Assembly: GCA_018696595.1 (NCBI GenBank)
Contig: JABHQW010000003.1
Location: 96,001-160,000, forward strand
Direction: 5' to 3'
Source of the DNA: Candidatus Woesearchaeota archaeon
GTDB lineage: Archaea > Nanobdellota > Nanobdellia > Woesearchaeales > GW2011-AR9
Length of the DNA stretch: 64,000 bases
The notes under the pieces were generated by a model. The model did not search any database, was not told where the DNA came from, and saw only the letters and a program-made list of their open reading frames with translations. Below, piece after piece: positions 1 to 64,000 of the stretch. Position numbers and translations under genes: made by a program. How positions within the stretch are numbered: the first letter of the stretch is position 1; each line of letters starts with the position of its first letter.

Positions 1-41
1 ATGAAGATGGAAGTTTAAAATTACCACAAAATATTCTTGCA

Positions 42-377
42 ATGAAAGAAAATGAGAAAAACAGTATTATTCTCAGAAGAGTTCAAATCAATACAAATAA
101 TCCGGCAATAGCTAATTTGAGAATTGAGTTTCCAGAAGAAATTAAAAATCCAAATAAAATAACCTCTTATTATAATGAAATTAAAGATAGAAAATATCCA
201 TCTGTAGACCACATTATTAAACAAACTGATAAGAAAACATTTATTATTGAAGTGAATCAAGGAACCACATTTATGTACTCTTTACTGGATCATTTACTTG
301 AATGTTTTAAATCTAAACTTGAGATAGAAAATAACGTTGTCGTAAAAGGTACTTGGGACAAATTTGATTCTGATTAA
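42..377 (+). CDS. hypothetical protein (111 aa)
   Basis: ORF with ATG start and protein-like composition; no motif recognised. Confidence 0.6.
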   Translation: MKENEKNSIILRRVQINTNNPAIANLRIEFPEEIKNPNKITSYYNEIKDRKYPSVDHIIKQTDKKTFIIEVNQGTTFMYSLLDHLLECFKSKLEIENNVVVKGTWDKFDSD

Positions 378-449
378 ACTAGGCCATTTATTCCAATAAG
401 AATATTTCTATCAACAAATTATTTAAATAAGAATATTCTCCCTCTTAAT

Positions 450-803
450 ATGAACCAAAAATTATACGAACAAGCAAAAAAGAATATCATTAAAGAAAGA
501 GAAGAAGATCTTAAAGAAGAGATCAAAGAAGAGTACAAAGCTTTACTCTTTGAATCACAGAAACTTGTTGCTGATAAAGAAATGATGCTTCATTTGAAAT
601 CGTTGTTAAAGAAAGCAAAGAAGTTGCCTGTTAGATCTATGGGAGAGAACTATTCTGTAAACCATCTCAAAGGAAAGATTATGACGATGATTGAGGAAGG
701 GAAGTATCATAAGAGAGAGTTGAGAGAGATTGAAGGGAGAGTCGAAGAGAAGTTGAATCCGAAAGAGAATGTGAATGTTGTGATGAAAGGGATTGTTGGA
801 TAG
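450..803 (+). CDS. hypothetical, charged/coiled-coil protein (117 aa)
   Basis: ORF rich in E/K helical patterns. Confidence 0.6.
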   Translation: MNQKLYEQAKKNIIKEREEDLKEEIKEEYKALLFESQKLVADKEMMLHLKSLLKKAKKLPVRSMGENYSVNHLKGKIMTMIEEGKYHKRELREIEGRVEEKLNPKENVNVVMKGIVG

Positions 804-847
804 AAAAGTATAAATAAATCAAGTAAGAGAGATTCTTTAAAGAAATT

Positions 848-1855
848 TTATTGATTCAAAGTTTTATCAATTAACTTTTCTCCCCAAAAGATCTTATCAT
901 AATGAAATCTAATAAACTCATCATTTATATCTGTTCTTTCATAAACTAAATCTTTATCATTATAATTGTTATTTGGATCACTATGTATTATTTTCTTAGT
1001 CACTGGATTTATCGCTATAGACCCGTAATCAAATTCAGCATGATGATATGGACAGAGAATTATTATATTCTCTTTTACGTCTGGACCATTGTACTCGCCA
1101 CCAAGAGGTTTCAAGTGATGCCCTTCTGCATAATATTTAGAGTTTTCCAACAATATTCTTTTTCCACAAACTTGACATTTCCAATTAAAATTAGATTTTA
1201 TTCCCCTTACAAGAGCTGTATCTCTAACAATCCTTGAAGTTATAACCTCAATTCTTCCAGGACTGGTGTAATCCGGATAGGGGGGTTCGTTCACAGTAGG
1301 AACTTGAGAGTTCTCATTTCTAAATTGTACAATGAAATTAAGGCTTTCTGAGAAATCATCAAAGAGATCATATAATACAGGAGGAACTTTTGCAAAATAT
1401 TTTTGAGATACTCGCAAATCTCCCCCAGTGGGATATTCAACATAGAACATGCCTTCTTTATTTTCATGTAATATTTCTCTAAGTGAAGAATTATATTCTC
1501 TGAAGAAAGATCCAATAGTTGGAGGGGAGATTAAATTATTAAATTGACCAAGATTAATTCTTTGATAAGGAGACATGTTTGTCCATCTTTCGGGCCTAGG
1601 TGGTTCATCAATGGTTTGAATTAATGGTGTCACAACCATAGAAACGCCAGCCCAAACATATCCCTCATCAGACTTTAATAAATGAATAATGATATCACCA
1701 ACTTGAACCTCTTTCATGATTTTCCATGCTTCTGAACCGCCCCTGTCTTTTACCGGACTCCACAAGCAACTCCCAAATTCCCACCCAGAACCACCGTGAG
1801 CTGGATTTGTAATTTCAAGGAATACAGATTGGCCTTCTTTTAATTTAGGTAACAT
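848..1855 (-). CDS. EVE/PUA-like reader domain + HNH endonuclease (putative type IV, modification-dependent restriction nuclease)
   Basis: N-terminal LWSP...AWKIMKEVQVGDIIIH resembles EVE-like domains; C-terminal CQVCG...EGHHLKPLG...ENIIILCPYHHAEFDYG is an HNH motif. Confidence 0.75.
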   Translation of the reverse strand: MLPKLKEGQSVFLEITNPAHGGSGWEFGSCLWSPVKDRGGSEAWKIMKEVQVGDIIIHLLKSDEGYVWAGVSMVVTPLIQTIDEPPRPERWTNMSPYQRINLGQFNNLISPPTIGSFFREYNSSLREILHENKEGMFYVEYPTGGDLRVSQKYFAKVPPVLYDLFDDFSESLNFIVQFRNENSQVPTVNEPPYPDYTSPGRIEVITSRIVRDTALVRGIKSNFNWKCQVCGKRILLENSKYYAEGHHLKPLGGEYNGPDVKENIIILCPYHHAEFDYGSIAINPVTKKIIHSDPNNNYNDKDLVYERTDINDEFIRFHYDKIFWGEKLIDKTLNQ

Positions 1856-1941
1856 AGAATTAAATAATGAGCACTGATATATATTATTTATGTTTTAATA
1901 TATTCTTTAGAAGCATTTGTGAGATCTAGTTTTTAGTGTAT

Positions 1942-2238
1942 TTATTTTGACAACAAATACTTTTTATCTCCAACCTTTTGAAACACTAATTGATCTATAG
2001 GTTTTAAGTTAATTTTATTCTTTAAATCCTGATTTAACTTGATAATATGAGATTTAAATTTAGTTTTTAGATAACAGGTGTATTCAATATTATCAAATAT
2101 AAAAGTTAATTCACAATCTTCATGAGGAAAATGTTTTTTGTTACTTTCTCCCACCCGTAACTGTCCTTTTTCTCTATCGATACGAGTGATATGGTTATCT
2201 TTACCCTCCGTATCAGGGATATAAAATGGTTGAGTCAT
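1942..2238 (-). CDS. small protein, possible B3/EcoRII-N-like DNA-binding pseudobarrel
   Basis: ITRIDREKGQLRVGESNKKHFP resembles the B3 pattern LTxSDxxxxxRLxIPxxxxxxxFP; beta-rich C-half. Confidence 0.4.
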   Translation of the reverse strand: MTQPFYIPDTEGKDNHITRIDREKGQLRVGESNKKHFPHEDCELTFIFDNIEYTCYLKTKFKSHIIKLNQDLKNKINLKPIDQLVFQKVGDKKYLLSK

Positions 2239-2370
2239 ATTTTAAAAAGTATTTTAAGTTTATATAAATCTTCCGACCATCGTAAATAAGTGATGAGATA
2301 TGAATCAATGATATTTAGAAATTAAAAAAACATCAATAAGTTTTTATAAAAGTAACCAAAATAGAATAAA

Positions 2371-3789
2371 ATGTCATTAAATGTACTTGAAGATCTTAAA
2401 GAAGTTTACAAATTAATATATAAATTGCTAATTTTTCCTGAATCTGATTGGAAAACTAAGATTTATGCTTCTACAGCTATGGCTTATCTCATAAATCCTT
2501 ATGATGTTATTCCCGAAGCAGAAAAAGGAAGTGAAGGTTATATTGATGATTTATATCTTTGTTTGTTAGTTTTAAAAGATTTGTCATTGTATAGAAAGGA
2601 TCTTATTGAAATAGCCAATGATAATAGATTAGATATTCAAGAATTTGTTGAACAAAAATTGATTATTTGTAAAAACGAGTTATGCGAAAAAACTAAACTG
2701 ATTGAAAAAGTTTCTGGTTATGATTCTCTGGAAAGATTTGATATTAGAAATTCACAAGTAGATTCCAAAATATCATCACAACTTGAACAGAACTCAACAA
2801 TTCTAGGAACAATTGCATTCTTTTATGATGAACTTTTAAATGTTCAAAAAACCTATGAAGAAAGAAGAGGTATGAACAAAAGAGGACCCCCTATAAGAAA
2901 AGGTTTAGGAAGAAAGATGGATCTTCCTTATGCATACCACCACACATTCTTAGAATTAAAAGAATCTAATCTTTTTTTTGATCTTAATAGGGTCTGTTTA
3001 CAATTTAACAAAAGTGAAGAATTAAAGCTTAAGATTGATTCTAATAATTCAACAGAAGATTTATTTATGAATTACGAGGACAACTTAAAAAATTTTAATG
3101 AAGATGTAGAATATTATAAAATCATTAAATTTGCTCATCCATTATTTAAAACATTATGTAATATTTCTAATGACTCCGATTGTAGTTGGCAAATCAAACA
3201 TGAAATCAATTCAGCGTTGGCTTATTTTTCATTAGTTGATGATGTTATTGATGACACTATAGAGTCTGGTCTTGGTTATGTTGATGATATTTTTGTTGCA
3301 TCATTTGTTTTATTTGATATTGCTGAAAAAGATTTTCATCTTTTAAACAGAAATTTAGACTCTGGTTTAAGTATTACAACAATTAAAAACTTATTTGAAA
3401 GATCAAGTGAAATTATTGATAATGATTTGAGTCAAATAATTAATTTACTAGGTTTAAGGGGATTAATGTCATTTTTTGATTTAAATCAACCAAATAACAC
3501 TAATGTTTGTATTATTTCCAATCATGGTTCTAATTATAAAAAGATTTTGAATAGTTTAATTAAGCTATATTTTGTTCCAGAACTTAGTTTTGACAAGAAA
3601 TCAAACATATCAGAATACATTAAAGAAATTAATAAAAGTTTATCTGGAGATCAATTATTAAAATTAAATAAGTTTATTGAAATAGCAGAAAACAGTTGTT
3701 ATAATAAAAACATACAACAAGAATTTGAAAACAAAGAACATGAAGAGATCAGATTATTAATACTTAAACATAAAATATTATCAAGCTAA
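2371..3789 (+). CDS. protein with two DUF1232 (YkvA-like) domains
   Basis: Two copies of the AxAYxxxPxDxIPD...GYxDD motif: AMAYLINPYDVIPEAEKGSEGYIDD and ALAYFSLVDDVIDDTIESGLGYVDD; ends 1 nt before the helicase start. Confidence 0.75.
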   Translation: MSLNVLEDLKEVYKLIYKLLIFPESDWKTKIYASTAMAYLINPYDVIPEAEKGSEGYIDDLYLCLLVLKDLSLYRKDLIEIANDNRLDIQEFVEQKLIICKNELCEKTKLIEKVSGYDSLERFDIRNSQVDSKISSQLEQNSTILGTIAFFYDELLNVQKTYEERRGMNKRGPPIRKGLGRKMDLPYAYHHTFLELKESNLFFDLNRVCLQFNKSEELKLKIDSNNSTEDLFMNYEDNLKNFNEDVEYYKIIKFAHPLFKTLCNISNDSDCSWQIKHEINSALAYFSLVDDVIDDTIESGLGYVDDIFVASFVLFDIAEKDFHLLNRNLDSGLSITTIKNLFERSSEIIDNDLSQIINLLGLRGLMSFFDLNQPNNTNVCIISNHGSNYKKILNSLIKLYFVPELSFDKKSNISEYIKEINKSLSGDQLLKLNKFIEIAENSCYNKNIQQEFENKEHEEIRLLILKHKILSS

Positions 3790-3790
3790 A

Positions 3791-5917
3791 ATGGAAAACA
3801 AATCGTTTAAAGAAATAGATGAACAAATTAAAGACACTTACTATAATTCAGAAGACAATCCCATTAAAAATTTTATGATTCCTGTTCTAAAGTGTTCTAA
3901 AATATATCGCCGCGAAACATACAGTTTTAATGCAGCTATATTTTCTTTGATTAGTGATGCTTTAGTTGATGTGTTTGAAAATGATTGTAAAATCCAGTAT
4001 ATTGTTGGCATGGAAATTAACGAAAAACATGAATTAGCAATTGAAAAAGGACTAGAAGATGAAGTAGGTCTTATTGAAAAACATTTAATTAATGATTTTG
4101 GGGACATTGAAAAATTTGTTGAAAAATTAAATAGTAAATATGAAAAAGAAAAAATAGAGAATAGGTTAAGAATGCTTAGTCTGATGATCTCAAAAGGAAT
4201 TTTAGAGATTAAAGTAGGATTTAAATGTAAAAGGGGAAAACCATTAGACCCTCGTTGGGCAAAATTCCACCCCAAAGTTATGATTTTTACTGATTTTGAA
4301 GGAAACTCAATTGTTACAAATGGATCACCTAATGAGAGCGAAGGTGGTGGAGACCGTAATGAAGAAGCATTTGATGTATTCAAAAGTTGGGACATTGGAT
4401 CCAAAAAATGGTTTGATAGACATTGGGCAAAGTTTGATGAATTTTGGGATAATACTAAGGAAAACGTAAAGACTATTGAAGTAAGTAAATTAATTGAAAG
4501 TAATGTTCTTAGAAAATATAGAAGTAGATCCAAAACTAAAGGAGAAATGATCAATATTGAAAAAGATTTAAACAAGCTGTTGGAAATGGAAAAAAAGGTG
4601 GATCAAACTGAAGAAAATATCCCTAAAGAATCAGGAGAGATAGAATTACGACATTACCAAAATGAGATTATTGATAATTGGTTTAAAGAAGACTCTAAAG
4701 GAATTTATGCACTTTGTACAGGAGCAGGTAAAAGTATTACTGCTATTCGCACTATTAAAAGATTATTGAAAAATCATCCTAAAACCATTACAATTATTGT
4801 TGCACCATATATCCCCCTTTGTGAACAATGGATACAAGTTTTAAAAACTGAGAATATAACCCCATTAATGGCATATAAGTCAATGGAATTATGGTATAAA
4901 TCATTAAAACATAAATTACTTTCATTTCAAATGGGTGGAACTGATTCGATATTTATTATCACAACAAATAAAACATACTCTAGTGATGAATTTCAAAATT
5001 TATTGAATAATTATTGGAAAAATTGTTTTTTAATAATCGATGAGTGCCATCATTTTGCTAGTACAACATACAGATCAACATTAAATGAGAGAATACAATT
5101 TAGGCTAGGTCTTTCAGCAACCCCGGAAAATGAGATGGACAGAGAGGGAAACATGGTGTTATATCGTTTTTTTAAGAAAAATATACCTCCTGAATATTCT
5201 TTAAAAGATGCTATCATTGAAGGTTACTTAAACAGATATGATTATTATCCAATAATTAATGAACTTGATGATCAAGAAAATGAAAATTTTGAGGAAATAA
5301 CTTTAAGAATATTAGCTGCTAAAAAAGATGGTGACTTTAAAAAAGTTGAAACCATATCTAAAGAAAGAGATGTTCTAATAGATACTTCGAAAACAAAAAT
5401 CCCAAATCTTTCAAGACTATTAGATCAGATTGAAGATTTATCACATTCGTTAATTTATTGTTCTGGAACTAAACAATTAGAACAAGTTTCAAGACTATTA
5501 AAGGAAAAAGGAATAAATTTTGGAAAAATTACTTCTGATGAAACCGCAAAAGAAAGATATAATATGATCGATCAATTTAAAAAAGGATTTATTAAACTTC
5601 TTTTGAGCATAAGAATACTTGATGAAGGTATAGATATTCCAGCAATTAAAACTGCAATGATATTAAAAAGTTCAGCAAGATCTCGACAAGCAATTCAGAG
5701 AAGGGGAAGATGTTTAAGATTATTAAAAGATGAATTTGGAGAGATAATTGATAAAAATGCTAGAATTTACGACTTTGTCACTTTGCCAAGGTCAAAATTA
5801 GATGTGGTTAAAGAATCATATGGTCTTGAAATAAAACGAATAATGGAATTCGTAACTTTATCAAACAATTCAAAAGAAGCAGAAAAGATTATAAAAGATC
5901 ACTTCCCTTATGTTTAA
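3791..5917 (+). CDS. pbeA: PLD-nuclease-SF2 (DEAD/DEAH) helicase, PbeA-like / DNA phosphorothioation-associated restriction enzyme
   Basis: HKD-like FHPKVMIFTD...GSPNES; Walker A TGAGKS; DECHH; motif III LSAT; motif VI QRRGRCLR; adjacent to dnd genes. Confidence 0.75.
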   Translation: MENKSFKEIDEQIKDTYYNSEDNPIKNFMIPVLKCSKIYRRETYSFNAAIFSLISDALVDVFENDCKIQYIVGMEINEKHELAIEKGLEDEVGLIEKHLINDFGDIEKFVEKLNSKYEKEKIENRLRMLSLMISKGILEIKVGFKCKRGKPLDPRWAKFHPKVMIFTDFEGNSIVTNGSPNESEGGGDRNEEAFDVFKSWDIGSKKWFDRHWAKFDEFWDNTKENVKTIEVSKLIESNVLRKYRSRSKTKGEMINIEKDLNKLLEMEKKVDQTEENIPKESGEIELRHYQNEIIDNWFKEDSKGIYALCTGAGKSITAIRTIKRLLKNHPKTITIIVAPYIPLCEQWIQVLKTENITPLMAYKSMELWYKSLKHKLLSFQMGGTDSIFIITTNKTYSSDEFQNLLNNYWKNCFLIIDECHHFASTTYRSTLNERIQFRLGLSATPENEMDREGNMVLYRFFKKNIPPEYSLKDAIIEGYLNRYDYYPIINELDDQENENFEEITLRILAAKKDGDFKKVETISKERDVLIDTSKTKIPNLSRLLDQIEDLSHSLIYCSGTKQLEQVSRLLKEKGINFGKITSDETAKERYNMIDQFKKGFIKLLLSIRILDEGIDIPAIKTAMILKSSARSRQAIQRRGRCLRLLKDEFGEIIDKNARIYDFVTLPRSKLDVVKESYGLEIKRIMEFVTLSNNSKEAEKIIKDHFPYV

Positions 5918-5922
5918 ATAAA

Positions 5923-6093
5923 ATGAAAGAAATTAAAAACATATTAGAGAATATGAAATGTCCTGAGGAGAATCAGATTTTACTTATTGAAACACTTAAG
6001 AGTTGTAAATATCATAGATCTGATAAGAATAATAAAGAAATAATCTTACAAATATATTCTACACTTAATAAATTGATGAAAAATGAAAATTAA
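5923..6093 (+). CDS. unannotated 56-aa protein at the pbeB position (MKEIKNILENMKCPEENQILLIETLKSCKYHRSDKNNKEIILQIYSTLNKLMKNEN)
   Basis: Translated by hand: ATG at 5923, TAA at 6091-6093; fills the gap between helicase and ATPase and overlaps the ATPase start. Confidence 0.65.
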   Translation: MKEIKNILENMKCPEENQILLIETLKSCKYHRSDKNNKEIILQIYSTLNKLMKNEN

Positions 6094-8101
6094 AGAAATG
6101 AAATTGAAGAATTTCAAAGCATATCGTAATGAAGAACTAAAATTCAGTACAGATAAGGAAAAAAATGTCACATTAATTTATGGTGTTAATGGAGCGGGTA
6201 AAACTTCTTTTTTTCAGGCATTGAATTGGGGTTTATATGGGTATGATGTGATTGGTACAAACAACACAATCTCCTCAATGAAAACAATTGCAGGAAAATA
6301 TTTATTGGATGAATTATCTGAAGGAGAAACTGAAGAAGTAAAAATTGAAATTCAATTTGAAAACGATGGATATGATTATACATTAACAAGGATTGCACAT
6401 TTTATTAAAAAAAATAATGAGCTTTCTTACTTAATGAAAAATGATTTCCTGAGTTTGTACTATGTCTCTGATATGGGTAAACCAAGTATGATTAAAAATG
6501 ACTCATTGGATCAAGAACAAAAAATATCAAGAATCATAAACAACGTTCTTCCTTTCGGTTCTAGAGAGTACTTTTTATTTGATGGTGAAAATTTAGCTAA
6601 TTACTCAGAAGCCAATAAACACCAATGTCTCGAAATTAAAAATGCAATTAGACAAGTATTAGGGTTAGATGACTTTGATATTGCTATTAAAAATATAAAA
6701 GCGGTTAATGATCAATTAAGAAAAGATTTCGAGAAAAAAGAATGTTCTGAAAAGATAAATGACACCAATAATGTGATTGGAGATTACCAGGAAAGACAAA
6801 CAAAAATTAGCAAAGAAGTAATTTCTCAGAGATATTTATTAAAAGAAAAGAATACTGAATTTACAAAAAATGAAGATTTATTGAAATCTTTTCATCAAGA
6901 AATAGAAAAAATAGAAAAAAGAAGTGAAATTGAAAAAGAAATTGAATCAATTAAAATTACACTTTCCTTAAATTTAAAAGAATTAAGGTCTGTTTTGACT
7001 CAAGGTTATATGTGTTATTCAGAATCAATCCAAACAGAATGTTTTAATTTGCTAACATCATGGAGAAAACAAAATAAATTTCCAACTAAATATTATAATC
7101 TTGATTTTGTAAAAAATATTATCCAAAATAAAAAATGTTTTTTTTGGGATTTTGAAGAAAATAGTGAAGAACATAAATTCTTTTTAAAAGAAGAAGAAAA
7201 ATTACAAAATTGGGGACATAATATTCAAAATGATCTAACTGATTTTTATGGTAAAGTTTCTTCATTAAAAATAGGATCAAAAAGTTTAATTAAAGATATA
7301 AGTGAACAACATAAAGTATATGTACAAACTGAAACAAAATTTAGAGAACATATTCTTGCTCACGAGGAAATTAACAAAGAAATAAAATCCAAAATAACCG
7401 ATAAAGAAATTCAAGAATGTAATAATAAAAGAGAAATCATTCAAAATGAGATTCTTAAAGTTAGTACAAACATTAAATCACTTACTGAACAATCTATACT
7501 TTTTGAAGAAGAGATTAGAAAAGCAAATTCCCTCTTAAACTCTATGAAAAGTAAAACTGTAGAGGGAAAGAAAATTCAAGATAAAAAGAAATTAATAACT
7601 GAATCAATTTATTGGTTAAAACAATTATATGAACACTATTCTCAAATTAAACGACAAGAAGTTGAGAAACACATGCAAGACTTATTTAGAAATATTCTTT
7701 GGAAAAAACAACACTACCAGGATGCTAAACTAACCTCAGATTATAAATTAACATTACCTGACAAATGGGGAGATGCCGGAGAAGATCTGGTTTCAAAAGG
7801 AGAAGGCCAAGTATTAATATTAAGTTTTGTGGCAGCATTAGCAAAGTCTACAAATGATGAAGCACCATTTATTATTGATACTCCTTTTGCAAGAATTTCA
7901 ATAGAACCTACAATTAATATTGCAAAATTCTTACCAGAGCAAGTTTCACAATTAGTTCTTTTTGTTACTGATAAAGAATTAACTACCGAATCTGAAAGAT
8001 TATTTACTGAAAAAACCCAATATGTTTGGACAATAAAGTTTAATGAGGAAAATTCAGAAACAAATATTATAAATGGCAAACAAGTCAAAACAGAATATTA
8101 A
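6083..8101 (+). CDS. SMC/Rad50-like ABC ATPase, DndD paralogue (PbeC-like)
   Basis: Walker A GVNGAGKT, YFLFDGE, long coiled coil, signature VSKGE, Walker B/D-loop FIIDTPFARIS. Confidence 0.8.
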   Translation: MKIKEMKLKNFKAYRNEELKFSTDKEKNVTLIYGVNGAGKTSFFQALNWGLYGYDVIGTNNTISSMKTIAGKYLLDELSEGETEEVKIEIQFENDGYDYTLTRIAHFIKKNNELSYLMKNDFLSLYYVSDMGKPSMIKNDSLDQEQKISRIINNVLPFGSREYFLFDGENLANYSEANKHQCLEIKNAIRQVLGLDDFDIAIKNIKAVNDQLRKDFEKKECSEKINDTNNVIGDYQERQTKISKEVISQRYLLKEKNTEFTKNEDLLKSFHQEIEKIEKRSEIEKEIESIKITLSLNLKELRSVLTQGYMCYSESIQTECFNLLTSWRKQNKFPTKYYNLDFVKNIIQNKKCFFWDFEENSEEHKFFLKEEEKLQNWGHNIQNDLTDFYGKVSSLKIGSKSLIKDISEQHKVYVQTETKFREHILAHEEINKEIKSKITDKEIQECNNKREIIQNEILKVSTNIKSLTEQSILFEEEIRKANSLLNSMKSKTVEGKKIQDKKKLITESIYWLKQLYEHYSQIKRQEVEKHMQDLFRNILWKKQHYQDAKLTSDYKLTLPDKWGDAGEDLVSKGEGQVLILSFVAALAKSTNDEAPFIIDTPFARISIEPTINIAKFLPEQVSQLVLFVTDKELTTESERLFTEKTQYVWTIKFNEENSETNIINGKQVKTEY

Positions 8102-8108
8102 ATAGAAG

Positions 8109-8549
8109 ATGAATCAATCAAGAAACCCACCCATCCACATTAATGAAAAGTTTAATATGAGATATAGTCTTTACTCTAATCCACAACACAAAAGAAACAC
8201 TGATGAAAAGGAGTTATTATTTTTCTCTAGGATGGTTGATTTATTTATGTTAGCTACAATTCATGGCTTTAAAGAAGGATTAAGAATTCCCTTTGAAAAA
8301 CCAAGTGAAAAAACTGATATTTTCAAATGGAGCAATTTTAAAGACGAAGATTTGACAATTATTAAATCAATAGGATTATTAGAGCTTATTAGAATTGGAA
8401 ATGAGGATCCGAACATTATTAATGATAAATCAAGAATGGTTGAAATAATTCAAGAATATGCTAATGGGGGATTTCAAGATTTAATGGAAATATTAGAAGA
8501 GAACCCTGACTTTGAAGGAAATTTCATTTCATTAATACTAACAAAATAA
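8109..8549 (+). CDS. Dnd system-associated small protein (PbeD / dnd-associated protein 4-like; DndE-like)
   Basis: 146 aa; DLFMLATIHG and IIQEYANGGFQDL are typical of this family; position after the ATPase. Confidence 0.65.
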   Translation: MNQSRNPPIHINEKFNMRYSLYSNPQHKRNTDEKELLFFSRMVDLFMLATIHGFKEGLRIPFEKPSEKTDIFKWSNFKDEDLTIIKSIGLLELIRIGNEDPNIINDKSRMVEIIQEYANGGFQDLMEILEENPDFEGNFISLILTK

Positions 8550-8576
8550 TTTAGTAACTCAAATAAACCACTAATT

Positions 8577-8592
8577 GGATTACGTTTAATCC
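8577..8592. promoter_or_regulatory. palindrome GGATTA-CGTT-TAATCC, candidate operator upstream of dndB
   Basis: Perfect 6-bp inverted repeat with 4-nt spacer, about 45 bp upstream of the TATA-like box. Confidence 0.35.
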
Positions 8593-8638
8593 GTTCAAAA
8601 GGAAGTCTATTTTATTCACTTGGAAGTTAAACTGAAAG

Positions 8639-8646
8639 TTTATATA
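8639..8646 (+). promoter_or_regulatory. archaeal TATA box (TTTATATA) with purine-rich BRE-like GAAAG for dndB
   Basis: Lies about 24 nt upstream of the dndB ATG, consistent with a leaderless transcript. Confidence 0.55.
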
Positions 8647-8669
8647 TCATTTAATTCTTAGAACTTTTT

Positions 8670-9779
8670 ATGGTGATAAAAAAAGAGGTTAGTTCAAATG
8701 CTTTCTCATTTACTGCATTAAGAGGCATTCAGTCTGGAAGAGAATATTATGTTGCAATGTGTCCATTAAGATTAATTCCTAGAATATTCTTATTTAACGA
8801 AATGGAAATCCCCCCCCATATGAGGGCACAAAGAACTCTTAATAAAGCAAGAGTTCCTGAAATGGCTTCATATATGATTAAAAATAATGATTATATTTTT
8901 TCATCTATTACTGCATCTATAGATGGAGAGATTCTATTTGAACCGATTGAGGATACTGGTCATAAATCTAAAATGGGAACTCTGAGCGTTCCTATGAGTG
9001 CTAGATTTTTAATTAATGATGGGCAGCATAGAAGAGCAGCAATAGAAAAAGCTTTAGCAGAGAAGCCAGAATTAGGTTCTGAAACAATCTCTGTAGTGTT
9101 CTTCCTTGATGCTGGATTGAAACGTAGCCAACAAATGTTTGCAGATCTTAATAAAAATGCGGTAAAACCTACAACTTCATTAAATATTTTATATAATCAT
9201 AGAGATGAGTTTTCAAGATCCATTATTTCACAATTAAATAATATACCTATTTTTGGAAATCAGTTAACTGAATTAGAAAAAACATCTATTTCAAATAGAG
9301 CCAAAAAGGTTTTCACTCTAAATAGTATTTATCATTCAACAAAATCATTTTTAGGTAAAAAAGAAAAAACCCCAGTTATATCTAATGATGAAAAGAAATT
9401 GGTTTCTGAGTTTTGGAATGAAGTTCATAATAATATTTCTGAATGGCAAGATGTTGTTAATGATAAGATCACTCCTTATGGATTGAGACAAGATTATGTT
9501 CATGTTTCCGGTGTTGTTCTTCATGCTATAGGTAGAATGGGTCATAAACTAATAAAAGATTATCCCAATAATTGGAAAATAAAACTAAAAAATCTTCAAC
9601 AAATTGATTGGAAAAAATCAAATCCCATTTGGGAAGGAAGAGCCATGCAAAATGGAAGATTAAGTAAAGTAAATACCAATTTGATTTTAACAAGTAATTA
9701 TCTTAAACAGCAAATGGAAGTTCCATTAAGTAAAGCAGAGATTGAAATTGAAAAAATAATAACAGGCGGATCAAAATAG
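8670..9779 (+). CDS. dndB: DNA sulfur modification protein DndB (DGQHR domain regulator)
   Basis: AQRTLNKARVPEM, INDGQHRRAAI, SQQMFADLN motifs. Confidence 0.92.
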   Translation: MVIKKEVSSNAFSFTALRGIQSGREYYVAMCPLRLIPRIFLFNEMEIPPHMRAQRTLNKARVPEMASYMIKNNDYIFSSITASIDGEILFEPIEDTGHKSKMGTLSVPMSARFLINDGQHRRAAIEKALAEKPELGSETISVVFFLDAGLKRSQQMFADLNKNAVKPTTSLNILYNHRDEFSRSIISQLNNIPIFGNQLTELEKTSISNRAKKVFTLNSIYHSTKSFLGKKEKTPVISNDEKKLVSEFWNEVHNNISEWQDVVNDKITPYGLRQDYVHVSGVVLHAIGRMGHKLIKDYPNNWKIKLKNLQQIDWKKSNPIWEGRAMQNGRLSKVNTNLILTSNYLKQQMEVPLSKAEIEIEKIITGGSK

Positions 9780-11179
9780 TTAAAGAATCTATATTTAAAA
9801 GTAGAAAATTAAAAGACATTCACAAAGAGATACAAACGGTTTATTTAAGTGATGATAGACCTTGGGTTATTGGATTTAGTGGAGGAAAAGATTCTACAGT
9901 TATTTTACAACTAATTTGGTATGCATTATCCGAATTACCAAAAAATAAATTAAAAAAAACTATACATGTTATTTCTTCAAATACTTTAGTAGAATCACCT
10001 ATTTTAATTAATTATGTTGGAAAGATTCATAAGTTGATCAATAGCAAAGCAAAAGAGCAAGGGATTCCAATTACTGCCACACACATTTTTCCCAAAGTAG
10101 AAGACACTTTTTGGGTTAATTTAATTGGAAAAGGTTATCCTGCACCAACAAGAATGTTTAGATGGTGTACAGAAAGGTTAAAAATTAAACCCGCTGATGA
10201 GTTTATTTTTAATACAGTAAGTAAGTATGGTGAAGCAATCGTTGTTTTAGGAGTTCGTAAAGAGGAAAGTACTTCAAGAGAACAAAGTATGAATACTTAT
10301 AAAATTCAAGGTTCTTTGTTATCAAAGCATTCAAAATTCTCACAGGCGTATGTTTATACCCCCATTGAAGAATTTACTGTGGATGATGTTTGGTCATATT
10401 TATTACAAAAAAAGTCTCCTTGGGGAGCTAATAATAGGGAACTATTAACAATGTATTCTGATAAGAATAGTGGAGAATGTCCATTAGTAGTAGATAATAC
10501 TTCTCCTAGTTGTGGTGGGTCTAGATTTGGTTGTTGGACTTGTACATTGGTTAAAAAAGATAAATCAATGGATAATCTAATCTCTAGTGGTGAAAAATGG
10601 ATGCAACCTTTGTCTGATTTTAGAGTTAAACTATATGAAACAACAGATCCTGAAAAAAAGTATAAATTTAGAGATTTTAAGAGTAGAAGAGGTTTTGTAA
10701 GGTTAAAAAATGATGGAAGCGGAAAAATTGCTAGAGGCCCATACAAATTCTCTTATTGTAAGGAATTGTTATTAGAATTATTAAAAATTCAAATGAAATT
10801 TAATGAACAAGGGATTGATTTTCAGGTAATTAATGAAAATGAGATTCATGAAATTAGGAAAATTTGGCGTAATGAAAGAAATGATTGGGAAGACTCAATT
10901 CCAAAAATGTATGAATCAGTATTAGGGAAAAGCCTTAATTGGGTTCAAGATGATTTCGGGGAATTTTCGGTTTCTGAAAGAGAATTATTGAAAAGAATCT
11001 GTGAAAAAAATAATGTCTCAACAGATCTAATATTAGAATTATTAGATGTAGAAAAACAATTCCAAGGAATGACCCGTAGAGCAAATATTTATGCCAAACT
11101 AGGATCGACATTAAAAAAAGAATGGAGGTCTGAAGAAGAATTTTTAGATTCTTTAAAAAAGAAAAATGAAAATAAATGA
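9776..11179 (+). CDS. dndC: DndC (PAPS reductase-like phosphorothioation protein); N-terminus extends 86 codons upstream of the called ORF, probable ATA start
   Basis: In-frame upstream sequence encodes DDRPWVIGFSGGKDS and SNTLVESP; downstream GKGYPAP..FRWCTERLKI and SCGGSRFGCWTC; no ATG/GTG/TTG between the in-frame TGA (9749) and TTG 10034. Confidence 0.88.
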   Translation: MVKESIFKSRKLKDIHKEIQTVYLSDDRPWVIGFSGGKDSTVILQLIWYALSELPKNKLKKTIHVISSNTLVESPILINYVGKIHKLINSKAKEQGIPITATHIFPKVEDTFWVNLIGKGYPAPTRMFRWCTERLKIKPADEFIFNTVSKYGEAIVVLGVRKEESTSREQSMNTYKIQGSLLSKHSKFSQAYVYTPIEEFTVDDVWSYLLQKKSPWGANNRELLTMYSDKNSGECPLVVDNTSPSCGGSRFGCWTCTLVKKDKSMDNLISSGEKWMQPLSDFRVKLYETTDPEKKYKFRDFKSRRGFVRLKNDGSGKIARGPYKFSYCKELLLELLKIQMKFNEQGIDFQVINENEIHEIRKIWRNERNDWEDSIPKMYESVLGKSLNWVQDDFGEFSVSERELLKRICEKNNVSTDLILELLDVEKQFQGMTRRANIYAKLGSTLKKEWRSEEEFLDSLKKKNENK

Positions 11180-13130
11180 AGTTAAATTAAATAATTATGG
11201 CCTGTATCATGGCACTCAAACTTTTGATCTTAGAACTACTGGTTCTAAAAATATAATCCTAATTGGTGGAGAGAATGGGCATGGTAAAACAACTTTATTT
11301 GATGCCATAAAACTCGCACTATATGGAAAGAAGTCCGCAGATTTTAGTTTAACTAATCAAGAATATCAAGAATTATTATTCAGTAAAATTCATGACTCTG
11401 CTAGTGTTGAATCGGCAGATCATGCTGGAATAGAAGTGGAATTTGAACATTCAGTTCTAGGAGAAATTAATAAATATCGAATTAAGCGATTTTGGAATGT
11501 ACGTAACAATAAAATTATTGAAGATTTTGAAGTTTCCCAGAATGGAAAAACTCTGGATGATTTCTCTTTTGAACAATGGGAAGATTTTATTAATGACTTA
11601 ATTCCTCAAGGATTGGCAAAATTATTCTTTTTTGATGGAGAAAAAATACAAAATTTAGCAGAAGATAAAAATAATCAATATTTATCTGATGCATTTAAAA
11701 GTTTATTAGGTATAGATTTAATTGAAAAATTAAAAGCTGACCTTAGAATATATTTAATTCGGAATACAAACGGGAAAGAATCTTCTGACATTGAAAAAGA
11801 AGTAACTAAATTAAATAAAAATAAAATCATTTTATCAAAACAAATTGATGGTATAGACTCAAATATTGAGAAAAATGATTTATTTTTGAAAAAAAACATC
11901 AAACAAATAAAATATCTTGAGAATGCACTCTCTGTAAAAGGGGGGAATTTTGCTCGTGATCGTGATTCTTTGAAACAAAAATCAAACGAATTGGATGTTA
12001 AAATTAATTTTTGTGAAGAAAAAATACGTTCAATGTGTAATGAACAATTACCTTTTATTTTTTCTCCAAAATTAAATTTATCTCTTTTAACTAGATTAAA
12101 AGTTGAAAGAGAGTCAAAACACAACCAAATTGCTTTTGATAAGGTGATCTCTGCCATAAAAGAAATAAAAAATGAATTAGTTAGCAGTAAGAAAAATGAT
12201 AAATCAGTTTTGAATATTTTGGATAACAAAATTAAAAGCTTCAATATTGAAGGAGACCAAAATGAAGTTCACAAAATATCAGATAGTCACTTTTTTAGAC
12301 TTACAAATTTAATTGGAACAGATATTGATGAAACCAAAAAAGGATTTATTAATTTAGTTAAGGACCACGAACAATTAACTTATAAAAAAACAAAATTAGT
12401 AAAACAATTAGGAATTGTCCCTGATGAATTGGATCTAAAGCCTTACTTTGAAAAATTAGGTAAGTGTAATAAAAAATTAGGAGAATTTAATTCATTTAAA
12501 AAACAGTTGTTAGAAAAGAAAAAAACTTTTGATTTCAAAATAAATCAGTTAGAAAGAGACATTGATAAAAAAATTGATATGATCAGGACAATTAATAAGA
12601 AAGATGAAATTATCCAATCAATAAGCAAGGTAGAATCTGTTTTAACTGAATATCATGGTAAATTGCATGATTTTAAAATGAAAGAATTTTCTAAATATTT
12701 TCTTATGTGTTTTGATAGTATATCTAAGAAGAAGAACATTTTTTCAAAAGTAGAATTAGATCCTAAAACATTTAATGTTTATTTATGGAAATATAGTAAT
12801 AATAAGAGGATCTCAAAGAATCAACTTTCTACAGGAGAAAAACAATTATATGCTATTGCTGTTTTATGGACATTAATAAAAATATCTCAAAGACCTCTTC
12901 CTTTTATTATTGATACTCCCTTAGCCAGACTTGATGTTAAAAATAGGAATAATATTGTCAATAATTTTTTTCCCAATGCAAGTCATCAAATCATTATCCT
13001 CTCAACAGATACTGAAATTGATCAGAATTATCATGGTATTCTGAAAAATAAAATTTCAAGAGAGATGGTTTTAGATTTTAATGATGAGAAAACAAGAATA
13101 ATTCCTGGTTATTTTTGGGGTGAAAAATGA
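11166..13130 (+). CDS. dndD: DNA sulfur modification protein DndD (SMC-like ATPase)
   Basis: GENGHGKTT, LFFFDGEKI, LSTGEKQ, FIIDTPLARLD, LSTDTEID. Confidence 0.92.
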   Translation: MKINEVKLNNYGLYHGTQTFDLRTTGSKNIILIGGENGHGKTTLFDAIKLALYGKKSADFSLTNQEYQELLFSKIHDSASVESADHAGIEVEFEHSVLGEINKYRIKRFWNVRNNKIIEDFEVSQNGKTLDDFSFEQWEDFINDLIPQGLAKLFFFDGEKIQNLAEDKNNQYLSDAFKSLLGIDLIEKLKADLRIYLIRNTNGKESSDIEKEVTKLNKNKIILSKQIDGIDSNIEKNDLFLKKNIKQIKYLENALSVKGGNFARDRDSLKQKSNELDVKINFCEEKIRSMCNEQLPFIFSPKLNLSLLTRLKVERESKHNQIAFDKVISAIKEIKNELVSSKKNDKSVLNILDNKIKSFNIEGDQNEVHKISDSHFFRLTNLIGTDIDETKKGFINLVKDHEQLTYKKTKLVKQLGIVPDELDLKPYFEKLGKCNKKLGEFNSFKKQLLEKKKTFDFKINQLERDIDKKIDMIRTINKKDEIIQSISKVESVLTEYHGKLHDFKMKEFSKYFLMCFDSISKKKNIFSKVELDPKTFNVYLWKYSNNKRISKNQLSTGEKQLYAIAVLWTLIKISQRPLPFIIDTPLARLDVKNRNNIVNNFFPNASHQIIILSTDTEIDQNYHGILKNKISREMVLDFNDEKTRIIPGYFWGEK

Positions 13131-13492
13131 ATGACTTTACTAGAATGAGAATATCTAATGATGCTACTTTCAAATTACGCTCTTTAAAACAAAGAACAGG
13201 ATTAACTCCAAATTTATTGTGTAGGGTTGGTTTATGTTTCTCATTGGAAAATGACCTACAAAATGATCTGGTTCCCTTAGATGAAGATGGGCAAGAGTTT
13301 AATCGTCAAACTTTATTGGGTGAAAATGACTTATTTTTTATTTCACTCATTAAGGAAAAATGTGCTTTAATGGGATTAGATTCTGAAAAAGATTTTATGC
13401 AACAATTTAAGTATCATTTGAATAATGGGATTTTAGTCTTACATGGAAGGGTTAAAAGTTTAACTGATTTAACAAACCTTATTGAAAAATGA
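13127..13492 (+). CDS. dndE: DNA sulfur modification protein DndE
   Basis: LKQRTGLTPNLLCRVGLCFSL...GQEFNRQTLLGE; 4-nt overlap with dndD. Confidence 0.9.
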   Translation: MNDFTRMRISNDATFKLRSLKQRTGLTPNLLCRVGLCFSLENDLQNDLVPLDEDGQEFNRQTLLGENDLFFISLIKEKCALMGLDSEKDFMQQFKYHLNNGILVLHGRVKSLTDLTNLIEK

Positions 13493-14607
13493 AAATAATC
13501 TATTGTGATAATAACTCCACTACTCAAGTAGATAAGAAAGTACTAAATGAAATGTTGCCTTACTTTTGTGAGAAATTTGGTAATGCTTCTAGTATTGACC
13601 ATGTTTATGGAAATGAATTATTACCTGAGATCAAGAAAGCAAGAGAGTCTATTGCTAAAGTAATTAATTGTGATTTTGATGAAATTATATTCACTAGTGG
13701 TGCTACTGAATCTAATAATTTGGCAATTATGGGCACAGTTGAGCAGTTAAAAGAAAAAGGAAATCATATTGTTACTTCTTCAATTGAACATAAATCAATT
13801 TTGAATGTTTGTCAAGAATTAGAAAAAAGAGGTTTTCAAGTTACTTATGTTTCTCCTGACAAGAGCGGAGTGTTGAAATCTGAAGATATTAAGTCTGCAA
13901 TTACTGATCAAACTATATTGATTTCGATTATGGGTGCCAATAATGAAATTGGCACTATTCAACCTATCAAAGAAATTGGCATTATTGCTAAAGAAAAAGG
14001 AATTGTATTTCATACTGATTCTGCACAAGCTTTTGGAAAAATTTCTTTAGATGTAAATAATATTGATTTAATGTCAATATCATCGCATAAAGTGTATGGT
14101 CCTAAAGGAATTGGTGCTTTATTTATTAGAAGAGGAGTAAAAATAAAACCTATCATTTTTGGTGGTGGCCAAGAAGGAAAGATACGACCAGGCACCTATA
14201 ATGTTCCAAGCATAGTTGGTTTTGGAAAAGCAAGTGAATTAGTTTCATTAAAGAATCAAGAATTAATTAAAAATTTAACTATGAATTTATATGATCGTTT
14301 GTCTGAACATGTCCAACTAAATGGAGATCTAAATAATCGTATTCCTGGAAATCTAAATTTGTTTGTTGAGGATGTTGATTCAAAAGCTTTAATTAATGAA
14401 GTAAAGACAAGTCTTGCAATTTCTGCAGGTTCCGCTTGTAATAGTGATGAAGTAACTCCTTCTCATGTTATTCTAGCTTTAGGATATGATGATAATAGAG
14501 CATATAGTAGTATTAGAATTGGATTAGGAAGATTTACAACGGAAGAAGAAATAAATAAAGTGGTAAATGTTTTAATTCCAGCAATTAAGAAACTGAGAAA
14601 TTTATAA
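13489..14607 (+). CDS. dndA: cysteine desulfurase DndA/IscS
   Basis: FTSGATESNN, HTDSAQ, PLP-lysine SSHKVYGPKG, catalytic SAGSAC; 4-nt overlap with dndE. Confidence 0.9.
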   Translation: MKIIYCDNNSTTQVDKKVLNEMLPYFCEKFGNASSIDHVYGNELLPEIKKARESIAKVINCDFDEIIFTSGATESNNLAIMGTVEQLKEKGNHIVTSSIEHKSILNVCQELEKRGFQVTYVSPDKSGVLKSEDIKSAITDQTILISIMGANNEIGTIQPIKEIGIIAKEKGIVFHTDSAQAFGKISLDVNNIDLMSISSHKVYGPKGIGALFIRRGVKIKPIIFGGGQEGKIRPGTYNVPSIVGFGKASELVSLKNQELIKNLTMNLYDRLSEHVQLNGDLNNRIPGNLNLFVEDVDSKALINEVKTSLAISAGSACNSDEVTPSHVILALGYDDNRAYSSIRIGLGRFTTEEEINKVVNVLIPAIKKLRNL

Positions 14608-14623
14608 ATATAAATTATAAAAT

Positions 14624-14998
14624 TTAATAATCATTCCCCAAAATCTTGTGTTTAAGCAATAATAATCTGATCTCATGATTCTCCTGATTCTCAAGTTTTC
14701 TTTTAATATTCTCACTTAAGTTTTTCCCGCTTTTATCAATTACTTCTTTAATAATACTAAACACTTTCCGTGATCTATCAATTAAGGGGAATATTGATTC
14801 TACTTCTTCATGTGTCATCCTTCCTAGACGGCATATGGAATACTCTCCATTACCTTGTTTAAATTCTTTAATTATTTGTAACTTTGGATTCCCTTTGTTA
14901 TAAGAATATATTACTATTCTAAATTTAGTTTTTCCTATGTTCACAGATTCTGAGAATAATTCAAGATCTAAATTAACATCATATCCAAATTTAGTCAT
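14624..14998 (-). CDS. PC4-like (putative ssDNA-binding) domain with C-terminal extension; probable start 14998 (MTKFGYDV)
   Basis: LDLELFSESV...YSYNKGNPKLQI...RLGRMTHEEV resembles small archaeal PC4-like proteins; ATGA overlap with the DUF2779 gene stop. Confidence 0.55.
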   Translation of the reverse strand: MTKFGYDVNLDLELFSESVNIGKTKFRIVIYSYNKGNPKLQIIKEFKQGNGEYSICRLGRMTHEEVESIFPLIDRSRKVFSIIKEVIDKSGKNLSENIKRKLENQENHEIRLLLLKHKILGNDY

Positions 14999-16413
14999 TT
15001 CACCAACTCCCTCAACGCTTCTACAATCCAGATCATACCTTCGGTATCTAACTCGCAATACTTAAGCAGATCATCACGGACATCTTCACCGCCGTTGAGC
15101 ATCTTTACAAATAACAAAGAAGCAGTATCGCCATCAGAGATTTCTAAATGAGAATAATCTTTACCAACAATCGCAGGTAAGACTTTCTTTAAAGAAGCTG
15201 AACCTTTCTGTTTAAGATTGTAATAATGAAATTGTCTGAAAGGAACAATTAAATCAACCACTCTACTAACTACGCCCTCAACCCAATCTTTATATTCAGG
15301 AAATACTAAACCTAACTCTCGTAACCGACCAATCTCAAAAGATTGATTATATGTTACAATAGTTCCAGAAGAACCTAAAACTTCTTTCAAAGCTTTAAGA
15401 AATTCTAAGCGACAATCTAATTTAGAACCTAAAAACTCATAATGCTTATCATTAACATGTAAAGACCATTGAAACGGAATTTGTTGGTATGGTTTAGTTC
15501 CATCTAAAATAGGAACAGCTGACCGAAAAGTTTCGAAATCTAAATAGTATAGTTCACCTTTCAAAGTATTAAGAAACTTTTCAATCTCTTCTTTATTTAC
15601 ATGAACTTTTCCATTAATCTCACATTGATGTTGAATACCTTGTTTATCAGATAATTTAAACTCAGAAGGAATGTCTTTCAATTCTAAAATTCCATCTTCA
15701 TATAACTGAAAACTTTTCTTCCCACCACGAGATAAATCAAAAACACTTGAAGAAGGTAAAAATCCCCAACATCCATCTTCTAAAGGACAATCGTAAGGGT
15801 CAGCACAATCTGACGAAATCTTTACAGTAGGACAAACATTAGATCTCATTACTTTAAGCATTTCATCAATCTTTTCTTTAATTCCTGTAACTTCACTAAC
15901 TAAAGAAGTAATATCTTCTTTAACAAAGAACTTTACAGGGTCTATCTCTCCATCTTTAACAAACTTATTATTAACATGCATTAAAAAACAATTCTTAATT
16001 TTCAAACCACATAAAGAATAAACATATTTCTGAAATGCAACATCTTGAATATTAATTTTTTTAACAGAAGCGCCAGATTTAACTTCAATAATGTCCCAAC
16101 CATCTTCATTAGGAACAAGAACGTCTGCCCGAGAATAAACTTCTCCATCTGAATAGGCTGCTTCGAATAAAGGTTTGCCTTCAGACAATAGTTTTCTTGA
16201 ATTAATCAAACTTCCTTTAAAATCAGCTTCAGGGATATCAATGCCTTCTGGAAACATTTTCTTTGCTAACTGACCAACGATATGACCTTGATCAAACTTA
16301 TGTTTAGTAGCTAAATCATGTTCAGGAATTTTATCTTTCTCATGCAAATCTATCCAGAAGTACTTTAAACATTGTAGTCCGACTAAGTATCTTGATTTTG
16401 TTAATAATGCCAT
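14995..16413 (-). CDS. DUF2779-domain protein (N-terminal RecB/PD-(D/E)XK-like nuclease, C-terminal RNase H-like domain)
   Basis: LTKSRYLVGLQC, RADVL...IIEVKS..., DVAFQKYV, YYLDFET, YNQSFE, YCELDT. Confidence 0.8.
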   Translation of the reverse strand: MALLTKSRYLVGLQCLKYFWIDLHEKDKIPEHDLATKHKFDQGHIVGQLAKKMFPEGIDIPEADFKGSLINSRKLLSEGKPLFEAAYSDGEVYSRADVLVPNEDGWDIIEVKSGASVKKINIQDVAFQKYVYSLCGLKIKNCFLMHVNNKFVKDGEIDPVKFFVKEDITSLVSEVTGIKEKIDEMLKVMRSNVCPTVKISSDCADPYDCPLEDGCWGFLPSSSVFDLSRGGKKSFQLYEDGILELKDIPSEFKLSDKQGIQHQCEINGKVHVNKEEIEKFLNTLKGELYYLDFETFRSAVPILDGTKPYQQIPFQWSLHVNDKHYEFLGSKLDCRLEFLKALKEVLGSSGTIVTYNQSFEIGRLRELGLVFPEYKDWVEGVVSRVVDLIVPFRQFHYYNLKQKGSASLKKVLPAIVGKDYSHLEISDGDTASLLFVKMLNGGEDVRDDLLKYCELDTEGMIWIVEALRELVK

Positions 16414-16476
16414 TTTATACTAAAATATAAGCTACATTAAAAATTTAACTAAAACATCGCCCCAAAACACCACTAA

Positions 16477-18189
16477 CTATTCTAAGCCAAATTTTCTTAA
16501 CCTACTTCTTATAGCACCCGGTTGTCGTTTTAGAATTCTAGCAATTTCATCAACTGAAACAGATAGTTCAAATAACCTTCTTAATCTATCATCATCATCT
16601 ACGCCCCAAGAAGCATAAGCATTTGGAGATGTTTCTTGTATTTGTTCTATTCTTTTATGATAATCAGTTTTAATATTTACTTTCTCACTCTCAGTTGTAT
16701 GATCATTAATTACATCTAAAAATGCTTCTCCATAATCACTTAACTTGTTATGACCAACACCTTTAATTTGTAAAAATTCTGCATTATTCTTTGGCAAGTA
16801 TGAAACCATCTCTCTTAAAGAAACATCTCCAAACACAATGTAAGGAGGACAATTTTTTCTTCTGGCAATTTTCAATCTTAAAGCTCTTAACTTCTGAAAT
16901 AAACCAGTATCTACCCCAGAGACTACTATTTTCTTAGAAACTGTTCTTCCCTTAGAGACCACTTCAGAAACCCCAGAAACAACTTTTATCCCAAGACCGC
17001 CTTTACAGATATCACACCCGTTACAATTATTCCCAGAATATGACTCCCCTAAATATTCTAAAATGCTCTTTCTCCGACATAATGAACTTTCACAAAAACT
17101 CATCATTCTGTTCAACTTGTTTAATGCAGTACTTTTCATTAAAGGATTATAAATATTTTTAAGAAAAAATTTATGTTTTATAATATCGCCTCTTGAATAA
17201 AATAAAACACAATCACTGGAAAGTCCATCACGTCCTGCTCTACCAATCTCTTGATAATATCCTTCTAGTGATTTTGAAAACGTATGATGGATTACTAATC
17301 GCACGTCAGGCTTGTCTATCCCCATCCCAAAAGCAATTGTAGCTACAATTATATTTACTTCATCTTTGATAAATAGATCTTGATTCTTCTGTCTTAATTC
17401 ACTAGAAAGACCTGCATGGTATGGTAAGGCGTTAAATCCACCCTCCCTTAACTGTTTAGCAACTTTCATTGTATCTTTACGAGAAAAACAATAAATGATT
17501 GTAGGTTCACCCTGATGTTTTTTTACCAAACCCAATATTTTGTTAAAAGTCTTCTTTTTCTCAGTAACAATTATGTTTAAATTTTCTCTATCAAAACTTG
17601 AAATAAATGTTTGTGGATTTACTAATGCTAATTGTTTTAGAATATCTTCTCTAACTTTTAATGTGGCAGTTGCTGTTAAAGCAATGATGGGCGTTTCAGG
17701 AAATAAAGTTTTGAATAATTTTAAATTTCCATAATCTTTACGAAAGTCATGTCCCCATTCAGAAATACAATGTGCTTCATCAATTGCTATTAAACTGATG
17801 TTAAGTGTTAATAAAAATCTTTTAAATTTTTCTAATGCTAATCTTTCAGGAGCAACATAAAGAATTTTAACATCATTCTGTTTAATTCTTTCTTTAATCT
17901 CTTCAATTTCACTATAAGAAAGAGTAGAATTAATAAATTCTGCTTTAATTCCATTTGCTTTTAAGTTATCAACTTGATCTTTCATTAAAGAAATCAAAGG
18001 TGAAACTACAATGGTAAGTCCTTCAAGTTGAATAGCAGGTATTTGATAACAAATTGACTTCCCTCCACCAGTTGGCATTAGAACCAGTGAATCTTTCTTT
18101 TGTAGAACACGATTAATAATATCTAATTGTAATGGTCTAAATTTATCATAACCAAAATGTTTTTTTAATAATAATTCCATACTTGACAA
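16477..18189 (-). CDS. recQ: RecQ DNA helicase with Zn-binding and HRDC domains plus a C-terminal small helical domain
   Basis: MPTGGGKSICYQIP, IDEAHCISEWGHDFR, ALTATA, YYQEIGRAGRDG, CRR...CNGCDIC, HRDC PPYIVFGD. Confidence 0.93.
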   Translation of the reverse strand: MSSMELLLKKHFGYDKFRPLQLDIINRVLQKKDSLVLMPTGGGKSICYQIPAIQLEGLTIVVSPLISLMKDQVDNLKANGIKAEFINSTLSYSEIEEIKERIKQNDVKILYVAPERLALEKFKRFLLTLNISLIAIDEAHCISEWGHDFRKDYGNLKLFKTLFPETPIIALTATATLKVREDILKQLALVNPQTFISSFDRENLNIIVTEKKKTFNKILGLVKKHQGEPTIIYCFSRKDTMKVAKQLREGGFNALPYHAGLSSELRQKNQDLFIKDEVNIIVATIAFGMGIDKPDVRLVIHHTFSKSLEGYYQEIGRAGRDGLSSDCVLFYSRGDIIKHKFFLKNIYNPLMKSTALNKLNRMMSFCESSLCRRKSILEYLGESYSGNNCNGCDICKGGLGIKVVSGVSEVVSKGRTVSKKIVVSGVDTGLFQKLRALRLKIARRKNCPPYIVFGDVSLREMVSYLPKNNAEFLQIKGVGHNKLSDYGEAFLDVINDHTTESEKVNIKTDYHKRIEQIQETSPNAYASWGVDDDDRLRRLFELSVSVDEIARILKRQPGAIRSRLRKFGLE

Positions 18190-18320
18190 AATTTTAAATT
18201 TAAAGATATATAAGTTTTGTTATTCCTTCAGAATCTTCCCAACCTGCTAGTTTCATGGCAACCAAACATATATTCCCCATTACAAAAGTAATTATAAACA
18301 ATTAAGCAATAACTCATCCC

Positions 18321-18650
18321 ATGTCCAAAACAAATGAACAAAAATTGGTAGATCGGTTAAACCAAGACTTAGAACCTGGAAAATTCATACAACTAGAAGG
18401 AAAAGTTGCTTTTGGCCCATTAGGTGAAGAAAACAAAGTTGATATTGGTGCCCCAGGAACATTGATATATGTTGGACATTTTAGAATTTCTTCAAGTGGA
18501 GACAATCACAGATTAAACTTTAACGGTGGATATTTTGATTTTCATCATGGAAGAGATGCACAAGTTCATGAAAAACAAATTCATATTCCCATCGACAATC
18601 CAGAAAATTATGGGTTAGATTTATTCGGTCTAAGAAAAATCCAATATTAA
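18321..18650 (+). CDS. hypothetical protein
   Basis: 109-aa ORF; no motif recognised. Confidence 0.55.
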   Translation: MSKTNEQKLVDRLNQDLEPGKFIQLEGKVAFGPLGEENKVDIGAPGTLIYVGHFRISSSGDNHRLNFNGGYFDFHHGRDAQVHEKQIHIPIDNPENYGLDLFGLRKIQY

Positions 18651-18659
18651 AAAGTTAAA

Positions 18660-19199
18660 TTAAACAAGTTCTCTTTTCAGAATCTTATGAGCATTATTGA
18701 TTGCTTTAAACTTCTCTGTACTACCACCAGAAACGTCAGGATGAGCACTCTTAGCCATTTGTTTATAGTTTTGACTAATTAGTTCCAAGTCATTACAATC
18801 TTCTTCAACACCAAGTAATTCACGAGCTTCTTTACGTTTTTCTTCAACATCATCTTCTTCATAAAAGTCAACAGTAAATTGTTCAGGTCTCTTCTCTTCA
18901 TTCAGAATTAAGTTAACTTCAGATTCAATTACTTTTAACACAACATAAAGATTATCAACATACTTCCTGGAACGATTGTAACTGTAATAAAGATGTTGTC
19001 CTTCTAAATACCAAGAAGCTGAAGCTCGTCCTCTTCTAAAAGCCATTGGTGGTAATTCTACATTAATATCATCTTCAGGAATACCAATTTTCTTAAGTAA
19101 AGTAATAATACTATTTTTGAATTGTAATGCTCTTCTGTCGAAGGAATCTCTAATTAAAGGTTCTTTGAATTCATGTCCTTTAACTGTAATGTTAGCCAT
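18660..19199 (-). CDS. protein with C-terminal J-domain (DnaJ-like)
   Basis: ARELLGV...YKQMAKSAHPDVSGGSTEKFKAINNAHKIL (HPD motif); likely start MANITVKG. Confidence 0.8.
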   Translation of the reverse strand: MANITVKGHEFKEPLIRDSFDRRALQFKNSIITLLKKIGIPEDDINVELPPMAFRRGRASASWYLEGQHLYYSYNRSRKYVDNLYVVLKVIESEVNLILNEEKRPEQFTVDFYEEDDVEEKRKEARELLGVEEDCNDLELISQNYKQMAKSAHPDVSGGSTEKFKAINNAHKILKRELV

Positions 19200-19302
19200 T
19201 CCTAGCAAAATCAGTTGTTTGTTTATAAAGTTATACCAAAGATATGCTAATATGAAACCCTCACCATTGCCATCAGGTCAAAATTCCTGCGAAATAATCT
19301 TT

Positions 19303-19345
19303 TAGTGCGTTACGGGGGGTTGTCCCTTACGGGGACGTAGCACTA
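19303..19345. repeat. GC-rich nested hairpin element A (outer TAGTGC/GCACTA; inner GTCCC-TTACG-GGGAC)
   Basis: Read directly; shares the CCCCGTAAGGG core with the element at about 25.33 kb (opposite strand). Confidence 0.6.
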
Positions 19346-19453
19346 TAAAAACAAACTTAAAGAATTTTGAAGGCAAAAAAAGAGGGATTCATATTAGTAT
19401 TAAAGATAACAATAAACAATAACAAATATAAACAACAAACATTTAATTTCCTC

Positions 19454-19741
19454 ATGGAAACTAAACAATGGTTTGTTTACATCTTAGAATGTCATAACGA
19501 TTCTCTTTATACAGGTATCACTAACGATTTAGAGAAACGTATGCTCACTCATAAAAGTGGCAAAGGAAGTAAATATGTTCGTGCAAAAGGTTTCAAAAAA
19601 TTATTACATGCAATTTCTACAACAAACAAAAGTGAAGCAGCTAAGATGGAATATCAAATTAAGCAATTAGAACGAAACGACAAGATTACTTTCTTTATGA
19701 AACACCCAGATTTATTAAATAATCAATCAAAAGAGAATTAA
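19454..19741 (+). CDS. GIY-YIG nuclease (YhbQ/UPF0213-like)
   Basis: WFVYILEC..SLYTGITNDLEKR...H..GKGSKY..., A.KME.QIK; likely start METKQ. Confidence 0.88.
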   Translation: METKQWFVYILECHNDSLYTGITNDLEKRMLTHKSGKGSKYVRAKGFKKLLHAISTTNKSEAAKMEYQIKQLERNDKITFFMKHPDLLNNQSKEN

Positions 19742-19877
19742 AAAATTCTATCTCTGTTAAAACAAAGAAGTTAGAAATACTATTTTTTATGAAATTTAAT
19801 AGAAACTTAATATTTACTTACTAAATAGTGGTTACATTATAGGAACATTTATAAACCCTATATCATTCAAAGAGGTT

Positions 19878-20516
19878 ATGAAAGATTTTAACGATTACTT
19901 GTTACATGTTAAAGAAATGCGAAAGATATTAGCTTCAGAAGAAACTCAACAATTGACTAGAGAAATCCGTTCTAAAGGTAACAAACCAAGATATGTACCC
20001 TCATTTGAATTACCTATATACCCTACGCATGATAATCAGTTGTTATTTACTGATTTGAATGTTGAGGATCTTACATGTATGATGGAAAATTTAGGGTTTA
20101 AGGTTTCTGGAGAAAGGACTTCTGAAAATTCTCGTTGGGATTGGCATACTAAAGGATTATTCAAACAATATTCAATGAGATATGGGGAACAGGGAATTTC
20201 CGCAGCAGTTGGTTATGACCCTGCTACAATCTATTTCGCATCTTTAGACAAAGAAGTGGTTGAAACAACAATAGGGTTAAAAGTTGAATCACCAGAAGTA
20301 GAATTCTTAGGCAAAAGACTTACTCCAGATAATGAACCTCGACTAATTACATCAATACCATTATCCTCATTTGTAACGTTACACCCAAACGATGCAACAC
20401 CTCAGCAAAGTGAAGATGTAGTAATTAAGCTTCTTGAACAAACTGTGGAAAGAAATGCAAATGGTTTTTATGGTGGGTTTAAGTCACAGCGTGGTGTACT
20501 TCATCAAGTTAAATAA
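19878..20516 (+). CDS. hypothetical protein
   Basis: 212-aa ORF with TATA-like element upstream. Confidence 0.65.
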   Translation: MKDFNDYLLHVKEMRKILASEETQQLTREIRSKGNKPRYVPSFELPIYPTHDNQLLFTDLNVEDLTCMMENLGFKVSGERTSENSRWDWHTKGLFKQYSMRYGEQGISAAVGYDPATIYFASLDKEVVETTIGLKVESPEVEFLGKRLTPDNEPRLITSIPLSSFVTLHPNDATPQQSEDVVIKLLEQTVERNANGFYGGFKSQRGVLHQVK

Positions 20517-20558
20517 AGAAAATATAACTTTGTAAACTAATTTCCAAACTGTCATTTT

Positions 20559-22103
20559 CTAAAACTTCTCTAAACTCAACTGTCCTTTCCGAGTCATCTT
20601 AGGTATTTCTCGAACTTCCATTCCAACTTGCTTATGAACATCAACAGCAAGTTTCACACCAATCATTTGTGCTAAACTAGTCAGATCTGTTTTCTTTACA
20701 TCACCAAGATCTTTTATGCCATTAAGAACCATCTTTCTAGCACGAACTCTACCAACGCCCTTCAATTTCAATAAAGGTAACAGATCGGCTTTAACACCGC
20801 TTTTAACACGAATACGAAGTTTATGTAATTCGTTCAATAAATATTTATCATTAGAAGAAACTCTTACTAATTCGGAAGAAGCATAAAACAACCAATTAGC
20901 AACTTCTATCTTAACTCGAATTTCTCCAGGTCGAATATCAAAATTCTCTAACAAAAAATCTTCATTAGTTTCATTAATCCATGCTTCAAAAAACAAGGAA
21001 GTTTTAATTGAATTAATGAATTCATCATATTCTAAATCGAAAGCAGACGGTTCTTCTTTTAATAATTGGTCATAGTTTTTAACTAAACCTTCCTGAATTT
21101 TATCTTGTTCTTTCGCTTTAACCCTTAACAGAGGTCGCATTTCTAAAGTGTGTGAAATCATTTGTAATAAAGAAAATTCATTTTTCTCAGAAGAAAAATT
21201 TGCTAAACAATCTAAAATGTGTCTTGCTGTTAATGGATCTAGATAAAGTTGAGAAACTCTTTTACCAAGCAAAGTTGGTTTCAGTTTCCTAATTTCCTTC
21301 TTACCCTGGTCTAAATCATTAGCAGAAACAAAATCATCTTTAACTCCGCTTTCACCAAAAACTTTAACAAATCCCCATTCATCCAAAAGACCTAACATTT
21401 TTTCCATAATCATTTCCAGTTTTGCAAAATCTTTAAACTGAGATGCCCAGAAAGTTCTTGAAAAGAATTCTTTCATTGATTTGTCATCAGTGATTATTCC
21501 AGAAGAAATTAACGATAATAAATAAGTTCTTAACACCGGTTCAACAGCAAGTTTAGAATAAATATCTTCAGGTTCACCTAAAACATATCTTTCATGAATT
21601 TCATCTTTTTCTTTATCAGTTCTGGCAATTGTAATTGCTTGACCTTCTTTTTCAAATTCAGGGCGACCAGCTCTGCCAGCCATTTGCATATATTCTAAAA
21701 CAGGAATCCAATCCATACCCCAACGACCAGAATACCTTTTTAGAGATTTGATGATTACTCTGTAAGCTGGTAATGAAAGTCCAGCAGCCAAAGTCGGAGT
21801 AGCACAAACAATTTTAATTTTTCCAGATCGAAATTCGTCTTCAACCAGATCTTTCTGTTTTTGCATTAATCCAGCATGATGGAAAGCAACCCCTTTTCTA
21901 ATACAATGAGATAATCTTCGACATTGTTTCGTTGGCGAAGAAGCTGCTTTCAAAACTACTTCTTCCATTTCCGGATGTTGAAAACTTGTTAATTTAGAAA
22001 TATCTTCAGCAGTCTTTTCTGCAGAAGCTCTAGATGCAACAAAAACTATTGCTTGCTTATTCTTTTGCATAGTTTCTACTGCTAATTTCTGAATATCATC
22101 CAT
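20559..22103 (-). CDS. hel308: Hel308/Ski2-like helicase, C-terminal portion only (RecA2, WH, ratchet, HhH); Walker A/B domain absent
   Basis: GVAFHHAGL, ATPTLAAGLSLPA, QMAGRAGRPEF, LLKLKGVGRVRAR; no GxGKT or DExH in the ORF. Confidence 0.8.
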   Translation of the reverse strand: MDDIQKLAVETMQKNKQAIVFVASRASAEKTAEDISKLTSFQHPEMEEVVLKAASSPTKQCRRLSHCIRKGVAFHHAGLMQKQKDLVEDEFRSGKIKIVCATPTLAAGLSLPAYRVIIKSLKRYSGRWGMDWIPVLEYMQMAGRAGRPEFEKEGQAITIARTDKEKDEIHERYVLGEPEDIYSKLAVEPVLRTYLLSLISSGIITDDKSMKEFFSRTFWASQFKDFAKLEMIMEKMLGLLDEWGFVKVFGESGVKDDFVSANDLDQGKKEIRKLKPTLLGKRVSQLYLDPLTARHILDCLANFSSEKNEFSLLQMISHTLEMRPLLRVKAKEQDKIQEGLVKNYDQLLKEEPSAFDLEYDEFINSIKTSLFFEAWINETNEDFLLENFDIRPGEIRVKIEVANWLFYASSELVRVSSNDKYLLNELHKLRIRVKSGVKADLLPLLKLKGVGRVRARKMVLNGIKDLGDVKKTDLTSLAQMIGVKLAVDVHKQVGMEVREIPKMTRKGQLSLEKF

Positions 22104-22166
22104 TTATAGCTAGGATAGAAGGGAATATATTAAGTTAATGGTTAGAAAAGAAAAAAAGAAAAAAAA

Positions 22167-23288
22167 TCAAATTCTTACCTTAACCTTGTAACCTTTAGAC
22201 CTTAAATCAGTAATCAACTCTTCAGGCCCACGTGCATCCCCCAGTTCGTTTTGCATACATACTGCAGCTTTGTAATTACCACCAACCCCTGGTCTTGCTG
22301 CCAAATCTTCGATGTTAATCATTGGCCGCAAGATATCTCTTAACTCAGTCCGTTCTCTATTGGTTACAATGATCCTCGTTTCAGGCAAAGCCAAACGAAT
22401 TATCCCATGATAAGCAATGTAACTAAGATCATCTACAGGATTTGGTGTAGCAAAACAATGGTTAGGTATTTTTTGATGCCTAGGTATTGAAATACTTTGA
22501 GGAAACTTTCCTGAAATCTCTTTGATATGATATGCATGAGCAATTAAAGATAAAATCTCATAATCATGCCCGCCATCGTTACAATTCAATCCCAACAATG
22601 TTCCAATACCCACTTCATCAAAACCTGCTTCTAATGCTCTTTCTTGTGCATTAACCCGAAACTCAAAATTCTTTTTAGGTCCTGAAGGATGATGACCACC
22701 ATATGTTACAGGATCGTAAGATTCTTGAAATACCCTAAATTGTAACTGATGATCAATTCCTGCCCTGATCTTTTGGAAATCACTAACACTCATCGGTGCA
22801 ACATTAAAGTTAATCCGTTCAAGTTTCCCTAAACAATCACTTCTCTTAGCAATATTTCCAGCCATTACTAAAAATTCTGGTGTTACAACTCTTGGATCTT
22901 CTCCTGCAAGAATACAAATTTCTGCTGGTCCGTACTTTAACACTTGATCAAAGTCTTGTTCCATTTCTTTTGCTGTCAAAACACTTCTTTCTTGAGGAAG
23001 TTCTTGATTATGGCCACAGTAGTTACAACTATTGATACAAAAGTCTGATAAATAACTTACAGCATAGAAATCAATCTCTTTAGCATACATCTTTTCATTA
23101 AGCTTTTTTGCTTTTTCCATAATCTCTGCAAAAAATAAAGCTTTATGTTTTAAGACTGCAGCAAGTTCTTCTACCATAAAGATTCCATCTTGAGCTTTTT
23201 CAGTTATTCTGTCAACAGAAACATTCTCAACATTGGCACTATCAAGAATTTTAGGCAATCCCACAAGTTTATCAACTAAACTAACCAT
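22167..23288 (-). CDS. radical SAM aromatic amino-acid lyase family protein (ThiH/HydG/NosL-like)
   Basis: YLSDFCINSCNYCG (CxxxCxxC), FRVFQESYD, RVNAQERALEAGFDEVGIGTLLGL; 8-nt overlap with the upstream gene. Confidence 0.8.
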   Translation of the reverse strand: MVSLVDKLVGLPKILDSANVENVSVDRITEKAQDGIFMVEELAAVLKHKALFFAEIMEKAKKLNEKMYAKEIDFYAVSYLSDFCINSCNYCGHNQELPQERSVLTAKEMEQDFDQVLKYGPAEICILAGEDPRVVTPEFLVMAGNIAKRSDCLGKLERINFNVAPMSVSDFQKIRAGIDHQLQFRVFQESYDPVTYGGHHPSGPKKNFEFRVNAQERALEAGFDEVGIGTLLGLNCNDGGHDYEILSLIAHAYHIKEISGKFPQSISIPRHQKIPNHCFATPNPVDDLSYIAYHGIIRLALPETRIIVTNRERTELRDILRPMINIEDLAARPGVGGNYKAAVCMQNELGDARGPEELITDLRSKGYKVKVRI

Positions 23289-24234
23289 CTTCAATCACCT
23301 TAAATTCCTGATGAAACTTTTTTGGATCTTTAATATCAAGAAACTCACCACCATTGTACGGAGTTATGGGTTCATTTACATCCTGGAAGAAAACGTCTGT
23401 GTAAACAATGAAACCATCCAAGTCTGATTCTACTTTCATTGGCGTAACAAAATCTCTTTCAAATCTTCTTACTTGAGATTTCCCATCACTGTAAACATTT
23501 GCTCCAGGAAGATCAACCACTAAGTGATCAATCTTATTAGTCCTTAGTGCCTCTACTAAATTCTGAAAAATCCCTGGCATTCTTGTTCCAAAATTTGGCC
23601 CACGGGTATGAAACTCCATTAAATCTCTACCCAAAAAGTAATTGATCCCAGTAACTATGTCTTTAGGAGTTTTCTCAAACATTGCTGAATCAAAAGTGTA
23701 AACTAGTTTCTCATCTTTTTTGATTACAACCCCAAAATCTTGTTGTACATGACAACTCATGTAATGTAATGCGTCATGACCTACAATCTTGTCAAGAATG
23801 TTTGTCTCAGTAATTATCCCTTGCTCGTTAAAAACAAAGTAACCCCTCTCTGGAATGGTCACTTTAAGATTTCCTTGAACCGCTTCATCTTTCTCAACTA
23901 TTGCATTTTCATGCAAAAGTGCCAATGACGTTGCAGTTATTACTGAATCCCTACTTTGTTTATCTTTCTCAAATTGTCCAACACTAAATTCTAATTTCTC
24001 CCCTAACATTTCAGAAAGTTTTAAAGCATACTCAACATCAGAAGACAACCTAACAGGAGTAATTGGTGTTGGTGTTAAAGGTACAACTAATCCTCCATTT
24101 ACTGTATCCTCTAAACTTCTTTCCAATGCAGATATACTTGCATGTGGGTTATGAATTACATTTAAGTATAGTGCACTGACATTCTTTTCAGCAGGTAATT
24201 CATTAATTTTAATAGTCCTAAATCTATTTGACAT
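23281..24234 (-). CDS. hypothetical protein co-transcribed with the ThiH-like enzyme
   Basis: GGAGG SD before MSNRFRT; overlaps the downstream gene. Confidence 0.7.
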   Translation of the reverse strand: MSNRFRTIKINELPAEKNVSALYLNVIHNPHASISALERSLEDTVNGGLVVPLTPTPITPVRLSSDVEYALKLSEMLGEKLEFSVGQFEKDKQSRDSVITATSLALLHENAIVEKDEAVQGNLKVTIPERGYFVFNEQGIITETNILDKIVGHDALHYMSCHVQQDFGVVIKKDEKLVYTFDSAMFEKTPKDIVTGINYFLGRDLMEFHTRGPNFGTRMPGIFQNLVEALRTNKIDHLVVDLPGANVYSDGKSQVRRFERDFVTPMKVESDLDGFIVYTDVFFQDVNEPITPYNGGEFLDIKDPKKFHQEFKVIEDG

Positions 24235-24508
24235 TTTATTATTCCTCCAAATCTGTTTTGTTAATTTATTTATTTCAAGAACCAACAACCAATTTTCTTT
24301 TTCCTTTTTGTTAAAAAGTTTAGCTTCTTAATTAAGTAAAAAATTATAAGGGCTGATTAAATAATCACCAATAGAAATAGTTAAAACTAACACAATTGTC
24401 CTCGACAAAATTGTTTAGTTTAGTTTTCATTATAGGTAGGAATGTAAAAGAATATAAAAACTTTTCTATAAAAAAATCAAAAAAAACACGGAAAAAGAAA
24501 GAAAAAAA

Positions 24509-25036
24509 CTATTTCTTTTTAGGTGGATAACTTTTCTTAGGAGAATAATTCTTCTTAGCGGGTGACTTAAACACAAACCAGTCTTCTTTAGTTATCGGAT
24601 GAAAGTAGTCCGCTTCATTAATTAGAATTCTAGCAGTTGTTTCTCTAACAGCAGCAATCTCTACACGAACACCTTCAGATTTTAGATGAGTAACTAAATC
24701 AACATAATCTGAATCGCCAGACATAATAATAATTGTATCAACTTTAGAAGCTAATTGTGTGGCTTTAATAGATAACGGAATGTCTGCAGATTTGTGACAA
24801 GGTACAACAGAACCGTAATATTGGTTATGTAATCTCTCTGCTAACTTATCAGAAATATTTTTTCCTTCCCGGAAATAGATTAATCTATTTAACCCTCTCT
24901 CATTAAGTAACTTAGGAATTAGTTTGTCAAAATTCACCATTGCGCTAGTGTTTTTAGCAATGTCATGAATACTTCTTTCTACATTATTACCATCACAAAG
25001 AATTGCTACGGACTGATTAATTTGAATTTTTGTCAT
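24509..25036 (-). CDS. NYN domain (LabA/DUF88, PIN-like) protein
   Basis: ILCDGNN, ADIPLSI, MSGDSDYVDLV, GVRVEI, L...ADYF. Confidence 0.88.
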   Translation of the reverse strand: MTKIQINQSVAILCDGNNVERSIHDIAKNTSAMVNFDKLIPKLLNERGLNRLIYFREGKNISDKLAERLHNQYYGSVVPCHKSADIPLSIKATQLASKVDTIIIMSGDSDYVDLVTHLKSEGVRVEIAAVRETTARILINEADYFHPITKEDWFVFKSPAKKNYSPKKSYPPKKK

Positions 25037-25061
25037 AATTACCACCTCAACTTAAAAAAAA

Positions 25062-25208
25062 TTATTTCTTTTCTTCTTTTTCTTTCTCTTTCTGATACTT
25101 CACGTAATTTTTCTTACACTTATCACAAATAACTGGCTGTCTACTCTCAACAGCTACCCAAACGTCTTTACAAACTCTACATTTCTTCTTAAACTTTAAT
25201 TTTGCCAT
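25062..25208 (-). CDS. unannotated 48-aa zinc-ribbon microprotein (MAKLKFKKKCRVCKDVWVAVESRQPVICDKCKKNYVKYQKEKEKEEKK)
   Basis: Translated by hand; CxxC-x14-CxxC. Confidence 0.7.
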   Translation of the reverse strand: MAKLKFKKKCRVCKDVWVAVESRQPVICDKCKKNYVKYQKEKEKEEKK

Positions 25209-25283
25209 ATATCTATTAATTTATTCCTTTATATAAGTCTTTGTGTTTATATAATCAATTAATACAAACATCAACGTAAATTT

Positions 25284-25403
25284 TGAATAGCACAGGTTCG
25301 CTTCTCCTATGTATAATAAGAATGCGGTCCCCCCCGTAAGGGGCACCACCCACCGCACACAAATGTTTGTTCTATTAGAACGCTCACAAATTGGTGCTAT
25401 TCA
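25284..25403. ncRNA. candidate structured RNA or MITE-like element (120 nt, 10-bp terminal inverted repeat, three internal hairpins)
   Basis: TGAATAGCAC (25284-25293) / GTGCTATTCA (25394-25403); internal CGCTTCT..AGAATGCG, TGCGGT..CCCC-GTAA-GGGG..ACCGCA, GTTCT-ATT-AGAAC. Confidence 0.45.
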
Positions 25404-25531
25404 TTAAAGTCTTCTGTTTATAATTTAGAAGTTAACACATAGTTTTATAAAAGAAAGACGTATTTTAGGTGTATCAATACAAGTATGAGTACCAGTATGA
25501 GTATTATTTAATTTAGGAGGAAAACATCAAA

Positions 25532-25726
25532 ATGGAAGGAACAATCAAATGGTTTGACACCACAAAAGGATTTGGTTTCATTCACTGCGAAGAAGAAGGA
25601 AAAGACTTTTTTGTCCATCATAGCGCTTTGCCAGAAGGAATGCAATTAAATGAAGGAGATAAAGTTACTTTTGACCCAGTCGAAACCGAAAAAGGCGTTC
25701 AAGCACAAAACGTTAAACTAGTTTAA
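25532..25726 (+). CDS. cspA: cold-shock domain protein
   Basis: GTIKWFDTTKGFGFI...FFVHHS...LNEGDKVTF...G.QA.NV; GGAGG SD. Confidence 0.93.
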   Translation: MEGTIKWFDTTKGFGFIHCEEEGKDFFVHHSALPEGMQLNEGDKVTFDPVETEKGVQAQNVKLV

Positions 25727-25816
25727 TCATTATTATAATTCAATTATAATTCTAATTATTCAAATTTCTTTTTTTTATCTTTTTTTCTCAACTTCTAGAA
25801 ATACTTAATGCATCAT

Positions 25817-26200
25817 CTAATCAAAATATTCAACATCATCAGTTGTTATTTCAATAACTTTTCTTTCTTTTCTAAAAGTACTTGTTTGGTTAGAAAAAGT
25901 TGGTTTGGGTTTATCCTCAAGAACATCTTCAATCTTATTTTTGGTAGTAATAGTTTTAATTTCCAAAGCCTTACTTTGATTAACGTTACCACAATTGATA
26001 CAATTAAAATAAGTTCCAAATTTACCTGCACGAGGTTCTAACCAAGAGCCGCAAGTACACTTAAAGTCTTGTAAAACACTTTTAGTGTGCATTCTACAAA
26101 CATCTATTCCTTGCTCATTCTTTTGCGTGGCAACACCATTACAGAAAGGGCACATTGCTCTTTTATAATTACCATAACTTTTCTTCGCTTTGAATCCCAT
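25817..26200 (-). CDS. multi-Cys zinc-finger protein (topoisomerase C4-like)
   Basis: CPFC...CRMH, CTCG...GKFGTYFNCINCG. Confidence 0.7.
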   Translation of the reverse strand: MGFKAKKSYGNYKRAMCPFCNGVATQKNEQGIDVCRMHTKSVLQDFKCTCGSWLEPRAGKFGTYFNCINCGNVNQSKALEIKTITTKNKIEDVLEDKPKPTFSNQTSTFRKERKVIEITTDDVEYFD

Positions 26201-26242
26201 TAAAGAAATAAAAAAATTATGCTTTATATTATTAACGGTTTA

Positions 26243-27346
26243 TTATTTTTCTTGATCTAACAATTTGCTTAACAAACGATAACGATTATTTTTCCAAGGA
26301 GCATCTTTAGGACCACGAACAAAAGGATTCACCCAATTCTTTACCACTCCATCATTAGTGTGATATCTTTGAAAGTGACCACGAACAATTTCTCTATAAT
26401 CCATCGTTCTTGGTTCAATATCATCAGTTTTAGGATAAGTAGTAGTTCTTTTAATATCAATCCAATGAACTGGTTTTAATTGCCTTAATGGCTCTTTTCC
26501 TTTTTTTACTCTTCTTCTATTTATCCTAGTTACATCTGTTCTGGACTTCTTAACAATCGTAATATTATGTGCATTAATATAATCAATTATATTAACACAA
26601 AGATCTATTAATTTAAAATAAGGTTCTTCTTCTATCATTAAGTCTAATTTTACACCAGAACATTCAGTTACACAGAAATCCATACCTCTCCCTTTCTTTA
26701 AATCTTCACCTACAAAACTAAGATGATAAGGTAAATCAAATCGATTCATACCTTCAAAAAATAATCCTGCATAAAATAAATCATTGTTCACTATTTTTTC
26801 TAGAAGTTCCCTTTTCATTTCATCGTCTTCAACATCTGGATCAGACATTAACACATTAGTAACTGGACAAATATCTTCCATTTTTCCAAAAAGAATTCCT
26901 TTTAATGGTGCTTCTACACCTTTTTGCATTTCAAAAGGAACAGCTTCATTCAATTCAAAAAACATTACGTCAAAAGGCAAATAATCTAAAGCATCATAAT
27001 TTGTTTGTGGTTGTTCTAAAAAATACAAGCTATCCACAACAGCGCCATTTAGAAGTATTAATTTTGAAGAATCTAAAGAAGAACTTAAATCTTTTCTTAA
27101 TCTTGCTTCATATTCCAAATCAGGTTGCCCTTCAATTTTTACAGGTGAACGTTTACTATGTTCAGATTCTTTTCTAGGTGTATCTTCTGTAGGCTCTTCA
27201 CTATACCAATTAATCAGATCATCTAATAACATACGTTTTGCTTTTGACATAAAGTCAAAATCTATTTTTCTTTTATAAACCTTACGCCCATTAACTACTG
27301 AAAGATAACGATTATCAATTAAAACAGTAATCTTTATATCTACCAA
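26243..27346 (-). CDS. hypothetical protein with phage-type C-terminal RGH..W.P motif
   Basis: REIVRGHFQRYHTNDGVVKNWVNPFVRGP. Confidence 0.6.
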   Translation of the reverse strand: MVDIKITVLIDNRYLSVVNGRKVYKRKIDFDFMSKAKRMLLDDLINWYSEEPTEDTPRKESEHSKRSPVKIEGQPDLEYEARLRKDLSSSLDSSKLILLNGAVVDSLYFLEQPQTNYDALDYLPFDVMFFELNEAVPFEMQKGVEAPLKGILFGKMEDICPVTNVLMSDPDVEDDEMKRELLEKIVNNDLFYAGLFFEGMNRFDLPYHLSFVGEDLKKGRGMDFCVTECSGVKLDLMIEEEPYFKLIDLCVNIIDYINAHNITIVKKSRTDVTRINRRRVKKGKEPLRQLKPVHWIDIKRTTTYPKTDDIEPRTMDYREIVRGHFQRYHTNDGVVKNWVNPFVRGPKDAPWKNNRYRLLSKLLDQEK

Positions 27347-27363
27347 ACAAATTTCTAACTAAC

Positions 27364-28071
27364 ATGGAAAGAGTTCAAAAGATATTATCCAATCGAGGCT
27401 TTTGTTCAAGAAGGAAAGCAGAACAGTTAATTAAAGAAGGAAGAGTTAAAGTTAATGGTAAAACTATCTCGATTGGCGATCAGGCTACAAACAAAAGTAA
27501 GATTACAGTAGATAATGATCCAATCGATAAGCCGAGAAGGATTTATTTAATGTTTAACAAACCTAATAAATGTATAACTGCTTTAACAGATCCAGAATTA
27601 CCAACAGTAATGGAATATATTGACATTCCTGAAAGAGTTTTTCCAGTAGGAAGATTAGATTATAACACCACTGGATTACTTTTATTAACAAATGATGGAG
27701 ATTTTGCTAACAGAGTTATGCATCCTCGAAATGAAGTCAAGAAAACTTATCAAGTTAAATTAACTTCAACTATTACAGATGATCAACTTAGACAAGCTCG
27801 TGAAGGGATTGATTTAAGAGATGGTACAACTAGACCGGCAAGAATTAAAAAGTACGATAGAACATTCTTCGACATCGTTATCCATGAAGGAAAGAATCAA
27901 ATCATTAAAAGAATGTTTAAGAAAATGGGTTTCAGAGTTAAATCTTTGAAACGGGTTGCTATTGGAAGATTAACTTTAGGAAAATTAAAGCCCGGTGAAT
28001 TCAAAGAGTTAACTAAAAAAGAAATTGATCGAATCTTTGTTAAAATTGTAATCCCAAAAGTAAAAAGATAA
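27364..28071 (+). CDS. RsuA/RluB-family rRNA pseudouridine synthase
   Basis: S4 domain (RVQKILSNRGFCSRRKAE), catalytic VGRLDYNTTGLLLLTNDG, EGKNQIIKRM. Confidence 0.92.
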   Translation: MERVQKILSNRGFCSRRKAEQLIKEGRVKVNGKTISIGDQATNKSKITVDNDPIDKPRRIYLMFNKPNKCITALTDPELPTVMEYIDIPERVFPVGRLDYNTTGLLLLTNDGDFANRVMHPRNEVKKTYQVKLTSTITDDQLRQAREGIDLRDGTTRPARIKKYDRTFFDIVIHEGKNQIIKRMFKKMGFRVKSLKRVAIGRLTLGKLKPGEFKELTKKEIDRIFVKIVIPKVKR

Positions 28072-28087
28072 AGTAATAGAGTCTTTA

Positions 28088-28453
28088 TTAAGGGTTAGTT
28101 GTTCTTCCATTAATTGATCTTAATGCATCTTCTAACTGACGGACATATACAAGTTTAAGATTTTTATCAAACAAGTTCTTTATGTCTGTTGGAGTTGGAC
28201 CTCCTCCTCTACTAATTGCTATAAAGTAACTCCAAGGTTGTTCTTCTTTTAATTGACGAACATCATCAAATCCAACATTAGATAAATGTAAAACATACAG
28301 ATCATAATCTCTTGGAAGACGATCTACCCTCAGTTGATGAGAAACCCTTAGTTCAATTGGAATATTGGTCTCATCAGAAGCTAACCTTAATGATCCCGCA
28401 ATCTTTTCTCCAACTCTAGAAGAATCTACCAGATATACTTTCTTCTCACCCAT
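28088..28453 (-). CDS. hypothetical, possible pseudo-receiver (REC-like) domain
   Basis: KVYLVDSS...YDLYVLHLS...FIAIS follows the REC strand pattern with His at the phospho-Asp position. Confidence 0.4.
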   Translation of the reverse strand: MGEKKVYLVDSSRVGEKIAGSLRLASDETNIPIELRVSHQLRVDRLPRDYDLYVLHLSNVGFDDVRQLKEEQPWSYFIAISRGGGPTPTDIKNLFDKNLKLVYVRQLEDALRSINGRTTNP

Positions 28454-28455
28454 TA

Positions 28456-29805
28456 CTAATCACTTCTTCGAGTCATTTCTCTAGAACGGTATTGAGAACC
28501 ACCAGATGAAGATGAGTTACTTCTACTTCTGGAACGATTGTATCCACCGCTTCCACCACGACTTCCGCCACGTCCACCATAACCTCTTCCAGCATGATGA
28601 CCGTGTTGGTTTCGATGTCCACGAGTATCTCGATGACCACTAAACCTTCTTCGATTACCGCCATCAGAACTTTCTCGAGGACGAGCATCAAAACTTAACT
28701 TAGGAAAGTCAGGAGCTTCAATTTCGCTGATTTCTAAATCAAATCTGTCAAAGATATTGTTAAAAACTTCATAATCTCGATCACTAAGTAAAGTTATTGC
28801 TTTACCTTGTTCTCCAGCACGAGCAGTTCTACCAATTCTGTGAACATACTCTTGTGGGTCTTTGGACAAGTCATAATTAAAAACGTGTGTTACGCCTTTA
28901 ATATCTAACCCACGAGCAGCAACAGCAGAAGCAACTAAAACATTTAACTTATCTTTGTTAAATCTTTCAATAACATTTAACCGTTTATTCTGACTCATTT
29001 TACCGTGAATCATTTCTGCTTTAATACCTTGTGCTTTCAAGTTAGGTGTTAACATTTCTACTGTTGAACGAGATGAACAGAAAATCATTACTCGATCAGT
29101 TTCTTCCGACTTAATCAAATGTACTAACAAAGAGAACTTTTGATTATGTGGAATATTGTAATAATGTTGCTCCAAAAATTCTTGCTTAACATGTTTGTCT
29201 GCTTCAGCTACAACAGGATTTTTCATGTGAGTTTTCTTAATATGTTCAATCTCATTAGAAATTGTTGCACCGAACAATAAAATCTGTCTTCCTTCAGGAG
29301 TTTCAGATAAAATCAGTTCAATATCTTCAACAAAACCCATTTCTACCATCTTATCTGCTTCATCTAAAACAAAACAGTTTACATTAGAAAAATTAACATT
29401 TCTTCTATTTAAATGGTCTAATAATCTTCCAGGTGTAGAGACAACAATGTCTGCTTTTCTCATTTCTCTAACTTGCGGATCTAAAGCAACTCCACCGTAA
29501 ACAGTAGCAATGTTACATCTTTTATACTTAGAAAATTTCTTTAATTCATTAGCAATTTGTACCGCCAATTCTCTAACTGGTGATAAAATTACAACTTGTA
29601 ATCCTTGTCCAGGTTTTACGTTATCAATTACAGGAACTCCAAAAGCTACTGTTTTTCCTGATCCAGTGTAAGACATTCCAATAACATCTTTTCCTTCCAA
29701 GATTAATGGGATTGCCATCTCTTGAATTTTTGTAGGGTTAACAACACCTTGTTCTTCCAACGCTTTGCTAACTTCTGTACTTACTTTTATATCTTTAAAT
29801 AACAT
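28456..29805 (-). CDS. DEAD-box RNA helicase with RG/RS-rich tail
   Basis: TGSGKT, VLDEADKM, HRIGRTARAG; C-terminal GRGYGGRGGSRGG. Confidence 0.93.
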   Translation of the reverse strand: MLFKDIKVSTEVSKALEEQGVVNPTKIQEMAIPLILEGKDVIGMSYTGSGKTVAFGVPVIDNVKPGQGLQVVILSPVRELAVQIANELKKFSKYKRCNIATVYGGVALDPQVREMRKADIVVSTPGRLLDHLNRRNVNFSNVNCFVLDEADKMVEMGFVEDIELILSETPEGRQILLFGATISNEIEHIKKTHMKNPVVAEADKHVKQEFLEQHYYNIPHNQKFSLLVHLIKSEETDRVMIFCSSRSTVEMLTPNLKAQGIKAEMIHGKMSQNKRLNVIERFNKDKLNVLVASAVAARGLDIKGVTHVFNYDLSKDPQEYVHRIGRTARAGEQGKAITLLSDRDYEVFNNIFDRFDLEISEIEAPDFPKLSFDARPRESSDGGNRRRFSGHRDTRGHRNQHGHHAGRGYGGRGGSRGGSGGYNRSRSRSNSSSSGGSQYRSREMTRRSD

Positions 29806-30128
29806 TTTATTTATTTCTCCTTGAACAAACTCTAATTTACTTAACCTTTTAGTTTAAATAATTTGAAACAGAATGAGTATAAAATACGAGTATAAACTCT
29901 CTGCTTCCGCCTATTCAATAATACTATTTATTTAAACGGGGAGTTTATAAATGTTTGCAAATAAAATCCTATTTTTAACTTAATTCTTATCTCAGGTAAT
30001 AAGTCATTAATATTGGATTTATGTCAAAAAACCAAAAAAACAATCATTTGTGCCACAGCCTTTTTATATGAAAATAAGATTAGTTAATAATCATTAAATG
30101 AAGAAATATTAATTATGGAGGAATAAAT

Positions 30129-30518
30129 ATGATTGAAAAAGTAAGGTTGGCATCAGGAGGAACTGCTGTTTCTCCATTATACGTCCAGAGAGATGAACAA
30201 GGTTATCGGGCAGGATTAAGACCGGAGGATGTTAACGGTATTCCTGCAGAAAATACGGTTTATCAAATGTTCCTTGCAGAAAGAAGAAGGATGTCAGGAT
30301 ATGATACGGGTCATTCCAGAATGGGATTAGATCAATTAACTGATTTTATATTAGGTGGAAGATCCCCACAAGGACTAATGGAATTAATTGCAGAAACTAT
30401 GGTGGAAGTTACATCCAAATTAGAAAAACCAGAAGAAGAATTAGAAAAGTGGGAAATAGTAGATTATACACTTGGAACCCTACTAACGAAGCAATACAAA
30501 CCAGAATTATTAAATTAA
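30129..30518 (+). CDS. hypothetical protein
   Basis: 129-aa ORF with GGAGG SD. Confidence 0.6.
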   Translation: MIEKVRLASGGTAVSPLYVQRDEQGYRAGLRPEDVNGIPAENTVYQMFLAERRRMSGYDTGHSRMGLDQLTDFILGGRSPQGLMELIAETMVEVTSKLEKPEEELEKWEIVDYTLGTLLTKQYKPELLN

Positions 30519-30521
30519 TTT

Positions 30522-31157
30522 TTATTTCTTTATTTCTCTTAGTGCATGATGCGCTTCAACAAGATTCTTTTCTTCAACATATACCAAAATGTCTGGCATA
30601 CTAATTATTGTTTCAAAAATATTAATATCTCTTGTAGCCAATTCCGAAGTAATTCTAGAAATCACACCTTTAACTTTAGTAAAATCAGCTGGAAAATGTA
30701 ATCTTATTTCAGAAAGGTTATCATTAACACTAAGAATATCTGCTAGCCTAAATAAATCTAACTTCTTTTTAAGATCCTTTTTATTAATAATTAATGATAA
30801 AAATTCTTTTCCCTTAACAATCCTAAAATTATCTTTAAGAATCTTTTTATTTAAGAAATCTTCACAAACCTCTTTAAATGATCGATCCTTTAATGTAATC
30901 CTAGCAACATTATCTTTAGTAAAGATAGACATATTTTGAAAAACTTTATCTGCTTTACTAGAACCAAGAATAGAAAACTCATCTAGGTCAAATCTCCTAA
31001 TTGCACTAATAACTGCATCTAAAGAATAAGCCAAACCATATTCGCTTATTAAGTATTTAGCTAAAGAACGAATATTAATTATTTCCCGTTTCAACGATTT
31101 CTGAATGGAAATATGTTTGTTGATGATGTTATGAACTTCTTGATTAACAGATTTCAT
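30522..31157 (-). CDS. ACT-domain regulatory protein (archaeal)
   Basis: IINIRSLAKY...AVISAIRR N-terminal helix; C-terminal KGVISRITSELATRDINI. Confidence 0.7.
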   Translation of the reverse strand: MKSVNQEVHNIINKHISIQKSLKREIINIRSLAKYLISEYGLAYSLDAVISAIRRFDLDEFSILGSSKADKVFQNMSIFTKDNVARITLKDRSFKEVCEDFLNKKILKDNFRIVKGKEFLSLIINKKDLKKKLDLFRLADILSVNDNLSEIRLHFPADFTKVKGVISRITSELATRDINIFETIISMPDILVYVEEKNLVEAHHALREIKK

Positions 31158-31220
31158 ATATTTAAGAAATATTTTAATGTTTAAAAATCTTTATATATCT
31201 TACAAAAACTAACAACACTT

Positions 31221-32192
31221 ATGAAACAAACAATCCTAAAAACTCTTAAACAAAACTTACAATATCAAGAAGGTGAGAAAGTAGCAATTATTTATCAAGA
31301 ATGGGATGATTCCTTTGATAATTCTTTAAAACAAAACTTTGACAATTCTAAAATAGTTTCAGAAGAAATGTATAAAGTATTCAAAGAAAATAATATTAAT
31401 ACAAAATTGCTTTCTTACATTCCAGAAGAAGCTAGAAGTGGTGTTGATGCACCTAAAGAAATCTATGAAAAAGCAAAAGACAAAGACATAATCTTCATGC
31501 CAACAGTATTCTCTTTAACACATACAGATTTTACCAATAAACAAAAAGAAAGAGGAGCAAGACTTGCCAGCATGCCCAAATTCGCTTTAGATTGGTTTGA
31601 GACTTCTGGACCAATGGACGTCAATATGAAAAAGATAATTGCTCTAACAAAAGAATATAGTGATAAAATGAGAAACTCTTCTTCTGTTACAATTAAAGCA
31701 GCAGAAACAGAGATTGTAATTGAGATTAATAATAATTTAGTTCATGAGAGTAATGGTATCATTCCAAAAGGTGAATGTGGGAATCTTCCTGGAGCAGAAT
31801 CTTTCTGTGTTCCCAAAAATGCTAACGGTTATTTCACTATTTTCAAGGGTTGGGGTGGACCTTTTCCTTTAGAACATAACATAAGGTTCATTGTAGAAGA
31901 TTGTAAGATTATCAGATTAGAATGTTCTAACGAAAAATACTTAGAGAAAGTTAAACCCTTAATCTTTAAAGAAAAAAACTTTAATGTCTTAGCAGAGTTT
32001 GGCATTGGTACAAATCCGAACGTTACTAAAGAATCTCTAAAAAAGTATGGCTGGTCTGGCTTGTTAGCAGAAAAAATTTACGGCACAGTTCACTTCGCTA
32101 ACGGCAATAGCGCAGGAATGGGTGGCGATAACAATGTTCCCGTACATCTTGATTGGGTTATTGAGAATGCTAAGATAGAATGGGAAAAATAA
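31221..32192 (+). CDS. M29 thermophilic metalloprotease / aminopeptidase
   Basis: GNLPGAESF, LAEFGIGTNP, EKIYGTVHFANG, HLDWV. Confidence 0.85.
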   Translation: MKQTILKTLKQNLQYQEGEKVAIIYQEWDDSFDNSLKQNFDNSKIVSEEMYKVFKENNINTKLLSYIPEEARSGVDAPKEIYEKAKDKDIIFMPTVFSLTHTDFTNKQKERGARLASMPKFALDWFETSGPMDVNMKKIIALTKEYSDKMRNSSSVTIKAAETEIVIEINNNLVHESNGIIPKGECGNLPGAESFCVPKNANGYFTIFKGWGGPFPLEHNIRFIVEDCKIIRLECSNEKYLEKVKPLIFKEKNFNVLAEFGIGTNPNVTKESLKKYGWSGLLAEKIYGTVHFANGNSAGMGGDNNVPVHLDWVIENAKIEWEK

Positions 32193-32212
32193 AAATAAGA
32201 AAGAAATAAGAT

Positions 32213-34543
32213 TTACCCTTCAACCACCCAAACTTTAACAGTGAAAGGTTCTTGCTCAACAGGATCTTCAGTTACTAGAACTTCTCCAGCAGGAACGTTA
32301 ACAATCCATTCTTTTGAAATTGAGTCACGGCCATCTGAAACTGTTAATTTAACTTTCTTCTTCCCACCACTAGTAAATGTTCTAGTAATTGTGTCTGTAC
32401 CTTTAACTGTCTGCTGTCTTAATCCAAGATCCCATTCGTAAGTTAACTTGTCCCCATCTAAATCTTTAGCAACAACATGAAAAATTATTTCTTCACCAAC
32501 CTGAGCAGTAGTTTCTTCTACAGGAATGTAATCTAGGATTTCAGGCACACGATTAGTATTCTTAATGATGACTTTAACAGGATGAACAACTTCAACTTCA
32601 CCATCAGCGGCAACAAAACTTAACCACTGTTCTGTTTGTTCATCACTAAATCTTTTATTCAGATATGATGATCCAGCAACAAAATTACTCCACCAACCAT
32701 CTGTTTTATTCATAACATAATTGTAACCGGGTTGCCATAAAAACACACCATCATTAAAAGATGCTCCAGGTGGAATGTTATCCAGTCTAATTTCTAACTC
32801 ATCTTCAGAATCAGGATCAGACGCAGAAACAACAAACATAAACTGTTGGTTTTCATTAACCACTAAAACATCTTTCTTAATCTTCAAACTAGGTTCACGG
32901 TTATTTTTAAGAACATCAATATCTACTGTCTGAGTGTTTCCAATCTTACCATCAGTTGCAGTAACAAAAACAACTTGTGTCCCCTCATCTTCATAATCAG
33001 TTTGCCATTCACCAGTTCGTTTCCCGGTAGGTTTACTATAATAAACATTAACGATATCACCATCAGGATCAATAGCTTCTGCAGTCAACTCAGCAAGTTC
33101 AGTTTCAGTAATAGTAACATCATCTAACTTACTAAACTCTGGCATTCTGTTAACATTGTAAACATACAAATCAACAGTTCCAACAGTACATAACTCTTTA
33201 CCACAAGCAGTTACTTCTAAAGGGACCATTCTTTTTTTCAAAAATAAATGTTCTAATCTTAACTTGTTCAAAACATTACTCCACCATTTACCGCTTCTTT
33301 TAATATAATCAAATGAAGGAGTCCATTCTAACACTTCTCCATCAAATTCTGCATCTGCTGGAAGGTTATGAATAGAAACTTTTACTTTGTCCCCATCAGG
33401 ATCAGAAGTCTCAACAGCCCAAGACATTTCTTCATTCTCATTAGCATATAATTTCTCAGGTAGAACCAAATCGGGAGTTCGATCAACATCAATAACTTTA
33501 ATTTCGACAACTCTTTTAATAATAAACTCGCCATCAGAAGCAGTAACATCTAATTTGTAAGTTCCTGCATCTTCGTAACCTGTTTGCCACTCTCCTTCAT
33601 CGTTCAAAGGAGTTTCAAAAGAATAACTTAAATCGTCTCCATCTTGATCTACATCAGGAAGATCTAAATAAGCGTTCTCTCCTTCTTTAACAGTTACAGG
33701 AAGAACAGTTAAATCTGGTTTTCTGTTTACATGTTCAACTTCAATGGTCCATTCTTTTTCTGTGTTAGAACTTCCATCACTAACAGTTAACTTTAAAGTA
33801 TGAGTTCCAGAAGAGTCAAAGTCAAAATAATACTTACCAGAAGATTCTTCGCCAATCGTTTCTTGATCTAATTGCCAAAGATAAGTTACTTCTTCTTTAT
33901 CATTATCTGTTGCTTGAACATAAAAAGATAGTTTCTCATCTTCTTTAACAGCAACAACTTTACCATCAGAAAAAGTGTCTACAATCTCAGGAGCTTGATT
34001 AGTGTTAAGCACATCTACCCCTACTCTAAAGTTTTGGTTAAATTCTCCATCACTAACTTTAAACTCGGCAACATAACTTCCAGCATTATTATATCCTGGA
34101 CTCCAGACACCATCTTTATCAAACGGTGCAGAAAAAACATAATTTAACGGGTCCCCATCAGGATCAGAGACCAAATCTTTCAAATCAATAATTTGTGTTT
34201 CTTTAACTGAAACTTTCTCTTCAGTTAAGTAAGGAGCTTGATTTTTATTTTCAATAACAATTTTTACAGTCTTAACTACTTGGTTAACACCATCAGAAAC
34301 AGTAACATCAACATCATACTCTCCAGCGTCATCATAACCAGTTTGCCATTCACCATTGTCATCTAAGGGGGTACTATAATAATAGAATAGCTTGTCTCCA
34401 TCGACATCTAAAGCTTCGGCTTTAACTTTCACTAAATCTGTTTCTTTAACAGTAAAAGTTTTAACAGCAGCAGTAGCAAAAGCTGTCAGTAAGAGTAATA
34501 CTAATAGTCCAGAGAGAATCAATGTTATTTTTTTGTTTACCAT
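32213..34543 (-). CDS. secreted surface protein with tandem Ig/cadherin-like and PKD repeats
   Basis: Signal peptide; repeated D.DGD.L.Y...P....GEWQT.Y.DAG.Y...VT.SDG and N..P linkers. Confidence 0.8.
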   Translation of the reverse strand: MVNKKITLILSGLLVLLLLTAFATAAVKTFTVKETDLVKVKAEALDVDGDKLFYYYSTPLDDNGEWQTGYDDAGEYDVDVTVSDGVNQVVKTVKIVIENKNQAPYLTEEKVSVKETQIIDLKDLVSDPDGDPLNYVFSAPFDKDGVWSPGYNNAGSYVAEFKVSDGEFNQNFRVGVDVLNTNQAPEIVDTFSDGKVVAVKEDEKLSFYVQATDNDKEEVTYLWQLDQETIGEESSGKYYFDFDSSGTHTLKLTVSDGSSNTEKEWTIEVEHVNRKPDLTVLPVTVKEGENAYLDLPDVDQDGDDLSYSFETPLNDEGEWQTGYEDAGTYKLDVTASDGEFIIKRVVEIKVIDVDRTPDLVLPEKLYANENEEMSWAVETSDPDGDKVKVSIHNLPADAEFDGEVLEWTPSFDYIKRSGKWWSNVLNKLRLEHLFLKKRMVPLEVTACGKELCTVGTVDLYVYNVNRMPEFSKLDDVTITETELAELTAEAIDPDGDIVNVYYSKPTGKRTGEWQTDYEDEGTQVVFVTATDGKIGNTQTVDIDVLKNNREPSLKIKKDVLVVNENQQFMFVVSASDPDSEDELEIRLDNIPPGASFNDGVFLWQPGYNYVMNKTDGWWSNFVAGSSYLNKRFSDEQTEQWLSFVAADGEVEVVHPVKVIIKNTNRVPEILDYIPVEETTAQVGEEIIFHVVAKDLDGDKLTYEWDLGLRQQTVKGTDTITRTFTSGGKKKVKLTVSDGRDSISKEWIVNVPAGEVLVTEDPVEQEPFTVKVWVVEG

Positions 34544-34597
34544 TTTTTAGGTCAATTGTTTTTGATCAATATAAAAAAGTAAAAAAGTAAAAAAAAA

Positions 34598-35620
34598 TTA
34601 ATTTAAGGAAACATCAACGATTACTGGTGGCATGTTTACATCTTCTACGGTAACTGCAACTTTCTTAGTTACAGTGTCCTTACCATCATTGATAGTAATT
34701 ACAACAACATATTCACCATGATCAGTGTATCCAGTTTCCCAAACACCATCGCTACCAACAGGTTCGCTAATAGTAATAGTTAAGTCATCATTGTCTAGAT
34801 CGCTTACAACAGGTTTAACTTCAACAATTTCTCCTTCCTTAACTACAAGATCAACTAAGCCAGTAACTTCAGGTAATTCATTAACATCAGTAATAGTTAA
34901 CTTGAATACTTTTTCAGTTTCTAATTCACCATCAGAAGCTAATACTCTAACTTGGTATTCTCCTGCACTATTATGATCAGTAACTAAGTTTCCACTTTTT
35001 AACGGTTCACTAACAGTTACAGAAACAGCATCTCCGTTAGGATCTGATACTTTAGGTTCAAAGCTTACAGTGTCTCCTTCATCAACTAAAAGGTCTTTAA
35101 CACCTGTAACAACAGGAGCAACGTTAACTCTTTCTACAACAATTTTAATTTTCTTTTCAGTTGTTAATTTTCCATCAGTTGCAGTAATAGTAATAACATA
35201 CTCACCAGCGTCTCCGTAATTGGTTTGCCATTCGCCTTCCTTGTTTAAAGGCTTACTAAATGTATGAGTTACAACATCCTGATCTGGGTCTGTTACTTTA
35301 ACATTTAAGTTTACTAACTCGTTCTCTTTAACGTAAACTGCATCCATGTCTGATTCATAAACATCAACATTTTCAGGTTCTTCGGTAAGTTCAGGCAAGA
35401 TTATTTCTTCCTCAACACTATTAACTTCTTCTTCAACTTCTTCCATAGCTTCTTCTTCTAAATTTAATTCATTCTCAATTTGAGCGATCTCATCAATTAA
35501 GCTAAGATCTTCTGCAGCAACATCATCTGCTGGAATATCATACGCCTTATAATCTAAACATCCTACTAAGAATACAAACATAACTAAAACTGTTAAACTC
35601 ACCATAACTTTTTTTATCAT
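34598..35620 (-). CDS. lipoprotein-like surface protein with three Ig/cadherin-like repeats
   Basis: FLVGC lipobox-like; acidic linker; the same GEWQTNYGDAGEY repeat. Confidence 0.78.
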   Translation of the reverse strand: MIKKVMVSLTVLVMFVFLVGCLDYKAYDIPADDVAAEDLSLIDEIAQIENELNLEEEAMEEVEEEVNSVEEEIILPELTEEPENVDVYESDMDAVYVKENELVNLNVKVTDPDQDVVTHTFSKPLNKEGEWQTNYGDAGEYVITITATDGKLTTEKKIKIVVERVNVAPVVTGVKDLLVDEGDTVSFEPKVSDPNGDAVSVTVSEPLKSGNLVTDHNSAGEYQVRVLASDGELETEKVFKLTITDVNELPEVTGLVDLVVKEGEIVEVKPVVSDLDNDDLTITISEPVGSDGVWETGYTDHGEYVVVITINDGKDTVTKKVAVTVEDVNMPPVIVDVSLN

Positions 35621-35756
35621 TTTAAACTTCCCCCTCTTAAAGACTTCAACAAATATGAGCCTCTTTTCTCGAATTGAGTATTTTAGAATGACAACTCGTA
35701 TTTAAAGATTTATACACAGCAATGTATATTGTAGAGAGTTTATTGTAAGAAAAATG

Positions 35757-35936
35757 TGGCCCCACCGAGACTTTCATAACAGTTCCGCTTTTTCGCAGTG
35801 CGTTGGGCTTTATGTCCAACCCGCTCTTGCGTTTCAAATGAGCGTAACCATTTGTTTGAACTCGGGACCACCCGATTTCTTCCTGAACTAAATTCAGATA
35901 TCAGTCGGGCACTCTACCAAACTAAGCCATGGGGCC
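35757..35936 (-). tRNA. tRNA-Ile(GAU) with two introns (22 nt at 37/38: 35877-35898; 84 nt at 59/60: 35771-35854)
   Basis: Acceptor GGCCCCA/TGGGGCC, D-arm GCTTAGTTTGGTAGAGT, anticodon arm CCCGA-CTGATAA-TCGGG, T-arm CCGAG-TTCAAAT-CTCGG after splicing; mature length 74 nt. Confidence 0.92.
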
Positions 35937-36333
35937 AATAGCCTGTTAAAATTAGAGCTCATTTTTAAAGGTTTTGTTTAATGTTTCTCTATTTGATCAC
36001 AGGATATAAGCCAAGATCAATTTCTCTTCAAAGTAGTACTGAGACAAATCAATAAAAAGTAGTAAAACAGTTTTTCACTTCCAGAATGGTATCAGGTTAG
36101 AGAATATATTTTCAAAACCAACATAATTTATAAAGCAGTTCTTTTTCTGTAAATGTTAGATGGATGTTATCTAACAAAGCCTTGTGCTTTGGAACTGCAT
36201 TTGTAATGAATTTTACAAATACAGTAAAAAAGAGGTGTGATGTTTTTAAAATGAATAAAATTTCTTACAAAGCTGCAATGAGTTGTCATACATTAAACTC
36301 TTTCTTTGAAAGTGAAGAAGAAGAGTAATTTTT

Positions 36334-37143
36334 TTATTTTAATTCTCGATGATAAAATTCTCTAGCCTGTTCAATAGAATGTTCTAAAGTCCCACCAACG
36401 TCCATACTAACTAATTCAACACCTTTGCGTTTAAACACTTCTCTGAAATCTGGACTATCATATTGTTTTTTCAACTTCAACTGAAATTCAAGATTCTCAA
36501 ATTCACAATCATCATCCTTTTCTCTACATTCCAATCTTCTCATAACTTCAGAAACATCTTTAATCGTAGGAATTACTAAAAAGTCCATAGGATGTTCGTA
36601 ACAAAAAGCATTTCCAGGTAATTGCAAAATTTCTTCCATACTAAAATCTCTTCCCAAATCTAAAGCCATTTGTCTTTGATAAACAATACTTGTTGAAAGA
36701 GATCTACTTTGATAAACATCAATACCTGCTTCTAAAATAGGAAGTAATAATTGTTCATATAAAATACGGCGATCTAATGCATAACCATCTGCGACCGCTT
36801 CAGGAGAATAAGTTATACCATTCTTTGCAATTAAATCATCACGAACAACTGCACCAATTCCAACAAATGTTGGTTCAGAAGTAACAATTACATCATACTT
36901 GCCAATAATTTTTTTTGGATCAGGATGGAAGCCAATTACTTTTTCCCAAGAAGGCACTTTTAAACCAACGTAACCCAATAATTTTGAAAGAATAGGATAT
37001 TTGTTTGTCTTCTTGCCCCAGAACTGATCAACATTAAAAACTTTTTTACCCTCTTTAATGGCTTCTTCTACTAAGGTGTCAATGATAACACCTTTACCAC
37101 ATCCATCTAAACCATCAACAACTATGAATCTACCTCTCGCCAT
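36334..37143 (-). CDS. tmk: thymidylate kinase
   Basis: FIVVDGLDGCGKG, TSEPT, YALDRR, QSRSLSTSIVYQ. Confidence 0.82.
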   Translation of the reverse strand: MARGRFIVVDGLDGCGKGVIIDTLVEEAIKEGKKVFNVDQFWGKKTNKYPILSKLLGYVGLKVPSWEKVIGFHPDPKKIIGKYDVIVTSEPTFVGIGAVVRDDLIAKNGITYSPEAVADGYALDRRILYEQLLLPILEAGIDVYQSRSLSTSIVYQRQMALDLGRDFSMEEILQLPGNAFCYEHPMDFLVIPTIKDVSEVMRRLECREKDDDCEFENLEFQLKLKKQYDSPDFREVFKRKGVELVSMDVGGTLEHSIEQAREFYHRELK

Positions 37144-37193
37144 AAAAAAATGAAATCTAAACTAATTAATAAATACATCTATACTGAAAGAGT

Positions 37194-38354
37194 TCAATCA
37201 AAAAACTTAACATCCCTCAATTCTTCAGGTAAATGTTCCTGCTTGAAACTTTTCTTCTCCTCATCACTTAAGTCATGATAATATTTATAGTCTTTACCCC
37301 AACCTTGATCTTTCAAAAAAGAGGTTTCTGCATTCTTAAGATGGATTGGAACATCTAGGTTTCCAGTTTCTCTAATAGTTTGTTTAACCTTATTTACAGC
37401 AACATAAACTTTATTATTTTTCTCAGCCGAAGCAAGATAAACAATTAACTGGGCCAGAATAACTTCACTTTCTGGTAAACCAATAACTTCATGAGATTGA
37501 AAACATTTAATAGCAAATTCTAAAGCTTTGTTGTCAGCAACACCAATATCTTCAGAAGCAAACCTGATTAAACGTCTAAATACATACTTAGGATCTTCGC
37601 CACCGTTTAACATTCTAAAAGCCCAGTATAAGGCTGCATCCACATCACTATCACGTAAAGATTTGTGTAAGGCTGAAATAGTATTATAATGCCATTCCTG
37701 ATCATAAAAAACATTTTTATTAAGTAATTTCTTTGCTTCTTCTAAAGTCAAATTTTCTTTTTTGGATAAAAATTCTAAACTGTTCAAAGATTTTCTTAAA
37801 TCTCCATCTGAAATGGTACAAATGAAATCTATAATTTCTTCTTTAATCTCAATCTTTTCATTCTGACAAACATTAAGCAAATACTTCTTAATTTCCAATG
37901 GAGGAATCTTTTCAAACTTAAACACTTTTACTCTAGAAAGTAAAGCATTATTAACTTCAAAAGCTGGATTCTCTGTAGTGGCGCCGATTAAAGTCACTGT
38001 ACCTTTTTCTACATGTGGTAATAAATAATCTTGCTGCATTTTGTTAAAACGATGAATTTCATCAACAAAGAGAATGGTTTTTACTCTTGACAATAAGAAT
38101 AAATTCCTAGCTTTCTCTACATGTTCTCTTAAATCCTTTACTCCGCTAGTAACTGCACTGAGTTCAATAAAATTAAGATCAAGAACGTTGGAAATAATTT
38201 TTGCTAAAGTTGTTTTACCAGTTCCTGGAGGACCCCAGAAAAGCATGGAGAAAATATTGCTATTGTTGATATAATCTTTAAGAACAATATTCTCTGAAGT
38301 GAAAACAAAATTGTCCATCTCTTTTGGTCTGACTCGATGTGCTAACGGTTCCAT
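37194..38354 (-). CDS. rarA: replication-associated recombination protein A (RarA/MgsA)
   Basis: PLAHRVRP, WGPPGTGKTT, LFVDEIHRFNKMQQD, ISALHKSLRDSD, ASEDIG. Confidence 0.93.
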   Translation of the reverse strand: MEPLAHRVRPKEMDNFVFTSENIVLKDYINNSNIFSMLFWGPPGTGKTTLAKIISNVLDLNFIELSAVTSGVKDLREHVEKARNLFLLSRVKTILFVDEIHRFNKMQQDYLLPHVEKGTVTLIGATTENPAFEVNNALLSRVKVFKFEKIPPLEIKKYLLNVCQNEKIEIKEEIIDFICTISDGDLRKSLNSLEFLSKKENLTLEEAKKLLNKNVFYDQEWHYNTISALHKSLRDSDVDAALYWAFRMLNGGEDPKYVFRRLIRFASEDIGVADNKALEFAIKCFQSHEVIGLPESEVILAQLIVYLASAEKNNKVYVAVNKVKQTIRETGNLDVPIHLKNAETSFLKDQGWGKDYKYYHDLSDEEKKSFKQEHLPEELRDVKFFD

Positions 38355-38447
38355 ATCAACCCAGGAGTTTAAGCTTTTATTAAGATTTTCGTTATTGTGG
38401 TATTTATTATGAAAAGATTTATATATTATAGCCCGCTATAGTGCACT

Positions 38448-38666
38448 ATGGTAACAACAATTCAGATTAGTGAAGATTTGCAACAAGAATTAGCAAATAG
38501 AAAAATGTTTGCTAAAGAAACTTATGAAGATGTAATTTGGGACTTAATAGAAGATACTAAGGAACTTTCTGAAGAAACTAAAAGGAACATCAAAATTGCT
38601 GAACAACAAATTAAAGAAGGCAAGACAGTTAGCTTAGAAGAAGTTAAAAAGAAGTTGAGATTATAA
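38448..38666 (+). CDS. antitoxin (RHH/CopG-like)
   Basis: MVTTIQIS...ETYEDVIWDL...; directly upstream of the RelE toxin. Confidence 0.75.
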   Translation: MVTTIQISEDLQQELANRKMFAKETYEDVIWDLIEDTKELSEETKRNIKIAEQQIKEGKTVSLEEVKKKLRL

Positions 38667-38667
38667 G

Positions 38668-38919
38668 ATGTATAAAGTTGAATTGTCAAAAACAGCCGAA
38701 AAACAAATCCATAAACTAAGTAAAGATCTTCAAAAAAGAGTTATACTTACTTTGAATAGAATAAAAGTTAGACCTTATGCTTATGTTAAAAAGCTTGTTA
38801 GTTCACCCTATTTCTCATTAAGATTTGGTGATTATAGAGTAATTTTAAATATTCAAGACAATAAACTAATAATCTTTGTAATAGAACTTGGCCACAGAAG
38901 AAATATTTATAAGAAGTAA
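38668..38919 (+). CDS. relE: RelE/ParE family toxin
   Basis: YKVELSKTAEKQI..L...FSLRFGDYRVI...VIELGHRRNIYK. Confidence 0.9.
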   Translation: MYKVELSKTAEKQIHKLSKDLQKRVILTLNRIKVRPYAYVKKLVSSPYFSLRFGDYRVILNIQDNKLIIFVIELGHRRNIYKK

Positions 38920-38935
38920 CTAATTCTCAAACAAC

Positions 38936-39493
38936 ATGAACAAAATAATTTGTTTAGTTGGAATGTCAGGAAGCGGGAAAAGTGTAGTGGCAGATGAACT
39001 TGTTAGAAACGGTTTTGAGTTCGCTCGTTTTGGTCAAATCACATTAGATATTGTTAAAGAAAGAGGCCTAGAACCTTCTGAAGAAAATGAAAGACCCATC
39101 AGAGAAGAAATGAGAAAAGAACACGGCATGGGCGCTTATGCAACATTAAACATTCCTAAATTTGATAAACTGTTAGAGAAAGCAAACTTGGTTGCTGATG
39201 GACTTTATTCTTGGACAGAATACAAAATTCTTAAAGATTATTACAAAGACCGACTAACAGTTGTTGCAGTTTTAACACCACCTGAAACAAGGTATGCAAG
39301 ATTGGCAGGAAGAACAGAAGTGGATGAAAAGATGCGTAACCGACCAGCAACAAGACAACAAGCTATCGCTCGTGACTATGCAGAAATCGAAAACATTGAG
39401 AAAGGCGGCCCAATCGCTATGGCAGATTATTATATTCTAAACGTAACTACAGAAGAAGATGTTATTAAAGAAGCAAGAAAGTTGTTGGAGTGA
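38936..39493 (+). CDS. P-loop kinase (archaeal dephospho-CoA kinase/UPF0200-like)
   Basis: LVGMSGSGKS, RKEHGMGAYA, RDYAEIENIEKGGPIAMADY. Confidence 0.8.
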   Translation: MNKIICLVGMSGSGKSVVADELVRNGFEFARFGQITLDIVKERGLEPSEENERPIREEMRKEHGMGAYATLNIPKFDKLLEKANLVADGLYSWTEYKILKDYYKDRLTVVAVLTPPETRYARLAGRTEVDEKMRNRPATRQQAIARDYAEIENIEKGGPIAMADYYILNVTTEEDVIKEARKLLE

Positions 39494-39568
39494 TTAGGGG
39501 TATACATCACCACAATACAACCTTTCTATTATAACAATCAATTTAAGTAAAGCAATCATTCTACAAAC

Positions 39569-40579
39569 ATGATAATCGGCATTACAGGGCTAGATGGTTC
39601 AGGAAAATCTCAAGTTGCAGAATTACTTAAACAAAGCGGTTTCTTTAAGGTTACATTCTCAGAAATTCTTGCAGAAGAGTTAAAGAAAAAGAAAAGGAAA
39701 GTTACTAAAGAAGGTTTAATTACAATCGGTAACGAACTTAGGGAAAAGTTTGGCCCAAAGATTCTAGCTAGATTAGCATTACACCGAGTTAAGGATGGAG
39801 AAAATTATGTTTTTGTTTCCATGAGGAATCCTGCTGAAGTAGAACTATTACAATCAAGACACGATTTCTTATTAGTTAATATTAATGCTCCAGATAAAGT
39901 TCGATTAAGAAGAATTATGAGAAAGAGATTAGAATCAAGTCCTAAATCATTAAAAGAATTAAGAAGAATGGACGCTTTAGAAAGTAGTTCTGATCCCAAG
40001 AAACAACAGCTACATAAAGTAACTAAGATGGCCCGGGCAGTTATTAAAAATGATTCTAGTGAAGAGAAACTTAAACAAAAAGTTGAAAGAATGTTAAATG
40101 ATTGGATGTATAAGTTACAAGATCATCGCCCAACATGGGATTATTATTTCATGAACATTGCTGAAACAGTTAAATCAAGATCAAGTTGTATGTCTCCAAA
40201 AAAAGGAGCACTAATTGTTAAAGATAAACAAATTCTTTCTACTGGATATAATGGTACACCAAGAGGAGTTAGTCATTGTACTGCAGGAGCATGTAAGAGA
40301 TGTACATTAAGACATTCTGGGAAAATTAAATCTGCAGATTACACTTCTGCAATCTGTATTTGTGCTCATGCCGAAGAAAATGCAATTGTTCAAGCTGCAA
40401 ATACAGGAGTTTCTACAAAAGGAGCTACAATTTATACCACTTTTACTCCCTGTAACATGTGTGCAAGAATGATTATTAATGCAGGCATTAAAGAAGTGGT
40501 TGCCAAAGTCACTTATCCAGATGATGTTGGCACAAGATTGTTAAAAGATGCTGGTGTTAAATTAAGAGTATTGAGGTAA
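39569..40579 (+). CDS. fusion of P-loop kinase-like domain and dCMP deaminase (ComEB-like)
   Basis: GITGLDGSGKS; RPTWDYYFM, TGYNGTP, HAEENAI, PCNMCARMIINAGI. Confidence 0.85.
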   Translation: MIIGITGLDGSGKSQVAELLKQSGFFKVTFSEILAEELKKKKRKVTKEGLITIGNELREKFGPKILARLALHRVKDGENYVFVSMRNPAEVELLQSRHDFLLVNINAPDKVRLRRIMRKRLESSPKSLKELRRMDALESSSDPKKQQLHKVTKMARAVIKNDSSEEKLKQKVERMLNDWMYKLQDHRPTWDYYFMNIAETVKSRSSCMSPKKGALIVKDKQILSTGYNGTPRGVSHCTAGACKRCTLRHSGKIKSADYTSAICICAHAEENAIVQAANTGVSTKGATIYTTFTPCNMCARMIINAGIKEVVAKVTYPDDVGTRLLKDAGVKLRVLR

Positions 40580-40581
40580 AG

Positions 40582-40965
40582 TTAATTAACTACTCTATCT
40601 CCTGAGAAAGCACGTAGGTATAAACTTAATTCGTTCGCAGATCTTTTAGAATTGTAGTTATTTACCATATCAACTAAAAGTTTTTCTTGGTCTGGAGTTA
40701 AATTTGCATCAGCAGAAACTCTTAAACCATACTGTTCTTTTTTTTCTGGAACGATTTGACCCAATAAAATACACATTAAATCTCCAGTTAAAGTAGCAAA
40801 TGTGTTATCATAAAATAACTGGTCTTGAGAATCACTAGTTTGAGAATCAGCACTAGAAGAAGGAAAATTCCCTGGAATATCCACCATAGTAAATTGATAG
40901 TCACCTTTTACTACAAAATAGCCGGGTCCGTTATCTACAAGTACTTTTTCATCTAAGTCTGCCAT
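40582..40965 (-). CDS. hypothetical protein
   Basis: 127-aa ORF. Confidence 0.55.
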   Translation of the reverse strand: MADLDEKVLVDNGPGYFVVKGDYQFTMVDIPGNFPSSSADSQTSDSQDQLFYDNTFATLTGDLMCILLGQIVPEKKEQYGLRVSADANLTPDQEKLLVDMVNNYNSKRSANELSLYLRAFSGDRVVN

Positions 40966-41035
40966 GAGATACTCAGAATTAGTTTCATTTATTAATGTTA
41001 CTAAAAAATTGTAAAAAGAATAAAAAATAGGGAAC

Positions 41036-41269
41036 TTACATCCCCAAAGATTTCATTAGTTCAAAGACAACAAAAGCAGGCCAAAGAAGAGCTTTAATCA
41101 CGCCAAAAGCACCGTTCCAAAATCCGGTAGCTGTTGAAATGTAGTAAACCAAAGCACCAATAAAACCTAAGCCATAAATTGCTCCACCACAAGCTCCGGA
41201 ACAACCCATTTTGTTTTCACAAGACATCTTTTTTGCTTTTACACTCTTTTTTTTATTTGTTTTTTTCAT
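41036..41269 (-). CDS. small membrane protein
   Basis: GAIYGLGFIGALVYY...GVIKALLWPAF hydrophobic hairpin. Confidence 0.7.
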   Translation of the reverse strand: MKKTNKKKSVKAKKMSCENKMGCSGACGGAIYGLGFIGALVYYISTATGFWNGAFGVIKALLWPAFVVFELMKSLGM

Positions 41270-41276
41270 ACCAGAA

Positions 41277-41513
41277 CTAAACTTTTATTACTTTTAAAAC
41301 TTTCTCTCTACTCTTTTCTCCAGACTTAATTTCAATTTTCAAATTAAATTCTTTCTTAAAAAATTTGATTACTGCTTGATTGGCTTTCCCTTTCTCAGGA
41401 ACTGCTTGTAAGTATAATTTCAAGCTCCCGTTAACTTCTTTCAATTCTGTTCTCGAAGCGTTTGGAATTACTTTTATTTTAAGAAGATTGTTTTTAATGT
41501 GTTTATCAAGCAT
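41277..41513 (-). CDS. DUF167 (YggU-like) protein
   Basis: IKVIPNAS...LQAVPEKGKANQAVIKF...GEKSREK. Confidence 0.88.
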   Translation of the reverse strand: MLDKHIKNNLLKIKVIPNASRTELKEVNGSLKLYLQAVPEKGKANQAVIKFFKKEFNLKIEIKSGEKSREKVLKVIKV

Positions 41514-41544
41514 ATATTTAGAATTGCTTTGGCATTTATTAATC

Positions 41545-41865
41545 CTACTCAACAATCTCTGCTTCATGTATCAAATAGAAGTCCATTTTTTTAACTAAAC
41601 TATCATATTCAGCAAGTTTTCCTTGATAAAGAACCTGATTTCCAAGAATAACTGCAGAAATATCTTCATCATGTTCAAACATATGATTCCAAATTTGAAC
41701 AACTCTAAGACGTAAAGATTTATTAACCTCTAATCCTGGAATATTTACAGGGAATTCTTTTGCTGTCCCTGGTTTCTCTTTAAGGAACTGACTACCAAAA
41801 TGGTCTCTATAAAATTGATATCCTAAATCCATAATTTCTGTGAACGGTATATAGAATATAAACAT
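41545..41865 (-). CDS. hypothetical protein
   Basis: ORF; no motif recognised. Confidence 0.5.
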   Translation of the reverse strand: MFIFYIPFTEIMDLGYQFYRDHFGSQFLKEKPGTAKEFPVNIPGLEVNKSLRLRVVQIWNHMFEHDEDISAVILGNQVLYQGKLAEYDSLVKKMDFYLIHEAEIVE

Positions 41866-41925
41866 TTTGGGTTTAGAAAGTACAATAACAAAAGTTTTAT
41901 ATCTTTCTTTAATTTAATTTAACAA

Positions 41926-42678
41926 ATGGCAGATTATGATAAGATTGCAAAACAATATTTTGAAAGAAGAGCTGATAAATCTCGGTTTGATTATAACCGA
42001 GACATAGAAGTTCCAGCTATGATTAAGGCTATTGGTGATGTTAAAAATAAAGTTATTCTTAACATGGGTTGTGGCTTTGGAGACCATTCTCAGAAATTAG
42101 CTCAGAAAGGTGCTAAAAAAATAATCAATTTTGATTTAAGTCAAGAACTAATTAAATTTGCCAATAGAAAAAATATTCCTAACTGTGAATTTGAAGTTGG
42201 GGATATGGATCAAAAGTTAAAATATAAAAACAACTATTTTGATCTTGTTATTTCGGGGCTTGCCTTACATTATGTTAAAAATGTTAACCAATTATTTAAA
42301 GAGGTAAATCGCGTGTTAAAAAAAGATGGCACTTTTGTTATTTCAACTGGCCATCCAATCTTTGATTTGTTAAGTGAAAGTATAGGTAATAATTCAGAAG
42401 CAAAGATTGCAATTAAAAGGGTTGGTAATAAAAGAATTGTTGAAGGAGATTATTTTGATGAAAGTATAAAATTAGCTAACTTAGGTTCAATCGGAAAAAT
42501 TAAAACATATAGTTACACATTTGAAACCCTAATTAAATCAGGATTAAATAATGGATTTGAATTAGTTGATTATGTTGATATGAAACCAGTTCCCAGTTCT
42601 AAGAAGTATGATTCCGAGAAATATAAGTTAACCTCAACTCTGCCAACATTTATTTTATTTAAGTGGAAAAAGAAATAA
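41926..42678 (+). CDS. class I SAM-dependent methyltransferase
   Basis: ILNMGCGFG, FDLVISGLALHY, VLKKDGTFVIS. Confidence 0.88.
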   Translation: MADYDKIAKQYFERRADKSRFDYNRDIEVPAMIKAIGDVKNKVILNMGCGFGDHSQKLAQKGAKKIINFDLSQELIKFANRKNIPNCEFEVGDMDQKLKYKNNYFDLVISGLALHYVKNVNQLFKEVNRVLKKDGTFVISTGHPIFDLLSESIGNNSEAKIAIKRVGNKRIVEGDYFDESIKLANLGSIGKIKTYSYTFETLIKSGLNNGFELVDYVDMKPVPSSKKYDSEKYKLTSTLPTFILFKWKKK

Positions 42679-42680
42679 TT

Positions 42681-42702
42681 GAGTAACCTTTAAAAACATT
42701 CT
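42681..42702 (+). repeat. 22-bp direct repeat, copy 1 (GAGTAACCTTTAAAAACATTCT), containing a BRE/TATA-like promoter
   Basis: Identical to 43372-43393. Confidence 0.85.
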
Positions 42703-42719
42703 ATCATTCTTTTTTTATT

Positions 42720-43355
42720 ATGGACCAACACGACCTATGGCAATCTAAATGGAATAAAAGAACAAAAGGTTTGCCTGAAACTGAATTTGCAAAGAGAAGT
42801 TTTTCTTTAATTAAAGATAAGAATTTTAAAAGTTTATTAGAGTTAGGTTGTGGTGACGGGAAAGATAGCTTATTTTTTGCTAAGAAAGGATTAAGAATTA
42901 CTGCTGTTGATTTTTCTGAAGTTGCAATAAACCACTTGGAAGAAAAGATTAAACAAGAGAATATTAAGAATATAACTCCGTTATTAATGAATCTAGAGAA
43001 ATTAGAATTAAATGAAACGTTTGATATTGTCTACGCTAATTTATCTCTTCATTATTTTGATGATAAAACCACTATCAAAATTTTTGATCAATTGTATGAA
43101 TTATTGAATAAAGGAGGATTCTTATTTGTTAAATGTAAATCAATTGATGACTTTAAGTATGGAAAAGGAGAAAAGTTAGGAAATGATTATTATTTATTTA
43201 AAGGACATAAAAGACATTTTTTCAGTAAAAAATATATGGAAGAAAAATTAAAAAAATTTAAGATTATTAAAATAAGAAAAACTTCTTCGAAACACTTTAA
43301 TATTGGTATGGGGACATCTCATGCATTATTTATTGAAGCAGTAGCAACTTCTTAG
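42720..43355 (+). CDS. class I SAM-dependent methyltransferase
   Basis: LLELGCGDGKD, AVDFSEVAI, FDIVYANLSLHY. Confidence 0.88.
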   Translation: MDQHDLWQSKWNKRTKGLPETEFAKRSFSLIKDKNFKSLLELGCGDGKDSLFFAKKGLRITAVDFSEVAINHLEEKIKQENIKNITPLLMNLEKLELNETFDIVYANLSLHYFDDKTTIKIFDQLYELLNKGGFLFVKCKSIDDFKYGKGEKLGNDYYLFKGHKRHFFSKKYMEEKLKKFKIIKIRKTSSKHFNIGMGTSHALFIEAVATS

Positions 43356-43371
43356 TTTTAAACTATTCGCA

Positions 43372-43393
43372 GAGTAACCTTTAAAAACATTCT
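43372..43393 (+). repeat. 22-bp direct repeat, copy 2 (leuS promoter)
   Basis: Identical to 42681-42702. Confidence 0.85.
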
Positions 43394-43408
43394 CTTAATC
43401 CTAATAGT

Positions 43409-46285
43409 ATGACAATCAATTTTAAAGATATAGAAAAAAAATGGCAAGCTGCTTGGGAAAAGAATAAAGTATTCCAAGTAGAAGTTGATGACTACCAAAA
43501 AAAGAAGTTCTACTTAACAACCCCTTATCCTTACATGAGTGGGTTATTACATCTAGGACATTTGTTTACTTACATGGCGCCAGAAACCCTGGCTAGATTT
43601 AAACGAATGCAAGGACATAATGTTTTATTCAAGTATGGGTTTCATTGTACTGGAACGCCGATCGTAGCAGCAGCAAAGAAAGTTGCTGAAAAAGAACCCA
43701 AACAAATTGCTGCTTTAGAAAAAATGGGCATTTCCAAAGAAGAAATTCTAAAATTTTCAGAACCAGAACATTGGATACAATATTTCCCAAAAGAAACTCT
43801 AAGAGACATTAAAAGCATGGGTTTTGTAGTTGATGAACGTTATACTTTCATCACAACCTCATTAAACAAACCGTATGATGCATTTATTAAATGGCAATTT
43901 AACAAACTAAAAGAAAAAGGCTATGCTAAGAAAGGCAAACACCCAGTTGTTTGGTGCCCAAAAGACAATGCTCCAACAGGAGATCATGCAAGGAGTGAAG
44001 GAGAAGGAGAAACACCACAAGAATATCTTCTTTTCAAACACAAATTAGAAGATGGCCGATATTTAATCACTGCAACTTTAAGACCAGATACTGTAATGGG
44101 AACAACTAATCTTTATATGAATCCAGAAGCTAAGTATACTGAGGCTGAAGTTAATGGAGAAAAATGGGTTTTAAATGATAATTGTGCTAAAAATCTAAAA
44201 GAGCAAGGCCATGAAGTTAATATTATCGAAAAGGTTTCTGGTAAAGAGTTCATTGGTAAAAAAGTCGAAGAGTTCGGTAACAGAAAAGTAATTATTCTGC
44301 CAGCAACATTCTTAGACCTAGATTTTGGAACTGGATTAGTTCATTCTGTTCCTTCAGACTCAACAGATGATCTAATTGCATTACGAGACTTACAAAAAGA
44401 TGAAACAACTTGTGAAAAATATGGCCTGGACATTAATGAAATTAAAAAAATCCAACCAATCCCTGTTTTAAATACCCCTGGATTAGGAAATATTGCTGCT
44501 GAAGCAATGTTAAAGAAATACAATATTAAGTCACAAAATGAACGAGAAAAGCTTGAGAAAATCAAAAAAGAGTTATACAAATTAAGTCATTTTACAGCGA
44601 CATTAAATGAAAAGTATAAAGAAAATTTCTCCGAAAACTTAGAAGGGAAACGTGTTGAAGAGGCTAAAGAAATTATTTCTAACGATTTAATTAAAGGTGG
44701 CTGGGCACTTAAGTATTATGAATTATCTGGAAAAGTGGTTTGTAGATGCCTAACTGAATGTATTGTTAAGATGGTTGAAAACCAATGGTTCTTAGAATAT
44801 AACGATAAAAAATGGAAAGAAGTTGCTCACGAATGTTTAGATTCCATGAAAATTTATCCAGAAGTATTAAGAAAACAATTTGACTATGTTTTAGACTGGC
44901 TACATCGATGGGCTTGTGCACGAGAGTTAGGATTAGGAACAAGATTACCATGGGATGAAAATTGGGTGATTGAATCATTATCAGATTCAACAATTCAGAT
45001 GGCTTACAATACTATCTCAAAATATTTAGAACATCCAGAAGAATATGGTTTTTCTGTAGATCAATTAAACGATGAGTTCTTTGATTATGTTCATTTGAAT
45101 AAAGGAACCGCTGAAAAAGTTGAAGCATCTACTGGAGTTCCAATAAAAATGATTGAAACAATGAAAAAAGATTTCGAATATTGGTATCCGTTCGATTTCA
45201 GAAACTCTGCAAAAGATTTAATCCAAAACCATTTAGCATTTTGTATTTTTAATCACACAGCAATTTTTCCAAAAGAACATTGGCCAAAATCGTTTATGAT
45301 TAATGGTAGAATCATGATTAACAATGAAAAGATGAGTAAATCTAAAGGAAACTTTTTCACGATGAGAGAACTTCATGATAAACACGGCGCAGATATTATC
45401 AGATTAACTGCTTCTAATGCCGGAGAAGGATCAGATGATGCTAATTATGATATGGGATTCCATGATATTGCTAAAAGAAAACTAAATGAGTTGTACGATT
45501 TTGTTAAAGAAAATTATAACAAAGGAAGAACTGACAAATTGTTAATTGATCAGTGGTTTGAATCTAAGATAAATGAAACTATCGGAAAAACCACAATAGC
45601 ATTTGAGAACATGCAATTTAAGTCCGCAATACAATTTTCATTATTAGATTTACAAAGGCATCTGAAATGGTACTTGAAAAGAACTAAAGATCAACCTAAT
45701 AAAGAATTGATAAATTTATTGATTGAGACACAAATTAAATTGTTAGCCCCAGTAATCCCTCATTTCTGTGAAGAATGTTGGGAACTAATTAAAGGAAAAG
45801 AATTTGTTTCTAACGCTGCTTGGCCTGAAGCAAATCAAGAAGCCATTAAGCCAGAATTAGATTTAGGAGAAGAATTATTGAAAAATAACATTTCTGATAT
45901 CAGAGAAGTTATGAAACTTGCTAAAATTGATCAACCAAAAGCAATTAAACTTTTTGTGGCTGCAGATTGGAAATATGGGTTTGTTGAGAAATTCAAAGAA
46001 TTGATTAAGGAAACAAGAAATCCCGGAGAAATCCTTAAAACTTTGATGCAATCTGAATTAAAACAACATGGCAAGGATATTAGCAAACTAGTTCCTGCTT
46101 TAATTAAAGACCAAAGTAAACTTCCTGCGAAAGAGTTAACCAAGAAGAATGAAATTGCGGCTTTAGAAGAAAGTAAGGGGCTAATCGCAGAAGAGTTTGG
46201 TTGTTCTGTAGAAGTTGTTATTGATTCAGATCATAATAAAGCTAAATCAGCAATGCCTGGTAAGGTTGGGATATTGGTAGAATAA
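43409..46285 (+). CDS. leuS: leucine--tRNA ligase (archaeal/eukaryotic type)
   Basis: PYPYMSGLLHLGH, ATLRPDT and GTGLVHSVPSDSTDD (CP1 editing domain), KMSKSKGNF. Confidence 0.95.
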   Translation: MTINFKDIEKKWQAAWEKNKVFQVEVDDYQKKKFYLTTPYPYMSGLLHLGHLFTYMAPETLARFKRMQGHNVLFKYGFHCTGTPIVAAAKKVAEKEPKQIAALEKMGISKEEILKFSEPEHWIQYFPKETLRDIKSMGFVVDERYTFITTSLNKPYDAFIKWQFNKLKEKGYAKKGKHPVVWCPKDNAPTGDHARSEGEGETPQEYLLFKHKLEDGRYLITATLRPDTVMGTTNLYMNPEAKYTEAEVNGEKWVLNDNCAKNLKEQGHEVNIIEKVSGKEFIGKKVEEFGNRKVIILPATFLDLDFGTGLVHSVPSDSTDDLIALRDLQKDETTCEKYGLDINEIKKIQPIPVLNTPGLGNIAAEAMLKKYNIKSQNEREKLEKIKKELYKLSHFTATLNEKYKENFSENLEGKRVEEAKEIISNDLIKGGWALKYYELSGKVVCRCLTECIVKMVENQWFLEYNDKKWKEVAHECLDSMKIYPEVLRKQFDYVLDWLHRWACARELGLGTRLPWDENWVIESLSDSTIQMAYNTISKYLEHPEEYGFSVDQLNDEFFDYVHLNKGTAEKVEASTGVPIKMIETMKKDFEYWYPFDFRNSAKDLIQNHLAFCIFNHTAIFPKEHWPKSFMINGRIMINNEKMSKSKGNFFTMRELHDKHGADIIRLTASNAGEGSDDANYDMGFHDIAKRKLNELYDFVKENYNKGRTDKLLIDQWFESKINETIGKTTIAFENMQFKSAIQFSLLDLQRHLKWYLKRTKDQPNKELINLLIETQIKLLAPVIPHFCEECWELIKGKEFVSNAAWPEANQEAIKPELDLGEELLKNNISDIREVMKLAKIDQPKAIKLFVAADWKYGFVEKFKELIKETRNPGEILKTLMQSELKQHGKDISKLVPALIKDQSKLPAKELTKKNEIAALEESKGLIAEEFGCSVEVVIDSDHNKAKSAMPGKVGILVE

Positions 46286-46405
46286 AGTATATTTTCTTTT
46301 TTTATTATTTTTATAAAGGGCTGAGCCAGCGGAATAGTCATGTTCATAGGAACAACAAGATCACAAAAAGAAAAAAATAAAGAAATAAAAGAAAAAAAGA
46401 AACTC

Positions 46406-46813
46406 TTATCTATCCATCCAAGCAACTAATCCTAGTATTACAAGGTTTGCTAACGTAGCCACATATCCAACAACTGGGATAATAGCCAATATTGGGATTA
46501 AAGACAACCAACCAGGATAATTCCTTCTTTCAAAGATTTGCCAATTCCACATAATTGCAAAAACACCGCCAACTATAGGTACTAAAATAATGAATACCCA
46601 AGGCCAAGCATTTTCTCTTTTCTTTGCCAAAATTGGTAATAAAGCAAATTGTGCCAATGGGATCCATGCTAACCATCCCTTATCGTAATCCAATTTTTTT
46701 GCGATTGTCATCCAAACAAATGCAAGATAAACGTAAATTGCAGCAAATAATAATAATCCAACACCCATCATTGCACCTGCTAAACCCGCCATTCCAAAAG
46801 ATTCTAAAGCCAT
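46406..46813 (-). CDS. membrane protein (DUF5684-like)
   Basis: GWLAWIPLAQ...WPWVFIILVPIVG. Confidence 0.65.
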   Translation of the reverse strand: MALESFGMAGLAGAMMGVGLLLFAAIYVYLAFVWMTIAKKLDYDKGWLAWIPLAQFALLPILAKKRENAWPWVFIILVPIVGGVFAIMWNWQIFERRNYPGWLSLIPILAIIPVVGYVATLANLVILGLVAWMDR

Positions 46814-46830
46814 TTTATTTCACCTCCAAA

Positions 46831-47451
46831 TTATTTTTTATTAACTTTCTTTTTAGTATTATTTTTAACTACTTTCTTAACTGCTTTTCTACCAGCAACT
46901 ATTCTTCCGTAAAAGTCGGCAAGAAAGATGTTCTTAGTAAAAGACCCAGCAGGCCATCCGACTAGAATAATCATCATGAACAAGAAAATTATTCCTAAAG
47001 CAATGCTTTTTAGTAAAGCGATCAGATAATCTTCAAAGTTTTCAAAAACTAATTTTACAAGACTAAACTCAAAATAAGACTCTACTGTTTCCTTGTTAAA
47101 GAAGTTCATTACCAAAATAGGAATAACGAACAGTGAAACAAAGAAATTTATTAAGAAACCTATAAAAGGGATTACCATAAATACTAAGTAAAAGATAGTA
47201 TAAGCGATAACAAACGGTAATGATTTAATAAACATAAAGAAGCCAAACTTAAAATGTTCAACAAAATCAAATTTTGGTAATTCTTTAAACATGCCAGCAA
47301 AGAATTGTTGTTTAATTCTAATCGCATATCCACTTAGAGCAAACCAACCGATGATAGGTATAAAAAACCACAGAATGTTTAGTAATCCAACTGCTCGTTT
47401 AAAGGGATAACGAAAAGCATCTTCAAAAGTAAGTGTATTTGTTTTAGCCAT
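46831..47451 (-). CDS. DUF4013 membrane protein
   Basis: DAFRYPF...IPIIGWFALSGY...LPKFD. Confidence 0.75.
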   Translation of the reverse strand: MAKTNTLTFEDAFRYPFKRAVGLLNILWFFIPIIGWFALSGYAIRIKQQFFAGMFKELPKFDFVEHFKFGFFMFIKSLPFVIAYTIFYLVFMVIPFIGFLINFFVSLFVIPILVMNFFNKETVESYFEFSLVKLVFENFEDYLIALLKSIALGIIFLFMMIILVGWPAGSFTKNIFLADFYGRIVAGRKAVKKVVKNNTKKKVNKK

Positions 47452-47581
47452 CTTAAAAGAAATTAATCTTTAGAAGTATTTAAATGTTGTTTTTTATGTT
47501 ATAATTATCTGAACTTGATTTTAGTAAGTTTTATTAATATGTATTCTTTATAGATAAATATAACAATCAAAGAGGTAAAAG

Positions 47582-47965
47582 ATGGGATTATTTGGTAATT
47601 TATTTGGAAAAAAGAAAGTTGCAACATTATTATTTGATAAAGAATTTCAACATACAAGAATTGAAATCAATGAATCAAGAATTATGATTGGAAGAGGAAC
47701 CTATACTGGAGGATCAAGAGCAATAAAAGAAGAAAATAATATTAAAATTTCAAATAGCAATAAAAACCTTAACACAACGATTTCATCCGAACATTGTGAA
47801 TTAGTTCTAAATAATGAAAAAAAATATGTTATTACAGACAAATCTAAGAACGGAACAAAAGTCAATGGCTTATCCATTAAAGGCATTAGTAAAGTATTAG
47901 AAAACCTAGACAAGATAATTATTGTAACAAAACCAGTTGCAGAATTTCAAATCATTTATGCTTAA
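47582..47965 (+). CDS. FHA domain protein
   Basis: IMIGRG...TISSEHCEL...ITDKSKNGTKVNG. Confidence 0.85.
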   Translation: MGLFGNLFGKKKVATLLFDKEFQHTRIEINESRIMIGRGTYTGGSRAIKEENNIKISNSNKNLNTTISSEHCELVLNNEKKYVITDKSKNGTKVNGLSIKGISKVLENLDKIIIVTKPVAEFQIIYA

Positions 47966-47981
47966 TGAGGTAAATTAGACA

Positions 47982-48503
47982 ATGAAAAAAAAAGAAATTA
48001 TTATTTCAATTACAATCGCCATCATTTTCACTTTATTTGTTGGGTATGGCATTGAAGTGTTTGATAGTACTAAAAGTTATAGCGACTTCTGTCCAGAAGA
48101 ATTATATGACATTGATAACAAAGAAGAATGTCTTACAGAAGGTGGTTCTTGGAATGAATTTGAAACACCAATAGTATCACCAGAAAAAGAAGAATCAATT
48201 GTTGAACCAAATAAAAGATCGTGTTCTCCAACAAAAGAATGTCGTAAAAATTATGACACCTCAAAATCAAAACATGATAAAATCGTTTTCATTGTCAGTA
48301 TAATTGTTGGATTAATTGCTATCTTCACAGGAGTTTTTCTGAAAAAAGATGCAGTTAGTACAGGAATCTTAAGTGGCGGAGTTTTACTAATAATCTACGG
48401 AACAATGAGATACTGGCAACATGCTAACGATACTTTAAAGTTTGTCTTATTAGGAATTGTTTTAGCGGTCTTAATTTGGATTGGTTACAAGAAACTAAAG
48501 TGA
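47982..48503 (+). CDS. membrane protein with Cys-containing extracellular loop
   Basis: N-terminal TM, Cys loop, three C-terminal TMs. Confidence 0.7.
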   Translation: MKKKEIIISITIAIIFTLFVGYGIEVFDSTKSYSDFCPEELYDIDNKEECLTEGGSWNEFETPIVSPEKEESIVEPNKRSCSPTKECRKNYDTSKSKHDKIVFIVSIIVGLIAIFTGVFLKKDAVSTGILSGGVLLIIYGTMRYWQHANDTLKFVLLGIVLAVLIWIGYKKLK

Positions 48504-48507
48504 TAAA

Positions 48508-48960
48508 GTGAAAAGTACTCCTTGGAAAGTAAAAGAACTGAACAGAAAGATTGAACATTTTGAAGTTAGTTATCATAAGAAAGACCAAGTGGTTCTTCTT
48601 GAAGATGATAAGCACAAACTAATCATGGTAAATAAGAAGCCAGAGTTCTTTTACTACGAGGGAAAAATTGTTCCGACATTGAAACTATTGCAAGATAAAG
48701 AAGTTCTTAAAAAAATAACTGTTGACATGGGTGCGGTTAAATTTGTTGTTAACGGCGCAGATATTATGCGACCAGGGATTGTTGAGATTGAAGATGGTAT
48801 TGAAAAAGAAGGTTTCATCGTTATTATTGATGTTAACAATAAAAAACCTCTTGCTGTCGGAGTTGCTTTACTAAGTTCAGAAGAAATGCGTTCTTCTGGT
48901 GGTGGAAAAGTAATTAAGAACATTCATTACGTTGGCGATGACCTTTGGAAAAGAGAATGA
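48508..48960 (+). CDS. PUA-domain RNA-binding protein (archaeal DUF1947-PUA)
   Basis: VDMGAVKFVVNGADIMRPGIV...IHYVGDDLW. Confidence 0.88.
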   Translation: MKSTPWKVKELNRKIEHFEVSYHKKDQVVLLEDDKHKLIMVNKKPEFFYYEGKIVPTLKLLQDKEVLKKITVDMGAVKFVVNGADIMRPGIVEIEDGIEKEGFIVIIDVNNKKPLAVGVALLSSEEMRSSGGGKVIKNIHYVGDDLWKRE

Positions 48961-49292
48961 TAACCAACAAAACAACTAACAAAGTAATCTCAAACAAAGA
49001 AGTTGTTTGTAAGAATTTCTTTACGCAAATGCTAGGATTAATGAACAAGTTAGGCAAAACAAATCTAATCATGATCTTCAACAAAGAAAGAAGAATCTCC
49101 TTACACATGTTCTTTGTCTTCTATCCTATCGATGTCTTAATTTTAGATGAAAATAAAAAAGTAATTGAAATCAAAGAAAACTTCAAACCATTTACATTCT
49201 GGACTGCAAAGAATAAAGGAAAACATCTGATTGAGTTAGGAAAAAAAGAAAGTAAAGGTAAAGTAAGTGTTGGAGATTTATTAGAATTCTAA
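48957..49292 (+). CDS. DUF192 protein
   Basis: GLM...LHMFFVFYPIDVLILD; ATGA overlap with the PUA gene. Confidence 0.82.
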   Translation: MITNKTTNKVISNKEVVCKNFFTQMLGLMNKLGKTNLIMIFNKERRISLHMFFVFYPIDVLILDENKKVIEIKENFKPFTFWTAKNKGKHLIELGKKESKGKVSVGDLLEF

Positions 49293-49296
49293 TATC

Positions 49297-49998
49297 TTAT
49301 TCCAAACAATCCACAATTGCTTTAAAATATAATTCGTGTGGTTCAGAAGATTCTTTTCTAGACTCTCTTAACTTGGTAACTATATCAGAAGAACTTAATT
49401 CATTTTCTCTAAGTTTAATTGCATTATTAATAGCTACGACCCTTACTGCTTCACGATAATTAACATTATTAAATGGAGACGGACACAAATTCAATATTGC
49501 TTCATCCAATTTTTCATCCTGAAGATCTTCTTTTCCTTCCAAATAATCAGCTTGTACTCTATTGATTTCATCAGTAAGAGGATTTTGAGAATAAACCAAA
49601 TCATTCTCAGTACCATAAGGGAAAACATTGGAAGTTGCTAATTCCGCAATTGTCTCATCAATTAAGTGAGCACAAAGATAGTCTACCAAGTAACTATTAT
49701 CAGGATTCAATAATTCATTAATCAGTAAGCCTTCTTCATCCATCAAATAATGAATAAGTTCATGAAATAAAACATGCTCAGAAACTATTGGAGAAGAATG
49801 GATACTTTTGCCACTTGGAACATAAGAAGCCCCCATAGTCATTAAGTCTGAAACAACCCTAGGTTTAATATGAGGAAGATTATATTTTCCAGATAAACCT
49901 AATTCTTGCTTACAATCTTCGAGAATTTTTTCTATACTTTCTGAAGTAACATCTACTTCTTCTGATTCATGATCCAATAAAGATAAGTTATAACCCAT
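49297..49998 (-). CDS. zincin-type metallopeptidase-like protein
   Basis: VLFHELIHY (HExxH) and downstream IDETIAEL (possible third ligand Glu). Confidence 0.6.
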   Translation of the reverse strand: MGYNLSLLDHESEEVDVTSESIEKILEDCKQELGLSGKYNLPHIKPRVVSDLMTMGASYVPSGKSIHSSPIVSEHVLFHELIHYLMDEEGLLINELLNPDNSYLVDYLCAHLIDETIAELATSNVFPYGTENDLVYSQNPLTDEINRVQADYLEGKEDLQDEKLDEAILNLCPSPFNNVNYREAVRVVAINNAIKLRENELSSSDIVTKLRESRKESSEPHELYFKAIVDCLE

Positions 49999-50045
49999 GA
50001 GTGGTTAAAATTGAGGATTATTTATAAATGTTTGTTTAAAAAAGT

Positions 50046-51182
50046 TTAATTTAGAAAATCTACTTCAATCTCTAACTGGTCCGCAGTAGGATACTCAGTT
50101 ACAATCGCAGGTACTAAACCCAGATTAATTATTTTTGTTTTATTCTTCTTCACAACTTTCTTAGAAACTAAGATTCTTGGTTTAGATTTATCTAAAAATA
50201 TTTCATTATCCTCTAATTTTAATTTTTTCTGAACAGAAGCAAACAATTCTTTTAATTTAGAAACAACAACAGAATTATCTTCCTTCAACATTTCTCGATA
50301 ATTAAAACCAGGCTTTAACTCTGAGAAATATAAAGCTCCCCTAACAAGAAGTCCTTCTTCATCAACAATATCAAAATCTTTCTTAGCTCCTTTAGCTTCA
50401 TTCTTAATTCTGTTAGCTAATTGAACTGCATCTTTTAATTTAGCTGTACACAAATGAAGATTAAAATCAGGATATTTATTAGATACATAGTCTAATAAAT
50501 CAAGACCTATATCCATAGAACCAAGAATAGCATAACTCATTTGATCTTTAACTTTAAATCCCATATCTAACAATTTAGAACAACTATTATCGGCAACCTC
50601 TAATTCGTTAAAATTCAAAAAGTCAACTTTACCTTGAATATAATCAACAATTGCTTTAGTTTCTTTTTCTTTACCTGGTATTAAAGGAATCTCTACACCC
50701 ATATCCCAAGGGAATTTTCTAGCAATTTCTAAACGATTCCAGAATTGGTTTGATTCTAAATCTAAATGAAACCTAATTTCATCTAAACCAGCCATGAATA
50801 ATTTTTGTAAAGCATCATCATTAACTAATCTTAACGAAGTGTATAAATGAATGTGAAACTCTTTGCCAAATTCTTTTTTCAGTTTCATAATTGAACGTAC
50901 AGTTCGATCCAATTTTGATAAAGGATCTCCGCCAGTAATTCCAGCACCTTTAGCGTTCATTAATTTTGCTTCTTTAACAACATCATCAGAACAAAAAACT
51001 CTTCGTTCATTTGCAAAAGTAATATCCTTGCCCCATTTCTCATCAGAAACTGGACAGAAATAACATTTCCGAGGACAGATCCCAGTAACAAATAAAACTA
51101 ACTTCTCTCCTTTAACACAATAACGACAGCCTCGCGGCAAACTATTTAAGTTGTATGAATAATATTTGTTTTCTTTTATCAT
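50046..51182 (-). CDS. archaeal radical SAM protein (PFL-activating enzyme-related)
   Basis: LPRGCRYCVKGEKLVLFVTGICPRKCYFCP, ITGGDPL, GLDEIRFH. Confidence 0.85.
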   Translation of the reverse strand: MIKENKYYSYNLNSLPRGCRYCVKGEKLVLFVTGICPRKCYFCPVSDEKWGKDITFANERRVFCSDDVVKEAKLMNAKGAGITGGDPLSKLDRTVRSIMKLKKEFGKEFHIHLYTSLRLVNDDALQKLFMAGLDEIRFHLDLESNQFWNRLEIARKFPWDMGVEIPLIPGKEKETKAIVDYIQGKVDFLNFNELEVADNSCSKLLDMGFKVKDQMSYAILGSMDIGLDLLDYVSNKYPDFNLHLCTAKLKDAVQLANRIKNEAKGAKKDFDIVDEEGLLVRGALYFSELKPGFNYREMLKEDNSVVVSKLKELFASVQKKLKLEDNEIFLDKSKPRILVSKKVVKKNKTKIINLGLVPAIVTEYPTADQLEIEVDFLN

Positions 51183-51203
51183 GAGCTACCTCAGTTTTAA
51201 TAG

Positions 51204-52751
51204 TTATTCTTCAGGACCGTGAAAAGGAGATTCTCTGGTGATGTGGGCCGTAGGAGTATTTCCATTGATCTGATCTAAAGCATAACCCAAAACTATATCT
51301 CCTCCTCTCTGTGGACTGTAAAGTTTAAGTTCCTTCAACAGATTACCCAAAGCATAAAATGATTGTCGCACAGCGGCAGTTTGATCAAGCGATTCGGTCC
51401 AATCTATAGTGCCTCCAACAGTTCGAAATAATCCGCCTGACACTCTTAACATCTCTGGAGCAAATCTTGTCCCTCGATGTCGTGTATCGGCGACAGGATC
51501 ATAACGATTAAAAGATGCTGCCAACTGTATAATTTTATCAATTTGATCGGTTAAAACAGAAAAGTGTCTACGACAATACTCAGATTTATTTCCTTCCAGA
51601 ACATTGTACTGAACAAATTCTTTAAGAGCACCATTCTTAAGAATCTTAATATGATCTGCCAAATCAGGATCTTGTCTTGCCCAAGCATGAGTTAAAGCGT
51701 GATATCGATGTAAATAAAATCCTAAGTTCGGGCTATCAGAGATAGGATTACTACCAAGGCCTGAAACTCCAACCAAAACACAATAACTAGCAATATCTCT
51801 GGTATCAGAACTCATACCAAAATCAACAAAATCAACAAAATTAAGATCAGAACCACTGTCTTTATCAACATCAATTTCGCCAGAAATAATTTTATTAATT
51901 GTATCAGAATCCGAAACTAGGTTTAATGAATTACAATCTCCATGTTGGAGTGCTTCAACAAAAAGTCCGGAACATTCTCTTAAATCCATTATTTCAGAAA
52001 CCCTCTCTCTAAGATCTATGCCAAACCTTTCTTGGATGTGTTTTCTTACATTCTCAGAATCATAACGGCCATCTCCTTGACGTCGGCAATCTTTGTTAAC
52101 ATTAAAATAAATTCTAGACAAGTGTTCAGTAAATAAGTATTCATCTACTCGCCGATCCTTAGTAATCATTCTAGGATGTTCAGAAACCATCTGGTCTTTT
52201 ATATGTCCACAAAAACCAGCAAATTTAGCTACAGCATCCAAACCATATTTAAAAACTTCTTCAACAGCATTGGGAAATTCCCCTTTATTCTTAGCAGCTT
52301 CACGAACCGCCCTCTTAAGATTTAAAGAACCTAAATCCGAAGTGGATAAAGCAGGATGTGCACAATAATGAGTGCCCACTAAATTTGGCAACATATCAGC
52401 ACCTAAATTTCGAAAAATATTAGGAAGTGTATCTAAAACTTCCACTTCTTTTGGATGAGTGACTCCCGGCTGATGAGCTAAATCATAATAATGATCCCCT
52501 GTATGAACCGGAAGAAATACCTTTATAACAACAGATTCTGTTTCTTCAGCCTGAATATCATCATTTGTAGAAGTAGGATTAATTAAATGAACACGATAAA
52601 GATTAGCATGGCTGCTTCCCCAACGATTAACAATTTCAAAACGTTCAAAGTCTGAATAAGTATCTGCAACTGAGGATCTTATAACTTCTTCATCTAATGT
52701 TTTATTAGGGGACGCATTAGCTACCATTAAAAGAAAATATCTATACTCCAT
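51204..52751 (-). CDS. protein-kinase-like phosphotransferase (APH/choline kinase fold)
   Basis: VVIKVF (Lys), LQHGDCNSLN (catalytic loop), FVDFG (Mg-binding), RDIAS. Confidence 0.7.
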   Translation of the reverse strand: MEYRYFLLMVANASPNKTLDEEVIRSSVADTYSDFERFEIVNRWGSSHANLYRVHLINPTSTNDDIQAEETESVVIKVFLPVHTGDHYYDLAHQPGVTHPKEVEVLDTLPNIFRNLGADMLPNLVGTHYCAHPALSTSDLGSLNLKRAVREAAKNKGEFPNAVEEVFKYGLDAVAKFAGFCGHIKDQMVSEHPRMITKDRRVDEYLFTEHLSRIYFNVNKDCRRQGDGRYDSENVRKHIQERFGIDLRERVSEIMDLRECSGLFVEALQHGDCNSLNLVSDSDTINKIISGEIDVDKDSGSDLNFVDFVDFGMSSDTRDIASYCVLVGVSGLGSNPISDSPNLGFYLHRYHALTHAWARQDPDLADHIKILKNGALKEFVQYNVLEGNKSEYCRRHFSVLTDQIDKIIQLAASFNRYDPVADTRHRGTRFAPEMLRVSGGLFRTVGGTIDWTESLDQTAAVRQSFYALGNLLKELKLYSPQRGGDIVLGYALDQINGNTPTAHITRESPFHGPEE

Positions 52752-52779
52752 ATATAAATGTTTCTAACCAGTTCACTAT

Positions 52780-53742
52780 TCAGTAATAGTTACCAGTGGT
52801 ATAAATTACTCGCCCCAGACTATGGATATAACCAATTAACCGCCTTAATCGGCTCATGGCGCTACTAAAATTCTCTTGAGCAAGGTATTTCTTTTCAATT
52901 TCATCAATTTCTAGATTAAACAATTTTTTACGGTTAGAGATATTTAACGCTAATTCAGCATCTTTATTATATGCCGCCTTTATAGTTTCAAGATAAAATT
53001 GTTTGATTTGTTTCATTAATTCTTCAATCCTTGACTTTTCTGCTACAGATATTTTTAAAGTTCGTAAAAAACGAGCACTTCTTCTAGCTTCATCTGCTAT
53101 TCCTTCAATGTAAAAAGATTTAGAGTAATAATACATTAAATCTATAGGAGTTAATTTAAACCGTTTAAGTGCATTTGCTGGTTTATCTAAGTTAAATAGA
53201 ATTGCCCGGTAAATCAAAAAGTATAATCGGTTTACATCCTTATCACGTTCATTAGTACTTTCATAATTATCTTCTTTAAATATCTTACAACATTCATCAA
53301 TCATTGTTCTGGTAACAATATCCATTTTGCGTAATAGTTCTTCTACAGATACTTTTTCCATATTTAGAAAATCTTTAGCCACTATAGAATCAGAAGTTTG
53401 CTCCATGATTTCTAAAGCAATTAAATTCTGAACCATACTTTGAAGTTCTTTTATTTTGTTTTTTATTTCCTTCCCCTTAAGAACGATAGTTCTAATATTT
53501 TGAATATAAGCAGAATTTACCTCTCTTACAATCATTTCCCATTTTTTCCCATCAATATCAATATTAATACTTCTTTCTTCATTTGTTTTTGCAAAATCAT
53601 GATTTGACAATAATAGATTTGGCCCACTTTCTTCAATATAAATCAAGTCGCCTTTTTTTAGTTTATTATGAGTAATCCAAGTTTTAGGTAAAGAGATGAT
53701 AAAACTACTTTTACCAAATGATATTAATTTTCTATAATCCAT
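52780..53742 (-). CDS. AbrB-PhoU phosphate uptake regulator
   Basis: RKLISFGKSSFIISLPKTW (AbrB) plus PhoU-like repeats (ERDKDVNRLY, IEGIAD). Confidence 0.85.
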   Translation of the reverse strand: MDYRKLISFGKSSFIISLPKTWITHNKLKKGDLIYIEESGPNLLLSNHDFAKTNEERSINIDIDGKKWEMIVREVNSAYIQNIRTIVLKGKEIKNKIKELQSMVQNLIALEIMEQTSDSIVAKDFLNMEKVSVEELLRKMDIVTRTMIDECCKIFKEDNYESTNERDKDVNRLYFLIYRAILFNLDKPANALKRFKLTPIDLMYYYSKSFYIEGIADEARRSARFLRTLKISVAEKSRIEELMKQIKQFYLETIKAAYNKDAELALNISNRKKLFNLEIDEIEKKYLAQENFSSAMSRLRRLIGYIHSLGRVIYTTGNYY

Positions 53743-53764
53743 TTTAATCCCTCGAAATTTTTAA

Positions 53765-53815
53765 TTAGTCACCTAAAATGGGTCTAAAAAATCTGTTGAT
53801 TTTTGCTTGATCCAT
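53765..53815 (-). CDS. candidate 16-aa leader peptide MDQAKINRFFRPILGD
   Basis: ATG at 53815 preceded by GGGAGG SD; TAA at 53765-53767; lies just upstream of the PhoU-like gene. Confidence 0.4.
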   Translation of the reverse strand: MDQAKINRFFRPILGD

Positions 53816-53975
53816 TTTAATTCCTCCCATGCATACAGGAAAAATTAAGAAGACATTATGCTTCTTATTCCACCCCTGAAATGCATATACCCGCTATATA
53901 GCATTTAGGGAAGGTATTTATATTTAAATGTTATGTAAGAAATATAGCTAACTTAGTGTTTAGTAAACCAAAGGG

Positions 53976-54206
53976 GTGGCCAAAATGTTTGATCCAGTTA
54001 AACAAAAGCATGAATCGTTAGTAATGAAAGAAGGTGTTTATTCGAAAAAAGTACGAGCAAAGTTTGTTGAAGACGATATTCTTAACAGTGAAGAAGAAGC
54101 TTTCATGGAAGGATATGACATTGACGAATTTATGGATGACTATGATGAGTTAGACGAAGAGGAATTCTCATCTAAAAGCGGAGAGTTCCCTGAAAAGGTG
54201 TACTAA
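53976..54206 (+). CDS. small acidic hypothetical protein
   Basis: GTG start after GGGG; D/E-rich. Confidence 0.55.
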   Translation: MAKMFDPVKQKHESLVMKEGVYSKKVRAKFVEDDILNSEEEAFMEGYDIDEFMDDYDELDEEEFSSKSGEFPEKVY

Positions 54207-54209
54207 GAG

Positions 54210-54407
54210 ATGTCATTAAAAAAAGTATTGGGCCTAGATGCATTTTCCTTAACGGATTCAGAGATTATGACTAAGATAGCTGAAGCTAAACGCAATAATA
54301 TTAATATTATCGAATTCTCTAATGACAATAAAAAAGTAAGAATTAATATTGGCAAAGTTGCTTCTGTGGGAATGATGACTGGCTGGTACGATTACTGGGA
54401 CGGTTAA
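54210..54407 (+). CDS. small hypothetical protein
   Basis: 65-aa ORF coupled to the previous gene. Confidence 0.55.
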   Translation: MSLKKVLGLDAFSLTDSEIMTKIAEAKRNNINIIEFSNDNKKVRINIGKVASVGMMTGWYDYWDG

Positions 54408-54434
54408 AAAGAACTTTTTTTATTATCATTAAAA

Positions 54435-55610
54435 TTACTTTAACTTCTTACGTTTTTTTCTAATAAAAAAAAAGGTCCTTAAAAAAATTAGAATAACTAT
54501 TAAAATGATTACTGCAAAAGTAATCCAATTATTTAATCCTCTTTGATTAATTTTATTTAATATTGATTTACTATCAGTTTTAATTCGATAATCACCATAA
54601 TTCCCATTAGAATAGAATTTAAAAGTTATTTCTCTCCAATAATTTTTATTATCTTCTGGACAATTTAAAGTAAATAAAACATCCCAACTACCATCTTTTA
54701 ATAAAGTAAACTTAGGAGTACTAGAAAAATCAGAATATAATTCACAACCAAGATTATGTTTTGGAATTAGTTCATTTGATACAAGTTCCAAAACTTGATT
54801 AATTTCTGGATAATTTTCCCATTGCAAAGTGTAATCTAATTTGTGTTGAGTTATCTCAGAATCAGTAAATGTCAATTCACTACGACAAGTAAAGCAATCT
54901 CTATTTTCATATAATTTAATTTGGTTCCGATTTACTTCAATCTTACTGATTCCAACTTTTTCTTCAAACTCCACTATCTTAGGAAAATCAAACATCTGAG
55001 GTGAAAACAATTCTTTTTTTTCTAGCAAACCGGGAGTAATTAAAACAATTTTACGAAGATCTCCAGAATCTAACAAATAAACTAAAGAATCTTCTTGGAA
55101 ACCGTAAGTTTTTGACTTGACTTTTTGTTCCTTGTTGGTTAATCGAATAGATTTTTCAGAAGGGATATTCATTCCAATAATCAAGCCATCAATTGTTGCT
55201 TCGTTAGCATTTGTAACACTTAGAAAAAAACTAATTCTTTCATCATTTTCAAATTTTTTTATTTGGTTAGGAAAATCATTAAAAAAATTTATAATTTTAG
55301 TTTCATCAACTAAAATTCCTTCCTGAAAGATATGATTAATTGTGGTTTTATAACTTAATCCAATTGTAGATAAATCAGGTGAAGAAGAATAACTGACCAT
55401 AATTCTCACTTCATTATTAACCATACAATCATTAACTTTCATAGTCGTAATTTCCCAATTTGAAAAATCATTAACATCACTAAAAGTTTCAATTATTTTT
55501 TCATAATAACTGGAACTCTGTTCTAATGGTTCACATGGAATTGTTGGTTGGGAAGCAATTACCATTGTAGAAAAAAGAATAATACTAAAAAGAACTATCA
55601 AGGGCCTCAT
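54435..55610 (-). CDS. exported protein with C-terminal transmembrane anchor
   Basis: Signal-like MRPLIVLFSIILFSTMVIA; C-terminal TM followed by RKKRKK. Confidence 0.7.
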   Translation of the reverse strand: MRPLIVLFSIILFSTMVIASQPTIPCEPLEQSSSYYEKIIETFSDVNDFSNWEITTMKVNDCMVNNEVRIMVSYSSSPDLSTIGLSYKTTINHIFQEGILVDETKIINFFNDFPNQIKKFENDERISFFLSVTNANEATIDGLIIGMNIPSEKSIRLTNKEQKVKSKTYGFQEDSLVYLLDSGDLRKIVLITPGLLEKKELFSPQMFDFPKIVEFEEKVGISKIEVNRNQIKLYENRDCFTCRSELTFTDSEITQHKLDYTLQWENYPEINQVLELVSNELIPKHNLGCELYSDFSSTPKFTLLKDGSWDVLFTLNCPEDNKNYWREITFKFYSNGNYGDYRIKTDSKSILNKINQRGLNNWITFAVIILIVILIFLRTFFFIRKKRKKLK

Positions 55611-55738
55611 GATTAAAGTTAATTTCTTTTTCTTTATAAAATTTATTAAAACTTTAAACTCAATTAGAGTTAAACCCATTAACAAGATAGTTATTATACC
55701 CAAAACATATTTAAACTCAAACTTTTTCTTTAATAGAG

Positions 55739-56677
55739 ATGTATCTAAAAAGAGGGGCTAAAAGAACTTTTCAAGTAATTAGAAAAAATAAATTATTATT
55801 CATGAGTCTAATTATATTACAGATTATATTCATTGGAACGATGGCATATACTGGGTATAGCTATCAAATAAAAATATTAGAAAGTGCTAAAGGAGTCATG
55901 GATCCATTAGAAGATGCTAACTATGATCCTGAGAATATTAAAGCAGGCGGAGAATTTACGGGAGATGCATTAGCAATTTATAGAAGTTACAAAGATATGC
56001 GAACTAACGTTCTAAATATGGTCGCTTGGATGTTGGGAATATTTGTTATTATTAATGGTTTGTTATGGGCAATCACACATAGAATGTTTAAAAAAGTTAA
56101 CTTAAAAAGTTTTGGAAATCAATTATTGAAATTTTTTGTTTCTTCTTTAGTTTTCTTAGTTCCGTATATAATAATTAGTTATTCTTTACTTAAAGGTTTA
56201 TTAAAAGCAGATATGGCAATTGAAGCTGTTTCTTCTGCAGTACGAATCGTAACTTATACCTTTATGGCCTTCTATTACTTTATGATTGTTGCACTTGCAT
56301 TCATTGATGTTAAGTCCTGGAAAGAGTTTGTTAAGGTTTGGGTAAAAGTTGGAATTAAGAATTTCCCAAAAGCATTAATGTTCTTTTTATTTTGGCCATT
56401 TATATTAATTGTGTTATTAATTGCAACATTATACAAACATATTGCCAAGAAAACAGAGTCTAAATATCAGAAAGTTTATAACTTTTTAATTTCCTTAATT
56501 AACACACCATCAACAGTTTTGTTAATTAATTTAATGCTATTTTCAGCAAGTATCTATTTTTTATCTATAAATGTTGACGAAACTACTTTTGGTTTAATGA
56601 TTCTATTTTCAGTAATTTTAGTAATCGTTGTAGTCTTAACTAGAATATTCTGGATTGCTAGTTTGAAAGAGATATAG
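55739..56677 (+). CDS. multi-pass membrane protein
   Basis: Several hydrophobic segments. Confidence 0.7.
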   Translation: MYLKRGAKRTFQVIRKNKLLFMSLIILQIIFIGTMAYTGYSYQIKILESAKGVMDPLEDANYDPENIKAGGEFTGDALAIYRSYKDMRTNVLNMVAWMLGIFVIINGLLWAITHRMFKKVNLKSFGNQLLKFFVSSLVFLVPYIIISYSLLKGLLKADMAIEAVSSAVRIVTYTFMAFYYFMIVALAFIDVKSWKEFVKVWVKVGIKNFPKALMFFLFWPFILIVLLIATLYKHIAKKTESKYQKVYNFLISLINTPSTVLLINLMLFSASIYFLSINVDETTFGLMILFSVILVIVVVLTRIFWIASLKEI

Positions 56678-56713
56678 AAAAAGATTATAAACCCTTAAAC
56701 AATTCTTAATTCA

Positions 56714-57085
56714 ATGAAAAATATAATCTTAGATACAAATGCTTTAATGGCAATTGCTGAGTTTAAAATAGATTTATTTTCAGAATTAGAAAGTGTTTGT
56801 GATTTCACCTATGAGATCTTCATTTTATCTGGAACCATTAAAGAATTGAAAAAAATTATGGAAGAACAACGTGGAAAATATAAAGCAGCAGCTAAACTTG
56901 CTTTAGGGATTATTCGCGTTAAAGGAATTAAACAAATTGAATCTACTGGTTATGTTGATGATGTTTTAGTAGATTATTCTAAGAAAGACTATTTAATTCT
57001 TACACAAGATGCTGCTTTGAAGAAAAGATTAGCTAAGCCGTATTTAACTATTAGACAAAAGAAAAGGATTATTATTGTTAAATAA
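56714..57085 (+). CDS. PIN-domain nuclease (Fcf1/Utp24-like)
   Basis: IILDTNALM, TIKEL, VDD, LTQDAALKKRL. Confidence 0.85.
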   Translation: MKNIILDTNALMAIAEFKIDLFSELESVCDFTYEIFILSGTIKELKKIMEEQRGKYKAAAKLALGIIRVKGIKQIESTGYVDDVLVDYSKKDYLILTQDAALKKRLAKPYLTIRQKKRIIIVK

Positions 57086-57123
57086 ACAAAAATATTATAA
57101 AAAAATCTCATTCTGAAAATTAA

Positions 57124-58101
57124 ATGCCTGAACTAATAGATCAAGAACTTTTATTACGCTACCGAACAGGAACCTTAACCCAGCTAGTTAATCCAGAAGG
57201 AAAAGTTGATTTAAGTAAAACTATTAAAGAAAACTGCACAGGCCAATCAAGACTTTTAGTTCAGGTTTTAAGAAGCGTTCTAGGACCAAACTGCCAAGTA
57301 GATAACTATGAATATGCTTATCCTACAGAAGAAACTCAACCCTTTGTAGATAGGTTATATCACTTACTTTTATCTGAATTTGATTTTGCTGCTTTAGCTG
57401 GAGAAATTTGTATTGACAATTATAACATTAGAAGAAAAGAAACTCACCTTTGTTTCTATTTAGCTAATCAAGACTTAATGGCAGACCAAACAATAGTTTC
57501 TTTAATTGAAGGTACAAAATTTAACCAAGACCCGTTATTCATAACTCGACAAAGTGCCCCAGATCCAGATATTGAAGTAGCAAAATTATTGGATAAAAAG
57601 GAGATTAATGTTTTAGACGCAGGAATTGGCCAATCAACAGCAATCAACGGAGTTAGGTCTAGATTAAAAAAATTAGATAAAACTGTTAATACTTACGGAA
57701 TAAACTTAATGACAATGCCAGAAGTTACTGAACTTTCAGAACCTTGTTTTGTTGGAACTTTTGAAGATTATCCTTTTCCAGTTGGATTTGACTTAATTTA
57801 TTCCCATATTAGTAGTGCTTATTATACACCTAATATTGAAAAGTATGTAAAGAAATTAGTCTCCAGCCTTAATGAAGAAGGGGTTGCAATGCTAGAAATA
57901 ACAAATCCCCAAGAGTGGGAAAGAGTTTTATCAAAATTAAATGTTGAACATGAATTTTTAATGTCAATCCCTTTTACTGAAGCCTATAAATATGTCCATG
58001 GAAAGGAATCCTCATTTCATAAATATAAACCTGGCAGAATAGATGTTCAATTAAATGGAATTGATTGTTATCAGATTGAAGGTGTGTTGATAAAAAGGTA
58101 A
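57124..58101 (+). CDS. protein with C-terminal class I methyltransferase-like domain
   Basis: VLDAGIGQS, FDLIYS, LNEEGVAML. Confidence 0.6.
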   Translation: MPELIDQELLLRYRTGTLTQLVNPEGKVDLSKTIKENCTGQSRLLVQVLRSVLGPNCQVDNYEYAYPTEETQPFVDRLYHLLLSEFDFAALAGEICIDNYNIRRKETHLCFYLANQDLMADQTIVSLIEGTKFNQDPLFITRQSAPDPDIEVAKLLDKKEINVLDAGIGQSTAINGVRSRLKKLDKTVNTYGINLMTMPEVTELSEPCFVGTFEDYPFPVGFDLIYSHISSAYYTPNIEKYVKKLVSSLNEEGVAMLEITNPQEWERVLSKLNVEHEFLMSIPFTEAYKYVHGKESSFHKYKPGRIDVQLNGIDCYQIEGVLIKR

Positions 58102-58186
58102 TATACCTACTCGAGAATAATAAACTTTTTAAATGAATTCTAATCAAAGTATATAAATCATAATATATGATGGGGTGGAAAATTAA

Positions 58187-60187
58187 ATGATAGGAATAAT
58201 TGCTATAATTGTTAGTTTAATTGCTTTAGCTTACGCTGGATATCTTTCTATGAAAATCATGAAGATAAAACCAGGTACAGAGAAAATGCAAGAAATTGCT
58301 AATGCTATTAAAGAGGGAGCAATGGCTTACATGGCTCGACAATACAAAACTATTGCTATATTTGCAATAATTATCACAATTTTACTTTTCTGGCTATTTA
58401 ACATACCAATAGCTACAGGATTCTTATTTGGAGCGATCCTTTCAGGAATTTCTGGTTACATTGGAATGTCTATAGCTGTAAGAGCTAATGTTAGAACTGC
58501 ACAAACTGCTAAAAAAGGAATTAAAGAAGCATTAAGTGTTGCTTTCCAAGGTGGAGCAGTTACAGGAATGGCAGTTGTAGGTTTAGCTTTATTTGCAATC
58601 AGTGTATTTTATACTATTTTCAAAGATCCAGCAATGTTGGTTGGACTTGGTTTTGGAGCTTCTTTAATTAGTTTGTTCGCTAGAGTTGGTGGCGGAATTT
58701 ATACTAAAGCTGCTGACGTTGGAGCAGATTTAGTTGGAAAAATTGAAGCAGGCATCCCTGAAGACGATCCTCGAAACCCAGCAGTTATCGCTGATAATGT
58801 TGGAGATAATGTTGGAGATTGTGCGGGAATGGGTGCTGACTTATACGAAACTTATGTAGTTACAATTTTGGCAGCAATGCTATTAGCAATGATTCCATCA
58901 GTATCACAAATGTATAACATGACAATTGAATTGCCTTTAATGTTTGGTTCTGTAGCAATTGTTGGTTCAATTGTAGGAACATGGTTTGTTCGTTTAGGAA
59001 AATCAGGAAACATTATGGGGGCTTTGTATAAAGGATTAATTGCCTCAGGTGTACTTTCAGCAATTGGTTTCTATTTAATCATCTACTTTACTAATAACCC
59101 ATTAAATTTGTTTTTAGCAGCTGTTGTAGGTTTAGTTATCACCATCTTAATCAATGTGATTACTGAATATTACACCAGTACTAAATATAGACCAGTTAAA
59201 GCAGTTGCAGAAGCTTCCCTTACAGGAGCAGGTACAAACTTGATTAGAGGATTAGCAATTGGTTTAGAATCAACAATCCTTCCAGTATTAGTTATCTGTG
59301 GTGGAATTATTGCAGCTTACATGTTAGCAGGAGTTTACGGAATTGCAATCGCAGCAGTGTCAATGCTTTCATTAACTGGAATTATTATTGCTATGGACAC
59401 TTACGGACCAATTACAGACAATGCTGGAGGAATCGCAGAAATGGCTGGATTAGATAAGAAAGTTAGAAAGAACACTGACGCTTTAGATGCTGTTGGTAAT
59501 ACTACTAAAGCTGTTACTAAAGGTTATGCTGTTGGTTCAGCTGCACTTGGTGCTTTAGCTTTGTTCGTTGCATTTACTCAAGAAATTAAGCATGTAATTA
59601 ATGTACCAGTAAGTTTCTTGTTAACTAATCCCGCAGTTGTTGTAGGATTATTTATCGGAGCTTTGTTACCGTTTGCTTTTTCAGCAGTGTTAATGACAGC
59701 AGTAGGAACATCTGCACACGCAATCGTTGTGGAAGTAAGAAGACAATTCAAAGAAATTAAAGGTATCATGACTGGTAAAGGAAAACCAAATTATGCTAAG
59801 TGTGTTGATATTGTTACAAAGGCAGCTTTGCGTAACATGATCTTACCGGCAGTAATTGCAATCGCTGCCCCTCTTGCAGTAGGAATGATATTAGGAATCA
59901 AAGCATTAGGTGGATTATTAATCGGAGTTATTTTATCTGGATTAATGATGGCTCTGTTTATGAGTAACGCTGGAGCAACATGGGATAACGCTAAGAAATA
60001 CATTGAAGATGGCAACCATGGTGGTAAAGGTAAAGATGCACATAAAGCAGCAATTGTTGGTGACACTGTAGGAGATCCATTTAAAGATACTGCAGGACCT
60101 GCATTGAACGCTTTAATCAAAGTAATTAACACGTTTGCAATAGTTTTCGCACCGTTGTTTGTTGCTTATGGGTTGAATCTGTTTTAA
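58187..60187 (+). CDS. hppA: membrane-integral proton-pumping pyrophosphatase, K+-independent type
   Basis: [50 protein letters not shown] (Lys at the K+-determinant site), [11 protein letters not shown]. Confidence 0.95.
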
Positions 60188-60235
60188 TTTTCTTTTTTAA
60201 TTTTTTCATAAAAGTAAAATCATAGTTGAAGGAAA

Positions 60236-60841
60236 ATGACAAACACTGAATCAAAATTAAGAGAAGCTAATGAAAAACACCATCAGTTAAGTTCTGCTTT
60301 TCTGGAATTAGGTTTTTCTATCATTCATATTGATACACTTAAAGAGGATCAAGGAATAGGGTTACCTTATCCACATCAGTTCTTAAGAAAAGACTATCAA
60401 GAAGCCCCAAGCCTTTATTTACGACTAGGTATTCCTTTTAATGCCAAAGTTGAGGAGTTCATGGGAATTGAAGCAGAAGAAAGAGGAGATCCAAAAGTGT
60501 ATGAAACGGCTGGGCCTTTTAACCACGGATTATTACCATTCCTCCAATATTTATCCCATGACCCTCTACTAAAAGGAGTTATCCAAAGAATGGGTTTTGA
60601 ATTTGGAAGTAGTTCCACCAGTAAATTATACATGGGGCCAGAAGAAGAAAAAATGATGATAGAAGGATTTAATCTTTATCCTCAAGAACAGTTTCAAGTA
60701 GGAAGGAGTAGCCATTCTTATGATTATTTAAAGAATGATCCACAACTAATTGTTGTTGGAATATCACAATTGGATCAAATGTTAAAAGAGTATCATAAAA
60801 TTGCAATGATGGTAGATAAGTATAAGCATCATCCTGTTTAG
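60236..60841 (+). CDS. hypothetical protein
   Basis: 201-aa ORF. Confidence 0.6.
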   Translation: MTNTESKLREANEKHHQLSSAFLELGFSIIHIDTLKEDQGIGLPYPHQFLRKDYQEAPSLYLRLGIPFNAKVEEFMGIEAEERGDPKVYETAGPFNHGLLPFLQYLSHDPLLKGVIQRMGFEFGSSSTSKLYMGPEEEKMMIEGFNLYPQEQFQVGRSSHSYDYLKNDPQLIVVGISQLDQMLKEYHKIAMMVDKYKHHPV

Positions 60842-60885
60842 AATTTTTTTACTTTTTTTATTCTAAAATTCAAATAGAAATAATT

Positions 60886-61320
60886 TTAACGTTGATAACT
60901 TCTAATTAAACCGGGTTTAGAAGAATTCATAATTGCCCCAGCATAGTCACTTATAGTTACTAAACCCCTTGGCTTTGGATGAAAAGTTGCCCCACCATCT
61001 TGCCAATCTTCAGAAATCTGAGGATCTGGGTTACTTGAAGTACCAATAATTTCTCCACGGTGTAATCTCTTAAACTCAGGAACTAATTGTGGGCCATATT
61101 CTCCACCCATCAATTCAGAGTCACAAAGAATTTTATCATAAGTTCTTTCTGCCAATAATTCAACTGCTTCTACTCCACTAGTAGCTAGATCAACTCTGGC
61201 TCCTCTTAGTTCTAAATGACCCCCTACTGCTTCTAGTAATGCTTCATTATCATCTACCACTAAGATTCTAGTTTGATAGATTTTTGCAGGTACAGTTCCA
61301 AATAAATTATTTATTGGCAT
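60886..61320 (-). CDS. single-domain response regulator receiver
   Basis: ILVVDD, YDKILCD (phospho-Asp), TS, KP. Confidence 0.8.
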   Translation of the reverse strand: MPINNLFGTVPAKIYQTRILVVDDNEALLEAVGGHLELRGARVDLATSGVEAVELLAERTYDKILCDSELMGGEYGPQLVPEFKRLHRGEIIGTSSNPDPQISEDWQDGGATFHPKPRGLVTISDYAGAIMNSSKPGLIRSYQR

Positions 61321-61439
61321 GAGACTAGCATTTCATCTGTTTTGTTTATAAAACTATCTGTTTCGTATATAATGTATATGTTTCTAATAAATTCAAACTA
61401 ATCATTAAATTTATAAATGAGATAAAAGATATAACTAAC

Positions 61440-62468
61440 ATGATTTGTTTCATAGCTTTAATTGTATTTGGAATCTTAGGGATCTTTTCAGCTACACATA
61501 GAAAGATTGCTTTAGAAGCTTTTGATTGTGTTTTCAGAAAGATTACTTTAAGAAAATGCTCAACTGGATTAGATGTAAGAATTAAAAGTTCTATTACGGG
61601 AAGATTCTTAAGAAAAAATCCGCGAACAGGTAAATTAATTTACAAACATTTTGAGATCATTTCTTGGATGTTTACAATCTTATTAATTGCTAGTTTAGTT
61701 TGGACAGGAATTTCTGGATATAATTATTACGTTTATGGAAATTGTAACGGCCCAAGTGTAGATGATCAGAGCGGGTTATGTTTATTTGATCCAACTGGAA
61801 GTAATGCTGAGATAACTGAATGTGATAATGAAGATTTAACTGCTCAAACAGAAGGAACAGAACCAACTATAGAAGGAATTGATTTGTCATTATTCCCAAC
61901 ATACGAACCAAAAGAATCTCAAGACCAGTTAGTTTATGTTGGCTGTTATACTTGCAGTAATACTAAGAAAGTTAATCCCACAATTAATGAGTTAGTTATT
62001 AAAAACAAAGAAAGTTTAAAGTTTACATTTATACATCTACTTTTTACTAGAGAACAGGACTATATTTCTAAAATTGAAAACTGTTTATACGAAGCTGATA
62101 AAGCTGCATTCTGGAAATTCCATAATACACTGATGCAAATGTCAGCCGAACAAGTTAAAGATAAAGAAGAGGTTCTAGGAATACTCAACAAAATTGAAGA
62201 GATAAAAGCTAGTGAAATTATTTTTTGTAGTAATACTATACAAGCAGAAGAATTATTTCAAAAACAGCTTAGAGAGATTAATAAAATTAATTTAGAAGGA
62301 ACACCAACAATCTTTGTTAATGATCAAGTGTTTATAGGACCTAAACCATTACGTGTCTATGAGAAACAGTTAAGCACAGATGTGGACTGGTTTGGAATTG
62401 GATTAATTGGCTTAGGTGTTTTGATTATATTAATTATGATTTACTTTGCTGTGTTTAAGAGAGAATAA
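61440..62468 (+). CDS. membrane-anchored thioredoxin/DsbA-like protein
   Basis: CYTC (CxxC), FWKFHNTL, EGTPTIFVN; N- and C-terminal TMs. Confidence 0.75.
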   Translation: MICFIALIVFGILGIFSATHRKIALEAFDCVFRKITLRKCSTGLDVRIKSSITGRFLRKNPRTGKLIYKHFEIISWMFTILLIASLVWTGISGYNYYVYGNCNGPSVDDQSGLCLFDPTGSNAEITECDNEDLTAQTEGTEPTIEGIDLSLFPTYEPKESQDQLVYVGCYTCSNTKKVNPTINELVIKNKESLKFTFIHLLFTREQDYISKIENCLYEADKAAFWKFHNTLMQMSAEQVKDKEEVLGILNKIEEIKASEIIFCSNTIQAEELFQKQLREINKINLEGTPTIFVNDQVFIGPKPLRVYEKQLSTDVDWFGIGLIGLGVLIILIMIYFAVFKRE

Positions 62469-62470
62469 AT

Positions 62471-63730
62471 ATGCTAGAATCAATCTTTGGAAAGAAAATA
62501 GATTTCAATGAACTTAGAAAAGATTTCACAGTTCTAAATAGAACTATCAATGATAAACCAATAATTTATTTTGATAATGCGTGTATGTCCTTAAGACCAA
62601 AACAAGTTCTGAAAGTAATGAATGAATATTATAATAAGTTCCCTGGTTGTGCAGGAAGAAGTAACCACACAATAAGTGAGGAAGTTAATAAAGCAGTAGA
62701 AAAAGCAAGAGAAAGTATTGCTAAATTTTTTCATGCCAAGCCCGAAGCAGTTGTGTTTACAAAAAACTGTACAGAAGCAATCAATCTTGTTGCCAACGCT
62801 TTTCCATTTGAAAATGGTGATGTTGTATTAACAACAGACAAAGAACATAATTCAAACTTAATCCCCTGGTTACGTTTACAAAAGAAATGGTTGATTAAAC
62901 ATGATGTTATTAATTCTGAACCTAAAAATATATTTTCCACAGACGAGCTGATTAAGAAACTTAACCAGTATAAAGGAAAAATAAAATTGGTTAGCGTTGT
63001 TTATACTTCCAATTTAGATGGAGTAAGCAACCCAGTAAAAGATATTATTAGAATTTGTCATAAACATAAAGTAAAAGTTTTATTAGATTGTTCTCAATCT
63101 GCTTTACATCATGAGATAAATATTAAAAAGTTAGATGCAGACTTCATTGCAGTTTCTTCTCACAAAATGTTAGGACCAAACGGAGTTGGCGCCTTAATTT
63201 CTACAAAAGAAAACCTAGAGATGTTAGATCAGTTCTTGGTTGGCGGAGAGACAGTACAAGATTCAAGTTATGATGATTTTGTGGTTGAAAAAATTCCTGA
63301 AAGATTTGAAGCAGGATTACAGAATTATCCTGGAATAATTGGATTTGGAGAAGCAATAAAATATTTAGACAAAATTGGGTTTAAGAATATTCATGAACAA
63401 TTAATCAAACTCAATTCAGTAGCAACTGCTGGCCTGTCTGAAATTAAGAATGTTAAAATCTTAGGTCCAATTAATGCTTCTAAAAGATCAGGAATTATTT
63501 CTTTTGTAATAAAAGGAAAGAAAGTTCACGAAGTTTCTTTATTATTAAATAACATGCATAACATTATGGTTAGATCTGGAGCTCATTGTGTTCATTCTTG
63601 GTTTAATAAAATTGAAAATAAAGAATCTGTGTTTAAAGATGGAACTGTTCGTGCTAGTTTTGGTTTCTATAATACAATTGAAGAAGTTGAAATCTTTGTT
63701 AAAGCTGTTAAAGAGATTAGCGAATTATAA
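62471..63730 (+). CDS. sufS: SufS-type cysteine desulfurase
   Basis: IYFDNACMS, KEHNSNLIPW, SSHKMLGP, RFEAGLQN, VRSGAHC. Confidence 0.88.
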   Translation: MLESIFGKKIDFNELRKDFTVLNRTINDKPIIYFDNACMSLRPKQVLKVMNEYYNKFPGCAGRSNHTISEEVNKAVEKARESIAKFFHAKPEAVVFTKNCTEAINLVANAFPFENGDVVLTTDKEHNSNLIPWLRLQKKWLIKHDVINSEPKNIFSTDELIKKLNQYKGKIKLVSVVYTSNLDGVSNPVKDIIRICHKHKVKVLLDCSQSALHHEINIKKLDADFIAVSSHKMLGPNGVGALISTKENLEMLDQFLVGGETVQDSSYDDFVVEKIPERFEAGLQNYPGIIGFGEAIKYLDKIGFKNIHEQLIKLNSVATAGLSEIKNVKILGPINASKRSGIISFVIKGKKVHEVSLLLNNMHNIMVRSGAHCVHSWFNKIENKESVFKDGTVRASFGFYNTIEEVEIFVKAVKEISEL

Positions 63731-63787
63731 AGATATGTTTTCTTAATGTTGTTACTAGATGAATTACTGATTTATCATTAATGAGTG

Positions 63788-64000
63788 ATGAACTGCGAAA
63801 CATTTATAAATGAATTACGTCATTTTAAGGTTATGCCTAACGATCAAACTGAATTGGAAGATCTTGTAGAATCTCCAAGTAAAGAACAAGATAGTGAGAA
63901 CCGAAAAAGAAGAAGAGCAGATATTCTTGAAGATTTAAGAGATAAATCAAACCGAGTAGAAAGTGCCAGTGAAGTTGTAAAATTAGTTTTAGATACATTA
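63788..64000 (+). CDS. partial hypothetical protein, open at the window end
   Basis: Frame MNCETFINELRHFKV... has no stop before 64000. Confidence 0.5.
   Translation, partial: MNCETFINELRHFKVMPNDQTELEDLVESPSKEQDSENRKRRRADILEDLRDKSNRVESASEVVKLVLDTL

What the first reader, a model, noticed from the sequence alone, without database searches (positions are those of the whole stretch)
3709..14710. Two unrelated proteins flanking the pbe/dnd cluster end in the same 24-aa C-terminal module: a possible docking tag
Seen: the DUF1232 protein ends NIQQEFENKEHEEIRLLILKHKIL-SS (3709-3780, +). The PC4-like protein on the other side ends NIKRKLENQENHEIRLLLLKHKIL-GNDY (14639-14710, -). That is 16/24 identity, with no other similarity between the proteins. 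In the LKHKIL codons every DNA difference is synonymous (cat/cac, aaa/aag, ata/att, tta/ttg), so the conservation looks protein-level rather than a recent DNA duplication. To my recollection, small archaeal PC4-like proteins end before this segment, so it looks appended. Inference: a portable amphipathic helix that recruits different accessory proteins (a DUF1232 protein; an ssDNA binder coupled to a nuclease) to a common partner, such as the Pbe or Dnd SMC complex, or lets them hetero-oligomerise. I know of no description of such a tag in phosphorothioation systems.
Basis: partly seen in the sequence, partly recalled or inferred. Interest (0 to 1): 0.85.

Follow-up and report, generated by a model that had tools for sequence, protein, structure and literature searches.

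The report
Shared C-terminal helix in Pbe accessory proteins
Two otherwise unrelated proteins on either side of an archaeal phosphorothioate defence island end in the same, truly homologous 28-residue helix; this helix is the normal end of a tandem-DUF1232 protein that always precedes one subtype of pbeA, and a rare small DNA-binder-like protein has copied it, so it is probably a shared contact helix, though its partner is unknown.

Summary
The 472-aa DUF1232 protein (2371-3789, +) and the 124-aa small protein (14624-14998, -) share only their last 28 residues: 16/28 identical, BLASTP E 2e-7, hhalign E 2e-7. Tail profiles built only from other organisms find the other window protein at E 4e-8 and 7e-9 among 15,222 genome ORFs. 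Synonymous sites between the two copies are saturated, and orthologue comparisons give dN/dS of 0.06 and 0.16, so the helix is kept at protein level.

- The tail is not a widely portable tag.
- A tail profile searched against 1.84 billion representative proteins and about 730 archaeal genomes found only two architectures.
- One is the tandem-DUF1232 family, where the tail is the family-wide C-terminus.
- The other is the small, possibly PC4-like protein, seen in three lineages.
- The DUF1232 protein lies directly upstream of pbeA in 11 of 13 lineages, but only with one PbeA subclade.
- In one relative the two tail-bearing genes are adjacent, both upstream of pbeA.

My best reading is a one-time capture of the DUF1232-protein helix by the small protein, giving both the same protein contact. 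No binding is shown. This is a new variant of a known kind, of moderate interest. Other first-stage reads of the scan noted the same tail on this same stretch.

The parts
2371..3789 (+). Tandem-DUF1232 protein (472 aa), first gene of the pbe operon; its stop lies 1 nt before the pbeA ATG
   Evidence: Pfam DUF1232 36.4 bits against a cut-off of 23. A family of 17 homologues all carry the tail. AF2 model pLDDT 80.5, all-helical, no PDB match. Junction sequence.
3703..3786 (+).
   Evidence: Modelled as a single helix, residues 448-471.
3791..5917 (+). pbeA (HKD/PLD nuclease fused to an SF2 helicase)
   Evidence: PADLOC PbeA E 1.4e-167; Pfam ResIII, Helicase_C and PLDc_2.
5923..6093 (+). pbeB-position small protein (56 aa)
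   Evidence: Assigned by position. phmmer matches the small ORFs at the same position in L011 and L018. No library hit.
6083..8101 (+). pbeC (CxC-type ABC ATPase)
   Evidence: PADLOC PbeC E 7.4e-76.
8109..8549 (+). pbeD (DndE-like cognate)
   Evidence: TIGR04062 dnd_assoc_4, E 1.1e-9 but below its cut-off. PADLOC PbeD E 0.006. Homologues in L009 and in the P0013 contig carry PF27807.
8670..14607 (+). dndB (8670-9779), dndC (frame open from 9752, first canonical start at 10034, ends 11179), dndD (11166-13130), dndE (13127-13492), dndA (13489-14607)
   Evidence: Pfam and PADLOC hits. dndE is assigned through its L001 orthologue, which carries PF08870.
14624..14998 (-). Small protein (124 aa) with a four-strand-plus-helix core (possibly PC4-like) and a helical extension of about 50 aa ending in the shared tail; convergent with dndA
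   Evidence: ATGA overlap with the upstream gene.
14633..14716 (-).
14995..16413 (-). Cas4-like PD-(D/E)xK nuclease fused to DUF2779, translationally coupled to the small tail-bearing protein
   Evidence: Pfam DUF2779 E 1.6e-38. PADLOC Cas4 E 6e-4. Overlap shown.
16477..18189 (-). RecQ-type helicase, first gene of the same minus-strand gene row
   Evidence: Pfam DEAD, Helicase_C, RecQ_Zn_bind and HRDC.

Best explanation
The shared segment is one homologous C-terminal helix of about 28 residues: a polar, acidic first half followed by a Leu-rich end (consensus E-x-[KR]-L-L-[LI]-L-K-[HY]-[KE]-I-L).

It is the native end of a tandem-DUF1232 protein. That protein is the conserved first gene of one subclade of archaeal pbeABCD operons, with its stop 1 nt before pbeA or overlapping it.

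A small four-strand-plus-helix protein, possibly a PC4-like ssDNA binder, occurs in three related islands. It acquired the same helix once, from a DUF1232 gene of the window's clade. Purifying selection has kept both copies since.

Inferred mechanism: the helix makes the same protein-protein contact in both carriers. This places the small protein, and through gene coupling its nuclease and helicase neighbours, in the same assembly as the DUF1232 protein. It could do so by occupying the same site on a Pbe component or by pairing with the DUF1232 protein's own helix.

Shown: homology, C-terminal position, selection, and restriction to pbe/dnd islands. Inferred: the one-time capture, and any binding.
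For: - Homology is limited to the tail: BLASTP E 2e-7 and hhalign E 2e-7. Non-circular profile tests give E 4e-8 and 7e-9 genome-wide.
- The tail is conserved throughout the DUF1232 family, 17 sequences at 33-88% identity. Between the window and L006 it is better conserved than the rest of the protein (57% against 40% amino-acid identity).
- Purifying selection acts on the tail in both lineages. dN/dS is 0.06 for the small protein (window against L001) and 0.16 for the DUF1232 protein (window against L016), and dS between the two window copies is saturated.
- Gene context of the DUF1232 protein: it sits directly upstream of pbeA, on the same strand, in the window, L006/L007, L009, L010, L011, L014, L016, L017, L018 and the contigs of P0011 and P0013.
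- Gene context of the small protein: it is seen only beside pbe/dnd genes. In the window and L001 it is convergent with dndA. In L006 it lies between the DUF1232 gene and pbeA.
- PbeA homologues of 31-36% identity in two archaeal classes (12 loci) have no such upstream gene, so the accessory goes with one PbeA subclade.
- The small-protein tails are nearest to each other and then to DUF1232 tails of the window's clade.
- In the last 12 residues, 7 are hydrophobic and spread over more than half of a helical wheel, as expected for a buried contact helix (my reading of the sequence).
Against: - No partner has been identified.
- The tail persists, in diverged form (K-L-L-E-L-R-Q-K-L-L), in DUF1232 proteins that sit among housekeeping genes. 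No PbeA was found in those genomes at E 1e-10, though their completeness is not given. The helix therefore has a role that does not need PbeA.
- In the AF2 model the helix has pLDDT of about 80-87 within a model of pTM 0.80. That fits a helix that is part of the protein's own fold as well as it fits a docking helix.
- Only two architectures carry the tail, so 'tag' overstates its portability.
Confidence: 0.5

Rival explanations
1. The helix is an internal structural or self-association element of each protein, for example the closing helix of a bundle or a homo-oligomerisation helix. It was carried along when the 3' end of a DUF1232 gene was fused to the small gene. The two proteins need not share a partner or meet.
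For: - The tail is family-wide in the DUF1232 family, including standalone members from genomes with no PbeA found.
- The helix has high local confidence in both monomer models: pLDDT about 80-87 and 80-86.
- Hydrophobic residues lie on more than one face of the helix (sequences).
Against: - It does not explain why an unrelated small protein kept a foreign helix under purifying selection (dN/dS 0.06).
- It does not explain why that protein is found only in the same islands as the DUF1232 protein, once directly between it and pbeA.
- Pbe-linked tails keep two hydrophobic positions that are charged in the standalone members. This hints at an extra exposed surface, but it is a weak trend with exceptions.
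Confidence: 0.3
2. The helix is a membrane-targeting amphipathic helix. It would bring both proteins to the cell membrane, in keeping with the usual membrane annotation of DUF1232/YkvA proteins.
For: - The helix is a Leu-rich C-terminal helix flanked by Lys, Arg and His.
- Source databases name the DUF1232 homologues 'uncharacterized membrane protein YkvA'.
Against: - The hydrophobic residues are not confined to one face.
- The preceding half of the helix is strongly acidic.
- The AF2 model of the DUF1232 protein is a soluble-looking all-helical protein, and I saw no long hydrophobic segment in the sequence.
- The 'membrane' name is an automatic label.
Confidence: 0.07
3. The two tail-coding segments act at DNA level, as inverted repeats that bound or invert the 11-kb pbe-dnd island, and the shared peptide is a by-product.
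For: - In the window the two segments are in inverted orientation, exactly flanking pbeA...dndA.
- They share a 15-nt identical run.
Against: - Nucleotide identity is only 65% with saturated synonymous sites, while the peptide is conserved.
- In L006 the two segments are direct repeats about 370 nt apart with no island between them.
- No recombinase was seen among the flanking genes I annotated.
- Most family members have a single copy.
Confidence: 0.03

Closest known systems
PbeABCD / CxC-type ABC-ATPase systems coupled to DndBCDEA (Xiong et al. 2019, PMC6459918; Aravind lab reappraisal 2024, PMC10853773)
   Same: The window holds a full pbeA-pbeB-pbeC-pbeD and dndB-C-D-E-A set in the described order and with the described domain make-up.
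   Different: Neither paper mentions a DUF1232/YkvA gene, a PC4-like gene or a shared tail (term searches; section read). Here a tandem-DUF1232 gene is a fixed fifth gene of one PbeA subclade.
DUF1232 / YkvA family (PF06803)
   Same: The first repeat passes the Pfam threshold (36.4 bits against 23). A second copy of the acidic motif lies near residues 275-312.
   Different: This is a tandem, 430-680-aa, apparently soluble helical protein with a conserved C-terminal helix. No solved structure resembles the model. No function for DUF1232 was found in the literature search.
PC4 / YdbC / Pur-alpha-type ssDNA-binding fold (PF02229 and relatives)
   Same: The predicted core has four antiparallel strands followed by a helix. 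The nearest language-model clusters include PC4-annotated ones (score 0.88, 184 shared features). PC4 homologues and Pur-alpha appear among the weak fold matches (Z 3.8-4.6).
   Different: There is no Pfam PC4 hit even at E 10. The core of the model has pLDDT below 50. The protein has a helical extension of about 50 aa that the listed PC4-type chains (68-88 residues) have no room for.
Short C-terminal recruitment motifs shared by unrelated proteins, such as the bacterial SSB C-terminal tip and archaeal/eukaryotic PIP boxes for PCNA (from general knowledge)
   Same: A short conserved C-terminal element is present on otherwise unrelated DNA-metabolism proteins. The proposed role is to bring them to one hub.
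   Different: Those motifs are 6-10 disordered residues found on many partners. This one is a 24-28-residue helix found on only two families, no hub is known, and it has no PIP consensus or acidic-tip consensus (sequences).

Membership tests
DUF1232 (PF06803) | Match to the Pfam profile above the gathering score | tested here: met
   P0001 residues 30-65, 36.4 bits against a cut-off of 23, E 4.4e-9. Homologues carry the precomputed PF06803.
PC4 / YdbC ssDNA-binding family (PF02229) | Sequence match to the PC4 profile | tested here: not met
   No PC4 hit for P0004, P0007 or P0008 even at E up to 10. No PDB sequence relative.
PC4 / YdbC ssDNA-binding family (PF02229) | Four-stranded antiparallel sheet followed by a helix; fold match to solved PC4 homologues | tested here: inconclusive
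   The model has the right order of elements, but the core has pLDDT below 50. PC4 homologues 5a4n and 4bg7 match only at Z 3.8-3.9, among many unrelated rows. The Atlas lead scores 0.88.
PbeABCD system | PbeA (HKD nuclease plus SF2 helicase) and PbeC (ABC ATPase with coiled coil) encoded together with a small PbeB and a DndE-like PbeD | tested here: met
   PADLOC gives PbeA at 1.4e-167 and PbeC at 7.4e-76. PbeD is weak (PADLOC 0.006; TIGR04062 at 38.6 bits, below its cut-off of 74). PbeB is assigned by size and position only.
Dnd modification module | DndB, DndC, DndD, DndE and DndA/IscS homologues in one cluster | tested here: met
   PADLOC: DndB 3e-155, DndC 6.8e-155, DndD 1.3e-176, DndA 2.1e-148. 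DndE is assigned through its orthologue with PF08870. Caveat: dndC has no canonical start before its PP-loop.
   Only two families were found: among 1.84 billion representative proteins at E 1e-3 or better, in 36 fetched loci, and in about 730 archaeal genomes scored with per-genome E-values.
   11 of 13 distinct DUF1232-protein lineages are directly upstream of pbeA. All three lineages of the small protein abut pbe or dnd genes.
   No experimental assay is available here.

The most novel reading that the evidence does not exclude
The helix is a true recruitment element of a five-or-more-component Pbe variant. It would dock the tandem-DUF1232 protein to a Pbe hub (PbeA or the PbeC-PbeD pair). 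By copying it, the small ssDNA-binder-like protein, together with its coupled Cas4/DUF2779 nuclease and RecQ helicase, would be docked to the same hub. That would physically link a DNA-end-processing module to phosphorothioate-dependent defence.
Probability: 0.3. Interest if true: 0.6.

Novelty: new variant of a known kind. Interest (0 to 1): 0.42.

Why it matters
How PbeABCD stops viruses is unresolved. One paper reports no DNA cleavage (PMC6459918); another argues that the nuclease must act (PMC10853773).

One archaeal PbeA subclade has a fixed fifth gene. A second accessory protein has copied that gene's C-terminal helix. Together these give two concrete handles for working out how the complex is put together: delete or swap 28 residues and ask what falls off.

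The finding also assigns the first consistent genomic context to a tandem form of DUF1232, a domain with no known function.

The scope is narrow. The feature is rare, seen in a few archaeal lineages, and no binding has been shown.

Tried and rejected
1. Complex prediction of the full tandem-DUF1232 protein (alignment A3) with the small protein (alignment A2). The verdict was 'no answer': three runs scored 0.52, 0.00 and 0.00, and the controls were not run. This is evidence neither for nor against binding.
2. Search for a third architecture carrying the tail. The tail profile against 1.84 billion representatives gave 9 hits, all from the two known families. P0026 is a fragment of a DUF1232 protein that was miscalled with TGA read as Trp. 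Whole-genome scans of 401, 133 and 197 genomes gave nothing new; the four hits at E 0.003-0.008 among 401 genomes are about the number expected by chance.
3. Viral relatives of either protein, as possible mimics. None were found in IMG/VR with the patterns used.
4. Naming the small protein from libraries. Pfam, NCBIfam, PADLOC and PDB sequence searches gave nothing meaningful.
5. Naming the fold of the DUF1232 protein. Foldseek against the PDB gave no match at E 0.001 or better.
6. Extension of the similarity upstream of the tail, into the preceding helix. hhalign does not support it.
7. Concerted evolution between co-resident tails. This is rejected: in L006 the two tails are the least similar pair, at 10/31 identical.
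8. Organism identity. No mcrA was found. The amoA search was uninformative because its controls were silent. A same-order genome has archaeal housekeeping genes. I leave the organism as a small-genome archaeon (1.19 Mb, 32% GC).
Full report
WHAT IS THERE

The window carries the following genes on the plus strand:
- a 472-aa protein (2371-3789);
- pbeA (3791-5917);
- a 56-aa pbeB-position gene (5923-6093);
- pbeC (6083-8101);
- pbeD (8109-8549);
- dndB, dndC, dndD, dndE and dndA (8670-14607).

All were identified with Pfam, PADLOC and NCBIfam.

Convergent with dndA, on the minus strand, lies a gene row:
- a RecQ helicase (16477-18189);
- a Cas4-like/DUF2779 nuclease (14995-16413);
- a 124-aa small protein (14624-14998).

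The start of the small gene overlaps the nuclease stop as ATGA. The stop of the 472-aa protein lies 1 nt before the pbeA ATG.

- BLASTP aligns only the last 28 residues: 16 identical, 25 similar, E 2e-7.
- A profile-profile comparison of the two families aligns the same 28 columns and nothing else: probability 93.7%, E 2e-7.
- As a test that does not use the pair itself, I built a profile from the tails of 15 DUF1232-family members of other organisms. I searched all 15,222 ORFs of 30 aa or more in the 1.19-Mb genome. The window's small protein scores E 4e-8 and the next ORF 0.16. A profile of the small-protein tails from two other organisms finds the window's DUF1232 protein at E 7e-9.
- These are the only two copies in the genome.
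- At DNA level the 84 nt are 65% identical. Essentially every synonymous site has changed (pS about 1) while pN is 0.22. The four differences in the LKHKIL codons are synonymous, as stated.

The similarity is therefore old and is kept at protein level.

WHERE THE TAIL BELONGS

The 472-aa protein has one DUF1232 match above threshold and a second copy of the motif near residue 280. Seventeen homologues at 33-88% identity align end to end, and all end in the same helix. The consensus is K-F-I-E-I ... Y-N-K-N ... E-E-x-K-L-L-L-L-K-H-K-I-L. The tail is thus the native C-terminus of this family, not an add-on.

The AF2 model (pLDDT 80.5, pTM 0.80) is all-helical apart from one short β-hairpin. Residues 448-471 form a single helix. 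No solved structure resembles the model.

The small protein has only four relatives in 5.8 billion clustered sequences, and all carry the tail. Its model is poor (pLDDT 61). It shows four strands and a helix up to about residue 75, then three helices; the last two are the tail.

'PC4-like' remains a lead:
- there is no Pfam hit;
- the Atlas neighbours are partly annotated as PC4, with a score of 0.88;
- PC4 homologues and Pur-alpha appear only at Z 3.8-4.6.

HOW FAR THE TAIL TRAVELS

I searched a 33-position profile of 19 tails against 1.84 billion representative proteins. It gave nine hits at E 1e-3 or better. All are DUF1232-family members, the small-protein cluster, or a miscalled fragment of a DUF1232 protein.

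Whole-genome searches use per-genome E-values and so reach weaker tails:
- In 401 genomes of the window's phylum, only the window's genome (two hits) and one same-order genome (a standalone DUF1232 protein) were found. None of the 41 sampled genomes of the window's own family has the tail, which suggests the island was acquired horizontally.
- In 133 genomes of the class of the Methanofastidiosum-labelled MAG and 197 of the class of the Thermoplasmatales-labelled MAG, only the two carriers already known were found.
- In 36 fetched loci no third architecture appeared.

'Portable tag on diverse domains' is therefore not supported: there are two carriers.

GENOMIC ASSOCIATION

The tandem-DUF1232 gene lies directly upstream of pbeA, on the same strand and abutting or overlapping it, in:
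- the window;
- L006/L007, L009, L010, L016, L017 and L018;
- L011 (a MAG labelled Candidatus Methanofastidiosum);
- L014 (a MAG labelled Thermoplasmatales);
- the contigs of P0011 and P0013.

Two lineages carry it among housekeeping genes: L008 = L013 = L021, and L012 = L019 = L020. Their tails have diverged, and no PbeA was found in their genomes at E 1e-10. Those genomes' completeness is not given.

Conversely, 12 PbeA loci of 31-36% identity in two archaeal classes have no such upstream gene. Only PbeA proteins of 43-51% identity do. The DUF1232 protein is therefore a fixed accessory of one PbeA subclade.

The small protein occurs in three lineages, always touching pbe/dnd genes. In the window and L001 it is convergent with dndA. 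In L006 it sits between the DUF1232 gene and pbeA, with 1-nt gaps on both sides.

A Cas4-like PD-(D/E)xK nuclease recurs in these islands: L001, L009, L014 and the P0013 contig.

SELECTION AND ORIGIN

Between orthologues, the tail of the small protein has dN/dS of 0.06 (window against L001; 7 non-synonymous and 11 synonymous changes in 31 codons). The tail of the DUF1232 protein has dN/dS of 0.16 (window against L016; small counts). Between the window and L006, the DUF1232 tail is more conserved (57%) than the rest of the protein (40%).

The small-protein tails are closest to each other and next to DUF1232 tails of the window's clade. They are not closest to the co-resident DUF1232 tail; in L006 that pair is the least similar.

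This fits one capture of the 3' end of a DUF1232 gene by the small gene, followed by independent evolution under constraint. The L006 gene order suggests where this could have happened. That step is inference.

WHAT IT DOES

Nothing here measures binding. In the last 12 residues, 7 are hydrophobic and lie on more than one face of a helix, which suits a buried contact rather than a surface-lying membrane helix.

Pbe-linked tails keep two hydrophobic positions that are Arg/Lys and Glu in the standalone members. This may mark an extra surface used only in the Pbe setting, but the trend has exceptions.

I rank the readings as follows:
- A shared contact helix that places both proteins in one assembly: 0.5.
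- An internal or self-association helix with no common partner: 0.3.
- Membrane targeting: 0.07.
- A DNA-level repeat: 0.03. L006 has the two segments as close direct repeats, nucleotide identity is low, and I saw no recombinase.

The remainder is unassigned.

COMPARISON WITH THE LITERATURE

The founding Pbe paper (PMC6459918) and the comparative reappraisal that renames the system the CxC ABC-ATPase system (PMC10853773) list PbeA-D, methylases and an MTaX1 domain. Neither mentions DUF1232/YkvA, PC4 or a shared tail. A full-text search for DUF1232 together with phosphorothioate terms gave no paper, and DUF1232 alone gave five unrelated ones. The library does not cover subscription journals.

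VERDICT

The feature is real and robust. What is new is modest: a fifth conserved gene for one archaeal Pbe subclade, and a one-off transfer of its terminal helix to a second accessory protein. It is testable by simple deletions.

Noticed in passing
window 9752-10036: The dndC frame is open from 9752 and encodes the SGGKDS PP-loop there, but the first ATG/GTG/TTG is at 10034, after the loop. An ATA at 9776 overlaps the dndB stop codon. The relative carrying P0011 also has a short dndC call after a gap of about 375 nt, so the odd start may be shared.
   Followed up: partly
window about 10976-11101 (DndC residues 315-356): The C-terminal part of DndC matches the profiles of the small Dnd/Pbe protein (Pfam Sp-DndD E 5e-11; PADLOC PbeB E 3e-4). 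A small-protein-like module therefore seems fused to DndC here, and also in the P0011 and P0013 contigs.
   Followed up: no
window 14624-18189 (-): A RecQ helicase, a Cas4-like/DUF2779 nuclease and the small tail-bearing protein form one gene row. The last two overlap as ATGA. This looks like a DNA-end-processing module attached to the island.
   Followed up: partly
window 848-1855 (-): An HNH endonuclease gene lies just outside the island on the DUF1232 side. A GIY-YIG gene (19367-19741) lies beyond the other side.
   Followed up: no
L011 4437-6533; proteins P0014-P0016: The DUF1232 proteins of one subgroup (P0014-P0016; P0016 is the Methanofastidiosum-labelled one in L011) are 678 aa long. 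They have an N-terminal extension of about 200 aa holding repeated G-[YF]-[DN]-x-[DN]-G motifs that are absent from the window's protein.
   Followed up: no
L008 8001-9305 (= L013, L021); L012 9498-10826: Standalone tandem-DUF1232 genes lie among housekeeping genes. In L008 the gene sits between SecDF and Lon (the L012 context was not annotated). These genomes gave no PbeA match, and the tail is diverged but still present.
   Followed up: partly
L001 313-2037; L009 1-813; L014 1209-1991: A Cas4-like PD-(D/E)xK nuclease of about 395 aa recurs beside these pbe/dnd islands. In L001 it is followed by a 172-aa protein of unknown family and then the small tail-bearing protein.
   Followed up: no
L010 503-712: The database protein P0026 (69 aa) is a miscalled piece of a DUF1232 protein read with TGA as Trp. 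It is not a separate small tail-bearing protein.
   Followed up: yes

What the first reader, a model, noticed from the sequence alone, without database searches (positions are those of the whole stretch)
2371..14607. Complete phosphorothioation system (dndBCDEA) with an expanded Pbe-like effector operon in a DPANN-like archaeon
Seen: two tightly coupled operons, DUF1232x2 - PLD-helicase - 56 aa - SMC ATPase - small protein, followed by dndB-C-D-E-A with 4-14 nt overlaps. Established: dndCDEA-pbeABCD is a PT-dependent antiviral system described in haloarchaea (Haloterrigena jeotgali), distinct from DndFGH. Inference: this is an intact variant with its own DndB regulator, its own cysteine desulfurase and an extra leading gene, in a reduced-genome lineage where PT defence is little studied.
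Basis: partly seen in the sequence, partly recalled or inferred. Interest (0 to 1): 0.72.

Follow-up and report, generated by a model that had tools for sequence, protein, structure and literature searches.

The report
Sulfur-marking DNA defence island, extra gene
A tiny marine DPANN (Woesearchaeota-type) archaeon carries an intact, horizontally acquired copy of the published Dnd-Pbe system, which marks its own DNA with sulfur and blocks unmarked viruses; what is new is a rare extra lead gene that also travels with the anti-virus module in several other archaea.

Summary
Ten co-oriented, tightly packed genes at 2371-14607 form two units, DUF1232x2-pbeABCD and dndBCDEA, and all catalytic motifs checked are intact. 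PbeA and PbeC match the PADLOC Pbe profiles over their full length (E 1e-167 and 7e-76). The host is an archaeon of 1.19 Mb whose LeuRS is closest to Woesearchaeota/Nanoarchaeota.

The system itself is already known (Xiong 2019; re-read by Aravind's group in 2024 as the CxC-ABC/DndE system). Four points differ:
- A 472-aa soluble tandem-DUF1232 protein sits 1 nt before pbeA. The same adjacency (-10 to +3 nt) recurs in eight other archaeal loci but on none of 38 pbeA-bearing plasmids.
- PbeC has lost the CxC zinc hook that its relatives keep.
- dndC has no ATG/GTG/TTG start. The likely start is an ATA overlapping the dndB stop, and three independent metagenomes show the same sequence.
- A small convergent gene after dndA ends in the same EIRLLxLKHKIL tail as the DUF1232 protein.

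dndC was found in only 2 of 401 genomes of the phylum, and the island's G+C is 3 SD below the genome mean. The scan has reported Dnd-Pbe islands on other DNA before. No function was tested.

The parts
2341..2351 (+). TATA-like box (TTTTTATAAAA) about 20-30 nt before the first ATG. Putative archaeal promoter of the DUF1232x2-pbeABCD unit.
   Evidence: Read directly from the sequence. Inference only; no transcript data.
2371..3789 (+). Tandem-DUF1232 protein (472 aa): all-helical, soluble, with a conserved C-terminal EIRLLILKHKIL helix. It is the lead gene and ends 1 nt before pbeA.
   Evidence: Pfam DUF1232, 36.4 bits. The full-length family is small: 17 proteins among 5.8 billion and about 15 clusters at E<=1e-30 among 1.8 billion representatives. 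AF2 model has pLDDT 80.5 and pTM 0.80. No PDB or viral fold match. No TM segment; Kyte-Doolittle maximum 1.46. It lies directly upstream of pbeA in L003, L006, L008, L009 and L010, and as single or split forms in L024, L026 and L029.
3791..5917 (+). PbeA: one HKD/PLD nuclease motif (H160-x-K162) fused to an SF2 helicase (Walker A GAGKS at 311, DECH at 417).
   Evidence: PADLOC PbeA E 1.4e-167, residues 12-699 against profile positions 6-670 of 672. Pfam ResIII, Helicase_C and PLDc_2. NCBIfam TIGR04095 dnd_restrict_1 E 2e-106. Motifs.
5923..6093 (+). PbeB-like small protein (56 aa).
   Evidence: Identified by position between pbeA and pbeC. 32-34% identical to the 56-aa ORFs at the same position in L003 and L010. 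No profile hit.
6083..8101 (+). PbeC: DndD-like ABC ATPase with a coiled coil. The Zn hook is degenerate (KKCFFWD in place of CxC).
   Evidence: PADLOC PbeC E 7e-76 over the full length. DndD models score lower. NCBIfam DndD gives 166.9 bits against a cut-off of 245.85. Walker A at residue 34 and FIIDTP at 599. Hook alignment.
8109..8549 (+). PbeD-like protein (146 aa).
   Evidence: NCBIfam TIGR04062 dnd_assoc_4 E 1e-9, below its cut-off. PADLOC PbeD E 0.006. 60% identical to the L010 gene at the same position, and aligns with 7 positional orthologues sharing a YAxGG motif.
8640..8647 (+). TTTATATA box 23-30 nt before the dndB ATG. Putative promoter of dndBCDEA. A palindrome GGATTA..TAATCC lies at about 8578-8593.
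   Evidence: Read from the sequence. Inference only.
8670..9779 (+). DndB (DGQHR motif at residue 117).
   Evidence: Pfam DndB E 5e-131. PADLOC DndB E 3e-155. Motif.
9776..11179 (+). DndC, with PP-loop SGGKDS and a Cys cluster (C235, C246, C253, C256). It has no canonical start. The likely start is ATA at 9776, which overlaps the dndB TAG as ATAG.
   Evidence: NCBIfam TIGR03183 542.8 bits against a cut-off of 290. Frame and start analysis. The junction is identical in runs X7, X8 and X10.
11166..13130 (+). DndD ABC ATPase.
   Evidence: NCBIfam TIGR03185 495.5 bits against a cut-off of 245.85. PADLOC DndD E 1e-176.
13127..13492 (+). DndE.
   Evidence: Pfam DndE E 9e-26. PADLOC DndE E 6e-39.
13489..14607 (+). 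DndA cysteine desulfurase (PLP lysine in SSHK at residue 201; catalytic Cys317 in SAGSAC).
   Evidence: Pfam Aminotran_5 E 2e-77. PADLOC DndA E 2e-148. Motifs.
14624..14998 (-). Convergent 124-aa gene, ATGA-coupled to the DUF2779 gene at 14995-16413. A common ~80-aa domain (PC4-like, as a lead only) carries an extension ending in ...EIRLLLLKHKILGNDY, the same tail as the DUF1232 protein. Possible accessory; membership in the system is unproven.
   Evidence: BLASTP of the tails: 16/28 identical and 25/28 positive. The motif occurs only twice in the 1.19-Mb genome. The N-terminal domain, without the tail, is found in 96 of 301 genomes of the order. PC4 lead from the Atlas, score 0.88.
3709..3779 (.). 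Left arm of the longest inverted repeat in the region. The partner arm is 14640-14710 (71 nt, 72% complementary). The two arms bracket pbeA..dndA and encode the two shared tails.
   Evidence: Within the 12 conserved codons there are 4 synonymous changes and 1 conservative change, read from the alignment.

Best explanation
**What it is.** This is a horizontally acquired, sequence-intact DNA phosphorothioation (PT) defence island of the published Dnd-Pbe type.

**How the modification half works (inferred from family knowledge).**
- DndA takes sulfur from cysteine.
- DndC, a PP-loop ATP pyrophosphatase with an Fe-S cluster, acts with the DndD ATPase and DndE to put sulfur into the DNA backbone at a short consensus.
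- DndB limits expression.

**How the anti-virus half works.** It is PbeA (HKD nuclease plus SF2 translocase), PbeB (small protein), PbeC (DndD-like ABC ATPase) and PbeD. It acts on DNA lacking the PT mark and halts viral replication. This was shown for the Haloterrigena system, not here.

**What is specific to this variant.**
- A soluble tandem-DUF1232 protein is translated immediately before PbeA. It is most likely a fifth, accessory or regulatory subunit of a sub-clade of archaeal Pbe modules.
- The PbeC hook has lost its zinc ligands.
- dndC probably initiates at a weak AUA codon coupled to dndB termination, which would keep DndC low.

**Shown versus inferred.** Shown: gene content, motifs, conserved adjacency, rarity in the phylum, low G+C and population-level sequence identity. 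Inferred: PT modification, antiviral activity, the role of the DUF1232 protein, and the start codon.
For: - **Family assignments.** All nine known components hit their families.
- **Motifs.** Catalytic motifs are present.
- **Operon structure.** Gaps and overlaps fit two translationally coupled units. TATA-like boxes precede 2371 and 8670.
- **Published function and domains.** PMC6459918 and PMC10853773.
- **DUF1232 gene next to pbeA.** It abuts pbeA at -10 to +3 nt in the window, L003 (Methanofastidiosum), L006 (Thermoplasmatales), L008, L009, L010, L024, L026 and L029. L010 carries the same ten genes in another arrangement.
- **Horizontal origin.**
  - Island G+C is 27.8% against 32.3 +/- 1.4%, in the lowest 0.55% of 12-kb windows.
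  - PbeA is 50-52% identical to the Methanofastidiosum and L010 copies but only 28-34% identical to same-phylum copies.
  - dndC is in 2 of 401 and pbeA in 8 of 401 genomes of the phylum.
- **Maintenance.** Contigs from independent marine runs are identical or nearly so across the island.
- **dndC start.**
  - Homologues start with Met one codon after the aligned ATA.
  - L009 also lacks a canonical start and instead has GGAGG, then 7 nt, then ATC.
Against: - **No direct evidence.** No functional, transcript or modification data exist for this locus, and no RNA run holding it was listed.
- **The DUF1232x2 family is not exclusive to Pbe.** In two Methanosarcinales lineages it sits between secDF and a Lon-like gene with no pbe nearby. 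Three of six same-phylum pbe loci lack it. All 38 pbeA plasmids lack a detectable homologue.
- **PbeD's relation to DndE was not reproduced.** hhalign probability was 0.4, from shallow profiles.
- **Two features could mean decay rather than tuning:** the missing canonical dndC start and the lost Zn hook.
Confidence: 0.8

Rival explanations
1. The tandem-DUF1232 gene is not a Pbe component. It is an independent gene, with a housekeeping or other role, that often happens to lie at the edge where pbe cassettes insert.
For: - Stand-alone copies occur in a housekeeping context in Methanosarcinales: secDF, Lon-like, RIO kinase, thymidylate kinase.
- In the close relative L007/L008, about 90% nucleotide identity runs through orf98 and the DUF1232 gene. 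It then decays inside pbeA and is lost after window position ~4598, so the lead gene and the rest of pbe have different histories.
- It is absent from haloarchaeal and bacterial pbe operons.
Against: - The same orientation and a -10 to +3 nt junction with pbeA recur in nine loci from at least four archaeal orders with unrelated flanks.
- Single-copy, split and fused forms all keep that position.
- It is the only DUF1232 gene in this genome.
- In L008 the high identity continues into the HKD domain of pbeA, so the breakpoint is not at the gene border.
Confidence: 0.15
2. The island is a decaying or silenced relic. dndC cannot be translated because it has no start codon, and PbeC cannot dimerise because it has no Zn hook. 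On this reading no PT is made and Pbe is inert.
For: - No ATG/GTG/TTG precedes the PP-loop of dndC.
- The CxC motif is absent although six homologues keep it.
- Xiong et al. report that more than half of pbeAC pairs are solitary.
Against: - All ten frames are open and all catalytic motifs are intact.
- The sequence is invariant across independent metagenomes from 2012-2020.
- L010 shares the hook-less CFFW apex while otherwise diverged (44% identity), so the hook-less form is conserved.
- L009 independently has a non-canonical dndC start behind a strong GGAGG.
- ATA is an accepted table-11 initiator, and here it aligns one codon from the homologues' Met.
Confidence: 0.1
3. The Pbe half does not read PT as 'self'. 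It is an abortive-infection or suicide module whose HKD nuclease is released when a virus removes an inhibitor (PbeB and/or the DUF1232 protein), as Aravind and colleagues proposed as an alternative. This overlaps with the best explanation rather than excluding it.
For: - PMC10853773 argues this from the HKD nuclease and the small disordered protein.
- pbe occurs without dnd in 6 of 7 other pbeA-positive genomes of this phylum.
- The DUF1232 gene co-inherits with the HKD part of pbeA in L008.
Against: - In the only experimental system, protection needed PT, PT-modified virus escaped, and no DNA cleavage was seen (PMC6459918).
- Here pbe is joined to a complete dnd set.
Confidence: 0.2

Closest known systems
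DndCDEA-PbeABCD of Haloterrigena jeotgali A29 (Xiong et al. 2019, PMC6459918)
   Same: The pbe gene order is A-B-C-D with the same domain content: HKD plus SF2 helicase, a ~60-aa protein, a DndD-like ATPase and a ~150-aa protein. It is adjacent to a PT-modification operon that includes its own dndA.
   Different: Here a tandem-DUF1232 gene leads the pbe unit, dndB is present, pbe precedes dnd, PbeC lacks the CxC hook, dndC has a non-canonical start, and the host is a DPANN archaeon. Haloarchaeal plasmid operons checked have no lead gene.
CxC ABC-ATPase / DndE-anchored conflict systems (Aravind group; PMC10853773)
   Same: This is the same four-gene core re-annotated. PbeA is an HKD endoDNase plus SF2 helicase, PbeB a fast-evolving small protein, PbeC a sister of DndD, and PbeD a DndE cognate. 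Mix-and-match with DndBCDE modules is described. Here the dnd half is closest to G231 (L026: DndC 62%, DndB 61%), while the pbe half is closest to L010 and L003.
   Different: The defining CxC zinc hook is absent here and in L010. No DUF1232 or YkvA partner is mentioned in the paper or in its held supplement.
DndABCDE-DndFGH of Salmonella / E. coli B7A
   Same: The same five modification genes, including DndB and DndA.
   Different: No DndG or DndH family match was found in this genome, which is 97% complete. The controls did not ring either, so this negative is weak. The restriction partner here is Pbe.
YkvA / DUF1232 family (PF06803)
   Same: The first repeat passes the Pfam cut-off. The Atlas structural neighbour is a 142-aa YkvA cluster with TM 0.83 normalised by the shorter chain.
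   Different: This protein is a tandem duplication of an extended ~200-aa module, with no predicted membrane helix, a conserved C-terminal tail, and operonic linkage to pbeA.

Membership tests
DndABCDE phosphorothioate modification system | DndC: PAPS-reductase-like PP-loop (SGGxDS) and a Cys cluster for the Fe-S centre | tested here: met
   SGGKDS at residue 35 and C235/C246/C253/C256. TIGR03183 scores 542.8 bits against a cut-off of 290. This requires a start upstream of 10034.
DndABCDE phosphorothioate modification system | DndD ABC ATPase and DndE encoded together | tested here: met
   TIGR03185 scores 495.5 bits against a cut-off of 245.85. Pfam DndE E 9e-26. The two genes overlap by 4 nt.
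DndABCDE phosphorothioate modification system | Dedicated cysteine desulfurase DndA with PLP lysine and catalytic cysteine | tested here: met
   PADLOC DndA E 2e-148. SSHK at residue 201 and SAGSAC at 317. A second class-V aminotransferase lies at 62471-63730.
DndABCDE phosphorothioate modification system | DndB with DGQHR motif | tested here: met
   Pfam DndB E 5e-131. NDGQHR at residue 117.
DndABCDE phosphorothioate modification system | PT dinucleotides actually present in genomic DNA | not testable with these tools
   Needs LC-MS/MS, iodine cleavage or SMRT kinetics.
PbeABCD (CxC-ABC / DndE-anchored system) | PbeA: HKD/PLD nuclease fused to an SF2 helicase | tested here: met
   PADLOC PbeA E 1.4e-167 over the full length. 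H160xK162, GAGKS and DECH motifs. Pfam PLDc_2 gives only 21.6 bits against a cut-off of 27.
PbeABCD (CxC-ABC / DndE-anchored system) | Small fast-evolving protein between A and C (PbeB) | tested here: met
   A 56-aa ORF at 5923-6093, 32-34% identical to the 56-aa ORFs at the same position in L003 and L010. No profile hit.
PbeABCD (CxC-ABC / DndE-anchored system) | PbeC: DndD-sister ABC ATPase | tested here: met
   PADLOC PbeC scores 254 bits against 153 bits for DndD models. It falls below the NCBIfam DndD cut-off.
PbeABCD (CxC-ABC / DndE-anchored system) | [quoted passage not shown] | tested here: not met
   The window and L010 read KKCFFWD / MKCFFWK at the column where L006 and L024-L029 have CxC or CxxC.
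PbeABCD (CxC-ABC / DndE-anchored system) | PbeD is a DndE cognate | tested here: inconclusive
   TIGR04062 E 1e-9, below its cut-off. PADLOC PbeD E 0.006. hhalign of 8 PbeD against 5 DndE sequences gives probability 0.4.
PbeABCD (CxC-ABC / DndE-anchored system) | PT-dependent block of virus replication | not testable with these tools
   Shown only for H. jeotgali genes in Natrinema (PMC6459918).
DndFGH restriction module | DndG- or DndH-type proteins in the genome | tested here: inconclusive
   TIGR03237 and TIGR03238 gave no match in G000, but no control genome rang either.
YkvA / DUF1232 membrane proteins | DUF1232 motif | tested here: met
   PF06803 scores 36.4 bits against a cut-off of 23 at residues 30-65. 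The second copy is shown by internal similarity.
YkvA / DUF1232 membrane proteins | Membrane-embedded helices | tested here: not met
   The highest 19-residue Kyte-Doolittle mean is 1.46, and that segment contains two Asp residues. This is a crude test.

The most novel reading that the evidence does not exclude
The tandem-DUF1232 protein is an undescribed fifth subunit of an archaeal Pbe sub-clade that gates the HKD nuclease of PbeA. Its conserved C-terminal EIRLLxLKHKIL helix would be a docking peptide. In this genome a PC4-like single-strand-DNA-binding protein encoded at the other end of the island has acquired the same peptide. The complex could then be recruited to, or released by, replication intermediates of invading DNA.
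Probability: 0.15. Interest if true: 0.7.

Novelty: new variant of a known kind. Interest (0 to 1): 0.45.

Why it matters
**Rarity in the host lineage.** PT-based defence has been studied in bacteria and haloarchaea. Here it sits, complete, in a 1.19-Mb DPANN genome, in a phylum where dndC was found in only 2 of 401 species genomes searched. A cell with very little coding space keeps about 12 kb (1% of its genome) for this system, unchanged across samples taken years apart.

**An open question becomes testable.** The mechanism of Pbe is unresolved: Xiong et al. saw no DNA cleavage, whereas Aravind and colleagues argue for nuclease action. A conserved extra partner, a hook-less PbeC and a shared C-terminal peptide give concrete things to test.

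**Practical note.** The non-AUG dndC start, seen twice independently, means gene callers will truncate or miss DndC.

Tried and rejected
**Tools and searches that gave nothing**
Contexts came from the search for related loci, the genome search and the fetch from genomes instead.
- The AF2 model of the DUF1232 protein had no informative fold match. Foldseek against PDB gave no hit at E<=0.001. VIA wide search gave a best Z of 6.4, which is helical-bundle noise. The viral library gave no hit.
- The Atlas gave only DUF1232 clusters.
- Paper searches for DUF1232, YkvA and PF06803 found nothing linking the domain to Dnd, Pbe or defence.
- No RNA holder was listed among the sequencing runs.
- PADLOC gave no hit for orf98, the 124-aa protein or the Methanosarcinales Lon-like neighbour.

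**Ideas tested and dropped**
- I asked whether the upstream HNH gene is a sulfur-binding (SBD) PT reader. It is not: its N-terminal domain is EVE/ASCH-like, like VcaM4I.
- hhalign of PbeD against DndE gave probability 0.4 from shallow alignments, which is inconclusive.
- I tried to define the island borders by synteny. Family-level relatives share only the DUF2779 gene, and Hel308 in one case, so no empty site was found.
- A -1 frameshift giving a DndB-DndC fusion at the A6 run (9751-9756) was considered. The heptamer is not a classical X XXY YYZ site, and L009 shows the same anomaly without an upstream overlapping gene, so I rate it below AUA initiation.
- The short joints and loose ends have sides of 20-30 nt and come from unrelated contigs. 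I did not treat them as rearrangements.
Full report
**1. Observation**

The window has ten co-oriented ORFs between 2371 and 14607. Profile searches name nine of them.

| Coordinates | Product | Key evidence |
|---|---|---|
| 3791-5917 | PbeA | PADLOC E 1.4e-167 end to end; Pfam ResIII, Helicase_C, weak PLDc_2; NCBIfam dnd_restrict_1 E 2e-106 |
| 5923-6093 | 56-aa protein | no profile hit |
| 6083-8101 | PbeC | PADLOC PbeC 254 bits vs DndD models 153 bits; below the NCBIfam DndD cut-off |
| 8109-8549 | PbeD-like | TIGR04062 E 1e-9; PADLOC E 0.006 |
| 8670-9779 | DndB | Pfam E 5e-131 |
| (9776)-11179 | DndC | see section 2 |
| 11166-13130 | DndD | TIGR03185 495 bits, over its cut-off |
| 13127-13492 | DndE | Pfam E 9e-26 |
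| 13489-14607 | DndA | PADLOC E 2e-148 |

The first gene, 2371-3789, carries Pfam DUF1232 at residues 30-65 and a second copy of the same motif near residue 290.

The gaps are +1, +5, -11 and +7 nt, then 120 nt, then -4, -14, -4 and -4 nt. That gives two translationally coupled units. TATA-like boxes lie about 25 nt before the ATGs at 2371 and 8670 (inference).

The catalytic motifs are all present:
- PbeA: HxK, GAGKS and DECH.
- PbeC and DndD: Walker A and Walker B.
- DndC: SGGKDS and a four-Cys cluster.
- DndB: DGQHR.
- DndA: SSHK and SAGSAC.

**2. The dndC start**

With ATG/GTG/TTG as starts, the dndC ORF begins at 10034, after the PP-loop. The frame is open from 9752.

Three homologues (L010, L026, L006) start with ATG 25-33 residues before the PP-loop. 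The L026 Met aligns one codon after an ATA at 9776, and that ATA overlaps the dndB stop as ATAG. A fourth homologue, L009, also lacks a canonical start. It has GGAGG, then 7 nt, then ATC.

Contigs of three independent seawater runs (X7, X8, X10) cover 9257-10135 or more with zero differences. This is therefore not an assembly error. I read it as weak AUA initiation coupled to dndB termination (inferred). A silent gene is the alternative.

**3. Host**

The genome is 1.19 Mb in 8 contigs and 97% complete. Its rRNAs are archaeal. LeuRS from the window is 53-60% identical to proteins named Woesearchaeota or Nanoarchaeota, with one named Micrarchaeota. All same-family genomes are 0.7-1.5 Mb. 'DPANN-like' is supported.

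**4. How common, and where from**

- In 400 other high-quality genomes of the phylum, pbeA was found in 7 and dndC in 1, which is G231.
- The window's PbeA is 50-52% identical to copies from Methanofastidiosum (L003) and a metagenome contig (L010), but only 28-34% identical to the same-phylum copies.
- The dnd half is closest to G231: DndC 62%, DndB 61%. The two halves therefore have different nearest relatives. This fits the weak DndCD/PbeAC correlation reported by Xiong et al. and the 'mix and match' described by Aravind's group.
- Island G+C is 27.8% against a genome mean of 32.3% (SD 1.4% for 12-kb windows), in the lowest 0.55%.
- The stretch occurs in marine and seawater metagenomes of many studies from 2012-2020, almost without variation.

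**5. The lead gene**

*Family size and structure.* The full-length tandem family is tiny: 17 proteins in the 5.8-billion set, and about 15 clusters at E<=1e-30 among 1.8 billion representatives. About 300 weaker hits cover only one repeat unit. The AF2 model is confident (pLDDT 80.5, pTM 0.80) and all-helical. It has no informative match in PDB or the viral library. No membrane helix is predicted.

*Loci with the gene next to pbeA.* The gene abuts pbeA on the same strand in:
- L003 (Methanofastidiosum),
- L006 (Thermoplasmatales),
- L008, L009 and L010 (metagenomes),
- three same-order DPANN genomes, in shorter or split forms: L024 (314 aa), L026 (296 aa) and L029 (282 + 238 aa).

The junctions range from -10 to +3 nt. 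L010 holds all ten genes with dnd convergent. L009 has DUF1232x2-pbeABCD-dndCDE in line.

*Loci without it.*
- Two Methanosarcinales lineages have the gene between secDF and a Lon-like gene, with no pbe nearby.
- Three of six same-phylum pbe loci lack it.
- None of the 38 plasmids with pbeA has a detectable homologue.
- The Haloprofundus and Pseudanabaena operons start with pbeA.

*Sampling caveat.* The loci found with the DUF1232 query are a biased sample. The unbiased figures are 3 of 6 in the phylum and 0 of 38 plasmids.

*Mosaic relative.* In the close relative L007/L008, about 90% nucleotide identity runs from orf98 through the DUF1232 gene. It decays within the HKD part of pbeA and ends near window position 4598.

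*Literature.* I found no paper linking DUF1232 or YkvA to Dnd, Pbe or defence.

**6. PbeC hook**

Six homologues have CxC or CxxC at the coiled-coil apex. The window and L010 have KKCFFWD / MKCFFWK there. The defining feature of the 'CxC' clade is therefore lost, although homology to that clade is clear.

**7. Shared tail**

- The DUF1232 protein ends ...EHEEIRLLILKHKILSS.
- A convergent 124-aa gene at 14624-14998, ATGA-coupled to the DUF2779 gene, ends ...ENHEIRLLLLKHKILGNDY. The two tails are 16/28 identical and 25/28 positive.
- The motif occurs only at these two places in the whole genome.
- The two coding stretches form the longest inverted repeat of the region (71 nt, 72%), bracketing pbeA..dndA.
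- Within the 12 core codons there are four synonymous changes and one conservative change. This points to selection on the peptide.
- The tail is conserved across the DUF1232x2 family, including, in degenerate form, the stand-alone Methanosarcinales copies.
- The N-terminal ~80 residues of the 124-aa protein belong to a small family present in 96 of 301 genomes of the order, always without the tail. That count includes the unpublished genomes G502, G475 and G243. The Atlas suggests a PC4-like domain, score 0.88, as a lead only.
- No second tail-bearing gene was seen in the other loci.

**8. Neighbours**

- 848-1855 (-) is an EVE/ASCH-like reader fused to HNH. Foldseek's top hit is VcaM4I (E 3e-10), followed by TagI. 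It is a type IV modification-dependent nuclease, not a sulfur-binding one.
- DUF2779 (14995-16413) has homologues in family relatives that lack dnd and pbe, and a weak Cas4-like signal.
- L024 and L026 carry a PD-(D/E)XK nuclease gene directly upstream of their DUF1232 gene.

**9. Verdict**

This is a real, sequence-intact Dnd-Pbe island of a published kind. It is new for this host lineage and carries four variant features. The conserved DUF1232 partner is the most interesting of them. Function, PT modification and the partner's role remain untested.

Noticed in passing
window 848-1855 (-): A 335-aa EVE/ASCH-like reader fused to an HNH nuclease. Its fold is closest to the 5mC/5hmC-dependent enzymes VcaM4I and TagI. 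The family is widespread in bacteria and archaea at 40-68% identity. It is a type IV restriction gene sitting just outside the PT island.
   Followed up: yes
window 14624-14998 (-) and 3709-3779 / 14640-14710: A small convergent gene carries the same C-terminal EIRLLxLKHKIL tail as the DUF1232 protein. The two coding stretches form a 71-nt inverted repeat bracketing pbeA..dndA. The motif occurs only at these two places in the genome.
   Followed up: partly
window 10794: The window reads T (ATG, Met340 of DndC counted from the ATA). Contigs of runs X1, X7 and X8 all read A (AAG, Lys). This is a minor variant or a consensus error in the window.
   Followed up: partly
L024 12266-13270 (-); L026 7341-8513 (+): In two same-order DPANN genomes a PD-(D/E)XK (Cas4-like) nuclease gene lies directly upstream of the DUF1232-pbeA pair. 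This suggests a still larger operon variant.
   Followed up: partly
L004 / L005 (Methanosarcinales), about 9500-13100: Stand-alone tandem-DUF1232 genes sit between secDF and a convergent 614-aa protein that has only a Lon protease C-terminal domain. The function of this pairing is unknown.
   Followed up: partly
L031 (Haloprofundus pMHR1-1) 8857-15125: A haloarchaeal plasmid carries pbeABCD followed by a DNA methyltransferase instead of dnd genes. This is an example of the methylase-paired Pbe form mentioned in the literature.
   Followed up: no
window 8578-8593: Palindrome GGATTACGTTTAATCC in the 120-nt spacer before dndB. It could be a DndB operator or the end of the pbe transcript.
   Followed up: no
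window 62471-63730 (+): A second class-V aminotransferase (Aminotran_5, E 4e-106), probably the housekeeping cysteine desulfurase. DndA is therefore an extra, dedicated copy.
   Followed up: no
window 16477-18189 (-): A RecQ helicase with HRDC and RecQ Zn-binding domains scores very high on PADLOC DpdF models (E 1e-189). It is probably an ordinary RecQ, which warns against reading DpdF hits as defence genes.
   Followed up: no
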